Shown one piece after another: positions 1-50,108 of a DNA stretch of 50,108 nucleotides (its first letter is position 1; each line of letters starts with the position of its first letter). A program made the position numbers and the translations under genes. The notes under the pieces are model-generated. The model searched no databases and was not told where the DNA came from. It worked only from the letters and a program-made list of their open reading frames with translations. Source of the DNA: Deltaproteobacteria bacterium (lineage in GTDB: Bacteria > Bdellovibrionota > FAC87 > UBA2466); assembly GCA_043776735.1 (NCBI GenBank), contig JAYVQZ010000444.1, positions 1 to 50,108 on the forward strand. The letters are read 5' to 3'.

Positions 1-2
1 CG

Positions 3-896
3 CCTGAGGGAAAGCCAGGAGACGGGCCGGCGCCTACTCCAACTCCGGTTGCGACCCCGACAGCGACGCCTATTGTAGAGCCCCCGATTCAGCCTGTTGG
101 GCCTCAGGGTGGAGTGGTTGACCCTGGTCAGTTACAAAACGTTTTAGATGGTTTCCGAAGTCAGTTGGCTCAGCAAGCGCAAGACTTAAATAACCGCGTA
201 AACGACGTTCTTAAGAACGGACAAGACGCACTTCAAAACTTAGCTCGGCAGCAACAGCTTCAAAATCAGGATCAGAACCGAGATAACTTGGCTGATGCGC
301 TGAAGAACGTGGGCAACCGCGGAGGCGACCGTAGCAATACGGAAAATCCTCAACCGCAGCCTCAGCTTCCTCAGATTGCAGCTTCCCCTAGCAACGGTGG
401 TGGCAACCAAGGGATTCCTCCGGTTCCCCTCAATGATCCCGGCCAGCCGCCTCCTCCGCCGCCGATGCAGTTTATGCCTCCTCCTTCGAATTATGCATCC
501 ACCCCAGTGGTGCCTCAGCAGCAGTCGGCTCCTATCGAGGATAGACGTCGCGGGTACCTTCCGATCCCTGTAGTACAGAGCTCAGGAATCATGGATATGC
601 TCAGAGCCACCCAGGCTAAGTTGGCCGAGTCACAGTTAGCGCAGCGAAACGCGGTGGCAAGCAATGGAGTTTCCAATCGGCAAAGAGCGCTAAACGGTCC
701 TCGCACAGGAATGGGCGCACGGACTTTGGGTGCCCGAACCATGGGCAGCAGGATCTCTTCGGGAGCTCTCAGCAGACGGCTAGGAACCTCTTCGTTGGCA
801 ATGAGAACGGGTCCTAATGCGAACCTGACGATTAGTCCTCAGGCGCGGACTAATCTGCCTGAGTCGGTAGCAAGCCGAAGTAATCTTTCGCAGTAA
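3..896 (+). CDS. C-terminal part of a Pro/Gln/Asn-rich low-complexity protein (5' end lies outside the window)
   Basis: Frame 3 is open from base 3 (PEGKPGDGPAPTPTPVATPTATP... precedes the GTG at 114 used by the ORF track). Stop TAA at 894-896. Composition is QQQLQNQDQN, PPPPPPMQFMPPP, GARTLGARTMGSR. No catalytic or TM motif seen. Confidence 0.5.
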   Translation, partial: PEGKPGDGPAPTPTPVATPTATPIVEPPIQPVGPQGGVVDPGQLQNVLDGFRSQLAQQAQDLNNRVNDVLKNGQDALQNLARQQQLQNQDQNRDNLADALKNVGNRGGDRSNTENPQPQPQLPQIAASPSNGGGNQGIPPVPLNDPGQPPPPPPMQFMPPPSNYASTPVVPQQQSAPIEDRRRGYLPIPVVQSSGIMDMLRATQAKLAESQLAQRNAVASNGVSNRQRALNGPRTGMGARTLGARTMGSRISSGALSRRLGTSSLAMRTGPNANLTISPQARTNLPESVASRSNLSQ

Positions 897-993
897 TTGG
901 CTTAGTAACTTGCTAAGTAAGTCGTGTCCTAAGGGTTAGCTCGAGTCTCCAACAATGTTGGGGCTTGGAGCCAAAAAGAAACTGAAAGTAAGG

Positions 994-2031
994 TTAAGAT
1001 ATAGGAAGGGTGAGACCGGCATGCCACAAGCAGTCGGCCACCCTTTCTGCGTTTATACGGCTCCCTGGCATCGCGATCGCTCTTGAGAAGGTAGTGCGAT
1101 TTTCAACGCGAGTGTCGTCTCCAAGAATCGTATAGGCGCCCAGGACACTCTTGGGGGCAATAGAACAGTTCTTCCCCACCATAACCGGGCCTTCAATTTC
1201 AATGTTCGTAGGCGGCTTTTCTCCTCGGGCACACCAGATCCCTTTTTCGACTTCGTAATAGCCAAGCCAGCCTGTGAGAATGTTTTTTAAAATGGGATCG
1301 CCCTCTCCCAGCCGGTCAAGAAGCGCTAAGCATGCTTTCCAAAACGGAGCTTTCTCGCCGGTGTCGTACCAATACCGGTTTTCTGTGAACTGAGCTTGGG
1401 CTCTCTCTGGGTATTCCTTCATTAGCCTGGGATAGAGAACCTCGTTGATTCCTGACGGAACCTCTTGAAGAAAACGAAATATTTCCGGGCTTAGTAGATG
1501 AACCCCGGTAAAAATTCCGGTGCGCGTAGCCGGCATCACTTCGTAACGAGGAAGTGAGGTCAGTCTTCCATCCGCCTGAGATCCCACTTTGGCATAGAAC
1601 GGCTGAATGGCGGGATCGTTATGCAAGATCATCGTGGCCCACGCCCCTTTATTGAGGTGGGTCGTGAGGTAGGGGCCAAGTTCAAGATTAGAAATAAAAT
1701 CACAGTTCACAAGAGCAAAAGAGTCTTTTCCAAGAAACGCTTCGGCTTTCTTAAGCCCTCCGCCAGTTCCCAATAATTGGCTCTCGCGAGAGTATTCCAA
1801 GCGCATGCCCAAATGGCCTCCATCGCCCAGAAACTTTTCAAGAACCTCGGGGAGGTGATGCAAATTTAAGATCACATCGTTGATGCCAGCACGCTTGAGT
1901 AAGTCCAACCCAAAAAGAACATTGGGAACATTGAGCACCGGCACGAGCGGTTTTGGCATTTTTTCCGTGATCGGCAATAGTCGAGTGCCTAAGCCGGCCG
2001 CAAGAATCATTCCTTTTTTGAAATCACTCAT
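994..2031 (-). CDS. Sugar-1-phosphate nucleotidylyltransferase (MurU/GlmU/RmlA-type N-domain plus C-terminal left-handed beta-helix-like region)
   Basis: N-terminal signature MILAAGLGTRLLPITEKMPKPLVPV (GxGTRL...KPL). GTGGG motif. Hexapeptide-like C-terminal segment (IEGPVMVGKNCSIAPKSVLGAYTILGDDTRV). 4-nt overlap with the upstream kinase gene. Confidence 0.75.
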   Translation of the reverse strand: MSDFKKGMILAAGLGTRLLPITEKMPKPLVPVLNVPNVLFGLDLLKRAGINDVILNLHHLPEVLEKFLGDGGHLGMRLEYSRESQLLGTGGGLKKAEAFLGKDSFALVNCDFISNLELGPYLTTHLNKGAWATMILHNDPAIQPFYAKVGSQADGRLTSLPRYEVMPATRTGIFTGVHLLSPEIFRFLQEVPSGINEVLYPRLMKEYPERAQAQFTENRYWYDTGEKAPFWKACLALLDRLGEGDPILKNILTGWLGYYEVEKGIWCARGEKPPTNIEIEGPVMVGKNCSIAPKSVLGAYTILGDDTRVENRTTFSRAIAMPGSRINAERVADCLWHAGLTLPIS

Positions 2032-3044
2032 GAGATTGGGATTCCTATTTTTTGCAGTTTGCGTTTGCTCTGTGAGATCCAGATTTCGATGGGAAAGAGC
2101 TCGGCTAATTCGGGAAAGTCCGCTCGGCAGTCCTCTACTAATGTCTGAGCTAACGATAGCGCAGGCAATAGATAACTTAGATGACTAGGTTTCTGGTAGC
2201 GAGTGTAAAACGAGGCAAATGAGCCAGCGGCTTTCACAACCCGTTGCAGTCCCACTCTATTGAGGTCCTGGGGGAATCGATCCCAGGAGATTTTTTTTCC
2301 CAATGAGAAACTGTTTACGGACTGTCGATAGTGTTGGACTAACGACTTCCTTTCATTGGCCGACAATGTCACGTATGCGTCATACACGAGGCTTGCCAGA
2401 TCGTAAGCAGGGGAACCAAGACGGGCGTCTTGGAAATCAATAAGAAACAGCTCATCATTAAAGACCAAAATATTACGCGTGTGGTAATCACGGTGGCAAA
2501 AAACATGCGGTTGCAGATCGCCGATGGTCTTACAGAAATGGCGAAGGGCCACTTCGGGAAATGGGGTGGAAACCTCCAGGAACCCGCTGACCAGGTGCTG
2601 CCACGTAAAGCTCATCTCTTGAAAGTATTTTTCTTCATCAAAAAAGCGGGATGCTACAGGCAACGTTTTTGGAACAGGAAAGGTTTTTCCATGCAATTCG
2701 GCCAAAAGGGTAACGGACCGCCGAAGCCAACTCATCATTTTCGTGCGATTGTCTTCAAGACTCTTGAGCCGCAGTTGGAGTAGCTCATCTCCAAGGTCTT
2801 CCAGCACACCAATGCCTGCCGCCTCGTCTACTTTGAGGAAGCAAGGAACCGGGATTCCTTGCTCGTGGAGATATTCTTGATGTGGCGCGTAATCCTTGCT
2901 AAAAATCCAGTCCGCGTCATCGATAACAACATAAGAATGGCGGCCGATTGATACCCGATAAAACTTCCTTTGAGATCCATCTCCGGCCAGCAAAGAAATT
3001 TGCGGTGAGGTCCCCAGCTTTTCGCTGGCTACCCAAGTTTCCAC
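2028..3044 (-). CDS. APH/choline-kinase-fold phosphotransferase, AmgK-like anomeric sugar kinase
   Basis: Brenner/catalytic loop HRDYHTRNILV and Mg-binding IDFQDA, followed by YDLASLVYDAY. This is the same motif pattern as MurNAc/GlcNAc anomeric kinases. Translationally coupled (ATGA-type 4-nt overlap) to the nucleotidylyltransferase. Confidence 0.7.
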   Translation of the reverse strand: METWVASEKLGTSPQISLLAGDGSQRKFYRVSIGRHSYVVIDDADWIFSKDYAPHQEYLHEQGIPVPCFLKVDEAAGIGVLEDLGDELLQLRLKSLEDNRTKMMSWLRRSVTLLAELHGKTFPVPKTLPVASRFFDEEKYFQEMSFTWQHLVSGFLEVSTPFPEVALRHFCKTIGDLQPHVFCHRDYHTRNILVFNDELFLIDFQDARLGSPAYDLASLVYDAYVTLSANERKSLVQHYRQSVNSFSLGKKISWDRFPQDLNRVGLQRVVKAAGSFASFYTRYQKPSHLSYLLPALSLAQTLVEDCRADFPELAELFPIEIWISQSKRKLQKIGIPIS

Positions 3045-3120
3045 CCATTTGGCTATTCGATTTGGGATATTCCTGCTCCGGTTGCGTATTCAATTCATTG
3101 GTGAGTACTCAGAATATTCA

Positions 3121-6100
3121 ATGAATTCAATTGTTTATAACATCTTTAGCCTTGCTGTTTTTTTACCGAACCGTATACTGAGAGTAGCTCTCACCTCAGA
3201 TTGCATTCTCCAAAAAACAACAGTGATACGACTAAAGTCCATTCGAAGGGCCCTTCGCCCCACTCCACTAAAGGCAGCGCTGCTTTCGTTTGCCTTGGTT
3301 TCTATCGCTCTTTTGCAGTCGCCCCCAAAAACAACCACTTTAAAAAAACAGCCTTCCAAGGGCGTTGCTATTGTCTCTCGAATCGAAAAAACTGTCACTT
3401 TGACTGCTCCCCTTCTTAAAGAGGCTCCGTTGCAGGCTGTTGCCCCCCGGGTGACAAAAGGTCACAAGGTGGCGGCGGTGCCAAAGGTCACTAAACCCAA
3501 GGCTCCTAATGAGCCTAGCTCAACCCAATCTCCCGTAGTTACTGTGGTCAGTGATGAAGACGGTGAAGGGATTACCGGAGAGGATGAGGAGGCTATCGCC
3601 GATCGCCTTCTGTCGGAGGGCTTTGAAGACTCTGTAGCGGTAAACCTCACCCCTGTTTCTGAAGAGGTTGCAGAGCAGTTATTGGACGAAAGTTTCCCTT
3701 TGGCTGATTCCAGCTTACCAGTGGGGGAGACCACACATGAAATAACTACAGCGCCCCTAGTTGCGGTGATTCCCTCTGAGGTGACGACGGTTCAAATGGA
3801 AGGGCGGATTCAGCCCTCCAACTTCAGGCACCTGGAATCAAAGATTGCTGAGATTCGCGGGGATTGGTTTAAAACTCGCAATGAATTTCAGGACTCATTT
3901 AAAGAAGAGCCCCAGCTTGTAAGCGTGGCACCGGTAGTTCGCCACTCCGGTCCCCAGGTGACGGGATTGCCCTCCCCAATCATTCTTCATGAGTCCGGCA
4001 TCGAATTGCCGCTGCCAAAGAGTGAATCGTTGGCTAGAGAGAGCTCTATTGAACTCGAGGAAAAGGAAGAATCACCAGCTGAAATTTTGGCAAGCCTGGG
4101 AACGCAAAAATTAAAAGAGGATAAGCTCCCCAAGGCGCATGAAATTTTGGCCAGTCTTGGAGAAGTAAAAGCCCCTATTAATGAAGCACCATCGTCGGTC
4201 GTCTTAAAAGAAGTGGCAATTGAGGGGCCTCAATTGGTTCAGCCCTCAAACAAACCAAAAGAAATTCCAGAAAAAAAGGCGCATTCGTCGCCTGTTCAAT
4301 TCGCCACGATGACTATTCAGCCAAGTTTGGTTACTCACCCACTTTCCGCTTTCTCGGCGCGCGCAGTAGCCCCACAAACAGCCGACGCAATGATCGTTTC
4401 GGCTAAGGCCATCCCCGTTGCTTCAAAAAAAGTTTTGGACGCTAAGGCAGAGATTGCAGCTATTACCCAGTCCCCGATTCCCACAGCGCTTATTGCGGAG
4501 CGTCACAGCAGAGGCGCTGAGGAAATTCTGTCTGATGTTCCCCGGGCCCGATCCTCGTCGCGCGAACCGGAATTGACCCACAAAGAGGTTCCCCCGGTTG
4601 TCCTTCCTGCCGATGACGAGGATGTAGTGGATGAGAACGCCGAGGGCGGAAAAGCATTTGGGCGGCTCTATCTTGAGCCGGGATTAGCAAGTTGGTTGGA
4701 AAATAAAAAAGGACACGTTGAGCTCTACCTTCATCCTTTAAAAGGAAAAAACGCCGACGACACGATATTTCTCGACTACAGCTACCCCGATGAAGAATTC
4801 GAGTTTTCCACTGAAGGGCTTCGAGGGAACTACCGACTCATCGCTGGCTTCTTTACGCCAGGAACGGCTGAGGCCATCGCCCAAGTGGCGCTACCGGAAG
4901 TCATTTCCGCGTCAAACTACAAGCAGTCGATACGCTTCCAACTAAAACTAAGCGATTTCAAAAAAGCTCAAAAAAAGCTTCAACTTCGAGCCAAAGGCCT
5001 GGCGATGACCGTGACGGTGTTTGAAGGGGCTAGTGGTGATTACCGCCATCCTAAAGCGATCCCTAAGGCTCGTATGGCCATTGAGGGATTTCCCGAGACG
5101 GGAACTTTTAATTCGGACAGTGAAGGAAATATACGGCTTCCCGTCGTTCCCTCAAACTCAACCCTAAAAGTACATCTGACAGCCGATGGATATTTCGATA
5201 CCCACGTAACGATTCCTACCTTCTCTTCTCCCGTTTATTCCTCAGTCTTTTTGGTCGCCCGGGAAAAGGTAGATGCCATCACTAAGTATTTTACAAAAAA
5301 TCCCCAACAGTCGAGTAAGGGCGTAGTTATGGGACGGGTTTACGATCCCAAAACGCGAACTCCAAAGGCCGGAGAAAAAGTGAGCCTTCATTTTCGCAAG
5401 GGAAATGCGCTTTACTTCAACGCCCTTCCGGACCCTACCCTTAACGAAACTTCGAACAACGGCCTTTTTGGGTATTACAACGTAATCTCCGGATTTCGGC
5501 CTTTACGACGGGAATCTCACGAAACCTCGTTCCTGTTCAACGTTGACCGGCAGTCAGCACTCTATTTGGAGTTTGGCCGCGGCGGCGAAAAAGCGCTTAA
5601 AGGAAAGCTAACGGCCCCATCGAACGGGCATGTTCCCATGACTCAGGTTCGTTTGGTGGGCGGATCACCTGGCACTGAAGTGCTCAGCGATTCCTCTGGT
5701 CGTTTTACTCTCCCAGGAATCGATTTTCCTGCCGGCTCCTTACTCATGGAGGTCGAGGCCGAAGGGTACCCTTTGTTTTGGTATGATATTCCCTGGAACC
5801 CTCGGCAATCTGAATCTACCCGCTCCTTCTACATGATGGATAAAGAAATGATCTCGGGAAGTGCTGAGAGCGTTGCAAAAATCAAATGGAAGGCGCATTT
5901 GGGAGCCATCATTGGTGGGGCCAAGACCGATTTTTTTAACGGCCGCAAGGAATGTGTGGCGATCACTTTGGACAACCTCTCGGGCAAGAAGGTCTCTTCA
6001 GAACATGGGCCCTATCCGCTATCGGGACCAGCCCATGCCAAGGGAGATAAAGTCTGTCTCACTTCGGATCGGCCAGGATTTACCTTTTTTAATCTTGCGG

Positions 6101-6201
6101 CGGGAGAATATCTTCTTAAATGGCGAAACGCTAAGGGCGCTGCCATCCGCTCGAGAGTGGTTCACGTTGGCTTGGGCCGTGTAAGCATTGCCCTCGACTA
6201 A
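3121..6201 (+). CDS. Large envelope-associated protein: N-terminal signal anchor, about 450 aa of disordered E/P/S/V-rich linker, and a C-terminal array of CarboxypepD_reg-like beta-sandwich domains
   Basis: Long uninterrupted ORF (track 3049-6201, TTG start). Hydrophobic anchor LKAALLSFALVSIALL. C-terminal repeats of the type GRVYDPKTRTPKAGEKVSL, SDSSGRFTLPGIDFPAGSLLMEVEAEGY, SDSEGNIRLPVVPSNSTLKVHLTADGY. Start is ambiguous (3049 TTG, 3121 ATG, 3223 GTG). Confidence 0.6.
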   Translation: MNSIVYNIFSLAVFLPNRILRVALTSDCILQKTTVIRLKSIRRALRPTPLKAALLSFALVSIALLQSPPKTTTLKKQPSKGVAIVSRIEKTVTLTAPLLKEAPLQAVAPRVTKGHKVAAVPKVTKPKAPNEPSSTQSPVVTVVSDEDGEGITGEDEEAIADRLLSEGFEDSVAVNLTPVSEEVAEQLLDESFPLADSSLPVGETTHEITTAPLVAVIPSEVTTVQMEGRIQPSNFRHLESKIAEIRGDWFKTRNEFQDSFKEEPQLVSVAPVVRHSGPQVTGLPSPIILHESGIELPLPKSESLARESSIELEEKEESPAEILASLGTQKLKEDKLPKAHEILASLGEVKAPINEAPSSVVLKEVAIEGPQLVQPSNKPKEIPEKKAHSSPVQFATMTIQPSLVTHPLSAFSARAVAPQTADAMIVSAKAIPVASKKVLDAKAEIAAITQSPIPTALIAERHSRGAEEILSDVPRARSSSREPELTHKEVPPVVLPADDEDVVDENAEGGKAFGRLYLEPGLASWLENKKGHVELYLHPLKGKNADDTIFLDYSYPDEEFEFSTEGLRGNYRLIAGFFTPGTAEAIAQVALPEVISASNYKQSIRFQLKLSDFKKAQKKLQLRAKGLAMTVTVFEGASGDYRHPKAIPKARMAIEGFPETGTFNSDSEGNIRLPVVPSNSTLKVHLTADGYFDTHVTIPTFSSPVYSSVFLVAREKVDAITKYFTKNPQQSSKGVVMGRVYDPKTRTPKAGEKVSLHFRKGNALYFNALPDPTLNETSNNGLFGYYNVISGFRPLRRESHETSFLFNVDRQSALYLEFGRGGEKALKGKLTAPSNGHVPMTQVRLVGGSPGTEVLSDSSGRFTLPGIDFPAGSLLMEVEAEGYPLFWYDIPWNPRQSESTRSFYMMDKEMISGSAESVAKIKWKAHLGAIIGGAKTDFFNGRKECVAITLDNLSGKKVSSEHGPYPLSGPAHAKGDKVCLTSDRPGFTFFNLAAGEYLLKWRNAKGAAIRSRVVHVGLGRVSIALD
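3152..3179 (+). promoter_or_regulatory. Candidate sigma-70 promoter (TTGCTG-N16-TATACT) for the large secreted protein gene
   Basis: -35 TTGCTG at 3152-3157, 16-nt spacer, -10 TATACT at 3174-3179, in the AT-rich divergent region next to the kinase start (3044). By-eye match only. If real, it excludes the TTG 3049 and ATG 3121 starts and favours GVTG 3223. Confidence 0.25.
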
Positions 6202-6204
6202 CTG

Positions 6205-7578
6205 TTAAATGTCACATTGTTCTTTAGGGAGATCAAGGCCCTTAAAGACAAGATTCAAATTTACCGTTTCTAGTAACCCACCAAAAAGCTCATCCTTATA
6301 AGCTTCCACCAAGTTGGATGAGAGAAATACTGCGTAAAAACTCTTACCCGCAAAACCCAGCCCATCGTCGTCTTCCGAATTGATAATTGGAGCAAGATCG
6401 TTGGCGCGATACTTTTTCACCAAGCGCTGCAAACGGCCTACACCTGAATTATAGGAGGTCACTGCCGTTCCCCAATCCGGAAGCAACGATCGGAAAATTC
6501 TCAATAGCTTTGTGGCGGCAATCGTTTGTTTCAGCGGGTCAGCCCATGCCTTTTGATCAGTACTGGATATCATCTGTCGGGCGGTCCCAGGCATAAACTG
6601 CCACACGCCAACCGCTCCAGCTTTTGAGGCGGCGCGTGGATTGAACGAGGACTCTACGAAAGGAATTCTTGCGAGTGCTACTGGCAAGCCAGCTTTTCTA
6701 AATACGCTTTCGATATGGGGCAGCAGTTGTTTGGACCGATGGAGCGCAGAGATAAACTCGTCGCTCTGTCCCGTCTGGGTACGTAGAGCACTTATTCTTT
6801 TTTCAAGGACCTCCGGCGCTATCAAATTTCGAGCAGATAAGAAATCTCGGAGCCTGGCGACTTCGGGTGGGTTTAGCTGATTGATCGGCCGTTGGCTTGC
6901 TGCTAGACGCATCTGAGCAGTCAGTTCTCGTAAAATTTCCTTTTCTAAACGGTAAACTTTGGTTTCTGTCTCAGGTCCGGCACCCATGACTCGATATAGG
7001 GGGCGAAAGTCGATAAAGCCGTAGATAATAGACGGGTCAAATCGATCGTGAACCACTCTAGTGCGGCTTCCAAAAACAGTTTGAATCAATACCCAAAACT
7101 CTACTCGGCTTTTCAAATAGGGAGGGATTCGAAATTCTAATTCCAGTTTTTCTTTGGGATCACCAACGATGCTCTTGGCTTTATCTATAAGGTCAAACTC
7201 GGGAATATTTGGTTTTGCGGGTAACACGGTGTTGTTTGCCAGCCAAAGCGGTTTAAAATACTTCCACGCCTGGTCGGGGAGTCGAACTGGGTTGTTCTCT
7301 TGATTGTAGTCAAACCGTTGAGAGAGCAAGGGAGCCAGAACGGATGTCTTTTGAGGCTGTAGCGTGGATCCATTTATTTTATCAGCCAGGCGGACAACAC
7401 TGGCCAATCCTGCCCCGAGAAAAACGATGAAGGCAAGGCTTGTGGGAGAGTTCATTAGGTCGCGCCCCATTGCCGGAAGCTGACTTACGAAAAGGAGGCT
7501 TTGTTTGGACAATTTTTTAAATTTGGCGCTAACCCGCTTAAAAAGCGGAACACTAGTTTTCTTACTCTGCCTTCGCAT
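6205..7578 (-). CDS. Membrane-anchored lytic murein transglycosylase (SLT domain)
   Basis: SLT catalytic signature PFVESSFNPRAASKAGAVGVWQFMPGTA and YNSG. N-terminal TM LAFIVFLGAGLASVV. I prefer ATG 7578 (GAGG 6 nt upstream) over the track start at 7629, which is a TTG without an SD. Confidence 0.85.
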   Translation of the reverse strand: MRRQSKKTSVPLFKRVSAKFKKLSKQSLLFVSQLPAMGRDLMNSPTSLAFIVFLGAGLASVVRLADKINGSTLQPQKTSVLAPLLSQRFDYNQENNPVRLPDQAWKYFKPLWLANNTVLPAKPNIPEFDLIDKAKSIVGDPKEKLELEFRIPPYLKSRVEFWVLIQTVFGSRTRVVHDRFDPSIIYGFIDFRPLYRVMGAGPETETKVYRLEKEILRELTAQMRLAASQRPINQLNPPEVARLRDFLSARNLIAPEVLEKRISALRTQTGQSDEFISALHRSKQLLPHIESVFRKAGLPVALARIPFVESSFNPRAASKAGAVGVWQFMPGTARQMISSTDQKAWADPLKQTIAATKLLRIFRSLLPDWGTAVTSYNSGVGRLQRLVKKYRANDLAPIINSEDDDGLGFAGKSFYAVFLSSNLVEAYKDELFGGLLETVNLNLVFKGLDLPKEQCDI

Positions 7579-7685
7579 GAACAGCCTCAGCGGATAAAAG
7601 TGACCAAAATTGTCGGGGTGCAAATCCAATGGTCACGCCGCTACCGAAAAGGAGCGGGGATGGACACTGCCCATGGGGGGACTGA

Positions 7686-7700
7686 GCAAGCGTTGTGCCA
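7686..7700 (-). promoter_or_regulatory. Sigma-54 (-24/-12) promoter candidate upstream of the lytic transglycosylase gene
   Basis: The minus strand reads C-TGGCAC-AACGC-TTGC-T, an exact TGGCAC-N5-TTGCW. It is intergenic, on the same strand as the SLT gene and about 100 nt upstream of it. Confidence 0.55.
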
Positions 7701-7899
7701 GCCAGGTATGCCAACAGAATACGGGGTTTCAATTTACTCGGGTAGGGTTTGATCGATCTCTCACGCCTAAAGGTCTGGGCGTCTCACTTGTCTAAGCTGC
7801 CCGGACATTGGGGAAAGCTTGCGACCAATTCCAAGCCCATTAGATAGGTTGTTATTCTGGGATCTGCGATCCGAGAAATCATTGAAAGGAATTGGGGGA

Positions 7900-9132
7900 C
7901 TAACTCTTGGGAACTAGTTCGTAGCGCCTTAGTTCAGCCATGGCACGCCGGTACCCCACAGTGACCACACTTTGAAGAGTTTTAGGATTGAGAGTGAAGT
8001 GCTCGCCAAAGAACATTTCTCTGTCCTTTGCTTCCGGGTGAATGAAGATGTAGTTGAGTTTTTCTTTAAACTCTAATTTTTCCTGAAGGCGATCGGTTAG
8101 TTCTTGCAAGTCCTTTTCCGGATATTTCTTATTCCTAAAAAACTCACGCACGGTGTGAAGTACCATGAGCTTGTTTTCGTGAGTCTTCCGCGCCCCATAA
8201 ACTTTTTGTTCAATGGCTTGATAAAGAGCCTGAACCACTACTGCGCCTAGTCCATAGTGGTAAAGCGACCCGATCTCTTCTTTAAAATGATAGGGCTGAT
8301 GAGTGTACGAGCAAATCAGTAGATCGCAGCCATTATCCTTTGCAACATGCGTGGACAACGTTTCCCGGATCTCGCCGTCTATGTAATAGCGCTGCTTACC
8401 ATCGTGATCGATGAGGTAAGGAGTGTAAATCACGGGCAATGACATGGAGGCCGCTACCGCGTCTGAAATTGGGGCATTGGAAGCGTACTGACTATAATCG
8501 TCAAAAATCTTCTCTGTTCCGTACCGGCCGAAGATAATTTTTCGAGAATGATCTAGCTGAGTGCCCACGATAAAGAGATCGGGAATTAACTCGTGGAATT
8601 TTTCCGTTGGTAAGACGTGATTTCTTAAATATCCGGCCAGCCCCCTCGTGGTGAAGAGGCCGGGCAGTCGTATGTTGCGCAAAACCATTGATTCAAGCGT
8701 CTTGCCGAATAGGGAGCTTTTTTTAAAATTCTTTAAAATGTTTGTGGGGGTAGGCCAATCTATAGACAACATGTCACGATAAGTGATTCTTGGAAGCTTT
8801 TTCAGACTATCAGCAACGTGAAAAGTATTGTCGTCCGAAAAAGAATTGATCACAGATTCGATCTTAATTCCCGAGGCGAGCATGGCCACAATCATGGCGC
8901 CTGCACTAGAGCCCACGTACGTGGCAATTTCATTGGGGTGAAAAACTAGTTTGGGATACGGAACGGAGTCCTGATGGGCCGGATTTTCTGACTTTCCACC
9001 CACAAACGAAAAGCCTTTATCACGCAACGCAAGACAGACCCCAATGTGAAAGGCGGCAGCTTTGCTCGCGCCACCGCTACAGACTAATCCGGTTTTACTG
9101 TATTCAAGTCTTGTGCGGAATTTGGTTCTCAT
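7900..9132 (-). CDS. Patatin-like phospholipase (PNPLA family)
   Basis: Oxyanion motif CSGGASKAAAF, nucleophile elbow GSSAG (GxSxG), catalytic YIDGE (DG[AGE]). The ATG at 9132 overlaps the murB 3' end by 29 nt. Confidence 0.85.
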   Translation of the reverse strand: MRTKFRTRLEYSKTGLVCSGGASKAAAFHIGVCLALRDKGFSFVGGKSENPAHQDSVPYPKLVFHPNEIATYVGSSAGAMIVAMLASGIKIESVINSFSDDNTFHVADSLKKLPRITYRDMLSIDWPTPTNILKNFKKSSLFGKTLESMVLRNIRLPGLFTTRGLAGYLRNHVLPTEKFHELIPDLFIVGTQLDHSRKIIFGRYGTEKIFDDYSQYASNAPISDAVAASMSLPVIYTPYLIDHDGKQRYYIDGEIRETLSTHVAKDNGCDLLICSYTHQPYHFKEEIGSLYHYGLGAVVVQALYQAIEQKVYGARKTHENKLMVLHTVREFFRNKKYPEKDLQELTDRLQEKLEFKEKLNYIFIHPEAKDREMFFGEHFTLNPKTLQSVVTVGYRRAMAELRRYELVPKS

Positions 9133-10072
9133 CAGGTTCGCCGAGCACGATGACTTCGCATTCTAAGGATATTTGAAACTGCTCGAAAACTTTCTGTTTG
9201 ATCATACCAATTAGAGTAAGAATGTCACTGGCCTTGGCGTTTCCTTTATTTAGGATGAAGTTGGCGTGTTTGAGTGAGATCTCGGCTCCCCCCACGACAG
9301 TTCCTTTAAGGCCTGTCTTTTCGATAAGTCGTCCGGCGGAATACCCTTCCGGATTTTTAAAGGTGGACCCGCAGCTTGGGTAGTCAAGAGGTTGTTTTTC
9401 CGCCCTTTCGGTAATAATCCGGTCCCTCTCCTGGAGGATCGCATTGCGGTCTCCGTGTTTGAGGGCAAAGGTTGCCGCCAGCACCAACTGATTCTGCACC
9501 GCAGTTTGGTGACGGTAGCCAAAGTGGGCTTGCTCCCGAGTTATCGTGCTGGCGCCCTTTGCGAAATTAAAAAGGCGAAGCTCCTTTAAGATGTCGGCGT
9601 AACAACCGTACTTGGTACCAGCGTTCATAAAAATTCCTCCGCCTATAGTACCCGGAACTCCGGAGCTAAATTCAAGCCCAGTCAGCTGGCGTTCTATCGC
9701 CCAAGTTAAAAGGTCGGGCTTCTCTACGCCACCCTCAGCCCGAACCCAAAATTCGTCTGGTGACTTCCAACCAAGTGCGGTTATTTTTTTGAACGCCGAG
9801 AACAACGCCAACGTAATTCCGCGAATTCCTTTGTCGGTGACCAACAGATTAGTTCCCGTGCCCACAATAGTAATGGGGAGGAAAAATCGCTTACTTGCCG
9901 AAGAGATCCAGTCGAGATCCGCTTCAGACTCGGGAAAGACGAGTAAGTCCGCTGGCCCGCCGACACGGTAAGCCATGTGGCTGGCCATCAATTCATTAAA
10001 GCGAACGCGATTGCCAAAGTGGCCTTCGAATTCTCGCTGAACAGCAGGATTAGAAAAGCTTCTGATAGACAT
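9104..10072 (-). CDS. murB: UDP-N-acetylenolpyruvoylglucosamine reductase
   Basis: FAD-binding MurB pattern (YRVGGPADLLVFP, VGTGTNLLV, GVPGTIGGGIFMNAG, GSTFKNP). Position after murC in the dcw block. Confidence 0.9.
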   Translation of the reverse strand: MSIRSFSNPAVQREFEGHFGNRVRFNELMASHMAYRVGGPADLLVFPESEADLDWISSASKRFFLPITIVGTGTNLLVTDKGIRGITLALFSAFKKITALGWKSPDEFWVRAEGGVEKPDLLTWAIERQLTGLEFSSGVPGTIGGGIFMNAGTKYGCYADILKELRLFNFAKGASTITREQAHFGYRHQTAVQNQLVLAATFALKHGDRNAILQERDRIITERAEKQPLDYPSCGSTFKNPEGYSAGRLIEKTGLKGTVVGGAEISLKHANFILNKGNAKASDILTLIGMIKQKVFEQFQISLECEVIVLGEPDENQIPHKT

Positions 10073-11408
10073 TGGGGAGGTCTCCTGCCCCCAAGGTAAC
10101 CACGACGTCGCCAGAGGCGCCGTCTTTCAACCACTCTTCCATGATATCCAAAGGCTGCTTCACGTGTCTGGCTACGACCCCGTTTCGGCTGGTGATCGAA
10201 GACGCCAAAGTTTCCCCAGTGACACCCGCGATAGGTTTTTCTCCAGCAGCATAAATATCGGTCACCGCAACTTGATCACAACCAGCAAAACAATCAGTAA
10301 AGGAATCGAAAAGGTCATTTACCCGGCTAAATCGATGTGGCTGAAAAACAACCCTCATACGTCCATTAGGAAAACGCTCTTTCACGGCAGAAAGTGTGGC
10401 TGCGATTTCGCTTGGGTGATGGGCATAGTCATCAATAAAAACAACGCCGCCCTTCTCCCCGCGCTTTTGGAAGCGCCGCTGGACGCCGGAATAGCTTGAG
10501 AGAGTGGCAAGGCTTGTCTCCCTGCGGAGCCCAATTTCGTCAGCAACCGCCAACGCGGCAATAGCATTCAAGGCGTTATGTCGACCGGGGACCTGAAGTT
10601 TTAAAACCGACTGGGTTTTACCCATTACAAAAGTGGTAACGGATCCCTCAATGGTAGGCTCGTAACTTTCTACTTGGTAATGGGAGCTTGGGGAGAACCC
10701 GTAGGTGATCACACGTCGCGAAACCTTACTTAATAGACTCTGAATCGTAGGATCGTCACCGCAAACAATGCTCACACCATAAAACGGAACTTTATTGAGA
10801 AATCGCAAAAAGGCCTGCTCAATGTTCTCCATACTTCCGTAATGATCAAGATGTTCCCGATCCATGTTCGTCACTACGCCGATGCTCGGTGAGAGTAAAT
10901 TAAAGGAACCGTCGCTCTCATCTGCCTCAACCACCATGAAATCCCCTTTGCCTAGACGAGCATTGGTTCCTCCAAAATTATCCATACGACCGCCCACCAC
11001 GATCGTTGGGTCGAGATGAGCGTTGGTGAGGATCCACGCAATCATCGAAGTCGTGGTAGTTTTGCCATGAGCGCCGGCAACCGCAATCCCATGCTTTAGG
11101 CGCATGAGCTCGGCTAACATTTCTGCCCGAGGAATGGCCGGAATTTTGTTCTCGCGGGCTGCACGCAGCTCCGGGTTTTCTGCTTTGATGGCTGAGGAAT
11201 GGACTACCAGATCCACGCCTAAAACGTTTTGGGATTGGTGCCCCAGGGCAATACGAGCCCCTAAGGTTTCCAGCCGTTTTACTGAGTCGCCACGTCCCTG
11301 ATCTGAGCCGCTAACCACGTAGCCTAGGCTAAGCAACAGTTCGGCGATGCCACTCATTCCGATGCCGCCAATCCCTATGAGGTGAATTTTATTAGTTTTT
11401 TTGTACAT
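10050..11408 (-). CDS. murC: UDP-N-acetylmuramate--L-alanine ligase
   Basis: IHLIGIGGIGMSGIAELL N-terminus, P-loop AGAHGKTTTTSM, Mur ligase middle and C domains. I use ATG 11408 (MYKKTNKIHLIG), which overlaps the murG end by 17 nt. The track ORF extends to 11456. Confidence 0.9.
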   Translation of the reverse strand: MYKKTNKIHLIGIGGIGMSGIAELLLSLGYVVSGSDQGRGDSVKRLETLGARIALGHQSQNVLGVDLVVHSSAIKAENPELRAARENKIPAIPRAEMLAELMRLKHGIAVAGAHGKTTTTSMIAWILTNAHLDPTIVVGGRMDNFGGTNARLGKGDFMVVEADESDGSFNLLSPSIGVVTNMDREHLDHYGSMENIEQAFLRFLNKVPFYGVSIVCGDDPTIQSLLSKVSRRVITYGFSPSSHYQVESYEPTIEGSVTTFVMGKTQSVLKLQVPGRHNALNAIAALAVADEIGLRRETSLATLSSYSGVQRRFQKRGEKGGVVFIDDYAHHPSEIAATLSAVKERFPNGRMRVVFQPHRFSRVNDLFDSFTDCFAGCDQVAVTDIYAAGEKPIAGVTGETLASSITSRNGVVARHVKQPLDIMEEWLKDGASGDVVVTLGAGDLPNVYQKLF

Positions 11409-12489
11409 CAACCCGTAGTTCCGTAAATAAATGGTAGAGAATGCTATCAAGCGCACTGTTTTGATGCAACGCGGAATAGCCGGCTACCATTTTGGCAAAA
11501 TTCCCTGGGATAAGGCAACATTCTAAGGCCTCACCGAGCCGCCTTTCGAAATCATCCCCCTGCTCTACCACTTTTGCCGCCCCCAAAGTCTCTAAATAGC
11601 GGGCATTGTCGATTTGGTCGTTCTGTCCCTTTCTCGGGAAAGGGACGAAAATAGCAGGCCGTTTCACCCACATCAGCTCGGAAACAGTGAGGGCTCCTGC
11701 TCGACAAATCACCAGCGAGGCCTTCTCATATTCGGATCGCACATCGACTAAAAAAGCAGAGACCTTACCTTGGGGGCCAAAGTCTTTTTGATAGGCTTGA
11801 GCTACCGTATTTTCTTCGTTAATTCCGGTCTGGTGGGTGATTGTGAGCGTGGGAAATTTTTCTTTGATTCGTCCCAGCATTGCTATCATCGCCTGATTGA
11901 TCGCTTTGGCTCCCTGGCTTCCGCCCATCACCAGGAGATGAAGCTCTTTTTGGGGTACTGGGCCCACAGGCTTTTCATAAAAAACGCCGCGCAGGGGATT
12001 TCCGGTTTGCACACACTTTTCCGGGGAAAAATATTTTTCTGCTTGGGGAAAACCCAGAAAGATCTTGCGGGCGAGCTTTCCTAAAAATCGATTGGCAATT
12101 CCTACGCTCACATTCTGCTCTTGCAAGAATAGTGGTTTGCGAAGAAAAAAAGCGGCCAAACTGATAGGTACCGATACGTAGCCGCCGACGCCAACTACGG
12201 CTATGGGCTTTTCTCTTAGAATAATTCCTGCGGCCTCAAATACGGACAAGAAAACCCGCGCCAATGAGAGAAGTGTCTTTAAAAGTCCCTGGTTTTTCAC
12301 CGCTCCAGATTTAAGAGTGATGAGGCGAATTCCCTGCTGGGGAACCAGTTTGGTCTCCATGCCAGAGGGGCTGCCAACGTATAGAAGGTCAAAGCCCCTT
12401 TGTCGCAGTGCCTCGCAAATGGCCAGAGCGGGAAACACATGGCCCCCTGTGCCACCACCGGTAACAATAATTTTTTTGAGGGAGCTCAT
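11392..12489 (-). CDS. murG: Lipid II synthase: UDP-GlcNAc--undecaprenyl-PP-MurNAc-pentapeptide GlcNAc transferase
   Basis: G-loop IIVTGGGTGGHVFPALAI, GT28 C-domain (RAGALTVSEL, PFP...DQ..NA). Synteny ftsW-murG-murC. Confidence 0.9.
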   Translation of the reverse strand: MSSLKKIIVTGGGTGGHVFPALAICEALRQRGFDLLYVGSPSGMETKLVPQQGIRLITLKSGAVKNQGLLKTLLSLARVFLSVFEAAGIILREKPIAVVGVGGYVSVPISLAAFFLRKPLFLQEQNVSVGIANRFLGKLARKIFLGFPQAEKYFSPEKCVQTGNPLRGVFYEKPVGPVPQKELHLLVMGGSQGAKAINQAMIAMLGRIKEKFPTLTITHQTGINEENTVAQAYQKDFGPQGKVSAFLVDVRSEYEKASLVICRAGALTVSELMWVKRPAIFVPFPRKGQNDQIDNARYLETLGAAKVVEQGDDFERRLGEALECCLIPGNFAKMVAGYSALHQNSALDSILYHLFTELRVDVQKN

Positions 12490-12546
12490 TGGAGTGTCTG
12501 GGAAATTTAGCTGAAAAAAACAAGAGAGGTAAGAACTTTACACAAC

Positions 12547-13707
12547 TCATCCGGTCGAAAGCGCATTCTCTGCGGGAAATTCGCCATTCGAGCTTCGGTG
12601 AATGCTCCAAAGGATGCCGATAGAAAGCAGGTGAACGATTAGGGCGGAACGCCCCCAGGAAAGAAACGGGAGAGGGAGGCCTTTCATAGGAACTAGGCCT
12701 ACGACTCCGCCAAGATTGATAACCACTTGCAACATGATTGTGAGCGATAAACCGATGGCCAAAAAGCTTCCAAAGCGATCCTTAGTCCTTTTGGTAATGC
12801 GAAAGAGGAGGTAACCGAGAATAACAAATAGCGAGACTAAGGATAATGTCCCCAAAAAGCCCAGCTCCTCACCAACTAATGCAAAAATAAAGTCGGTATG
12901 AACCTCAGGCAGATAGAACAATTTTCCGTTTCCATTCCCTAAACCGGTCCCCGACCAATGGCCTGAGTGAAAGGAAAGAAAAGACTGGATAGTCTGAAAA
13001 CCCACTCCTTGTGGGTCCGACCAAGGATTTAGGAAGGCCAATAGGCGTCGGCGCCGGTAGTCGGATGAGACAATGGCCAAAATGAAAAAACCGAAGCCCA
13101 CCGTGAACAGTCCTAAGAAATAACTCAAGGGCAGTCCACCGACGAATAACAAGGAGATCACGACCACGGTAAGCAGGGCGGTAGTTCCCAAGTCTGACTG
13201 TCGTAGAATCAGGACTAGGAGTATCGCCAAAGGAAGTAGCCGCCAGCAGGCTCTCCATAGGGTTAACCGGCTGGTCTGAGGCACGCAAAGAAGCCGGGCA
13301 ACATAAATACTAACGACTATTTTGGCCAGTTCGCTCGGTTGGAATGCTAACGGTCCGAGTCTTAGCCATCTAGTGGCCCCCTTTGCTTGGTGACCAAGAG
13401 GAGAAAAATGGGTGGCCCCCACAAGAATAATTTCAATGATTAGAATCCACGGGGCCAGGGCATACCAACGCTGATGGGGAACGCGCGAGACCAAGTACAT
13501 TAAAGAGAGTCCCATCAGCCCGGCAATACCTTGCTGGTAAGTGTACAAAAGGCTGTTTTGATAAGTCTGGTAGCTCATGACGCCGGTGGCGCTGTAGAGA
13601 ACAAGCAGACCGGTGCCAAAGAGTAAGAGTATGACGGTGATTAGGCCGAAGCTAGTACCGTCCCAAGGTTTGCGCGCTTGAATCATGGGGTGGAGGAAGT
13701 GCTCCAC
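12547..13707 (-). CDS. ftsW: SEDS-family peptidoglycan polymerase, cell-division type
   Basis: Polytopic FtsW/RodA/SpoVE pattern (QPSELAKI, TDFIFALVGEELGF, PMKGLPLPFLSWGRSAL). Lies directly upstream of murG. Start is ambiguous (GTG 13707 or ATG 13686). Confidence 0.85.
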   Translation of the reverse strand: MEHFLHPMIQARKPWDGTSFGLITVILLLFGTGLLVLYSATGVMSYQTYQNSLLYTYQQGIAGLMGLSLMYLVSRVPHQRWYALAPWILIIEIILVGATHFSPLGHQAKGATRWLRLGPLAFQPSELAKIVVSIYVARLLCVPQTSRLTLWRACWRLLPLAILLVLILRQSDLGTTALLTVVVISLLFVGGLPLSYFLGLFTVGFGFFILAIVSSDYRRRRLLAFLNPWSDPQGVGFQTIQSFLSFHSGHWSGTGLGNGNGKLFYLPEVHTDFIFALVGEELGFLGTLSLVSLFVILGYLLFRITKRTKDRFGSFLAIGLSLTIMLQVVINLGGVVGLVPMKGLPLPFLSWGRSALIVHLLSIGILWSIHRSSNGEFPAENALSTG

Positions 13708-13710
13708 CCC
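13687..13710 (-). other. Perfect 9-bp GC-rich hairpin spanning the response-regulator/ftsW junction
   Basis: ggggtggag (13687-13695), gaagtg loop, ctccacccc (13702-13710). It covers the GTG 13707 start candidate and abuts ATG 13686. No following T-tract on the coding strand. Confidence 0.45.
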
Positions 13711-13724
13711 TTATGATAGCCGAC

Positions 13725-15167
13725 TTACTCGCGAAAATCCTCGGCCTTGATGCTGTACTTTTGAAGCTTTCGTAAAAGGGTCTTTTTTGGAATGTTGGCG
13801 TGAAGCGCCGTTTGGTTAATGCGCCCTTTGAAGGTCTTTAACGCTTTGATGATGAACTCCTTCTCGAATTGCTCTTTATGGCTTTTATAATCAAGAGGGA
13901 TATCCTCGGCGGCCCCCGCTTCGGAGCCTGCCACCGCAAAATTTTCTGGATTCGAAAGTTCACTGTTAGAAGTCGAGCTAAATGAACCAGTCTCCTTTTG
14001 AGCGGGTTTCATATAACCGGGCATTGAAGCAAGAGTGAGCTGATCCGTGCTTTCAATAACGAAAGCATGCTCGATCACATTTTCCAATTCTCTTATGTTT
14101 CCTGGCCATCGGTGCTTTAATAAAGTCTCCATGGCTAGAGGAGCCACGCCGGAGATCTGTTTTTGGTGGATCAAGTTAAACTTAGTAATGAAGTGGCGAA
14201 CTAGACGTTCAATATCATCTTTACGTTCCCTCAAAGGGGGCAAGAAGATGGGAATTACGTTCAAACGGTAAAAAAGGTCTTCACGAAACGTGCCTTTTTG
14301 AATCGCTTCTTCAAGATTGCGGTTGGTTGCCGCAATGATGCGAACGTTCATTTCGATCTCTCGGTTACTTCCCACAGGAGTAAACTTGCGCTCTTGAAGC
14401 ACACGCAACAGCTTTACCTGCATCGCCGTTGATAAGTCGCCAATCTCATCAAGAAAGATAGTTCCCCCATCGGCGTACTGGAATCTTCCAATCTGTCTTT
14501 GATCGGCACCAGTGAAGGCCCCTTTTTCATGTCCAAAAAGTTCACTTTCAAATAGGGTTTCTGCAATCGAGCTACAGTTGATAGCGACGAGTTTATGGTC
14601 TTTACGGGCCGAATTGTAGTGGATCGCTCGGGCTACGAGTTCCTTACCTGTTCCGCTTTCTCCCCGAATCAAAACGGACGTATCCACTTTGGCCAGCTTA
14701 TGAATGATCGAAAATATTTTCCGCATCTCATTAGAGGCGCCGACAAATTCACCATTCTCAATTCGCACTATGGGTGCCGAAAACGCCATGTTTTCCACCA
14801 TAGCCTGTGCGTCGAGGGCTCGTTGGATCATCTCAACCAGATCCGCATGTTTTACCGGTTTGGCCAGATAGTTAAAGGCGCCATCCTTCACTGCGCGCAC
14901 GGCATCTTCGATGTTGGAGTAGGCTGTCATCAAAATGACCAAAATCGAGGGGTCCATCTCTTTGATCTTCTTTAAGCACTCCAAGCCGCTCATGCGCGGC
15001 ATGTTGACATCCATGAGTACTAAGTCGGCGCGCGAGGTGCTGAGAGTGTCGATGGCCTCAACTCCGTCGTTGGCGGTGCGAACGGCAAACCCATTCTCTT
15101 TGAGAACATCCGAGAGGTTTGCCCGAAGTTCCGGTTCGTCTTCTACTATAACAATCTGTCGACTCAT
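13725..15167 (-). CDS. Sigma-54-dependent response regulator (NtrC family: REC + AAA+ + Fis-type HTH)
   Basis: REC (DLVLMDVNMPRMSG), Walker A GESGTGKE, intact GAFTGA loop (HEKGAFTGA), C-terminal HTH (NQTALHANIPKKTLLRKL). Strong SD AAGGAG before the ATG. Confidence 0.9.
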   Translation of the reverse strand: MSRQIVIVEDEPELRANLSDVLKENGFAVRTANDGVEAIDTLSTSRADLVLMDVNMPRMSGLECLKKIKEMDPSILVILMTAYSNIEDAVRAVKDGAFNYLAKPVKHADLVEMIQRALDAQAMVENMAFSAPIVRIENGEFVGASNEMRKIFSIIHKLAKVDTSVLIRGESGTGKELVARAIHYNSARKDHKLVAINCSSIAETLFESELFGHEKGAFTGADQRQIGRFQYADGGTIFLDEIGDLSTAMQVKLLRVLQERKFTPVGSNREIEMNVRIIAATNRNLEEAIQKGTFREDLFYRLNVIPIFLPPLRERKDDIERLVRHFITKFNLIHQKQISGVAPLAMETLLKHRWPGNIRELENVIEHAFVIESTDQLTLASMPGYMKPAQKETGSFSSTSNSELSNPENFAVAGSEAGAAEDIPLDYKSHKEQFEKEFIIKALKTFKGRINQTALHANIPKKTLLRKLQKYSIKAEDFRE

Positions 15168-15179
15168 GTTTTCTCCTTA

Positions 15180-17120
15180 TTAATTTACTGGGAGCGACAC
15201 CGTGAAGGTGGAACCCCGCGCTAATTCGCTTTTCAAACTGATCGTCCCCTCGTGGAGCTCAATAAAATAGCGTGCTAAGAAGAGCCCCAACCCGGTTCCT
15301 TTAACCGATCGGGTGGTGTCGTTCTCGCAGCGATAAAACTTCATAAAAACTTTTTCCTGTTCCTCGGGGGCAATTCCTGGCCCCTGGTCTTTTACGGAGA
15401 TCCTAACCCAGTCATGGGACTCTTCGGAGAAGATCGTTATGGTGGAATGCGCTGGGGAGTATTTGATAGCATTTTCTATCAAATTAGAAATAACCCGACG
15501 GACAAGTTTAGTGTCGATCTTAATAGCAAAGAGTGGCTCAAGCTGTAACTGGAGTTCAATCCCCATTTCTTGCGCAAAGGCGGACTTAGCCTCCACAATA
15601 TCGCGAACCAGGGAATTAATGTCCTTTGTCGTCTTTTCCAAAGGGAGCCGATTGTTTTCAATTCGGGTTATATCAAGCAATGCCTCGACAAACTCCGTCA
15701 TCTCTTCGGTGGTTTTTAAAATCGAACGCAGTCCCTTTCCCTGGCGATCGGTGAGTGACTTAGCATCAGAAAGCAGTAGTTCGGCGCTGCCCTGAATGCG
15801 CGCGATGGGTGTTTTGAAATCATGGGAGATGAGAGACAAAAAATTGCTCTTCATTTTCTCCAGTTCCGCCAAAAGCTCGGTCTGCTCCTGATAGTGCCAA
15901 CGTTTTCGGTATTCATCTACGAGCCGAAAGGGAATGACGATATAGAAACCGGAGAAAGCCAGAATCAACGGATGGGACAGGTCGATCCAGGAATCATAAA
16001 AATACAAACAGGTAGCGCCAATGATAATTAAGGCGATGCTTTCTAGCATGACAAACCACATCGCTCTGCCGGGAGAAAAAAACAACGAGAACGAAATCGA
16101 TAAGAAGATAGCGACCAAAGAGAGCGTCCAATTGGTAATCGGGGATGTCTTTTTAAGGCCCTCATTCTTTATTAAGGTGGCAAGCCCCTGCGCGGCCCCT
16201 TCAAGGCCAGGGGTTTTTAACTGTTCGCGAGAAAAGGGGGTCAAAATGAAATCAGTGGTTCGCTTACTTGAAAGCGCCGAACCCATCAGCACAATTTTGT
16301 TTCGAAACAGAGCCGGATCCCAACGTTGTTCGGCCACTGCCACGCTCGAATAGATGGGGTAACGCTCGGCAGGACTACGCCACTTAATGTAGGTCTGCAC
16401 CGTTTCACCAAGTCGCTCATAACGATTGCCAGACCAGCACTGATCGTTGACGGGGAGCCCCCGTAGTTCGCAGGCCACTTTGGCATAAACGGTAGGTATC
16501 CCTTCCACAAGCACCATCGCCCTGCGGGTGACGGAATCGGCTCCGTAAGAAAAGGTATCGCGCGAAATAAACCCGGGAAGGTAACGCCCAGAGAGCCCAA
16601 GGCTTGCCGGCTGCGGGCGGCCCAGGCTCTCGTCGTCGATGTAGCCAAGATGAGTTCCTGGTATTTTGGCAAAGGCATCATGCAATTGAGTTAGCTCTGA
16701 AGCGCTATAGTGGCTGGATCCAAAAGAGCTCAACAAAATGACATATTTAGGATTGGCCTTTACCAAAAAATCAAAAACTTTCTGGATTTCAGGCGCTGGA
16801 ATCCTAAGCTCTCGAGCATACCGGAGGCTGCTGGGGTCGTCGTAAGCGATAAGCACAATTTGCGGGTTTAAGGTGTGGGAGGCAAAAAAGCGGGAAAGGC
16901 CGTCGAAAATAAGGCCGTTAAGGCCATCTAAGGGAATTTGAAGAAGGAGAAAAAAAACCAACAGGCCTAAAACAAAAGCCAAACTGTAAGTCCCTTTCGA
17001 CCGTATTAGGTCCAGGGCCAGAGTGAGGCGCCGGAGAAGTTCTCCGCCCAACGGAACGTGCAACGCCTTAGCTTCCATAAGAAAGCATTCCCAAACAATA
17101 GCTAGGAAAACCGCCGCCAC
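15180..17120 (-). CDS. Sensor histidine kinase with periplasmic CHASE2 domain
   Basis: N-terminal TM, then a CHASE2-like region (IVLIAYDDPS, DSVTRRAMVLV, IVLMGSALSS..D...TPF, GLEGAAQGLATL) followed by 3 TMs. H-box SHDFKTPIARIQG, N-box and G-boxes (DQGPGI, GTGLGL). Start uncertain (GTG 17120 or ATG 17078). Confidence 0.85.
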   Translation of the reverse strand: MAAVFLAIVWECFLMEAKALHVPLGGELLRRLTLALDLIRSKGTYSLAFVLGLLVFFLLLQIPLDGLNGLIFDGLSRFFASHTLNPQIVLIAYDDPSSLRYARELRIPAPEIQKVFDFLVKANPKYVILLSSFGSSHYSASELTQLHDAFAKIPGTHLGYIDDESLGRPQPASLGLSGRYLPGFISRDTFSYGADSVTRRAMVLVEGIPTVYAKVACELRGLPVNDQCWSGNRYERLGETVQTYIKWRSPAERYPIYSSVAVAEQRWDPALFRNKIVLMGSALSSKRTTDFILTPFSREQLKTPGLEGAAQGLATLIKNEGLKKTSPITNWTLSLVAIFLSISFSLFFSPGRAMWFVMLESIALIIIGATCLYFYDSWIDLSHPLILAFSGFYIVIPFRLVDEYRKRWHYQEQTELLAELEKMKSNFLSLISHDFKTPIARIQGSAELLLSDAKSLTDRQGKGLRSILKTTEEMTEFVEALLDITRIENNRLPLEKTTKDINSLVRDIVEAKSAFAQEMGIELQLQLEPLFAIKIDTKLVRRVISNLIENAIKYSPAHSTITIFSEESHDWVRISVKDQGPGIAPEEQEKVFMKFYRCENDTTRSVKGTGLGLFLARYFIELHEGTISLKSELARGSTFTVSLPVN

Positions 17121-17170
17121 GGCAGTTTAGAGCGCAGAATTATCACAGCGCACAAAAAAAGAATAGGAGT

Positions 17171-17191
17171 TTGGTGTCATTTAGACACCAA
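17171..17191 (-). terminator. Weak terminator-like hairpin after the zinc-ribbon gene
   Basis: ttggtgtc-attta-gacaccaa, a perfect 8-bp stem 16 nt after the stop codon. A T7 run follows on the minus strand but only after an 11-nt gap, so it is non-canonical. Confidence 0.3.
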
Positions 17192-17206
17192 TTGGCGCGA
17201 GGTCTC

Positions 17207-17962
17207 TTAGGTCTCGGCGGTGGCTTGGGCTTTGAGAACTGCGTCCTCTGAGGGAGGGCAGACTAAAAGCTTTCCACAGTGAGAGCATTGGTGAATTTGT
17301 TTAAATCCAATCACTTCGTTATAGAGCTGTGGCCGGACTCTAACGTGGCAAGCCTGGCACATCCCCTGGTCAACAGAAGCAATTGGTGAGCCTTTTCCAC
17401 GAGTTGCCAAACGGACGTACACTACGGCAATTCCGCCAGAGAGGTGTTTCACCTTTTCCGCCTGGTCTGTTTCAAGAACGGCCATTTGGGAATGCAACTT
17501 CGCTAATTCAGTCTGGAGTGCGGCGCACTCCTCGAGCGTTTTGGACTCTGCCGCCAAATACTGGGCCTCGTACTCTTTGAGGTCCTTCTGTTTTCCTTCA
17601 ACTTCGGAAAGCGCCTTGATAGCGACTTCTTCAATCTTTGCCTTTAATTTCTTACGATCTTCTTGCTCCCGGGTGGCAGCTTGGAATTCGGTGTTGTTTT
17701 TAACTTCCGACATCTTCGCTTCGGACTTTGCGAGATATTCGTCTTCGAGTTTTACTTCGCGCTCGGCTTCGCGGGCCCTTTTTTCAAGGTTTGCCACTTT
17801 AGTCTTTTCGCTGTCAAACGTTGCCCGGGTTTGTTTTGCCGTGGCTTGCAGCTTGGTCACTTCGGCAGGGATCCGTTCTAAATCAACTTTGATGCGACGG
17901 ATTTCGTCGTCAATTTTTCGTAATTCCCAAAGCACAGCTACTTGTTTTCGAATGTCACTCAC
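17207..17962 (-). CDS. Coiled-coil protein with C-terminal C4 zinc ribbon (COG1579/zf-RING_7-like family)
   Basis: Long K/E-rich coiled coil, then CQACHVRV...CSHCGKLL. GTG start with GAGGA 7 nt upstream. Confidence 0.7.
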   Translation of the reverse strand: MSDIRKQVAVLWELRKIDDEIRRIKVDLERIPAEVTKLQATAKQTRATFDSEKTKVANLEKRAREAEREVKLEDEYLAKSEAKMSEVKNNTEFQAATREQEDRKKLKAKIEEVAIKALSEVEGKQKDLKEYEAQYLAAESKTLEECAALQTELAKLHSQMAVLETDQAEKVKHLSGGIAVVYVRLATRGKGSPIASVDQGMCQACHVRVRPQLYNEVIGFKQIHQCSHCGKLLVCPPSEDAVLKAQATAET

Positions 17963-18249
17963 GCCAAATCCTCGTAATAAAAACGGACTACCCCGATAGG
18001 GAGCCCTAACTTCTCTCTTGAGAGCGCCGTATCATGGATCACCAGGTCGTAAACGGAAAGGGGATTATTGGAAAAGGGCGAATAATTGGGATTTTAAGGG
18101 CAATTGGCAAGTCCAAATATTGTCAATTCCTCCAATAAGCCAGCGTAGATACCGGAAATGATCTGCCGCACGAAAATAGTCTAAGAGGAGCAAGGTGCCA
18201 AGCATGCAACAACAGCCCAAAAACAATGCGGGGGACAATGCAGAAGATT

Positions 18250-18323
18250 TGGGCCCTGCTGGACTTGAACCAGCGACCTATCGGTTATGAGCCGACTGCT
18301 CTAACCAACTGAGCTAAGGGCCC
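18250..18323 (-). tRNA. tRNA with CAU anticodon, most likely tRNA-Ile2 (lysidine type), alternatively elongator tRNA-Met
   Basis: The reverse complement folds as a cloverleaf: acceptor GGGCCCT/AGGGCCC, D-stem GCTC/GAGC, anticodon stem GTCGG/CCGAT with loop CTCATAA, T-arm GCTGG-TTCAAGT-CCAGC. The T-arm and D-arm closely resemble what I recall of E. coli ileX. No encoded CCA. Confidence 0.9.
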
Positions 18324-18332
18324 ATGACCTGG

Positions 18333-20243
18333 CTAGTTTTCTATGAACGCCTTCAAGCGCTTACTGCGGCTTGGATGACGAAGCTTTCGCAACGCCTTGG
18401 CTTCAATCTGACGAATGCGCTCGCGGGTCACGTTAAAGTCCTGGCCCACCTCTTCCAAGGTGTGATCCGAGCTTTCGCCGATACCAAAACGCATACGAAG
18501 AACCTTTTCTTCACGAGGGGTCAACGTTGAGAGTACCTTACGAGTTTGTTCCGAAAGGTTGATGTTGGTGACCGCTTCCGAGGGAGAAATCATCGCTTTA
18601 TCTTCAATGAAATCTCCAAGATGCGAATCCTCATCTTCACCAATTGGGGTCTCTAGTGAAATAGGCTCTTTGGCAATTTTAAGGACCTTACGGACCTTAT
18701 CGACCGGCATCTCCATCTTCACTGCAATCTCTTCGGGTGTCGGTTCGCGTCCCAACTCTTGCACTAAGTAGCGCGAGGTTCGGATAAGTTTATTGATCGT
18801 TTCGATCATGTGCACGGGGATTCGAATGGTGCGCGCCTGATCGGCAATGGCTCGGGTGATGGCCTGACGAATCCACCACGTAGCATAAGTGGAAAATTTG
18901 TAACCACGGCGATACTCAAACTTATCGACCGCTTTCATGAGGCCAATATTGCCTTCTTGAATCAAGTCGAGAAACTGAAGGCCACGGTTTGTATATTTTT
19001 TGGCGATCGAAACCACCAGACGGAGGTTGGCTTCCACCAGCTCCGCTTTGGCTAGGTCAGATTTTCTTTCTCCGGCCACAATCATTTCATACATCTCGCG
19101 AAGTTCGCGAGCGCGCACGTTGGCTTCAATCTCAACGGCATCAATCTTTTTAATGGAGTTGTCGACGTAATGCTCAAGTTCAAGAAGTCCTGAATAGTCT
19201 ACGTTGAACTTCGCTTTGAGCTGTTCTTCGTATTTCTTATTCTTCTTGGCCTCTTTGACCATCCGCCGGAACTCGCCGATTCCGTCGCATTTAAGCTTTT
19301 TAAGCAGGGAGGCAATTTCGCCTTCCGCTTCTTCAATGCGCAGAACCTGCGTTTTAAACTTGGCTACGATCTTATTGATCGTCTTTCGGTTGAAGTTGAT
19401 CTCAACGAAAACATCCACGATGCTTTTGCGATTGGAGGCTAGCTTCTCACGAAGCTTTTTCCGATCGAGCGCATTCTGGCCTCCCTTAAGGAGCTTGGCC
19501 TCCATGGCGTGAACGGTCTTCTCAAAATTACGGACCAGCTTCATGCCGTCCAAAATCTTTTCCCGGCACTCCGCTTCGTTTAGACCGGCAAATTGATTAG
19601 GTGCTTCTTCGTCTTTTTCTTTTTCTTCAGGCTCTGCTTCAGGCTCAACCGGAGCCGCGGCGACGGCCTCGGCTCCCTCAGCCGTGGGCGCTGCATTTTC
19701 GTCAGGGTTTTCGGTTTCGGTCTCACCACCGCCGCGAAGTACGTCGCGGGCGCGCAGTTTGCCTTTTTCAATCTTATCGCCGATGCCCAAAAATTCTTTG
19801 ATACCCATCGACGAGTTTAGGATGACGTCGAGGACCTCTGCTTCACCTTCTTCAATACGCTTGGCGATTTCGATTTCGCCTTCACGGGTGAGCAGGGCTA
19901 CAGCGCCCATCTTTTTAAGATAAAGGCGAACGGGGTCGAGCCCGCGGGCCAGACCTTCGTCCTCTTCAGAGGCTGCAGGCGCGGCAGGAGCTGCTTCGGC
20001 CGACGGCGACGACTTATCGCCCTCTTTTTTGCCCTTTAGCTGCTTCTCGTTCTCAACGATTTCGATGTCGTTATCCTCAAGAAGTGTCATCACTTCATCA
20101 AGGTCATCCGAATTCGTGATCTCCTCAGGAAGGGCATCATTGATTTCCTCATACGTGAGGAAGCCCTTTTCTTTCCCGGAGGCGATTAGCTTTTGGAGCT
20201 CTTTTTTCTTTTCAAGCTTTGAAGACATACTTATTCGTCCCAT
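18333..20243 (-). CDS. rpoD: Primary RNA polymerase sigma factor sigma-70
   Basis: Region 1.1 ([12 protein letters not shown]), acidic spacer, region 2 ([47 protein letters not shown]), regions 3 and 4 ([14 protein letters not shown]...[27 protein letters not shown]). The start may be ATG 20228 (MSSKLEKK) rather than 20243. Confidence 0.95.
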
Positions 20244-20559
20244 TCCTTGTCAGGAGGCTATAGTACCGTTGGCGAAGAGACAAACCCCAAGCGATACCAC
20301 GCTGCACTAAGTTAGACAATAATACCGCTCACATAAAGCGTAAATTAATTGAAGTCTCATGGCTTAGCAACCCCTGGCATGGGCGTCGAAAGCCAGATTA
20401 AATGTAATAATTCAAACGCTTATCATCAACGACCTTCCTTTAAACCCGGCCCTATGAAAAAAAACTAGGCCAACGGTTTTTTATCGTTGCGTGTCCCTGG
20501 TCTTTTTCGGCAAATTAGGCCGTTCAACCATATGCGTCATCCAAAAAGGGAGACTCTAC

Positions 20560-21789
20560 ATGCCACTTATTTTGGTTCTGCTTCTTTTGGGACTGGGCAC
20601 CATCGGCGAAGCCGCCGCAAATTTCAATGATCTAAATCGCTATGCGGCAGAAGTCTTGCGCGAAGACGGAAAGCTTCAAAAAAGGCTCTCAGAGCTGCTA
20701 ATAGAAAAACTAGCTTTGGATTGGGGCAATACGCAGGAGTTGGCACGCGAAAGCATCCAGACCCTGGCGGAGAGCAAATACACTATCGAATTTCCCGCCG
20801 ACAAATCGTGTAATCCCTGGCCAGAGCTTTTGGAGACGGCAAAATACCGAAACCAACTCGAGGCTCAAATCGATCAAGTCGCCGATTTTTTAAGCGACTA
20901 TCATCATCGAAATTTAGGGAGAAATATTTCTTTTTTTAAGATTCGGCATGTAAACCTTCGCACCGCCAGTCGTTACTTGCGCCACAAATCCATAGAGTTG
21001 GACCGATTTAAGTCGGAACTGACCCTTCATGTGGGTCCCGTTCGCGCCTGGCTCGTGGGCAACGGCCCTCTAACCAAAGACAATCTCCATCCTCTCTCTG
21101 CAAAAGAGATCAAAGAAAAATGGAACAACGGCGAAATGTGGGCCGAAGACAGCTTGGCCAAAGAGATCGTGGATAAGGCAAGAAACCCAATTCGTGGTTA
21201 TTGGCCTCTTCTCAACCCGATCGGAGATGTGCGAGTGGCACTGCGAGAGGCTCTTAAACAAGAGGGTTTAAAACTGGTGGAAAAGATCCGGGGCTGGCTT
21301 CGCCAAGATGATCTTCAACTGCAACAAGGTTTATTGGCGGTGGCTGAGGGCTTAAAAAACAGGGAGGCGGCTAGCAAGATTCTTAAAAACAAATCAAATG
21401 CCGCACTCTTTGATATCGGTCAAAAATGGGTGGATAAATTAAACGACCCAAAGGTGCTTGAAGACATGGCCAATGCCGCAATCATGGCCTGCGTAAAAAA
21501 ACAGATGGTGAAACAGCGGGAAACCCAGACTAATCGAACCCAGGTGGGCCTCGTGAACGTAGAAAACTTTCATAATATTGACGTAGATTTTGCGGTAGGT
21601 GACACGAAAGATTTTCAGGAATATGTGGTTGTCCCAGAAAATATTGAGATCAATGTCACGCAGTACGGAATTGTGAATGTCTCCACGACGGATCGTGTTT
21701 CGGTAAGCGCTGCGTTGTCGGCGCTCACTTCTGCTGGGGCGTTGGAAAAAGCATCGCTGGCCTCGGTTATAAAATCGCTAAATCAATAA
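20560..21789 (+). CDS. Secreted hypothetical protein (orphan, no recognisable domain)
   Basis: ATG 20560 preceded by AAAGGGAG. Signal peptide MPLILVLLLLGLGTIGEAAA. 409 aa, mixed helical-looking sequence. Its 3' end overlaps the dnaG stop by 7 nt (convergent). Confidence 0.6.
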   Translation: MPLILVLLLLGLGTIGEAAANFNDLNRYAAEVLREDGKLQKRLSELLIEKLALDWGNTQELARESIQTLAESKYTIEFPADKSCNPWPELLETAKYRNQLEAQIDQVADFLSDYHHRNLGRNISFFKIRHVNLRTASRYLRHKSIELDRFKSELTLHVGPVRAWLVGNGPLTKDNLHPLSAKEIKEKWNNGEMWAEDSLAKEIVDKARNPIRGYWPLLNPIGDVRVALREALKQEGLKLVEKIRGWLRQDDLQLQQGLLAVAEGLKNREAASKILKNKSNAALFDIGQKWVDKLNDPKVLEDMANAAIMACVKKQMVKQRETQTNRTQVGLVNVENFHNIDVDFAVGDTKDFQEYVVVPENIEINVTQYGIVNVSTTDRVSVSAALSALTSAGALEKASLASVIKSLNQ

Positions 21790-23615
21790 GTGGTGGGGCC
21801 CCCTTGGCGGGCCGCTGAGAGGGTTTCGAGTAAACGAAGAGTCTCTTCTTCTTGGCCCAGTTTTTGGGCTAGCTTCACTTGGGTAGTGAGTTGTTGAATA
21901 GTTTTTTCTTTTCTACGACGAGTTAGGTCCCGTACTATTTGGGTGAGATTTTCCCTGGTAAAAATGGAGGGGTTTTTGACGACTCCGTCTTCGGCGGTGA
22001 GCAACGATTCAGAAAGTACCGCACTGAGTTCAGGATCAGTAACTTCACGGGCCATGGTTTCCAAAATGGGCTTCATCAACTCGGCAGAAGTCGTATTCTC
22101 AAGGATTGCAATCAGCGATCCCAGATATGGCTCAGAAACCTGATCCGAAAATTTCAACGGGGCCGCTTTTAAAAATTCTTCGGGGTATAAAATGGCCCCT
22201 TGGAAAAAAGCACGCCCCAACATGTCTTTTTTCCCCGCTGAGGCGGGAGCTTGCTTCTTGACTGGGCCAGTAGCAGATTGGGTTTTTTCCGGCGGCTTTT
22301 GTCCCATCTGTCGTTCCAAATGGGTGACCAAAGTTTGCGGAGACAGTCCCAACAATAAACCAACGTCATCCCAAAGCATCGCCCGATCCGGTCGGTTTCG
22401 GCTGGAAATGAGAATAGGGGTCAGCCGCTCCAGCCATTTTGCCTTTTGCTCCTGGCTGATGGGCCCCTGGCTGGAGATCTCCTTAAGCAATTGGGTCACC
22501 TGTTTTGGGGCTTGATCGACCAGCTCATAAAAGCGATCGGCCCCTTCGGCCTGAACAAACTCATCCGGATCTTTTCCGTCGGGAAGTTTAAGGTCTCTGG
22601 CCAAAATGCCGGAGTCGAGAAAAAGTGAGATCGATCTTCGCCAGGCTTCGCGCCCCGCTTCGTCGGGATCAAAAACGGTAACAACCCGTTTGGTAATGCG
22701 GCCCAATATCTTGCAGTGGTCTTCGGTAAGTGCGGTACCCATGGTGGCAAGAGCGTTGTCCACTCCCTTATCGTACAGGCCTACAACGTCCATGTAGCCT
22801 TCCACCAAGATAGCTTCGCCCTTTAACCGAATTCCTCGCTGATTTTCAGAAAGTGCATAAAGGGTGTTCTTTTTGGAAAAAAGAGGTGTCTCGGGAGAAT
22901 TAAGGTATTTAGGCTGCTTTTCATTCCCCTCTTTGCCGGGAAGCAGCCTGGCGCCAAAACCAACCACCTGCCCGTCCGCATTTACGATCGGGAACATGAG
23001 CCGACCACGAAAGCGATCGTAGCCATCATTTTTCCCATCCGTACTTTGAATGACAAGACCCGCCGAGATCAGCTCCGGGGTCGTAAAGCCTTTGGACTTA
23101 AGCCCCTCTTTTAAGGTGGACCAAGCATCAGGCGAGACACCGATCCTAAACTTCTTAACGGTTTCCCAAGAGATGCCGCGGGACTCCACATATTTTCGTA
23201 CGGCCTCGTACTCTGGCTTCTTTTCGAGAAGGTAGTGGTAGTACTTGGCCGCGATATCATTGGCTTCCATCAGCCTGAGTTCTTCAGGATTAGTTTTGGC
23301 TTTAGGAACGTAGCTAGATTTTTTAGACTGAACGATCTCAATGCCAGCTTTTTTTGCTAACCGTTCGACCGCTTCGGGAAACCTAAGCCCCTCAATATTC
23401 ATAAGGAATGTGAAAATGTTACCGCCGCTATGGCAGCCAAAGCAGTGGTAAATCTGCTTGAGCGGTTGGACATGGAATGAGGGGGACTTTTCTTTGTGAA
23501 AAGGGCAAAGCCCTGTCATCCCGGTACCGCTTCGTTTTAGCGGGACGTAAGTCTGGATCAGTTCAACGATATCAATCCGTTCTCTGATTTGGCCTAATGT
23601 CGACTCGTCAAACAC
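21783..23615 (-). CDS. dnaG: DNA primase
   Basis: Zinc ribbon CPFHKEKSPSFHV...CFGC, TOPRIM EGYMDVV...DPDEAG. Position in the rpsU-dnaG context. Confidence 0.95.
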   Translation of the reverse strand: MFDESTLGQIRERIDIVELIQTYVPLKRSGTGMTGLCPFHKEKSPSFHVQPLKQIYHCFGCHSGGNIFTFLMNIEGLRFPEAVERLAKKAGIEIVQSKKSSYVPKAKTNPEELRLMEANDIAAKYYHYLLEKKPEYEAVRKYVESRGISWETVKKFRIGVSPDAWSTLKEGLKSKGFTTPELISAGLVIQSTDGKNDGYDRFRGRLMFPIVNADGQVVGFGARLLPGKEGNEKQPKYLNSPETPLFSKKNTLYALSENQRGIRLKGEAILVEGYMDVVGLYDKGVDNALATMGTALTEDHCKILGRITKRVVTVFDPDEAGREAWRRSISLFLDSGILARDLKLPDGKDPDEFVQAEGADRFYELVDQAPKQVTQLLKEISSQGPISQEQKAKWLERLTPILISSRNRPDRAMLWDDVGLLLGLSPQTLVTHLERQMGQKPPEKTQSATGPVKKQAPASAGKKDMLGRAFFQGAILYPEEFLKAAPLKFSDQVSEPYLGSLIAILENTTSAELMKPILETMAREVTDPELSAVLSESLLTAEDGVVKNPSIFTRENLTQIVRDLTRRRKEKTIQQLTTQVKLAQKLGQEEETLRLLETLSAARQGGPTTY

Positions 23616-23637
23616 CCATGAACCTCAAAGCCTCCGC

Positions 23638-24315
23638 CTACCCCTTACGGGAGAGGCTGGGGGCACCAACAATACAATACCGCCGGAGTAGCTCCGCTGA
23701 TTGGGAAATTCCGATGCGTGGTGTTCTAGCAATTTCCGATGGTAGTACCGTATTTCCTAAGTCCACTACTCTTAAAGTGTCACCAAAAAAGGTCAATCCA
23801 TTGTGCGACATAGTGAGGCCCAGCCCGCGAGCCAGGTTGCCTGGGCCTGAAAGGAGTCTAGTGTCCGAAATTTCTTTGCCCTTTCTGCCCGGTAGGTTTC
23901 GTTTCTGGCGCATCCATTCCACCCCAATAAGAGGCTGGGCAGCCCTTAGGAGTACGGCCTCTCCTCTTCCTTTTTCGCCCGTGGAAATGTTGGCGCAAAG
24001 GTTAATTCCGTAGATGAGATAAACGTAGCAGATTCCCCCCTCCTCAAACATTGGCCAGTTTCTTTTGGTAGGGCCTCGAAAGGAATGGCTCGCGGCATCG
24101 TCAAAGGCGTAGGCCTCCACCTCGGTAATTTCAGCCAACAGCTTCACATCACTGTGCTCAACCCATAGCCCTTTTCCCAATAGAGCGGCAGCCACCAAGT
24201 CTACAGGCCTTTGGTAGAAACTTTTTGGCAACGGGCTGCGGCTAATATTACGAGAGAAGCTTCCGTGCGATTTCATTAACCGCTTTTCCATCGACGCGGC
24301 CACTCGCTTTGGCAA
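23638..24315 (-). CDS. mpg: DNA-3-methyladenine glycosylase (AAG/Mpg family)
   Basis: FYQRPVDLVAAALLGKGL, EVEAY...D.ASH, GICYVYLIYGINLCANIS, PRIGIS. Start unclear: the ATGs at 24315, 24291 and 24276 all overlap the yqeY 3' end (stop at 24248), and TTG 24231 would not. Confidence 0.8.
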   Translation of the reverse strand: MPKRVAASMEKRLMKSHGSFSRNISRSPLPKSFYQRPVDLVAAALLGKGLWVEHSDVKLLAEITEVEAYAFDDAASHSFRGPTKRNWPMFEEGGICYVYLIYGINLCANISTGEKGRGEAVLLRAAQPLIGVEWMRQKRNLPGRKGKEISDTRLLSGPGNLARGLGLTMSHNGLTFFGDTLRVVDLGNTVLPSEIARTPRIGISQSAELLRRYCIVGAPSLSRKG

Positions 24316-24691
24316 GTACGGCTTTCATCACTTTGCCAATATCATTGGGCCCCTTGGCGCCGGATTCTTCGATTGCCGCCTTCACTATGGCTTCGGTCTC
24401 TTCGCGAGTGGCTTGCTGAGGAAGGTAAGCTTGAAGGAAAACAATTTCCGCTTTTTCCTGCGCGACAAGATCGGGTCGGTTTCCTTTTTCAAAGGCTTCA
24501 ACGGAATCATTACGCTGTTTGATGAGCGTTTGAATAATCTTTAGAATTTCCGCATCCTCGATAACCACACGCCGATCAATTTCGCGTTTCTTGATTTCGG
24601 AAATGGCCATACGCAAGGTAGCCACTTTTGAGGGGTTAGCCGCCTTCATGGCGCCTTTCATGTCGTTTTGAAGCTGGGTTTTGAGATCCAC
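24248..24691 (-). CDS. yqeY: GatB/YqeY-domain protein
   Basis: LKTQLQNDMKGAMKA...LRMAISEIKKREID, a typical YqeY N-terminus. Size 147 aa. Directly after rpsU. Confidence 0.8.
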   Translation of the reverse strand: MDLKTQLQNDMKGAMKAANPSKVATLRMAISEIKKREIDRRVVIEDAEILKIIQTLIKQRNDSVEAFEKGNRPDLVAQEKAEIVFLQAYLPQQATREETEAIVKAAIEESGAKGPNDIGKVMKAVLAKASGRVDGKAVNEIARKLLS

Positions 24692-24700
24692 AAAGGCCTC

Positions 24701-24901
24701 TTAGTAGGTTGATGTCGGCCGCGCCATTTTCATTTTCGCTTTACGGGCCGCAATTGATTTCTTTTTGCGTCGAACCGAGGGTTTTTCGTAAAATTCCCTT
24801 CGCCGAAGCTCAGTTACAATACCAGCATTCTCGCACAGGCGCTTAAACTTGCGGATTGCCATGTCGGTTGAGTCATTTTCTCTTACAACGATTCCAATCA
24901 T
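24701..24901 (-). CDS. rpsU: 30S ribosomal protein S21
   Basis: 66 aa, basic, [34 protein letters not shown]. Confidence 0.95.
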
Positions 24902-24947
24902 CTTCTCTCCAAAGGCCTTCCTGACTACCGTTTTCCAAGCTTTTCCG

Positions 24948-26015
24948 TCAAGTGATCAACATGGCATCGCCGTAGCTGAAAAAACGGTACCCTTTTAGAA
25001 CCGCCTCTTGGTACGTGGCCAGTACCTTTTCTTGACCCGCAAAGGCACTTACCAAAATTAGAAGTGTCGATTCTGGAAGGTGAAAGTTAGTGATTAACCC
25101 GTCGGCCATTTTGAAATGGTAGCCAGGAGTAATAAAAATCCGAGTGCTAGCCCGGGCCCCTTCTTTGGGAAAGGATTCCAATGCTCTTAATGTGGTGGTA
25201 CCTACAGCAATCACCCGGCCACCCGCTCTGCGGCAATCTTCAATACTCTTGAGCGTCTCTTGCGGGATTTCATACGATTCCGAATGCATATGATGGTCAT
25301 CAGTATCTTTTACAAGAATAGGAGCAAACGTCCCATAGCCCACATGAAGGGTAACGAAGGCAAAGTGAACGCCCTTTTTCTTTAAGGAATCCAAAAGCTC
25401 GATAGTGAAATGCAGGCCTGCAGTTGGAGCTGCAATCGAACCCATTAGCCGGGCGTATACGGTTTGATAGCTTTCCCTATCGCCGGGTTCCGGTGCCCTG
25501 TCTAAATACGGCGGCAACGGAATGAGTCCGTTGATTTTTAACCAGGCCTCGCCAGTCGCCGGGTCAGCAAGTGGTTCGGCTTCCAGCAAGAAGCGATTCT
25601 CGTCTCGTCGGATAACACCCGGGCTTCCATCGGCGAAAGTGACAGAAAGCTCCTGCTTAACTTTTTTGCCCGGTTTTACCAAACAGACCCACACGCCTGG
25701 GGAGACCTCTTCAGTAAGAAAGGCCTCCAGTGTGGCCCCCTTTTCGTTTTTCACAAAAAGGCGGGCAGGAATGACCTTGGTATCGTTAAAAACTAACAGA
25801 TCGCCAGCCCTTAAATGGGAAGTGAGTTCGGAAAAGCGGGTGTGATCGATCGCCCCATTTGTCTTATCCAGGCGTAGCAGGCGCGAGCTGTCCCTCGGGA
25901 CAGCCGGGTATTTGGCAATCTGACTTGGTGGCAGAAAAAAATTAAAGTCGGACAGTTTCACGCGCGCAGCATAGGAGAGTTGCGCGAAACTTTCTAGGCA
26001 TTTTGCCCGGGCCAT
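24948..26015 (-). CDS. queA: S-adenosylmethionine:tRNA ribosyltransferase-isomerase
   Basis: [59 protein letters not shown] 26015 overlaps the upstream stop by 1 nt (TAATG). An internal GTG at 25961 would give the canonical VKLSDF N-terminus. Confidence 0.9.
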
Positions 26016-27187
26016 TATTTAGCATTTGTGAGAAAGGAGACCCGTTGGGATGGTTTATAGAGATGGCTACCCGAATAGTAATGCTGCAGAATCTGGTCGT
26101 AGGACTTACCTTCCCTGGCCATTCCGCGAGCTCCCCATTGGCAAAGGCCGACACCATGCCCAGCGCCCTGCCCTGAGAATTGAATTCCCGAGGTTGCGGC
26201 TGACCAGGTGAAAAGCGAACTTTGCAGGAGGCTGAAGCCAAGTTTTTGGCGAAGCTCTTCTGTTCTTAAAACTTTATTGAAGCCGCTAGCTTCCACGCTC
26301 AGAGCGACGATTCGCCCAGCGGTATCGGTCTGATACTGTTTTATTTCCACGCTCGAAAGAGGAATCTTTAGCGAAGCGGAGAACTCGTCCCAAGGTATTT
26401 TTGCCACCCACCTGTAGTGATTTTTTTGGCAGTAGGTGCACGGAGCTGACTGGCCGCGGTTTCCCTCAGAATTGATCCATATCTCTTTTGCTGTTGCGGT
26501 GTGTCCTCCGCAGCGAGAGTGAAAAAAAGCTTTGAACGGAGGGGGAAGGTTTTTCTTCTTTTCAGAATCGCTGTAGAACAAATACTCCCCTTGTGTGGCA
26601 CGAACGGCGTCATTTACTAGCGAATACTTTCCGGTGCTGCCAAACACTTGGTCGAATACATTGGATTCCACGTCGTAGGTCGTATTTCTGGGGTTTTTAA
26701 GGCGATGGTAGGCAAAGGTGCGGGCCGCCACTGCTTGTGCTTTAAGGGCTTCAAATTCTGCACGGCTTCCCATTTCAGCAAGGACAACTCCAGCGGTGTA
26801 AGTTTCCAATGGGGTTTTTACTAGAAACCAGAGCCCCCCGGCTTTTCGGGTTATTTGCAAAACTCCGCTTCGTCGTTTTTCATCCAAGGTCCACTCAGCG
26901 CCTGCACTGGCGCGCAAAAGGATTGTGCTGCTTGTGGTGGAATGGGAGCCAATGTGAATTTGCTCACCGTTACGACCGGGTGACACAGTAACCCGACTGG
27001 GGAGTGCTATCCACTCGCCAGAGTCTTCTGTCTTCCATTGAAGCCTCCCGTTTGTTGTGCCGACCTCAACGGGCGCGGCACTCTTTTTGAGGAGCACCTT
27101 GATTTGGTGTGTAGCCAAAGTGTCGGACCCGTGTGCAGAAAAGGTCAACAAGGAATAGAAGACAAAGGCAAAACTTGCCGGAGTCAT
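26015..27187 (-). CDS. SpoIID/LytB-domain protein (peptidoglycan remodelling, amidase-enhancer family)
   Basis: Signal peptide, FHSRCGGHTATAKEIW and GAGHGVGLCQWGARGMA motifs. Confidence 0.8.
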   Translation of the reverse strand: MTPASFAFVFYSLLTFSAHGSDTLATHQIKVLLKKSAAPVEVGTTNGRLQWKTEDSGEWIALPSRVTVSPGRNGEQIHIGSHSTTSSTILLRASAGAEWTLDEKRRSGVLQITRKAGGLWFLVKTPLETYTAGVVLAEMGSRAEFEALKAQAVAARTFAYHRLKNPRNTTYDVESNVFDQVFGSTGKYSLVNDAVRATQGEYLFYSDSEKKKNLPPPFKAFFHSRCGGHTATAKEIWINSEGNRGQSAPCTYCQKNHYRWVAKIPWDEFSASLKIPLSSVEIKQYQTDTAGRIVALSVEASGFNKVLRTEELRQKLGFSLLQSSLFTWSAATSGIQFSGQGAGHGVGLCQWGARGMAREGKSYDQILQHYYSGSHLYKPSQRVSFLTNAK

Positions 27188-27276
27188 TGAGCCCTCGCGT
27201 TATCTTGATTTTGTTCGGAGTAAGGTGCAGGAAAAAAACTAAGGGGAAAGGAATACGTCTATAATTTTATTATACC

Positions 27277-28185
27277 ATGAAATCCACTCCCTTTGCCTTG
27301 CTGGCGGCTGGTCTTCTCTCCCTTACCCTACTGGGCTTGCCGACCGATTTCGATAAGGAATGGGACTCTGTGCCACCCGATGCCAGTGAGAGTGCCACCA
27401 CTCCCTTGGAGGCGCGAAGGTTGAGCTCGCTGAACGGGGTTCTTTCAAAGGCAACACATGAGAAAAAACCTAAGATTTTCCGAATTATGCTCGATCCTGG
27501 CCACGGGGGAAAAGACTTGGGTACGCGCGGTCCCAACGGATATCTGGAAAAAAACTTATGTCTCTGGCTGGCTCGTCTTGTAAAAAATAGCACCCAAGTG
27601 CTTTTTGAAAATAAAGCGGTCCCCATTGAGATCGTGATGACCCGGGATGGTGATAGTTTTATTCCGTTACGAGAGCGAACCCGAAAAGCCAATTCGCTGG
27701 AGGCCGATCTTTTCATTAGCCTTCACGCTAACTCTGAGCCAAGCCTTACTGCCCGGGGTTTTGAAGTTTATTTTACTAGTCCAGAGAGCACCGATCGCCG
27801 CGCAAACCGTTTGGCGCTATTGGAAAACAGCGAACGTTCCGGGGAGAAGCTGCCTAGCACGCCGGTTTTGAGAATGTTGGCTGACAGTCAAAATGCTGTG
27901 GTGACTGGAGAGAGTTCGCGGTTTGCTGAAGTCATGTTTGAGTCCTTATCGTCTTACCTGGAATCAAGTGTCCGTGCGGTTCGGCAGGCGCCGTTTTCTG
28001 TACTTTCTCATACGGTAATGCCTTCCCTTCTGGTTGAGGTGGGGTACTTAAGTCACGCCAAGGATGCAAAAAGGCTGCAAAATCCTCGCTACCTTAAGAA
28101 GGTGGCCAGTGCTATAAGCCAAGGCATTCTCGACTATGCCACCCGTCAAAACGGGAAACGCCAAAAGAACGACAGAGTTCATTAG
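27277..28185 (+). CDS. N-acetylmuramoyl-L-alanine amidase (Amidase_3, AmiC-like)
   Basis: Signal peptide. Zn ligand motifs IMLDPGHGGKDLGT, ADLFISLHANS, LLVEVGYLSH. No SD seen before the ATG. Confidence 0.85.
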   Translation: MKSTPFALLAAGLLSLTLLGLPTDFDKEWDSVPPDASESATTPLEARRLSSLNGVLSKATHEKKPKIFRIMLDPGHGGKDLGTRGPNGYLEKNLCLWLARLVKNSTQVLFENKAVPIEIVMTRDGDSFIPLRERTRKANSLEADLFISLHANSEPSLTARGFEVYFTSPESTDRRANRLALLENSERSGEKLPSTPVLRMLADSQNAVVTGESSRFAEVMFESLSSYLESSVRAVRQAPFSVLSHTVMPSLLVEVGYLSHAKDAKRLQNPRYLKKVASAISQGILDYATRQNGKRQKNDRVH

Positions 28186-28196
28186 TAGGAGTTAGT

Positions 28197-28919
28197 GTGG
28201 ATAAAGTTAGACGACTCGACGGCCGTTCCGCTGGAGAGCTTCGCCCCGTGAGAATCACTCCCCACTTTTTGTCTCACCCGGCAGGATCTTGTTTAATTGA
28301 AATCGGTGGGACACGTGTGGTTTGCAGCACCATGGTGGAAGATACGGTGCCGCACTTTCTAAAGAATCAGGGCAAGGGTTGGCTAACCGCTGAGTACTCT
28401 ATGCTGCCCGCGTCCTCTTCTCAGCGCGTAAATCGAGAACGAACTAAAATGGGTGGGCGTACCCAGGAAATCCAGCGACTGATCGGCCGTTCTTTGCGCA
28501 CGGCAGTCGATCTCTCTGCCATCGGAGAACGCACAATTCTCATTGACTGCGATGTTTTAGATGCCGATGGCGGGACGCGAACTGCTGCTATTACCGGAGC
28601 CTATGTCTCATTGGTTCTAGCTATGCGAAAACTCGAGGGAAAAAATCCTAAGTTTCGTGGCGCGATTAAAACAGAGGTTGCGGCCATTTCTGTTGGGATT
28701 GTTCACGGAGTCCTTTGTCTCGATCTTCCCTACGAGGAAGACAAGGTGGCTGAAGTAGACATGAATATCGTTAAGACTAGTCAAAACCAGTATATTGAAA
28801 TTCAAGGAACAGCGGAAGCGGCAGCCTTTGGTCGTGAAGCTATGAATCAGATGTTGGATCTTGCCGACGCTGGAATAAACCAACTTTTTCAGGCCCAGAA
28901 AAAAGCCCTCGAGTCTTAA
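28197..28919 (+). CDS. rph: Ribonuclease PH
   Basis: RLDGRSAGELRPVRIT, GSCLIEIGGTRVVC, GRTQEIQRLIGRSLR, DCDVLDADGGTRTA. GTG start with AGGAG. Confidence 0.95.
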   Translation: MDKVRRLDGRSAGELRPVRITPHFLSHPAGSCLIEIGGTRVVCSTMVEDTVPHFLKNQGKGWLTAEYSMLPASSSQRVNRERTKMGGRTQEIQRLIGRSLRTAVDLSAIGERTILIDCDVLDADGGTRTAAITGAYVSLVLAMRKLEGKNPKFRGAIKTEVAAISVGIVHGVLCLDLPYEEDKVAEVDMNIVKTSQNQYIEIQGTAEAAAFGREAMNQMLDLADAGINQLFQAQKKALES

Positions 28920-28922
28920 CCG

Positions 28923-29540
28923 ATGCGGTCCCTTTTTTTAGCTACCACCAATTTGGGAAAAATTGCTGAGCTCCAGGATGCCTTGTCGGGCTGGACGATA
29001 TTGCATCCGATGAAACCTGAGTTTGGTCTTCAAAGGCCTCCCGAAGTTGTCGAAGACGGAACCACCTATTACGAAAATGCTCTCAAAAAAGCCGTCCGTT
29101 TTTACGAAGCTTATCGCCAACCGGTTCTCTCAGATGATTCCGGACTCGAAGTAAAAGCGCTGTCTGGCGCGCCTGGTGTGTTTTCGGCCAGGTATGGAGG
29201 ATCACAAATCAGTTGGGCTGAGAGGTGGGAATACCTGTGGAAGAATTTACGGGGAACTCCCCAGTCGGAATGGTCTGCCCAGTTTCGCTCGGTGCTCTGT
29301 TACTTCGACGGAGCTTCCGCACCAGTCTTTTTTGAGGGAACGGTTCAAGGCACTATTCTACCTACCGCCCGGGGTGGCGAAGGGTTTGGGTATGATCCAA
29401 TCTTCTTTTGCCCCGCTTTAGGAAAATCATTTGGTGAGGTGGCCAACGGTGAGAAGAATAAGCTTTCTCACCGAGCCAGTGCCACGCAGCTTTTCGTAAA
29501 GTGGCGGGAATCTCTTGACCACCCCCCCTCACGACGGTAA
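28923..29540 (+). CDS. rdgB: dITP/XTP pyrophosphatase (Ham1/RdgB family)
   Basis: LATTNLGKIAEL, DDSGLEVKAL.GAPGV.SARY, GFGYDPIF, KNKLSHRA. Classical rph-rdgB pair. Confidence 0.9.
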   Translation: MRSLFLATTNLGKIAELQDALSGWTILHPMKPEFGLQRPPEVVEDGTTYYENALKKAVRFYEAYRQPVLSDDSGLEVKALSGAPGVFSARYGGSQISWAERWEYLWKNLRGTPQSEWSAQFRSVLCYFDGASAPVFFEGTVQGTILPTARGGEGFGYDPIFFCPALGKSFGEVANGEKNKLSHRASATQLFVKWRESLDHPPSRR

Positions 29541-29581
29541 GCCTTTCATCCTTATATCGACGCTAAAGTTTTTACGCTTAT

Positions 29582-29654
29582 GCCCAGGTAGCTCAGTCGG
29601 TAGAGCAGAGGATTGAAAATCCTCGTGTGGGGGGTTCGATTCCCTCCCTGGGCA
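29582..29654 (+). tRNA. tRNA-Phe (GAA)
   Basis: Acceptor GCCCAGG/CCTGGGC, D-arm GCTCAGTCGGTAGAGC, anticodon stem GAGGA/TCCTC with loop TTGAAAA, T-arm GGGGG-TTCGATT-CCCTC. Confidence 0.9.
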
Positions 29655-29733
29655 TTTTTTAATATTAAGCGTAATATCAAACCCTCGATTGATTCCTAAT
29701 TTCCATCCGGCTTTTTGCCGCTATATTCCGCTG

Positions 29734-30090
29734 ATGATTCTAAATCACTTTCTCATTGCTCTCGTCGCCGCCCTTCACCTTTATTTCCTAATCCTAGAGA
29801 TGTTTCTTTGGACTTCCCCCAGAGGACTTAAGACTTTTAAAATGACGCATGCTCAGGCCAAGGACCGGGCTGTACTGGCAGCAAATCAGGGACTCTATAA
29901 TGGCTTTCTAGCTGCGGGACTAGTCTGGGCGATAGTCCACCCGGATGTTTTGATCGGACGGCAGCTCGCCGTCTTTTTCCTAAATTGTGTACTCGTGGCA
30001 GCCCTCTACGGCGCCTACTCGGTAGGGCGAGGGATTTTATTCATTCAGGGGTTACCGGCTCTAATTGCGCTGATAGTGACGCTTTATTAA
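29734..30090 (+). CDS. DUF1304 family small membrane protein
   Basis: MILNHFLIALVAALHLYFLILEMFLWTSPRGLKTF...LAANQGLYNGFLAAGL is the typical DUF1304 core. 4 TMs. I use ATG 29734; the track ORF starts at 29689. Confidence 0.7.
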   Translation: MILNHFLIALVAALHLYFLILEMFLWTSPRGLKTFKMTHAQAKDRAVLAANQGLYNGFLAAGLVWAIVHPDVLIGRQLAVFFLNCVLVAALYGAYSVGRGILFIQGLPALIALIVTLY

Positions 30091-31094
30091 AAGGTTTCGT
30101 CGAAGCTGACTACCGACGAAGCGTTTCCAAAACCCTTTTGGTACTCCGTCACCCGCTTCTCAAAGAAGTTGGTGAGCGGCTGCACATCTTGCAACACCAT
30201 GAAGGGGAAAGGATTGCGGGTATTAAATCGCTTCTTATAGCCGAGCTGCAGGTACCGTTGATCGGCCACGTACTGAAGGTATTCCTTCATCATCTTTGGC
30301 GACATTCCACTGATACCCAAACTCAGCACATCTTCGCAAAAAGCCAGTTCCACGCTTAGGGCCTCTTCGATCATGCTGTCTACGTGCTGTTCTAATGAGG
30401 CATCAAAGAGCTGCGGGTATTCTTTGCGGATGACGGCAATTGCCTGCATCGCAGCTTCAATGTGCATGGTCTCATCACGAAATACCCAGTTTGTGGCTGT
30501 TGCTAGCCCTGGGAGCAGCCCCTTGTTTCTTAGGAAGTAGACGTAAGCAAAAGAACCAAAGAAGAAGAGCCCTTCAACACACGCGGCAAAGCAGATCAAA
30601 TTCTCAACAAACCGCCGCCGTTTGTCATCGGTATCGAGTTTATCCAGCTGTTCGATTGAATCCATGTACTTAAAGCAAAAGTCAGCCTTGAGTTTCACAG
30701 AAGGAATGGTCTGATAGGCATCAAAAGCCTCCGCCCGATCGGCGTGATCCGGCAGGTAGTTGTCTACCAACAGAAGGTAGGTCTCTACATGCAACATCTC
30801 ATCGAACAGTTGCTTGCCCAGGAACATACGGAATTCAGGGCTATTGATGTGCTTATAAAAATTTAACACCAAGTTATGTGCCACGAGATTGTCTGCTGTA
30901 GCAAAAAAAGCGACCAAACGCTTGATCAGGTGCGATTCGCGAGGATCTAACTTGTCGCGAAGGTGCTCATAGTCGACAGAGAAATCCAATTCGTCGGTGG
31001 TCCAAATGTTTTTGAGTGAGTCCTTATACAGTTGGAAAAACTGCGGATACTGCATAGGCCGTAGTGTCAGATTCAATTTGTGGCTAAGTATCAT
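30087..31094 (-). CDS. nrdB: Class Ia ribonucleotide reductase beta subunit
   Basis: Di-iron and radical motifs (FFATADNLVAHNL, DEMLHVETY, EGLFFFGSFAYVYF, RDETMH), C-terminal tail. Directly after nrdA. Confidence 0.9.
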   Translation of the reverse strand: MILSHKLNLTLRPMQYPQFFQLYKDSLKNIWTTDELDFSVDYEHLRDKLDPRESHLIKRLVAFFATADNLVAHNLVLNFYKHINSPEFRMFLGKQLFDEMLHVETYLLLVDNYLPDHADRAEAFDAYQTIPSVKLKADFCFKYMDSIEQLDKLDTDDKRRRFVENLICFAACVEGLFFFGSFAYVYFLRNKGLLPGLATATNWVFRDETMHIEAAMQAIAVIRKEYPQLFDASLEQHVDSMIEEALSVELAFCEDVLSLGISGMSPKMMKEYLQYVADQRYLQLGYKKRFNTRNPFPFMVLQDVQPLTNFFEKRVTEYQKGFGNASSVVSFDETF

Positions 31095-31103
31095 GTTCGG
31101 CTC

Positions 31104-33434
31104 CTATTGGCAGACTTCGCAAGTCTCAGGATTTTCCAGGGAACAGGCGATGACCGCCTCAGCACTCACTTCAGGTGACGGCGCGTTTTGTACCGTGGTT
31201 TTGCCAATCGAAGTTTTGGCTCGTGACCGTAGGTAATACGTCGTCTTGATCCCTTGCTTCCAGGCGTACATATACATGGAAGAGAGCTTTCCCAAAGTTG
31301 GGTTTTCTTGGAATAGGTTAAGCGATTGCGACTGACAAATAAAGGTAGAGCGCATTGCCGCCATATCGATAATGGATTTTTGCGGAATCTCCCAAACAGT
31401 CTTGTAGAGATCTTTGATCTCCGAAGAGAGCTCTGCAATGTTTTGGATAGAACCTTCTGATTCGATGATCTTCGTGCGCATCGCTGGGCTCCAGGCGCCA
31501 AGCCGCTTGAGATCGTGAATGAGGTACCGATTCACTTGCAGAAATTCGCCAGAAAGCGTCTCCCTCTTAAAGAAGTTGGAGATCTGTGGCTCAATGCTTT
31601 CAAAGCAGCCACTGATGCTGGCGATCGTTGCTGTGGGGGCAATGGCAATCAGCAGACTGTTTCGAAGGCCGTTCTGCCTTACCTGGTTTGCCATGTCTTC
31701 CCAGTCGTAATGGAACTCGGGCATCGCTTGCCCACCTTCTTTGGCGAGCTGAATTTGCAAATTACCGTCCGCATAGCGGGAGTCTTTGAAGTTGGGGAAG
31801 CTGCCCTCTTCTTTAGCTAGGCGCATGCTGGTGGTGAGAGCCTGATAGTAGATCTCTTCAGCGATACGGGAGGACAAGGCTTGGGCCTTGGCCGAATCAA
31901 AAGGAAGGCGCATCTTAAAAAAAGTGTCCTGAAGTCCCATGACTCCCAGCCCCACAGGCCGCCACCGTTTATTAGAATTCTCTGCCTCTCGAATCGGATA
32001 GAAGTTGATGTCCACCACGCGATCTAAGAAAGTGACGGCTCGGTCGACCACTTTGCGCATGCGCTCAAAGTTAAAATCGCCGCCACCCTCAACAAAGCTG
32101 CCGAGGTTTAGGCTGCCCAAGTTACAAACGGCCACCTCTTCAGCGGAAGTGACTTCAAGAATTTCAGTGCACAAGTTGGAGCTGTGGATCACATTGCCCG
32201 GCTTAGCTGTTTGTGCTGAACGGAGATTGGCTCGGTCTTTAAAGCAGATCCAGCCATTGCCGGTTTCTGCCAAGGTGGTCATCATTCGCGCATAGAGCGC
32301 GCGGGCTGAAACCTTCTTACGGCCTTTTCCAGCCTCCTCAGCGGAAGTGTAAACCAGCTCAAATTCCGCACCAAAAGTGTTCATTAACTCCGGAACGTCC
32401 TTGGGAGAGAAAAGGGTCCACTCCGCATCAGTATCAACCCGTTTCATGAAAAGATCAGGAATCCATAGCGCCAAGTTCAAATTATGAGTGCGTCGTTCTT
32501 CTGAGCCGGTATTCGTGCGAAGCTCTAGAAACACCTCAATGTCAGAATGCCAGGGCTCAAGATAGACCGCGGCAGCGCCTTTACGCTTCCCCCCCTGATT
32601 TACGGCATGAACCGAGGAGTCATAAACCTTCAAAAAAGGAACAATTCCGTTACTTAACCCGTTGGTACCTTTGATGAGCGTTCCCGACGAACGGACTGGC
32701 GTCCAAGAGATCCCTAGTCCTCCCGACCATTTTGAAAGCTGAGCAGAGTCCGTTATGGATTTATAAATGCCTTCAAGGCTGTCATCGGCGACTGTTAACA
32801 GATAGCAGCTGCTCATCTGAGGGTGACGGGTGCCCGAGTTAAACAGCGTTGGGGTGGCCGGCATGTAAAGAAATTGGCTGATGTTGTCGTAAAACTCGAT
32901 GGCCTCGGCAATGTTTTTAGAGAGTCCTAACGCAACGCGCATAAACATCCACTGCGGACGCTCGACCAACTTGCGACTTTGCGGATGACGCAACAGGTAA
33001 CGGTCTACAACGGTCTTCAAACCAAAGTATTCAAACAGATCATCGCGCTCATGACGGATGGCAAATTCAATCGTTTGTATGTCTGTCTGCGCCAGTGCCA
33101 TAAGGCTGTCACTTATTACGCCTAATTCAGCAGCATTCTTAATATAATCGCGGAATGCCAAGTCTCGGCCGACTTCTTTGCGGATGTTTTCCGAGAGCAT
33201 GCGCGCAGCAACTTTAGAATAGTTAGGCTCGTCTACCATCAGCATCACTGCAGTAGCGATGGATAGATTATCGAGTTCTTCAGTAGTACTCCCGTCGTGG
33301 AGGCCAGCGATGGTTCGCTTGGCAATTTCAAGCCCCTCAACGTCCCCAATACCTCGGCAAGCGCGATTCACGGCATGAAGGATCTTTTCAATTTTTACTT
33401 CTTCACGGGTACCATCACGTTTAATGACATGCAT
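31104..33434 (-). CDS. nrdA: Class I ribonucleotide reductase alpha subunit with N-terminal ATP-cone
   Basis: ATP-cone MHVIKRDGTREEVKIEKI. Catalytic motifs SSCYL, NLCTEI, PTATIS, C-terminal CxxC tail (CSLENPETCEVCQ). Confidence 0.95.
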   Translation of the reverse strand: MHVIKRDGTREEVKIEKILHAVNRACRGIGDVEGLEIAKRTIAGLHDGSTTEELDNLSIATAVMLMVDEPNYSKVAARMLSENIRKEVGRDLAFRDYIKNAAELGVISDSLMALAQTDIQTIEFAIRHERDDLFEYFGLKTVVDRYLLRHPQSRKLVERPQWMFMRVALGLSKNIAEAIEFYDNISQFLYMPATPTLFNSGTRHPQMSSCYLLTVADDSLEGIYKSITDSAQLSKWSGGLGISWTPVRSSGTLIKGTNGLSNGIVPFLKVYDSSVHAVNQGGKRKGAAAVYLEPWHSDIEVFLELRTNTGSEERRTHNLNLALWIPDLFMKRVDTDAEWTLFSPKDVPELMNTFGAEFELVYTSAEEAGKGRKKVSARALYARMMTTLAETGNGWICFKDRANLRSAQTAKPGNVIHSSNLCTEILEVTSAEEVAVCNLGSLNLGSFVEGGGDFNFERMRKVVDRAVTFLDRVVDINFYPIREAENSNKRWRPVGLGVMGLQDTFFKMRLPFDSAKAQALSSRIAEEIYYQALTTSMRLAKEEGSFPNFKDSRYADGNLQIQLAKEGGQAMPEFHYDWEDMANQVRQNGLRNSLLIAIAPTATIASISGCFESIEPQISNFFKRETLSGEFLQVNRYLIHDLKRLGAWSPAMRTKIIESEGSIQNIAELSSEIKDLYKTVWEIPQKSIIDMAAMRSTFICQSQSLNLFQENPTLGKLSSMYMYAWKQGIKTTYYLRSRAKTSIGKTTVQNAPSPEVSAEAVIACSLENPETCEVCQ

Positions 33435-33622
33435 TTTGCTTCGACCTTTACAGACATTAGAGAATAAGAGCCTATACTAGTTGCTGCGCCGCAGCATTAG
33501 TTTGGTGCCCCTTCTCGTTTTTTGGGACCTTCACTGTGGCGAGTGGAAAACGTGCTGAGTTTCGCGAAAAAAAGCTCTTAAAGCCTCTCTCCCACTGCGT
33601 ACAAACAAATTCCTAATAATGA

Positions 33623-33651
33623 AGTTAAACTCTCGGATAAAATCTCGTCAA
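33623..33651 (-). promoter_or_regulatory. Candidate sigma-70 promoter for nrdAB (TTGACG-N17-TTAACT)
   Basis: Minus-strand TTGACG (33651-33646), 17-nt spacer, TTAACT (33628-33623). It would give a leader of about 180 nt. By-eye match only. Confidence 0.3.
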
Positions 33652-33756
33652 CTTGGTTTGGTTTTTTTTGAATTTTTAATAAGAATCGAATCGAGATTTT
33701 GGCAATAAGAAACTTTCACGCTCTGCGCCTTATCGTCGATAGAAAAGATTCTGTCG

Positions 33757-34125
33757 TCAGCCAACCATCGATCCACCCATCTGTCCCCCCCCCAGAAGAT
33801 GAAGGTGCAGATGAAAGATTGTCTGGCAGGCATGGTCGCCGCTGTTAAACACAGTGCGAAATCCCGATCCTGCAATTCCTAACTGAGCGGCGATTAACTG
33901 AACCGCCTGAAAGAGATCGGCAAAAACCGAGAGGTCGAACGTAGAAACATCGAGCACATCGACTACGTGTTTCTTAGGGACAATGAGCACATGAACGGGT
34001 GCCTGCGGGCTAATGTCATAGAAGGCAAAAACCTTTTCATTTTCAAAAACCTTTTTAGAGGGGAGTGTTCCCTGAATAATCTTACAGAAGATGCACTCTT
34101 TACCTTTAAGCCGCGGCTCATTCAT
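33757..34125 (-). CDS. HIT-family nucleotide hydrolase (HinT-like)
   Basis: CIFCKII, PQAPVHVLIVPKKH, histidine triad HLHLHLLGG. Confidence 0.9.
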   Translation of the reverse strand: MNEPRLKGKECIFCKIIQGTLPSKKVFENEKVFAFYDISPQAPVHVLIVPKKHVVDVLDVSTFDLSVFADLFQAVQLIAAQLGIAGSGFRTVFNSGDHACQTIFHLHLHLLGGGQMGGSMVG

Positions 34126-34198
34126 GATCGAGATCCTCCAAAAAAGCTAACCTAAACTTTTTTGCCTTTGTTTACCATCTCTTGATAACGTAGCCGGT

Positions 34199-34768
34199 AT
34201 GCCTTGGGAAACGGAACTTTCCAACACACTCAAAAAACTCGCTCCTGTAGAAGCCCAAGAGGGTTTCGATCAGAGCGCCGTCCTTGTGCCCATTGCCTTC
34301 AATCCGCAAAGTCAGTGCTACGAAATATTACTCACCAAAAGAACCCTCCTAGTGGAAACCCACAAAGGACAGGTCAGTTTTCCTGGCGGCTATTTGGAGC
34401 CGACCGATGGAAGTCTTGTGAACGCGGCAACGAGAGAGGCGCACGAAGAGATTGGTCTGCACCCCAGTTTTGTTACCATTTTAGGCGCATTAACCCCGGT
34501 CCAAACCAGATTTTCCGTTGCCATTTTCCCTTATGTGGGACGCCTTGATCTTCCCTACCCTTTTTTGTTAAACCAAGCGGAGGTGGAAAAGATGGTGTCC
34601 CTTCCCGTCTCTGTTTTGCTCGAAAAAGGGCTTGAGCAGATTAGCGTCGACATGGGGGGAGTTAAAATAAGAAGCACAGGCATTTGGGTGGAGGATGAAC
34701 TCATTTGGGGAGCCACCGCAAAAATTCTCGAAGAGCTAAGAGTGTTGTTATTGCCTCTTAAGTTTTAA
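34199..34768 (+). CDS. NUDIX hydrolase, CoA pyrophosphatase-like
   Basis: Nudix box GQVSFPGGYLEPTDGSLVNAATREAHEEIGL, preceded by the LLTKR motif typical of the NudL/CoA pyrophosphatase subgroup. Confidence 0.8.
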   Translation: MPWETELSNTLKKLAPVEAQEGFDQSAVLVPIAFNPQSQCYEILLTKRTLLVETHKGQVSFPGGYLEPTDGSLVNAATREAHEEIGLHPSFVTILGALTPVQTRFSVAIFPYVGRLDLPYPFLLNQAEVEKMVSLPVSVLLEKGLEQISVDMGGVKIRSTGIWVEDELIWGATAKILEELRVLLLPLKF

Positions 34769-35366
34769 GAGGTTCCTGTCCTTTTTTTCCTTTGCCGACG
34801 AAAAAAGTTTCTCGACTATGCTTTCGGGTGGACTCAGGGCGAATAATGCGCACGAGCGAAAACATTTTCTTCACTTCGCGGTGGTACTCCTCAAACGATT
34901 CGCCCATAAAGATCTTAGTTACAAAGTTTCCGCCAACCCTCAGGTGCTCTCGGGCCACGTTGAGTGCCATCATGCAAAGTTCGAACGATAGGTAAACATC
35001 ACTGCCATGAATCCCAGAGGTCTTAGGAGCCATGTCGGAGATGACAAGGTCAGCCTGTTTTCCCCCCATTGCCGCCGTAAAATCAAAGTCGTTGATGTCA
35101 GCCTGAACAAACGTCAGTCGCTTATCTTGAACTTGGATCTCAGAGAGATCGATTGCCAAGATTTCACAGGCTTGAACTTTCTGAAGACAGAACTGTGTCC
35201 AAGAGCCAGGCGCGGCTCCTAGATCGATGATCCTTTTTACGCCTTTAAAAAGCGGTTCACGGCGATCAATCTCTTCAAGCTTATAAACAGACCGGGCTTC
35301 ATAGTTTTCCTTGCGCGCCTTTTTGGTAAAAGGATCGTCATTCCAATGGCGCGGTTTTTTGCTCAT
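34758..35366 (-). CDS. rlmE: 23S rRNA (uridine2552-2'-O)-methyltransferase
   Basis: ARSVYKLEEIDRR, SAM motif IIDLGAAPGSWTQ, DLVISDMAP, K-D-K-E fold order. Confidence 0.9.
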   Translation of the reverse strand: MSKKPRHWNDDPFTKKARKENYEARSVYKLEEIDRREPLFKGVKRIIDLGAAPGSWTQFCLQKVQACEILAIDLSEIQVQDKRLTFVQADINDFDFTAAMGGKQADLVISDMAPKTSGIHGSDVYLSFELCMMALNVAREHLRVGGNFVTKIFMGESFEEYHREVKKMFSLVRIIRPESTRKHSRETFFVGKGKKGQEPLKT

Positions 35367-36189
35367 TCTTTTTTCCTTCCCAGTACTTCTTAATCGACAA
35401 CCGACTCATCGAGAGGTGGCAAAGCGAGAAATCATATCGGACGGGATCCTCAGGGGAGATTTTTCTTAACTCGGCGGTAGCGGCTTCGGCTACTTTCCAG
35501 TTCGCCACTTTAGATTTTGTCCAGCGCAGATCCCGAAGCACCTTCAACAAATGAGTATCCACAGGCAGTAACAGAGTGTCAGGGTTTACTTTCATCCAGA
35601 GCCCTAAATCAATTCCATCGTCGCGGCGAACCATCCAGCGCATAAAGAGATTCATCCGCTTGCACGCACTCCCCCTGGAGGGATGAGGCATTAAATAGCG
35701 TAAACTCCGGGCGCGGCGCTTTTCGATTTCGGAAATTTCGGGGGAGACAGGCACAGCAAAAAAGCGATCGATGAAGCTAGAAAGCATCACTTCCATTCGA
35801 CCCTCTCTAGCGCCGTCTAAATAAAAGTCCTCGAGCGTTTCAAATCGTTCGTAAATCGACCTCAAGCGCGCAAAGATTACCCAAATGTCCTCCCCGGTAG
35901 TAAAACGATGGCGAAAAAAGGGCAAAGGGTTTTGAGAAAAACCTTTTCGAATCAGTGCTTTGGGTTCCGTTCCCAGAGGATGGGCTGCTTTGTAAATGCT
36001 TCCTAAGATGGTCGTAACGTTGCCATAGGCCAAAATCGAAGAGAGAAGAGCCACTACTTCTTGATCGCCTGGCTTGGAAAAACGGTGAACATGATAGACC
36101 GGGTCTTTTTCCAAGTGGAATTGAGAATGAAACTCCTCATAAGCAGTTCTAAAAAGGGCAAAGATTTCATGGGGAGGAGTTTTTTTCAC
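35338..36189 (-). CDS. DUF2400/TIGR02757-family protein (uncharacterised, HhH-GPD-like)
   Basis: KDPVYHVHRF...DQEVVALLSSILAYGNV and LLLPVDTHLLKVLRDL resemble the family as I remember it. GTG start. Its 3' end overlaps the rlmE start by 29 nt. Confidence 0.55.
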   Translation of the reverse strand: MKKTPPHEIFALFRTAYEEFHSQFHLEKDPVYHVHRFSKPGDQEVVALLSSILAYGNVTTILGSIYKAAHPLGTEPKALIRKGFSQNPLPFFRHRFTTGEDIWVIFARLRSIYERFETLEDFYLDGAREGRMEVMLSSFIDRFFAVPVSPEISEIEKRRARSLRYLMPHPSRGSACKRMNLFMRWMVRRDDGIDLGLWMKVNPDTLLLPVDTHLLKVLRDLRWTKSKVANWKVAEAATAELRKISPEDPVRYDFSLCHLSMSRLSIKKYWEGKKNEQKTAPLE

Positions 36190-36304
36190 CTAGCGTGGTT
36201 AACACGAAAACAGGCAAGGAGGAACCCAAAGGGGTGCGGTTTCTTACCAAATCACACAGAGCCGACGCTTGCCGAGCAACGCCCTCGCTTCTAGAGTGAC
36301 CGGC

Positions 36305-37810
36305 ATGCATCGTTATATTCTTTCTATCGACCAAGGTACTACCGGAACCACCGCAATGCTATTGGACCGCGAGATGGTCATTCATGGCAGGGCGAATGTA
36401 GAGTTCCCCCAACACTTTCCCCAGGCAAACTGGGTGGAACACGACTTGGATGAAATCTGGGCCTCGGTTGGGAAAGCCATTTCGTTAGCGCTGGAACAAA
36501 AAGGCGTTCGTCCCGAGGAGATTGCAGGGATCGGTATTACCAATCAAAGAGAGACTACCTGCCTGTGGTATCGGGGTCGGGATGCCACCCCTGTGACTCG
36601 GGCGATTGTATGGCAAGATCGGCGCACCGCCGACGTTTGCGCAAAAATGCGGGCGAGAGGCCTAGAGAAAAGTATTCAGAAAAAGACGGGCCTGCTATTG
36701 GACCCTTACTTCAGTGCCACTAAACTGGAGTGGATTCTTAAGAATATTCCAGGAGCCATGGCGAAGGCCAAGATTGGCGAAGTCGCTTTCGGCACTATCG
36801 ATAGTTACCTTCTCTATCGAATGACGGGAAAGCACGCGACGGATGTTTCCAATGCTAGCCGAACCCTTCTAATGGACATAAAAAAATGCGAATGGGATGA
36901 GGACCTCCTTAAGCTATTTAAAATTCCCAGAGCCGTTCTTCCGCAGATTCTTCCCAGCGCCGTTGAGTATGGCCGAACAAAAAACTTTTTTAATCTTCCT
37001 GACGGCATTCCAGTCACGGGAATTGCCGGCGACCAACAGGCGGCACTCTTTGGACAAGCTTGTTTCTCAAAGGGCTCTGTGAAGTGCACCTACGGCACGG
37101 GTGCATTTATCGTGGCTAACACAGGAAAGACCCCGGTTTTTTCCAAACATCGGTTGCTTACCACCGTATGTTGGAAGCTTGGAGACGAAGTTACCTATGG
37201 TTTGGAGGGAAGCGCTTTTATTGCCGGAGCCGCCGTTCAGTGGCTTCGTGATGGGTTAAAACTACTCACCAAATCAGAGGACATTGAAAAGTACGCGGGC
37301 GAAGTTACCAGCTCCGATGGGGTCCTTTTCGTTCCCGCCCTTTCGGGTTTTGGCGCCCCCCATTGGCTGGCCAATGCGACCGGGCTTATCACCGGCCTTA
37401 CCCGTCGCACCACCCGAGGTCACCTTTGTCGGGCTACGCTTGAGGGAGTGGGTTATCAAGTGGCAGAGTTGCTTGAGGCAATGGGAGAAGATCTTAATAA
37501 AAACCTAGGTCCCATACGAGTCGATGGGGGGGCTTCGGCAGACAATATTTTAATGCAGTTTCAGGCAGACCTTTTGGGCACTGATGTCATTCGATCCGCC
37601 ATTGTCGAGACCACTGCATTAGGTGCAGGCCTCCAAGCCGGGTTGGCCTTGGGTTATTGGAAAAATCTGGCGGATATTCAAAAGAGCTGGAAAGCCTCTT
37701 CGACTTTGCGATCTCAGATCACCGCGAAAAATCGAAGGGCGCTACGACTAAAGTGGGATCATGCGGTGGAGGCGGTACGCCTTCTTTCCGGAGAAAAGAA
37801 ACGAAAATAG
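36305..37810 (+). CDS. glpK: Glycerol kinase
   Basis: YILSIDQGTTGTTAML, ITNQRETT..W, AGDQQAALFGQ, FGGK-family C-domain VDGGAS.N. I use ATG 36305; the track ORF starts at 36269. Confidence 0.95.
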   Translation: MHRYILSIDQGTTGTTAMLLDREMVIHGRANVEFPQHFPQANWVEHDLDEIWASVGKAISLALEQKGVRPEEIAGIGITNQRETTCLWYRGRDATPVTRAIVWQDRRTADVCAKMRARGLEKSIQKKTGLLLDPYFSATKLEWILKNIPGAMAKAKIGEVAFGTIDSYLLYRMTGKHATDVSNASRTLLMDIKKCEWDEDLLKLFKIPRAVLPQILPSAVEYGRTKNFFNLPDGIPVTGIAGDQQAALFGQACFSKGSVKCTYGTGAFIVANTGKTPVFSKHRLLTTVCWKLGDEVTYGLEGSAFIAGAAVQWLRDGLKLLTKSEDIEKYAGEVTSSDGVLFVPALSGFGAPHWLANATGLITGLTRRTTRGHLCRATLEGVGYQVAELLEAMGEDLNKNLGPIRVDGGASADNILMQFQADLLGTDVIRSAIVETTALGAGLQAGLALGYWKNLADIQKSWKASSTLRSQITAKNRRALRLKWDHAVEAVRLLSGEKKRK

Positions 37811-37815
37811 GGTCC

Positions 37816-39903
37816 TTAAGGTTTTTCTATTTTTCGCGTTAGGTATTCCACGCCATCAATAGCGAAGTGATACCCCTTGGAGCTGGGGTTTTTTTCGAGC
37901 ACCGTGAGCTTTATTTTGTTGATCCCCGGTGTCAGTGCCACGCTGGAAAGACTTATCTTCGTGGGCTGCACTACCGACTCAAAAAGATCTGCGGTGGCTT
38001 CACTCTTATTTATTTCCATCTTCACTTTGGCAAAATCCGGTGCAGAGGTTAGCCAAAACGTGAGATCCACCAACCTGGTATCGTTACTTTTTAAATAGAA
38101 TTCAACTCCGGCTCCCGGCTTTTCCCCTTTAAAAAAGAGGTGATCATTGCTGTGCCAATGCCCTACAAAATTCGACATGTTCTGCAACTCAGCACTTCCA
38201 GTGCTGAAAAATATGATGTCTTTTGGTGAAAGATCAAAATAGCCGCTAGGCGCGGAGACGTTGAGAGTAGGAATCCACGCCATGTCTTCCAAGGCAATCC
38301 GCCGATTTCCTGCCTTTTCCGACTGAGTCACCAACCGATAAACCCAGCGATTGTCCTCAATGGGAAATTTCACAAATTCGATTTCAGGCACCTTTTTTTG
38401 AGCCTGCATAATAAAGCCATTGATGGGAACTTTGTTACTGATGGCAAAAAACGGCTTATCCAAATAGTAGGCTTTCGTAATGATTTCAGCAATCGTATCG
38501 CTACTTAGCCCCCAATTGGCGATGCCCCACGAGTTGACAAGTAAAATGGAAAGATCTTGGCGCATTTTATAATGCTTTTGAAAATAGTCGGCCAATGGAT
38601 AGTAGGTGCGCGAGTCGTCATCTAGGAAAGTGGCATCTTTAGGGAGCTTTGCAAAAAGTAAATGGGCAAACTTCTCGACATCGGAGAACCCTCGCTTATT
38701 GGGATTGGCGATGAATTCCGACTGTTGGTACACGTTTTCCGAGTAAATATTATTATAACGATGATGCCAAACGCTGTCGGGGTTAGCTGCCCAGGTGGCC
38801 ACATTCCCGTATAAAAAAGGCGGTACCACCAGAGAAAGTCCGATAAACACATATGTGGCGTATCTAGGCGCCGCCTGCGCGCGGGTACGCTTCAGTAATT
38901 CATGCAATGCCCGACTAGCAAAAAAGTGAAGAATCACGAACGACTCAAGAAGGAAGGCGTACTTATCCCAGGTGGGATAAAAGCAGAAATTTGTAGTGTT
39001 GATGAGGAGGGGAGCCATAATGCCCCAAAATGAGGCGCTCTTTGGCGACTCTTTATAAAGCAGGTAAATGCCTGCTGCTCCAAATAGAGTCATGTAAAGC
39101 GTAGGGGATTGAAACCACATGACATAGCTCGTCTCAGTGATCGAGCTCCAGAACTCTCCGCTGAAAAAAGTGCTCTCAAAACTTCCGACGAACGCCCCTT
39201 TAATCGTGACGGCAAAGGAGCCGGTTCGTCCCGCATCGCGAACGATGAGCGCAAGCCAAGGCAACATTCCGCCAACAGCAGCCAATCCGCAGTAAGGCAG
39301 AATCGGAACAAATTGTTTTTCGCGTTTGGCCGTGATTAAACCGGTGACTAAGACGCCAATGCAGACAAACCCCATTTGTACATGATTAAAAATCGAGAGA
39401 CCGGCAAAAAAGCAGAGCGCGTAAAGCCAGTTGTTTTTCTGAGTCCGCTCGAAACGGCGCCAACAATTTAGACAAACGGTTAATAGGAACGCACTGGCGG
39501 CATAGTTTTCAATCACCGTGCTATGCCACCAGAGTGAATGGCATAGCATTAGTAAAAGGGATCCAAAAATGGCGCTTACAACGGAACCCAACTCAAAAAG
39601 GAGTAACCAATAAAATGCGGCGATGGTAAGCGAACCGTAGAACACCGAAACCAGAGAGGCGCGGATAGCCAGTTCTTGGAATGGGAAAAGGGCATTAAAA
39701 ATCACTCCGGTAAGAACGGTCATGGGGTGATTGTTTACGTGAGACTCAAGTCCGGCTCGTTGAATATCATTGACCAGTAGAGCGGTATCACCGAAGCCAA
39801 TCGTTCGTGCCATCGTGGTGATATAAAAAAGAGGCGGGATAAAGAAAAACCCATAGCGTTTGAATAACGCCAAATATCGCGTAGGCATGAAGGTTGGCTC
39901 CAA
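37816..39903 (-). CDS. Polytopic membrane glycosyltransferase-like protein (DUF2723/PMT-like GT-C) with about 300-aa C-terminal soluble beta-rich domain
   Basis: About 11 predicted TMs. First-loop motif TIGFGDTALLVNDI at the position of the GT-C acidic motif. C-terminal non-membrane region. The start is 3 nt after the radA stop (or ATG 39888). Confidence 0.55.
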   Translation of the reverse strand: MEPTFMPTRYLALFKRYGFFFIPPLFYITTMARTIGFGDTALLVNDIQRAGLESHVNNHPMTVLTGVIFNALFPFQELAIRASLVSVFYGSLTIAAFYWLLLFELGSVVSAIFGSLLLMLCHSLWWHSTVIENYAASAFLLTVCLNCWRRFERTQKNNWLYALCFFAGLSIFNHVQMGFVCIGVLVTGLITAKREKQFVPILPYCGLAAVGGMLPWLALIVRDAGRTGSFAVTIKGAFVGSFESTFFSGEFWSSITETSYVMWFQSPTLYMTLFGAAGIYLLYKESPKSASFWGIMAPLLINTTNFCFYPTWDKYAFLLESFVILHFFASRALHELLKRTRAQAAPRYATYVFIGLSLVVPPFLYGNVATWAANPDSVWHHRYNNIYSENVYQQSEFIANPNKRGFSDVEKFAHLLFAKLPKDATFLDDDSRTYYPLADYFQKHYKMRQDLSILLVNSWGIANWGLSSDTIAEIITKAYYLDKPFFAISNKVPINGFIMQAQKKVPEIEFVKFPIEDNRWVYRLVTQSEKAGNRRIALEDMAWIPTLNVSAPSGYFDLSPKDIIFFSTGSAELQNMSNFVGHWHSNDHLFFKGEKPGAGVEFYLKSNDTRLVDLTFWLTSAPDFAKVKMEINKSEATADLFESVVQPTKISLSSVALTPGINKIKLTVLEKNPSSKGYHFAIDGVEYLTRKIEKP

Positions 39904-39906
39904 GTT

Positions 39907-41259
39907 CTATAACTTATCGGCAAGTTGCTGGATATTTTCGAGCGCGATTAACTCTAAAGGGGCAGATTCCAATTCTTTAACTACGCGCTGCGGCAGCACG
40001 GCCCTCGTAAAGCCAATGCGCGCCGCCTCTTTTATTCTATCAGCGGCACGAGGAATGCTTCGTATTTCACCGCCGAGTCCAATTTCCCCGAGAAAGAGCG
40101 TCTTCTCGTCCATTGGCGCTCCCCGAAAGCTCGAGATTAACGCGGCAGCAACGCCTAGATCGCAGGCGGTCTCTTGAACGCGAATCCCGCCCGCTACATT
40201 AACGAAAATGTCTTGGTCAAAGAGACGAAAGCCACCCCGCTTCTCTAAAATAGCAATGAGCAGTGCCACGCGATTGGGATCGAGTCCAATCGTCGTCCGC
40301 CGGGGCATGGGCAAAGACGATTGGGATACCAACGCCTGAATTTCGATAAGGATAGAACGGGAGCCTTCCAACGTCGCAACAATGGCAGAACCAGGAGATT
40401 TTTCAGGCCGTTCAGAAAGAAAAAGTTCTGACGGGTTGGTGACTTCGCGCATTCCCTTGCCGGTCATTTCAAAAAGACCGATTTCATGGGTAGAGCCAAA
40501 ACGATTCTTCATTGAGCGAAGAAGGCGTAACGATTGAGAAGGCGTGGTTTCAAAATAAAGAACCGCATCCACCATGTGCTCAAGCAATTTGGGGCCGGCG
40601 ATAGTCCCCTCCTTAGTCACATGGCCAACCAGGAACGTTGCCATGTTGCTGGCCTTGGACCAATTTACCACGCGAAAGGTACATTCGCGTAATTGCCCCA
40701 CACTGCCGGGTTGCGATTCTATTTCAGAGGAATAGGTGGTCTGAATGGAATCCAAAATCAGAATTTTTGGTTTTACTACGTCGACATGTTTTTGAATTGT
40801 CTCTAAGTCGGTGGCGGAGACTACGAGTAGATTATCTGACTCCACTCCCACACGCTCCGATCGCAATGCAATCTGAGACATTGATTCTTCCCCGGTGACG
40901 TAGAGAACTTTTATTCCACGCCTGGCGTAGTTTTCAGACACTTGAAGAAGGAGGGTCGATTTTCCAATTCCGGGTTCGCCTCCCAATAGGATCACTGAGC
41001 CGGGAACAAGCCCCCCGCCCAAGACGTTGTCCAACTCCAACATATCGGATTTGATTCTGGGAAAGTCCTCAGGCGAAATTTCAGTGATGGGCCGCGGTGC
41101 ATCAATTTCTCGGGAGAGGTGGACGCCTCTCTTCTTTTGCTCCTTGGTCACACGCTCCTCAACCAGTGTATTCCACGCGCCGCAGTCAGTGCAGCGTCCC
41201 TGCCATTTTGGAAAACACTGCCCGCAGCCTTGGCAAAAAAATTGGGTTGTCGCTTTCAT
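39907..41259 (-). CDS. radA: DNA repair protein RadA/Sms
   Basis: Zinc finger CQGCG...CTDCGAWNT, Walker A GGEPGIGKST, KNRFG motif, Lon-like C-domain. I use ATG 41259 (MKATTQFFC); the track start at 41295 is a TTG. Confidence 0.95.
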   Translation of the reverse strand: MKATTQFFCQGCGQCFPKWQGRCTDCGAWNTLVEERVTKEQKKRGVHLSREIDAPRPITEISPEDFPRIKSDMLELDNVLGGGLVPGSVILLGGEPGIGKSTLLLQVSENYARRGIKVLYVTGEESMSQIALRSERVGVESDNLLVVSATDLETIQKHVDVVKPKILILDSIQTTYSSEIESQPGSVGQLRECTFRVVNWSKASNMATFLVGHVTKEGTIAGPKLLEHMVDAVLYFETTPSQSLRLLRSMKNRFGSTHEIGLFEMTGKGMREVTNPSELFLSERPEKSPGSAIVATLEGSRSILIEIQALVSQSSLPMPRRTTIGLDPNRVALLIAILEKRGGFRLFDQDIFVNVAGGIRVQETACDLGVAAALISSFRGAPMDEKTLFLGEIGLGGEIRSIPRAADRIKEAARIGFTRAVLPQRVVKELESAPLELIALENIQQLADKL

Positions 41260-41467
41260 TTCTTCTACCCCATAGGGGTTCACAAACTCTGTCAAGCCAA
41301 CGTGGTGGGCGTTATTGAGACCGTCAAAATTCGCGCATTGTGTTTTTCAATGGGTTCGTTAAACTAAAAATAGAGGGGATAAGTCCCCGCTCACTTCACC
41401 GTCAGGCCCAACCTCCGTTGTACTAGGGGCCGACCTCAAACAAACAACCTACTTAAAAAAATCACTT

Positions 41468-42301
41468 ATGCAGACGATCAAATCGGAGCTTCTCGAGCTT
41501 CTACGTCGCCACGATCTCCTCAAGGCCGCCTTGTTCGTGGGGAAGATTCAGGACGCGAACTTCTCCATTGATTACCACTACGAAAAGATCATGGAATTGG
41601 CAGCCCAAGTTTGGCACCGCTGCTCAAGTTCCAAGGATGACGTGGTGCTAAAGGCAAAAGAGATCACCAACGCGCTTTTCCATGATTTCAACATGGTGGG
41701 GAAAAGTGAGAAGGAAAAAAGCACAATTGATGATCCCCATCGTTACTATCTGCATTCTGTGATGGATCGTAAAGTGGGAAGCCCTCTAGCGCTTACCATT
41801 CTGTATTCGATTCTCGCCGATCAAGTGGGTTTAAAGTACGAGTGCCTGGCAATGCCCACATACTACTTGATAAAAATCACAGACGTTACTGGTGATATTT
41901 TTATCGATCCATACGACGGAGGTCGTTTTATTAATCCTGAAGAGTTCCAAAAAAAGATGCGCTCAGCGATTCACCGGAGCAAACTTCTGTCGGCAAGCCT
42001 CTTTGAACGAGTAAATTCTCAACAGTTGGTGGCTCGGCTGGTTCAGCAGTTAAAGCATATTTATATTTTAAAGAGTAAGGCGCCCGAAGCTCTCCGCGCC
42101 GTGGAGCTGCTTACCGGCCTCTTTCCCCGCTCTCCTGAACTTGCTCGCGATCGAGGGATTCTCTACTGCGAGATAGAATACTTCTCAAAGGCCGTAGAAG
42201 ATCTTCGATTTTATCTAACACAGCGGCCCAACGCGAGCGACGTCAACGAGATTAAGAAACTCGCCAGCATGCTAAAGGGCTGTCGCGAAATAATAAATTA
42301 A
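41468..42301 (+). CDS. SirB1/YchA-like transglutaminase-fold + TPR protein (UPF0162)
   Basis: VGSPLALTILYSILADQVGL, FIDPYDGGRFI, C-terminal RDRGILYCEIEYFSKAVEDL, parallel to E. coli SirB1 RDRGLIY. Confidence 0.7.
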   Translation: MQTIKSELLELLRRHDLLKAALFVGKIQDANFSIDYHYEKIMELAAQVWHRCSSSKDDVVLKAKEITNALFHDFNMVGKSEKEKSTIDDPHRYYLHSVMDRKVGSPLALTILYSILADQVGLKYECLAMPTYYLIKITDVTGDIFIDPYDGGRFINPEEFQKKMRSAIHRSKLLSASLFERVNSQQLVARLVQQLKHIYILKSKAPEALRAVELLTGLFPRSPELARDRGILYCEIEYFSKAVEDLRFYLTQRPNASDVNEIKKLASMLKGCREIIN

Positions 42302-42320
42302 ACCCCGATAACCGAATCGC

Positions 42321-43244
42321 CTAAAGAGCAATCTCTCGGACTTTTGCCACAATGCACTTTGCAGAGAAACCATATTTATCATAAAGCTCTTTAGGATCCC
42401 CTGACTCGCCGTACGTATCTTGCAGCCCAAGTCGCACCAGCTTGCAGCTTAGCCCTTCTTCGGCCAACACTTCGGCCACCGCAGAACCAAGGCCGCCTAT
42501 CACCATGTGATCTTCAATGGTGAAAATGTATTTGCACTGCTTCCCCAGACTTCGCACCAAAGCTCGATCTATGGGCTTAATGGTGTGCATGTCCACAACC
42601 CAAGGACTCAGCCCAGTCAGCTCTTCACTAGCCTTCATTGCCTCATTTACGCCAGCGCCAGTTCCAATTAGAGCAAGATCTTTTCCTTCTTTCAGAAGAA
42701 TGCCCCGGCCCATTTGAAATACCCCTGGAGATCGATAGAGCGAGGGGAGTTTTTGTCGCGTAAGCCGCAAATAAACTGGGCCTTGGTGTTCCACTGCAAA
42801 TCGGACTGCTGCCTGAGTGGTGGCTTCGTCGGCTGGATTTAAAATGACCATTCCCGGCAGTCCACGCAAGACATTCATGTCCTCAAGACCCATCTGAGTA
42901 TAGCCATCGTCGCCGATGCCAAGTCCTGCATGCGTGCCTACCAACTTAACGTTAGCTCGAGAGTACCCCACAGAAACGCGAATGGTCTCGTAGCGCGTTG
43001 CCAAAAAAGCGCCAAAACTACAGCAAAAGGGAATCAGCCCCGTAAACGCCATGCCGGCGGCCGTTCCTATCATGTTGCTTTCGGCAATTCCCATTTGGAA
43101 AAAGCGATCGGGATACGCCTTTGCGAAAATAGCGCTCTTAGTACTGCAGCTTAGGTCAGCATCCAAAACAACGATATTGGGGAATTCGCTCCCTAGCTGT
43201 TTAAGTGCTTCTCCAAAAGCGTCTCGTGTTGCTCGCTCAGACAT
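42321..43244 (-). CDS. Transketolase, C-terminal (pyrimidine-binding) subunit
   Basis: RDAFGEAL, FQMGIAESNMIG, HAGLGIGDDGYTQ. ATG 43244 overlaps the N-subunit stop by 8 nt. Confidence 0.9.
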   Translation of the reverse strand: MSERATRDAFGEALKQLGSEFPNIVVLDADLSCSTKSAIFAKAYPDRFFQMGIAESNMIGTAAGMAFTGLIPFCCSFGAFLATRYETIRVSVGYSRANVKLVGTHAGLGIGDDGYTQMGLEDMNVLRGLPGMVILNPADEATTQAAVRFAVEHQGPVYLRLTRQKLPSLYRSPGVFQMGRGILLKEGKDLALIGTGAGVNEAMKASEELTGLSPWVVDMHTIKPIDRALVRSLGKQCKYIFTIEDHMVIGGLGSAVAEVLAEEGLSCKLVRLGLQDTYGESGDPKELYDKYGFSAKCIVAKVREIAL

Positions 43245-44094
43245 GACGGCCTCCTGCGGCATCCAATTCAACTAGGCAACGCTCAAGCTCTTCGGGGGTC
43301 GGTGCTACTCCGTGCCAGCCGATTTTGCCTTCCATAAAGGAGATGCCTTTGCCCTTAACCGTATTGGCAACGATCATCGTCGGCCGTGATTCTTCTTTCT
43401 TGGCCTTGTCTAAGGCACCAAGCAATTGTGTAAAATCGTGGCCATCAATCTCTTGAACCGCCCAACGGAAAGCTTCCCATTTCTCCTTAAGGGGGTGGAT
43501 GTCCATCACTTCTTCCACTCGACCGTCAATTTGACCCTTGTTGTGGTCTAAGAAAACGATGAGGTTGTTAAGCTTGAATTTGGGGGCGGACATTGCCGTT
43601 TCCCAAATCTGGCCTTCTTGAGATTCCCCATCGCCAATGACACAAAACACTCGAGCGTCTTTCTTTTGGTGCTTCAATGCTAGCGCGATGCCTTGGGCAA
43701 TCGAAAGGCCCTGGCCCAAAGAGCCGGTTGAGGCCTCAACTACGGGCATTAAAAACCGATCGGGATGCCCTTGAAGCCGCGAATTGGTCATTCGCAGAGT
43801 CATAAGATCTTCTTCCTGTAAACTCCCTTTTTGAGCCAAAATGGCATAAAGAGCTGGTACGCCATGTCCCTTTGAAAGGATGAACCTATCTCGGTCCTCC
43901 CAGGAAGGGTCCTCGGGCTTCATTCGGATTTCTGTAAAAAACAGAGCCACTAGGATGTCGATGAGCGAAAGCGAGCCGCCGGGATGACCCGACTTAGCCT
44001 TCGTAATCATCTGGAGTATCTGTTTGCGGCATGAGACCGCGATTTTCTGGAGTTCAGCTAGGGAAGGTTTTTCCAACATGACGGGAAGATGCAT
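43237..44094 (-). CDS. Transketolase, N-terminal (TPP-binding) subunit
   Basis: SGHPGGSLS, LSKGH, GSLGQGLS, GDGESQEGQIWE. Confidence 0.9.
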   Translation of the reverse strand: MHLPVMLEKPSLAELQKIAVSCRKQILQMITKAKSGHPGGSLSLIDILVALFFTEIRMKPEDPSWEDRDRFILSKGHGVPALYAILAQKGSLQEEDLMTLRMTNSRLQGHPDRFLMPVVEASTGSLGQGLSIAQGIALALKHQKKDARVFCVIGDGESQEGQIWETAMSAPKFKLNNLIVFLDHNKGQIDGRVEEVMDIHPLKEKWEAFRWAVQEIDGHDFTQLLGALDKAKKEESRPTMIVANTVKGKGISFMEGKIGWHGVAPTPEELERCLVELDAAGGRHV

Positions 44095-44158
44095 GAACCT
44101 AACCGCATTTTCAACCCTTCCCCTTGCAGAAATTTTAAGGCTCCGCTAGTTTCGCGCC

Positions 44159-44899
44159 GTGTCCGGATTTTTCGCCCTATTTTCAGCTCTTAGCGCCATT
44201 CTCCTGGTTACGTCCTTAGGTACCGGTTTGACCGGAATCGCCTTATTTGGCGTTTCTCATCTGATGTGGGGCCTGGGCTCAGTGCTTTTGGCGGTCTCTG
44301 TTCATTGTTTAATCTTTGGCATTTTCACGGGAGCAGGTAAAGACGCCCGGGAGCTGTCCCAAGACCTTAAATTGGATACTGACCTGTCGCTACGCATTAA
44401 AGCGTTCCGTAAAGACGTATTCCCGCCGGCCCTTTACAGCATATTGCTATTAGTAGTGGGCGCTGTAATGGGGGGGGCTGCCCATACGCCCACCATGGCT
44501 CGGGTTCACATGGCCATTATGATTTTTACCGTAGCCTACAATCTCAAATCCTTTTGGACGGAATACCGTGCCGTTGCCGAAAACGGTCGTTTGGTGCGTG
44601 CTTTAAATGAGTTGGCCAGTAATGCGCCGGCAGAACTAAGTACCGCGGCGCCAAAGGAACTTGAGATTCTTAACTCCGCCACTGAAGAGCTTGATTGGGG
44701 AACCCACGTTTTCGCCTTAGGCAGCTTCTTGGTCTTTATGGGGATGAACGTTTGGCTTCCCTACCTCTATTTTCGCTTTGTCGTAGGGTACTTCTTATTG
44801 CCGCTATGGCCTTTTTTATTAGGCTCCGGTTTGCTTATCGGCGGCGGTTTTTACCTGCGGAAGCGCTATGGTGCGTTTCGCCCTTCGTTGAAGCAGTAG
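44159..44899 (+). CDS. Hypothetical polytopic membrane protein
   Basis: GTG start. About 6 hydrophobic helices. No recognisable motif. The last 65 nt overlap the convergent rhomboid gene. Confidence 0.5.
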   Translation: MSGFFALFSALSAILLVTSLGTGLTGIALFGVSHLMWGLGSVLLAVSVHCLIFGIFTGAGKDARELSQDLKLDTDLSLRIKAFRKDVFPPALYSILLLVVGAVMGGAAHTPTMARVHMAIMIFTVAYNLKSFWTEYRAVAENGRLVRALNELASNAPAELSTAAPKELEILNSATEELDWGTHVFALGSFLVFMGMNVWLPYLYFRFVVGYFLLPLWPFLLGSGLLIGGGFYLRKRYGAFRPSLKQ

Positions 44900-46142
44900 C
44901 CTTGGCTCCGTCACTAAAGCTAGAAAGCTTTCCTAGTAGTAATTCAATTTTTCGGCCGGCCTCGCTCTCAGGAGGAAGCGCCTTTTGGTATTGGCGCACT
45001 AGTTCCACGATAAGGGGCTGTTCTTCTTGATTGGTTAGTCTCTTAGCAAGTCGAATTATGCTGTCATAAGGGAGAGCACTTAACCATTTAGCGGGAAGCG
45101 GTTTCTTCTTGTTGAGCAGCTCTACAATCACAGCCTTCATGTCGTCGGTGCGGAGACGGATAAACGTGGGAGAGAAAAAGGCGAATATTTTTTCTCGATC
45201 GGTATCGCCAAGAATATCGCAATTTTTTGCGGTGAGTTGGCAGACCTTCGATTTGATTTTGTCGTTGTAGCGGTTGATTTCAAGCAGATCCATCCAAGTG
45301 GAAAGCGGGGTAAACACCGGATCAAAAATTTTGGGGCGCACCAAACGCGCCCAATAAAGGAATTCTCCGCGCGTGTGAATAAAGACCGGCCAACGTTGAA
45401 AAAAACGCAGGAAAAAGGCCAGTATCATACCCGTACTAAAACCGACAACATGTGCAATGTGATCTACGCTGTCGAGACGATTTAGAGCTGGCATGAGCTG
45501 AGAAACCGAGAACATCAATTCCAGCATCAACACGTCAAAAAAGAAAAACCAACTAGTCTTGAGGTTGATAAAGCCTCGCTTGCTTGGAAACCAAAAGAAA
45601 TACCGGGTTCTATAATGGAAGTTGTAAATGTAGTAGGCACCCATCAGTGCGAATAATCCACCGCTGGAGCCTACGTGGGGAATGTATCCCGAGCTTTCTG
45701 TGGAGACTAAAATACTAAAGAGGAGCCCAAGGCTTCCTCCGATAATGAAAATGGCGAATGCGCACAAAAAGGGGATGAACGTCGAGCAGATTCTAACTCC
45801 GGCAAAAATGCCAATCAGATTCAGACTGAGGTGGAGGAGACTACCGTGAATAAAATTGGCGTAGAGAAGCCGTTTTACGTCCCAATCTGCTTTTGCTGGG
45901 GCGATGCGAAGCAACGGGCGTAACTTTAAAAAGTCAGCCGCATTTCTCTCAAAGGTGGGCGCGCCTGACTGTTCGGTGAGAAGATAGTTTTGAAGACTCT
46001 CAATGTAGTCCGCGTCTTTACGGATCATGTCGGAGGTTTCTAAAAAGGCGATCCCCAACAATATGACGAGCACAAGGCTTGGCCAGAGCATGGGGGCTCG
46101 GCCTTTAGGGACTTCCGGCGTAACTGGCACCAGGAGAATCAT
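44835..46142 (-). CDS. Rhomboid-family intramembrane serine protease with about 170-aa C-terminal cytoplasmic extension
   Basis: HGSLLHLSLNLIG (HxxxN), catalytic GSSGGLFALMGAY (GxSG) and AHVVGFSTG (His). ATG 46142 with AGGAG 4-5 nt upstream (track start GTG 46160). Confidence 0.8.
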   Translation of the reverse strand: MILLVPVTPEVPKGRAPMLWPSLVLVILLGIAFLETSDMIRKDADYIESLQNYLLTEQSGAPTFERNAADFLKLRPLLRIAPAKADWDVKRLLYANFIHGSLLHLSLNLIGIFAGVRICSTFIPFLCAFAIFIIGGSLGLLFSILVSTESSGYIPHVGSSGGLFALMGAYYIYNFHYRTRYFFWFPSKRGFINLKTSWFFFFDVLMLELMFSVSQLMPALNRLDSVDHIAHVVGFSTGMILAFFLRFFQRWPVFIHTRGEFLYWARLVRPKIFDPVFTPLSTWMDLLEINRYNDKIKSKVCQLTAKNCDILGDTDREKIFAFFSPTFIRLRTDDMKAVIVELLNKKKPLPAKWLSALPYDSIIRLAKRLTNQEEQPLIVELVRQYQKALPPESEAGRKIELLLGKLSSFSDGAKATASTKGETHHSASAGKNRRR

Positions 46143-46149
46143 TGCACTC

Positions 46150-46722
46150 CTATGGAACACTTAAAATTCTTTTGACCACCGTTTGGGCGGTAAGGTCGTG
46201 CAAAGCTCGAGCGTCATCACGGATAAAGGCCATCCCCCAGCCCAGCGCAAAGGGCAGTGTAGAGAGGGGCTTACCAATCAGTTCTCGAACAATGGCTCTA
46301 CCAAATCCGATGCGTGAGCCGGTCTTAGCATCCACAACGCGCAGGCCAAGGAGAAGCTTTCCTGGGCTGCCACCAAATGCGGAAAGCGTGGCGCAAAAAT
46401 AGAGAAAAAAGAGCAACCCATGAGCGACGTGCTCAAAAAATGGCAATAGTTGTTCTGTCTTGAGCAATTCCTGCTTTGGCAAAAATTGAGAGACTAAGCT
46501 CAGTTTTTGCAGGTTTGCCAGAAAATTTGGGCCCATCGAAGTAAAGGTGTGGTGGATTCCACTCCACAACAACCAAAACAAGATCGCGTCGAGAAGAAAA
46601 GCTCCTGTTCGGATCCAAAAATCCGCATTGGGACAGTCCAAAAAATGGTCGTCTTCGGCCTCAAGCAGCGCTTCCGAGATCGTTTTGGGCCGGGTGGGCC
46701 CTCGGGGAACGTAAGTGCCCAT
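46150..46722 (-). CDS. RDD-family membrane protein
   Basis: RTGAFLLDAILF (R..D), GGSPGKLLLGLRVV, ALHDLTAQTVV (D). This is the canonical RDD pattern. ATG 46722 shares 1 nt with the upstream stop (TGATG). The track ORF extends to 46830. Confidence 0.75.
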   Translation of the reverse strand: MGTYVPRGPTRPKTISEALLEAEDDHFLDCPNADFWIRTGAFLLDAILFWLLWSGIHHTFTSMGPNFLANLQKLSLVSQFLPKQELLKTEQLLPFFEHVAHGLLFFLYFCATLSAFGGSPGKLLLGLRVVDAKTGSRIGFGRAIVRELIGKPLSTLPFALGWGMAFIRDDARALHDLTAQTVVKRILSVP

Positions 46723-47981
46723 CAGCGACCTCTCCGCAGTCCCGTAGCGTCGAATAAGGCTAAGATTTTTTCTGCCTCTTCTTCCGCTTCTGCTGGCGCC
46801 ATTAGCTCCCCCTTTTCTTTGGAGAACCATGGAGTCAACGAGCGTTTGTGCTGCTCGTGGTAGCGGATTAAGCGAAGGGAGGCTTCAGTCACTTCGGCCA
46901 CAGTCCCTTCCTGTGTCCAAAAGTGGTTTTCTAGCTGATATTCGCGTAGTTCCCTTTTTTGTCCGAAGAAAAACAGTAAGGTTCCCGCATCTAGAAGTGA
47001 GGGATAAAAGTTTTCAAGTTTGGGAACGGTAAGAAGGTAGCGGAGTGAATTTTCCATCGCAAAGAAAGGAAGAGGACGTTTGAACGGCTTTTTGAGGAGC
47101 GCCTTTTCCAACTGACTCATTTGATCCCGAGTTCCCTGCGGTAAACTCCATGGATTTTTCTTCGTATCAAAGAGCCGTTTGACCGCGCCTTCCCGCTTTT
47201 CCCAGACCTTAAGGATCCCTTCGCGCATTCTTTCCCAGCACTCGACCTCTAAGGCGCCGCCCAAGAGTTGGGTGGCGATTCGACCCAACTGGGTCGAGTC
47301 AACGGCCGAGGGTTCCGTGGGCGCGATTGAGCCAAACCATTCCGATAAAAGCTGTAGTTCTTTGGCCCTTTGCCCAAAACCCAGATCCCTCTGCACCATT
47401 TTGGGAATGGAAGGCCGTGGGGCTGCCGGAGCCGGAGCCGTGTTGTTGAACTCAATCCGTTGTGGCGGCGGCTCTAGATCCGGAATTGGCGTTTCTGGGG
47501 TGGACGAGGTGGCTTCAAATTGAGGCGACATCATCGCGGAATCTTCGATCTCCGACGCTTGAGCCTCTGCTTCAAGAGTGCCCAAGTCGGTGATCACTGT
47601 AGGTTCTACCCCATCCTCTTCCATTGGACTAAGTGGGGGTGATTCCATTTCCGGGGCTGAGTTTTCCACGACGACGGGCACGCAAAGCTCAGCAAGAGTT
47701 TTTTGACTCCAACTTTCGCTGGTTAGGTTCTCTAAATCGAGCAAGATCTGGCAGTAGATCTCCTTACACCTGTGGAAGCTTGCGGCGACATCTTGAAGCG
47801 ACTGAGGCAAATCAGCGCGTTCGTAGTCACCCGAGGCTTCTTCAAGCGCTCGACCCAATTGATCAAGAGTGGCCTCTGCCAAGTGTTCGGCCTCGGCATA
47901 AGGCTCCGCTATCAATTGAACCACCAGCTCATGAATAGGAGAGCTGGACGTCGTCTTAGTATTTTCGTCGTTGGAGAACAT
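46722..47981 (-). CDS. Acidic cytoplasmic hypothetical protein (two folded-looking domains joined by a Pro/Glu/Ser-rich linker)
   Basis: 419-aa ORF. No TM or known motif. The ATG is 1 nt after the upstream stop (TAA-C-ATG). Confidence 0.6.
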   Translation of the reverse strand: MFSNDENTKTTSSSPIHELVVQLIAEPYAEAEHLAEATLDQLGRALEEASGDYERADLPQSLQDVAASFHRCKEIYCQILLDLENLTSESWSQKTLAELCVPVVVENSAPEMESPPLSPMEEDGVEPTVITDLGTLEAEAQASEIEDSAMMSPQFEATSSTPETPIPDLEPPPQRIEFNNTAPAPAAPRPSIPKMVQRDLGFGQRAKELQLLSEWFGSIAPTEPSAVDSTQLGRIATQLLGGALEVECWERMREGILKVWEKREGAVKRLFDTKKNPWSLPQGTRDQMSQLEKALLKKPFKRPLPFFAMENSLRYLLTVPKLENFYPSLLDAGTLLFFFGQKRELREYQLENHFWTQEGTVAEVTEASLRLIRYHEQHKRSLTPWFSKEKGELMAPAEAEEEAEKILALFDATGLRRGR

Positions 47982-47982
47982 G

Positions 47983-48261
47983 TTATTGCCTAATGATGCA
48001 CTCCTGGCGCAGTTCTTGGAAAAGCAGCCGTTTGGCTCGGCCTAACCATTCTTCAACATCTCTTAGATTGAGCCCACGAGCGCGCGATAGCTCCACCACA
48101 GTCACTCCGTTGAAATACTCTGAGAGTAGACTTTGGCTATCGATGTCCAGTTGGTTTAGGGCTTTGTCGAAGGTCGACATCACCCGATCCACAGCCTCTT
48201 CGGCGATGGCACTTTGGGCTAACTCACTGACCTCTTCTTGGAAGGAATCTTCTCTTCGCAT
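47983..48261 (-). CDS. Small protein consisting of an acidic helix plus a sigma-70 region-4 (4.2) type HTH, with no region 2
   Basis: LDIDSQSLLSEYFNGVTVVELSRARGLNLRDVEEWLGRAKRLLFQEL follows the ECF region-4 template (L..r..v..l....g.s..EiA...g.s.gtVk..l.RAr..L). I prefer ATG 48261 (AAGGGAG 7 nt upstream) to the track start at 48291. Confidence 0.6.
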   Translation of the reverse strand: MRREDSFQEEVSELAQSAIAEEAVDRVMSTFDKALNQLDIDSQSLLSEYFNGVTVVELSRARGLNLRDVEEWLGRAKRLLFQELRQECIIRQ

Positions 48262-48395
48262 CGGTAACTCCCTTTTAATGCGTTGCTCCATACAAGAGGC
48301 CTATCGGTGGCTTTGATGCGGTGCTTAACAGAAATTTGATTAGATTTTTTAGCTATGCTAAGTAGTGAACTTCATTTCGAATTGAGGACTGTAGG

Positions 48396-49154
48396 ATGAG
48401 GCTGTATTTAGCGTTTGCGTCATTTTTATTATTCGCCGGGTTGTTTTTTACGAGTTCCTGCTCTCATAAAGACGTGAATCCTGAGAGTCCTGACGCCCTT
48501 TTTCAGGATGCTGAGGAGGCGTTTAAAGATGAGAAATACCTAATAGCAATCGAACGTTACCGCGATATTAAGAATCGCTTCCCCTACAGTACCCGGGCTA
48601 CTGACTCAGAGCTCCGCATCGCTGACGCCTTTTTTGAGCAAGAGACCTATATTGAGGCCGAAAGTGCTTACGAGATCTTCAAAGAGTTACACCCGACACA
48701 CCCTAAAATTGACTATGTGCAGTATCGGATAGGGCTTTCTCTTAACAATCAGATACCCTCAAACTCGACTCGCGATCTTACTGCGGCGCAGCGCTCTATT
48801 GATGCGTTCAATGTATTGCTGGAAAAGTATCCAAACTCTTCCTACATCACTAAGGCACGCGAACTAATTTTTGCCGCACGACAAAAGATGGCTGAGCATG
48901 AGCAATACGTGGCTGATTTTTACTATCAGCGTCATCACTACCTCTCGGCAACCTACCGCTACTCCGCTTTGCTTCAAGAGTTTCCAAATATGGGATATGA
49001 TGAGGAAGCTTTATTTCGGTTAGGCAAGAGTTACGTAAACGTAAAGATGTCCGACAATGCGAAAGACATCTTTAGGCGACTTGTCGCCCGTTTCCCCAAC
49101 TCAAGCTACCGAGCTGAGGCAGAGTCGCTAATAAAAGACATTTCCAAGAATTGA
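48396..49154 (+). CDS. bamD: Outer membrane protein assembly factor BamD (YfiO lipoprotein)
   Basis: Lipoprotein signal ending FFTSSC. TPR-like repeats with the BamD pattern (Y..A...Y..I...FP.S..A....L.IA.A.......EA...Y..F...HP.H...DY..Y..G). Confidence 0.8.
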   Translation: MRLYLAFASFLLFAGLFFTSSCSHKDVNPESPDALFQDAEEAFKDEKYLIAIERYRDIKNRFPYSTRATDSELRIADAFFEQETYIEAESAYEIFKELHPTHPKIDYVQYRIGLSLNNQIPSNSTRDLTAAQRSIDAFNVLLEKYPNSSYITKARELIFAARQKMAEHEQYVADFYYQRHHYLSATYRYSALLQEFPNMGYDEEALFRLGKSYVNVKMSDNAKDIFRRLVARFPNSSYRAEAESLIKDISKN

Positions 49155-49198
49155 TTCTGTTTTTTCGGAATCTTTCCTGAGCGAAGCGAAGGATCTCC

Positions 49199-49927
49199 AT
49201 GGACTCACGCGCTCCCTCCGTAGATGAGTTGTTGCGAATCGCCCGCGAGGATATCGCCCGCAATTCTCTTTCTTCCGCGGAAAAAACTCTGGAGCAGGCG
49301 ATTTTAATGAATCACCAAGAGCCAGAGGCTTTTCATTTGCTCGGCTACGTTTATTCCAAACGTGGAAAATTCAAAAAGGCAATACTAGCCTTCCAAAAAA
49401 CTTTGAATTTGGATCCGTTTCATACCGATGCCGCCATTGCGTTGTCTAGCCTTCTCAACGATGTGGGCAAGTATAAAGAAGGCGCCGCTGTCTTTTTCAA
49501 AACAAAAAAGCGGCTCGACGAAACCGCCCCGGGGCACGATCCTCGCATTAACGAAAACTTAAGTAAGCGTCATTACGAGCTAGGGTTGCTCTACATGCGC
49601 TTTGAGCGGTTTAGAGAAGCCCACCACGAATTTTCCAAGGCCTATCACCTGCAAAGCAGCAACCTTTCTGCAGCCGTCCAAATGGCCAAGTGTCTGGCTC
49701 GTAGCGGAGAAAAGCAGAATGCTATTGAGTTTTTGAGAAAAACAATTGAGTCCCACCCTGACCATGTCGAGGCAAAACTACAATTGGGTATTCTCTACCA
49801 TTCTTCGCAAAAACTAAAAGAGGCCAAGCGGCTTTGGGAAGAGGCGCTGACCCAAGAGCCCGAAAATAAGTCGGCTCAAATGTACTTAAGCATGCTTGAG
49901 TACGAACCCTCGGTGAGCCGTCTGTGA
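49199..49927 (+). CDS. TPR-repeat protein
   Basis: Several 34-aa TPR units (AFHLLGYVYSKRGKFKKAILAFQKTLNLDP, HYELGLLYMRFERFREAHHEFSKAYHL, KLQLGILYHSSQKLKEAKRLWEEAL). Confidence 0.7.
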   Translation: MDSRAPSVDELLRIAREDIARNSLSSAEKTLEQAILMNHQEPEAFHLLGYVYSKRGKFKKAILAFQKTLNLDPFHTDAAIALSSLLNDVGKYKEGAAVFFKTKKRLDETAPGHDPRINENLSKRHYELGLLYMRFERFREAHHEFSKAYHLQSSNLSAAVQMAKCLARSGEKQNAIEFLRKTIESHPDHVEAKLQLGILYHSSQKLKEAKRLWEEALTQEPENKSAQMYLSMLEYEPSVSRL

Positions 49928-50108
49928 AAGTTCTTTGGTCCTTTGTGATGGCTCTCTGCCTTGCTCAAGCTACCCAGGCAAAGGCAGCGACGCCTCGTAA
50001 GTCGAAAAAGAAAACCAAGCCAGTCGTCGCTTCCTCTGTGGAAAAACAGCCGGCTGCACCGAAACCTGCGGAGACCAGATCGCCGGCCGCGGCGCCTGAG
50101 ATCAAGAC
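49924..50108 (+). CDS. 5' part of a secreted or basic protein (runs off the window)
   Basis: GTG 49924 overlaps the preceding stop (GTGA). Open to the window end. VKVLWSFVMALCLAQATQA looks like a signal peptide and is followed by a K/P/A-rich tract. Not in the ORF track because it is truncated. Confidence 0.4.
   Translation, partial: MKVLWSFVMALCLAQATQAKAATPRKSKKKTKPVVASSVEKQPAAPKPAETRSPAAAPEIK

Follow-up and report, generated by a model that had tools for sequence, protein, structure and literature searches.

When genes are packed on one strand almost without intervening nucleotides, a question has to be asked: do their products act together, or have the genes merely been inherited side by side? 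The question is raised by a locus within the window (the whole stretch of 50,108 nucleotides analysed here), which encodes, in order of transcription, a protein resembling region 4 of sigma factors (g1), an acidic orphan (g2), an RDD-family membrane protein (g3) and a rhomboid protease (g4). To our knowledge, rhomboids are nearly universal in bacteria and very few of them have a known job. Here we argue that this set is an undescribed, Bdellovibrionota-specific module and that it is most likely regulatory, acting by a mechanism that can be envisaged from its parts.

Layout of the operon

The features of the locus are as follows:

48302..48328, minus strand: promoter of the sigma-28 (FliA) type, TTAAGCACCGCATCAAAGCCACCGATA, an exact match to the consensus TTAAG-N16-CCGATA
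48314..48319, minus strand: operator-like element GCATCA (family consensus TGCGTYA), inside the promoter spacer
48276..48281, minus strand: second copy of the element, GCATTA, in the predicted 5' UTR
47983..48261, minus strand: g1, an acidic protein that has the fold of sigma-70 region 4 (ECF-type) but lacks region 2; the open reading frame covers 47983..48291, and the internal start at 48261 gives 92 aa
46722..47981, minus strand: g2, 419 aa over the whole open reading frame, with an N domain (aa ~15-100, nt ~47682-47939), a linker (aa 101-195) and a C domain (aa ~196-419)
46150..46722, minus strand: g3, an RDD-family membrane protein (Pfam PF06271); the open reading frame covers 46150..46830, and the in-frame ATG at 46722 gives 190 aa
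44835..46142, minus strand: g4, a rhomboid; the open reading frame covers 44835..46160, and the ATG at 46142 gives 435 aa, with a six-TM core (aa 1-250, nt 45393-46142), a C-terminal domain (aa ~251-400, nt ~44943-45392) and a variable tail

The first-pass annotation had described four closely packed minus-strand genes, and all the junctions that it gave were reproduced from the window sequence: caaTAAcATG between g1 and g2 (a 1-nt gap), cgcTGATGggc between g2 and g3 (a 1-nt overlap) and ccaTAGgagtgcaATG between g3 and g4 (a 7-nt gap, with AGGAG lying across the stop codon). Its choice of start codons holds as well, the N-termini of homologues agreeing for g1 and the rhomboid. Specifically, the g1 start at 48261 has GGGAG 6 nt 5' of the ATG, the relatives of g1 are 92-97 aa long and begin with M(R/K)(R/K), and all rhomboid relatives begin with MILLVPxSPEVP. 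A scan of positions 44000-48500 for sigma-70 promoters and intrinsic terminators returned the counts expected from shuffling, with no sign of internal units. Since the junctions are kept across loci (see below) and no internal promoter or terminator signal rises above chance, the four genes very likely form one operon, in line with the single transcript proposed earlier.

Conservation and its limits as an argument

About 35 separate loci of Bdellovibrionota, predatory bacteria of the Bdellovibrio type, share the order g1-g2-RDD-rhomboid, down to a rhomboid identity of 43%. The g1 gene comes first in 23 of 23 loci and the RDD gene lies directly upstream of the rhomboid gene in 35 of 35; the RDD stop and the rhomboid start share a 4-nt overlap in 30 of these 35, and the spacing is mostly -4 to +2 nt between g1 and g2 and 1-9 nt between g2 and the RDD gene. 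The neighbourhood comparison suggested in the first-pass annotation thus finds the four genes together in relatives, all of them Bdellovibrionota MAGs. The flanks, namely bamD, a convergent membrane gene and a split transketolase gene, are equally syntenic, so that gene order alone is no proof of a functional link; all relatives are collinear over the stretch that runs from bamD to transketolase and RadA. Because the synteny reaches equally to bamD, the convergent membrane gene and transketolase, it is lineage-wide core synteny and not the mark of a portable module. Around the operon, the window has genes of envelope and housekeeping function (bamD, a TPR lipoprotein partner, rpoD, dnaG).

The rhomboid is the best conserved of the four proteins, with a median identity to the window protein of 49% (g1, 35%; g2, 27%) and full-length relatives in more than 140 clusters at 43-74% identity. 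The variable member is g2: it is about 200 aa long in five loci, lacks the N domain in two others (L008 and L009), and is missing in the one split locus (L010), where g1 stands apart from the RDD-rhomboid pair. Its slot hence tolerates loss, truncation and insertion of foreign genes, and in the loci with a lost or shortened g2 the other three proteins, including the rhomboid C-terminal domain, are unchanged.

An attack-phase promoter with an additional element

The promoter and the operator-like repeat, overlooked in the first-pass annotation, are the strongest functional clue that the sequence offers. TTAAG-N16-CCGATA is the attack-phase FliA/sigma-28 consensus of Bdellovibrio bacteriovorus (Karunker et al. 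2013, PMC3627812). Upstream of g1, the -35-like TTAAG (48328-48324) and the -10-like CCGATA (48307-48302), both on the minus strand, make up the sole site with one mismatch or fewer in the 50-kb window. The site is present upstream of g1 in 23 of 23 loci, with 0-1 mismatch and an invariant 16-nt spacer, and only two further sites were counted in 389 kb. Judged by its sequence, the promoter belongs to the Bdellovibrio FliA/sigma-28 attack-phase class, and FliA would presumably drive it in this organism as well.

The positional conservation of the TGCGTYA element in the spacer equals that of the promoter hexamers (22 loci). The element does not belong to the general FliA consensus, as given in the promoter table of PMC3627812, and is operon-specific. 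In 17 of 22 loci, GCRTYA occurs again, in one orientation or the other, 36-52 nt past TTAAG, against a chance expectation of ~0.03-0.1 per locus. In the split locus, the RDD-rhomboid pair has its own promoter, TCAAC-N16-CCGATA (GCCGATAA), with the TGCGTYA element inverted; thus, co-regulation of g1 and the RDD-rhomboid pair appears to survive their physical separation. The 5' UTR does not correspond to any known RNA element: positions 44000-49200 gave no match in Rfam. An HD100 orthologue of the operon could not be placed in the promoter tables of PMC3627812; Bd2735 (93 aa, the first gene of a FliA operon) qualifies as a candidate in size only, and its promoter lacks TGCGTYA.

The four proteins

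Pfam and family searches bore out the domain assignments made earlier for all four proteins, and neither g1 nor g2 fell into an unrelated well-characterised family. The g1 protein of the window matches Sigma70_r4_2 below the Pfam threshold (E=0.008; 16.3 bits, cut-off 25.7), and its NCBIfam region-4 match is weak too; within the family, Sigma70_r4_2 is matched by 14 of 23 members (best 1.4e-7) and Sigma70_r4 by 5 of 23, and ECF TIGRFAMs are also matched. The AlphaFold2 model (pLDDT 81.5) consists of four helices, and its top Foldseek matches in the PDB are all sigma region-4 domains (3hug, 6in7, 2h27; TM 0.57-0.72, rmsd ~2 A). As modelled, g1 has the helix-turn-helix of region 4.2, preceded by 37 residues that form a single acidic helix. 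No member of the g1 family matches Sigma70_r2; at only 92 aa and lacking region 2, g1 is not a sigma factor. The family is acidic (median pI 4.9) and its helix-turn-helix half close to neutral, features that lower the likelihood of free DNA binding. An hhalign comparison of g1 with the window's own RpoD was non-significant and aligned it to region 3, and a 7-sequence profile of g1 gave chance-level matches in the PDB until the wider family was used.

With a pI of 4.75 and no predicted hydrophobic or TM segment, g2 has a disordered linker rich in proline and acidic residues (18 Pro, 18 D+E). It has only 7 close relatives, and profile search extends these to 87 representative clusters. Sequence searches of the PDB with 7- and 88-sequence profiles found no match, and none of the 88 members matches a Pfam family, including Sigma70_r2 and anti-sigma domains. 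In the AlphaFold2 model (pLDDT 51.5 overall), the N domain is a confidently predicted three- to four-helix unit of ~90 aa (pLDDT 85-90) and the rest falls below 50; Foldseek on the whole model, poor outside the N domain, returned noise only and no sigma or anti-sigma structure. Homology of the g2 C domain to the rhomboid C-terminal domain was also considered and rejected (hhalign probability 0.1%).

The RDD domain of g3 is clear (Pfam 1.8e-19; 70.9 bits, cut-off 24.1): the signature residues, namely R in WIR, D in LLD and D in LHD, are kept in an alignment of 34 sequences, and a cytoplasmic N-terminal motif, AE..H..DCP.AD, is conserved. The g4 protein matches Rhomboid PF01694 (MEROPS S54) at 5.1e-16 (59.6 bits, cut-off 22.6) over residues 94-251 of the 441-aa open reading frame, as do all 42 rhomboid relatives. 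Invariant in these 42 are HLSLN (H104, N108; TM2), GSSGG (G158-x-S160-x-G162; TM4) and AHVVG (H231; TM6), so that the protease site reads as intact; the N-terminal MILLVPxSPEVP and 15 residues of the C-terminal domain are invariant too. This conserved domain of ~170 aa, which matches no Pfam family in any of the 42 members, is placed by the positive-inside rule and GlpG-type topology in the cytoplasm, alongside g1 and g2. No candidate for a rhomboid substrate emerged. Bd2426, a 'rhomboid-like protein' up-regulated in a host-independent strain, could not be linked to the g4 family.

Possible function of the operon

Taken together, the tight junctions conserved in about 35 loci, with the order kept down to 43% rhomboid identity, the FliA consensus promoter in all 23 loci with its operon-specific element, the promoter and element of the same type on the RDD-rhomboid pair of the split locus, the sigma-4 fold of g1, the invariant residues of the cytoplasmic rhomboid domain, and the lack of a described equivalent in the literature favour a membrane-linked regulatory module that is encoded in the core chromosome under a FliA-type attack-phase promoter. 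We put this reading forward tentatively, because descent could account for the conserved order, g2 lacks a TM segment, resembles no anti-sigma or other known fold as far as could be detected, and is lost or shortened where its partners stay unchanged, g1 is acidic with a near-neutral helix-turn-helix half, and no substrate candidate is at hand. Such a module would co-express g1, the fast-evolving cytoplasmic g2 and the translationally coupled RDD and rhomboid proteins. The RDD-rhomboid pair would act at the inner membrane; the cytoplasmic domains (the rhomboid C-terminal domain, the RDD N-tail and g2) would set the amount of free g1; and g1 would act on transcription, either by mimicking sigma-4 towards RNA polymerase or a partner of the anti-sigma type, or by feedback at the TGCGTYA sites. 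This scheme builds on the gene content, operon architecture, conservation, promoter type, sigma-4 fold, intact protease site and location of the C-terminal domain, and it presumes contacts between the proteins, a substrate of the protease, a target for g1 and, in this organism, dependence on FliA. The first-pass annotation had read the locus as a signalling system working by intramembrane proteolysis; the operon, the domains and the absence of a described equivalent stand, the core synteny, the missing TM segment and anti-sigma fold of g2, its losses and the acidity of g1 weaken that reading, and the signalling itself stays conjectural.

Known bacterial rhomboids take part in membrane-protein quality control, as do Bacillus subtilis YqgP/GluP with MgtE and Shigella GlpG/Rhom7. 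It is possible, if on balance unlikely, that the RDD-rhomboid pair serves in the same way, by processing, or controlling the quality of, inner-membrane proteins that the motile attack phase requires, with g1 and g2 being at most local autoregulators: the pair is the invariant, adjacent and usually overlapping core, it retains a FliA-type promoter of its own once g2 is lost and g1 separated, the rhomboid is the best conserved protein, and the neighbours are envelope and housekeeping genes. Such a housekeeping role, however, leaves unexplained the sigma-4-like gene in first position, the operator-like element at both promoters of the split locus and the conserved cytoplasmic C-terminal domain. 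We consider it decidedly unlikely that the genes are co-transcribed yet functionally unrelated, a compact core stretch inherited vertically and packed by genome streamlining. The collinear block around them, the restriction of the relatives to Bdellovibrionota MAGs and the open g2 slot would fit, but the translational-coupling junctions are kept at 43-50% protein identity, the dedicated promoter and operator match coding sequence in their degree of conservation, and the split locus has a second promoter of the same kind.

Two further explanations centre on g1. Expressed from a FliA promoter, it might be a sigma-4 mimic that titrates a FlgM-like anti-sigma factor or competes for the RNA polymerase flap or the -35 element, providing feedback in the FliA regulon with the RDD-rhomboid pair merely co-expressed. 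The promoter type, the sigma-4 fold, the acidic, decoy-like character of g1 and the precedent of PhyR/NepR are compatible with this idea, which is nevertheless distinctly improbable: g1 matches ECF-type region 4 rather than the FliA/group-3 type, no FlgM or FliA gene is nearby, and g2, RDD and rhomboid are given no role. A two-subunit sigma factor, such as B. subtilis SigO-RsoA, would make g1 region 4 and the N domain of g2 region 2; the want of region 2 in g1 and the confidently modelled helical unit in its coupled neighbour invite the comparison. It is hardly credible, given that Sigma70_r2 is matched by 0 of 88 g2 members, that Foldseek found no sigma-like structure in the g2 model (a weak test on a poor model), and that the N domain, or g2 altogether, is absent in the variant loci.

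The regulatory module could also be envisaged, as a long shot, as a rhomboid-based membrane-to-transcription switch of predatory bacteria: an RDD-rhomboid complex, loaded into the inner membrane during the FliA-driven attack phase, would hold the sigma-4-only decoy g1 via g2, and a signal at the membrane or envelope, for instance contact with prey or entry, would set off the rhomboid and free g1. Freed g1 would re-programme RNA polymerase or sigma availability, silence its own promoter via the TGCGTYA sites and so contribute to the attack-to-growth transition. If true, it would add the first sigma-type signalling pathway that depends on a rhomboid, and RDD proteins would gain their first role in the cell as partners of a protease; should the function be no more than housekeeping, the operon would still mark out a subfamily of rhomboids that is specific to the phylum and has a new cytoplasmic domain. 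Beyond one antiporter report (PMC5996927), hardly any biology is known to have been assigned to RDD proteins. The operon offers a concrete, testable context for both families, its rhomboid having fixed genetic partners, a defined regulatory input (the FliA-type promoter) and a plausible output (the sigma-4-like protein). For Bdellovibrio biology, it puts forward two candidates in the poorly understood switch from attack to growth: a conserved membrane module of the attack phase, and a promoter equipped with an additional operator.

Comparison with known systems

Literature searches turned up no report in which a rhomboid is linked to an RDD protein or to sigma/anti-sigma control, and nothing on split or region-4-only sigma factors that describes this set, which agrees with the earlier statement that no system of a rhomboid, an RDD protein and a truncated sigma-like protein has been described. 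The rhombosortase/GlyGly-CTERM system resembles the operon in having a rhomboid-family protease dedicated to a specific set of partners, but g4 scores 21.1 bits against a cut-off of 84 for rhombosortase (TIGR03902) and was rejected as such, and no GlyGly-CTERM substrate is nearby. B. subtilis YqgP (GluP), which works with MgtE and FtsH, has a large extra cytoplasmic domain with a regulatory or adaptor role and is in this respect the likeness of g4. Its extra cytosolic domain, however, is N-terminal and accompanied by a C-terminal TPR domain outside the membrane, whereas the extension of g4 is C-terminal, predicted to be cytoplasmic and without a family match; YqgP has neither an RDD partner nor a sigma-like gene.

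In the PhyR-NepR-EcfG system, a degenerate sigma-like domain binds protein as a decoy instead of working as a sigma factor. The likeness to g1 lies in this degenerate domain; in contrast, PhyR joins a receiver domain to parts resembling both sigma-2 and sigma-4, and its system is soluble, whereas g1 is region 4 alone, without a receiver and with a link to membrane proteins. The promoter of g1 matches the consensus of the B. bacteriovorus FliA regulon exactly (PMC3627812), differing from it in the additional conserved TGCGTYA and in being known here from the sequence of an uncultured relative. The Sigma-E/RseA/DegS/RseP pathway, finally, shares with the operon a sigma-family domain encoded first, followed by a partner, and a link to an intramembrane protease through which an event at the membrane would reach transcription. 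That pathway uses a site-2 metalloprotease, whereas the protease here is a rhomboid of the Ser/His type; g1 has region 4 only, g2 has no transmembrane segment or recognisable domain of a membrane anti-sigma factor, and the set includes an RDD protein and has its protease encoded in the same operon.

Layout and conservation of the operon

All four minus-strand reading frames described in the first-pass annotation are present in the ORF list, and the observation is confirmed:

47983-48261, minus strand: g1, sigma-region-4-like protein, 92 aa
46722-47981, minus strand: g2, acidic orphan, 419 aa
46150-46722, minus strand: RDD membrane protein, 190 aa
44835-46142, minus strand: rhomboid protease, 435 aa

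On the minus strand of the window, the g1 stop is separated from the g2 start by 1 nt (caaTAAcATGttc), the g2 stop and the RDD start have one base in common (cgcTGATGggc), and 7 nt lie between the RDD stop and the rhomboid start (ccaTAGgagtgcaATGatt), with AGGAG straddling the stop. Three of the genes are longer in the mechanical ORF list (102, 226 and 441 aa). The shorter starts chosen earlier from the sequence are borne out by homologues, as g1 relatives (92-97 aa) begin with M(R/K)(R/K) and all rhomboid relatives with MILLVPxSPEVP; the shorter versions were therefore adopted. GGGAG is found 6 nt upstream of the g1 ATG at 48261. Within the operon, no internal sigma-70 promoter or terminator signals rise above chance, and the region contains no Rfam element.

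For comparison, 44 loci were gathered and annotated with family HMMs, the counts of gene order being given after removal of duplicates. The RDD gene stands immediately upstream of the rhomboid gene in 35 of 35 loci, a g2 relative precedes RDD in 32 of 33, and g1 precedes the g2 relative in each of the 23 loci that reach far enough. At the RDD-rhomboid junction, the two genes overlap by 4 nt (ATGA) in 30 of the 35 loci and are at 0-7 nt in the remainder; the g1-g2 distance is mostly -4 to +2, and the g2-RDD distance is mostly 1-9 nt. The coupling of RDD to the rhomboid is obligatory. Conservation of the gene neighbourhood, the main check proposed in the first-pass annotation, is borne out in that the order g1-g2-RDD-rhomboid recurs, but the flanks are equally constant and g2 is variable. 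Specifically, the operon is accompanied by bamD and a TPR gene, both divergent from g1, by a convergent gene for a 245-256-aa membrane protein and by a split transketolase. With flanks as constant as the operon, the synteny is a matter of collinearity across the phylum rather than of a mobile cassette. Compared with the window protein, median identity is 68% for transketolase, 62% for BamD, 49% for the rhomboid, 47% for the convergent membrane protein, 40% for RDD, 35% for g1 and 27% for g2. The named rhomboid relatives belong to Bdellovibrionaceae, Bdellovibrionales or Bdellovibrionota MAGs, and only two species genomes, both Bdellovibrionota-type MAGs, were found with g2 patterns.

The window is core chromosome, as judged from the presence of rpoD and dnaG; it also carries ribonucleotide reductase, radA and two tRNAs. 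Other features of the surroundings are:

13725-17120, minus strand: CHASE2 histidine kinase adjoining a sigma-54-dependent response regulator, followed by rpoD (18333-20243) and dnaG (21783-23615)
42321-44094, minus strand: transketolase split into two overlapping genes (N-terminal 285 aa, C-terminal 316 aa), an arrangement kept in all related loci
44159-44899, plus strand: 246-aa multi-span membrane protein, convergent to the rhomboid gene and overlapping its 3' end by 65 nt

The convergent membrane protein, which has no family match, is encoded at the same position in about 24 loci, and in some of them the overlap reaches about 130 nt. The overlap falls in the non-conserved tail of the rhomboid, and the convergent gene is conserved to its end. 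Its product may be functionally linked to the operon, for instance, as a candidate substrate.

Promoter and operator-like element

In the aligned bamD-g1 intergenic regions, TTAAG(C/T)-N-CCGATA(A/G) is directed toward g1 in every locus. The window copy, TTAAGCACCGCATCAAAGCCACCGATA (48328..48302, minus strand), is an exact match to TTAAG-N16-CCGATA. Karunker et al. (PMC3627812) obtained this consensus from 140 attack-phase promoters that had been mapped in B. bacteriovorus, and they attributed it to FliA/sigma-28. No other site within the 50 kb of the window has one mismatch or fewer; across distinct loci totalling 389 kb, 25 such sites occur, 23 of which are the g1 promoter. In these 23 loci, the spacer is always 16 nt long and the promoter lies 37-83 nt upstream of the g1 ATG. 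The four genes form one conserved operon behind a predicted FliA-type promoter. In strain HD100, the two-gene FliA-promoter operon Bd2734-Bd2735 opens with a 93-aa hypothetical protein, likened to g1 by size alone (PMC3627812 Table S2).

Spacer positions 8-14 read TGCGT(C/T)A and are as conserved as the hexamers, although they are not part of the general FliA consensus. In 17 of 22 loci, the predicted 5' UTR holds another GCRTYA, in either orientation, 36-52 nt after TTAAG (chance expectation, below 0.1 per locus). These copies, GCATCA and GCATTA in the window, look like the operator of a dedicated regulator, for which g1 would be the obvious candidate.

Only one locus, L010, has a broken operon, with foreign genes lying between g1 and the RDD-rhomboid pair:

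3930-6338 of L010: insert after g1, with a phytochelatin-synthase-like gene (Pfam 4e-37) and a DMFA2_C gene on the opposite strand, in place of g2
6412-6441 of L010: sigma-28-like promoter of RDD-rhomboid (GCCGATAA), with the GCGTCA element inverted

Here, the 127 nt upstream of RDD hold a TCAAC-N16-CCGATA promoter of their own with the full GCCGATAA -10, and its spacer contains TGACGC, that is, the TGCGTYA element inverted. That this control is kept after the separation is the strongest argument in these data that selection, and not accidental position, makes g1 and RDD-rhomboid a single regulatory unit.

In 22 of 22 loci, the gene pair that diverges from g1 is bamD with the TPR gene; an envelope-biogenesis pair thus has a control region in common with the operon. 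On the bamD side (~48340-48395), all aligned intergenic loci conserve CTGTG(C/G)TAA on the bamD strand, which looks like a putative extended -10 (TGnTAAnnT) for bamD.

The four proteins

The window g1 matches Sigma70_r4_2 below threshold (E=0.008), as it does several ECF sigma TIGRFAMs, always at their C-terminal region 4. Among the 23 g1 family members drawn from related loci, 14 match Sigma70_r4_2 (best 1.4e-7) and 5 match Sigma70_r4. The AlphaFold2 model (pLDDT 81.5) consists of four helices, the first of them, at the N terminus, long and acidic, and its top Foldseek matches in PDB are almost all sigma region 4 (TM 0.57-0.72, rmsd ~2 A), including SigL sigma-4 (3hug), AlgU, SigK and E. coli sigma-E region 4 on DNA. 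As region 2 is absent, g1 consists of sigma-4 alone and does not qualify as a sigma factor. With a median pI of 4.9, the family is acidic, and its HTH half is near neutral; this charge would be more in keeping with a mimic that binds protein than with a free DNA-binding protein. As a counterpoint, K77 and R78 of the recognition helix are almost invariant.

For g2, no Pfam, NCBIfam or PDB match was obtained, even with an 88-sequence profile. Word-indexed search yielded only 7 close relatives, and exhaustive profile search 87 representative clusters (107-613 aa). Its N domain (aa ~15-100) is helical, modelled with confidence, and conserves RCKxxYC; a variable linker rich in proline and acidic residues comes next, and then a conserved C domain with the motifs ECWERM, NSLRY and LLDAGTLLFFFGQ, for which AlphaFold2 gave no usable model. 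Across loci, the length of g2 ranges from 156 to 602 aa; five loci have a g2 shortened to about 200 aa, and two (L008 and L009) have the C domain only.

The RDD protein clearly belongs to its family, retains the R/D/D signature and carries a conserved cytoplasmic juxtamembrane motif, AE..H..DCP.AD. Conserved Cys/His motifs thus occur in the g2 N domain (RCKxxYC), in the g2 C domain (the Cys of ECWERM) and in the cytoplasmic N-tail of RDD (AE..H..DCP); they could form a metal or redox site common to the partners.

The rhomboid, too, plainly belongs to its family, and none of its catalytic and TM2 residues varies among 42 relatives; its identity as a rhombosortase was rejected by the NCBIfam model score. 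In the rhomboid GlpG, both termini are cytoplasmic. Six hydrophobic segments with flanking basic residues, together with this established topology, predict the same for the operon rhomboid. The C-terminal extension, ~170 aa long, forms a conserved domain in which 15 positions are invariant and for which no family match was obtained; only the final ~30 aa vary. This extra domain of an intact rhomboid therefore lies on the cytoplasmic side, together with g1 and g2. The first 12 residues (46098-46142, MILLVPxSPEVP) are near-invariant in the 42 relatives (43-74% identity), which is unusual for a cytoplasmic N-terminal tail; they may represent a docking or regulatory motif.

Possible mechanisms

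Tentatively, we favor a membrane-linked module in which the RDD-rhomboid pair would work at the inner membrane and use cytoplasmic contacts of the rhomboid C-terminal domain, the RDD N-tail and g2 to set the availability of g1 and thereby transcription. g1, in turn, could act as a sigma-4 mimic on RNA polymerase or on a sigma/anti-sigma partner, or as feedback on the TGCGTYA sites. The signalling module proposed in the first-pass annotation is supported in part. As to g2, it has neither a hydrophobic span nor a recognizable anti-sigma fold. Furthermore, g2 is locally dispensable, and the rhomboid C-terminal domain is unchanged in loci where g2 is lost or truncated. These observations count against the favored model; a division of labor, with RDD-rhomboid serving membrane proteostasis and g1 and g2 forming a local regulator, is a possible if somewhat doubtful alternative, to be weighed against the common control retained in L010. 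The same locus bears on the notion that unrelated genes are merely co-transcribed, which the collinearity of the flanks would allow but which seems improbable. It is less probable still that g1 modulates the FliA system itself, a reading that would draw on the FliA-type promoter. A two-subunit sigma, with g1 contributing region 4, is hardly to be expected.

Relation to known systems

Taken together, the four genes make up a genuine module, undescribed so far and specific to its lineage, its kind being, as we infer, protease-linked transcription control; its regulation is now predictable, and its function is open to testing. No literature was found that pairs a rhomboid with RDD or with sigma control. 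The likeness to the intramembrane proteolysis of ECF sigma/anti-sigma pairs is one of logic only: unlike those systems, the operon lacks a region 2, a membrane anti-sigma and a site-2 protease. Single ideas are nevertheless shared with known proteins, namely, a regulatory cytoplasmic domain on a rhomboid, as in YqgP, and a sigma-like decoy, as in PhyR, to which g1 may be compared.
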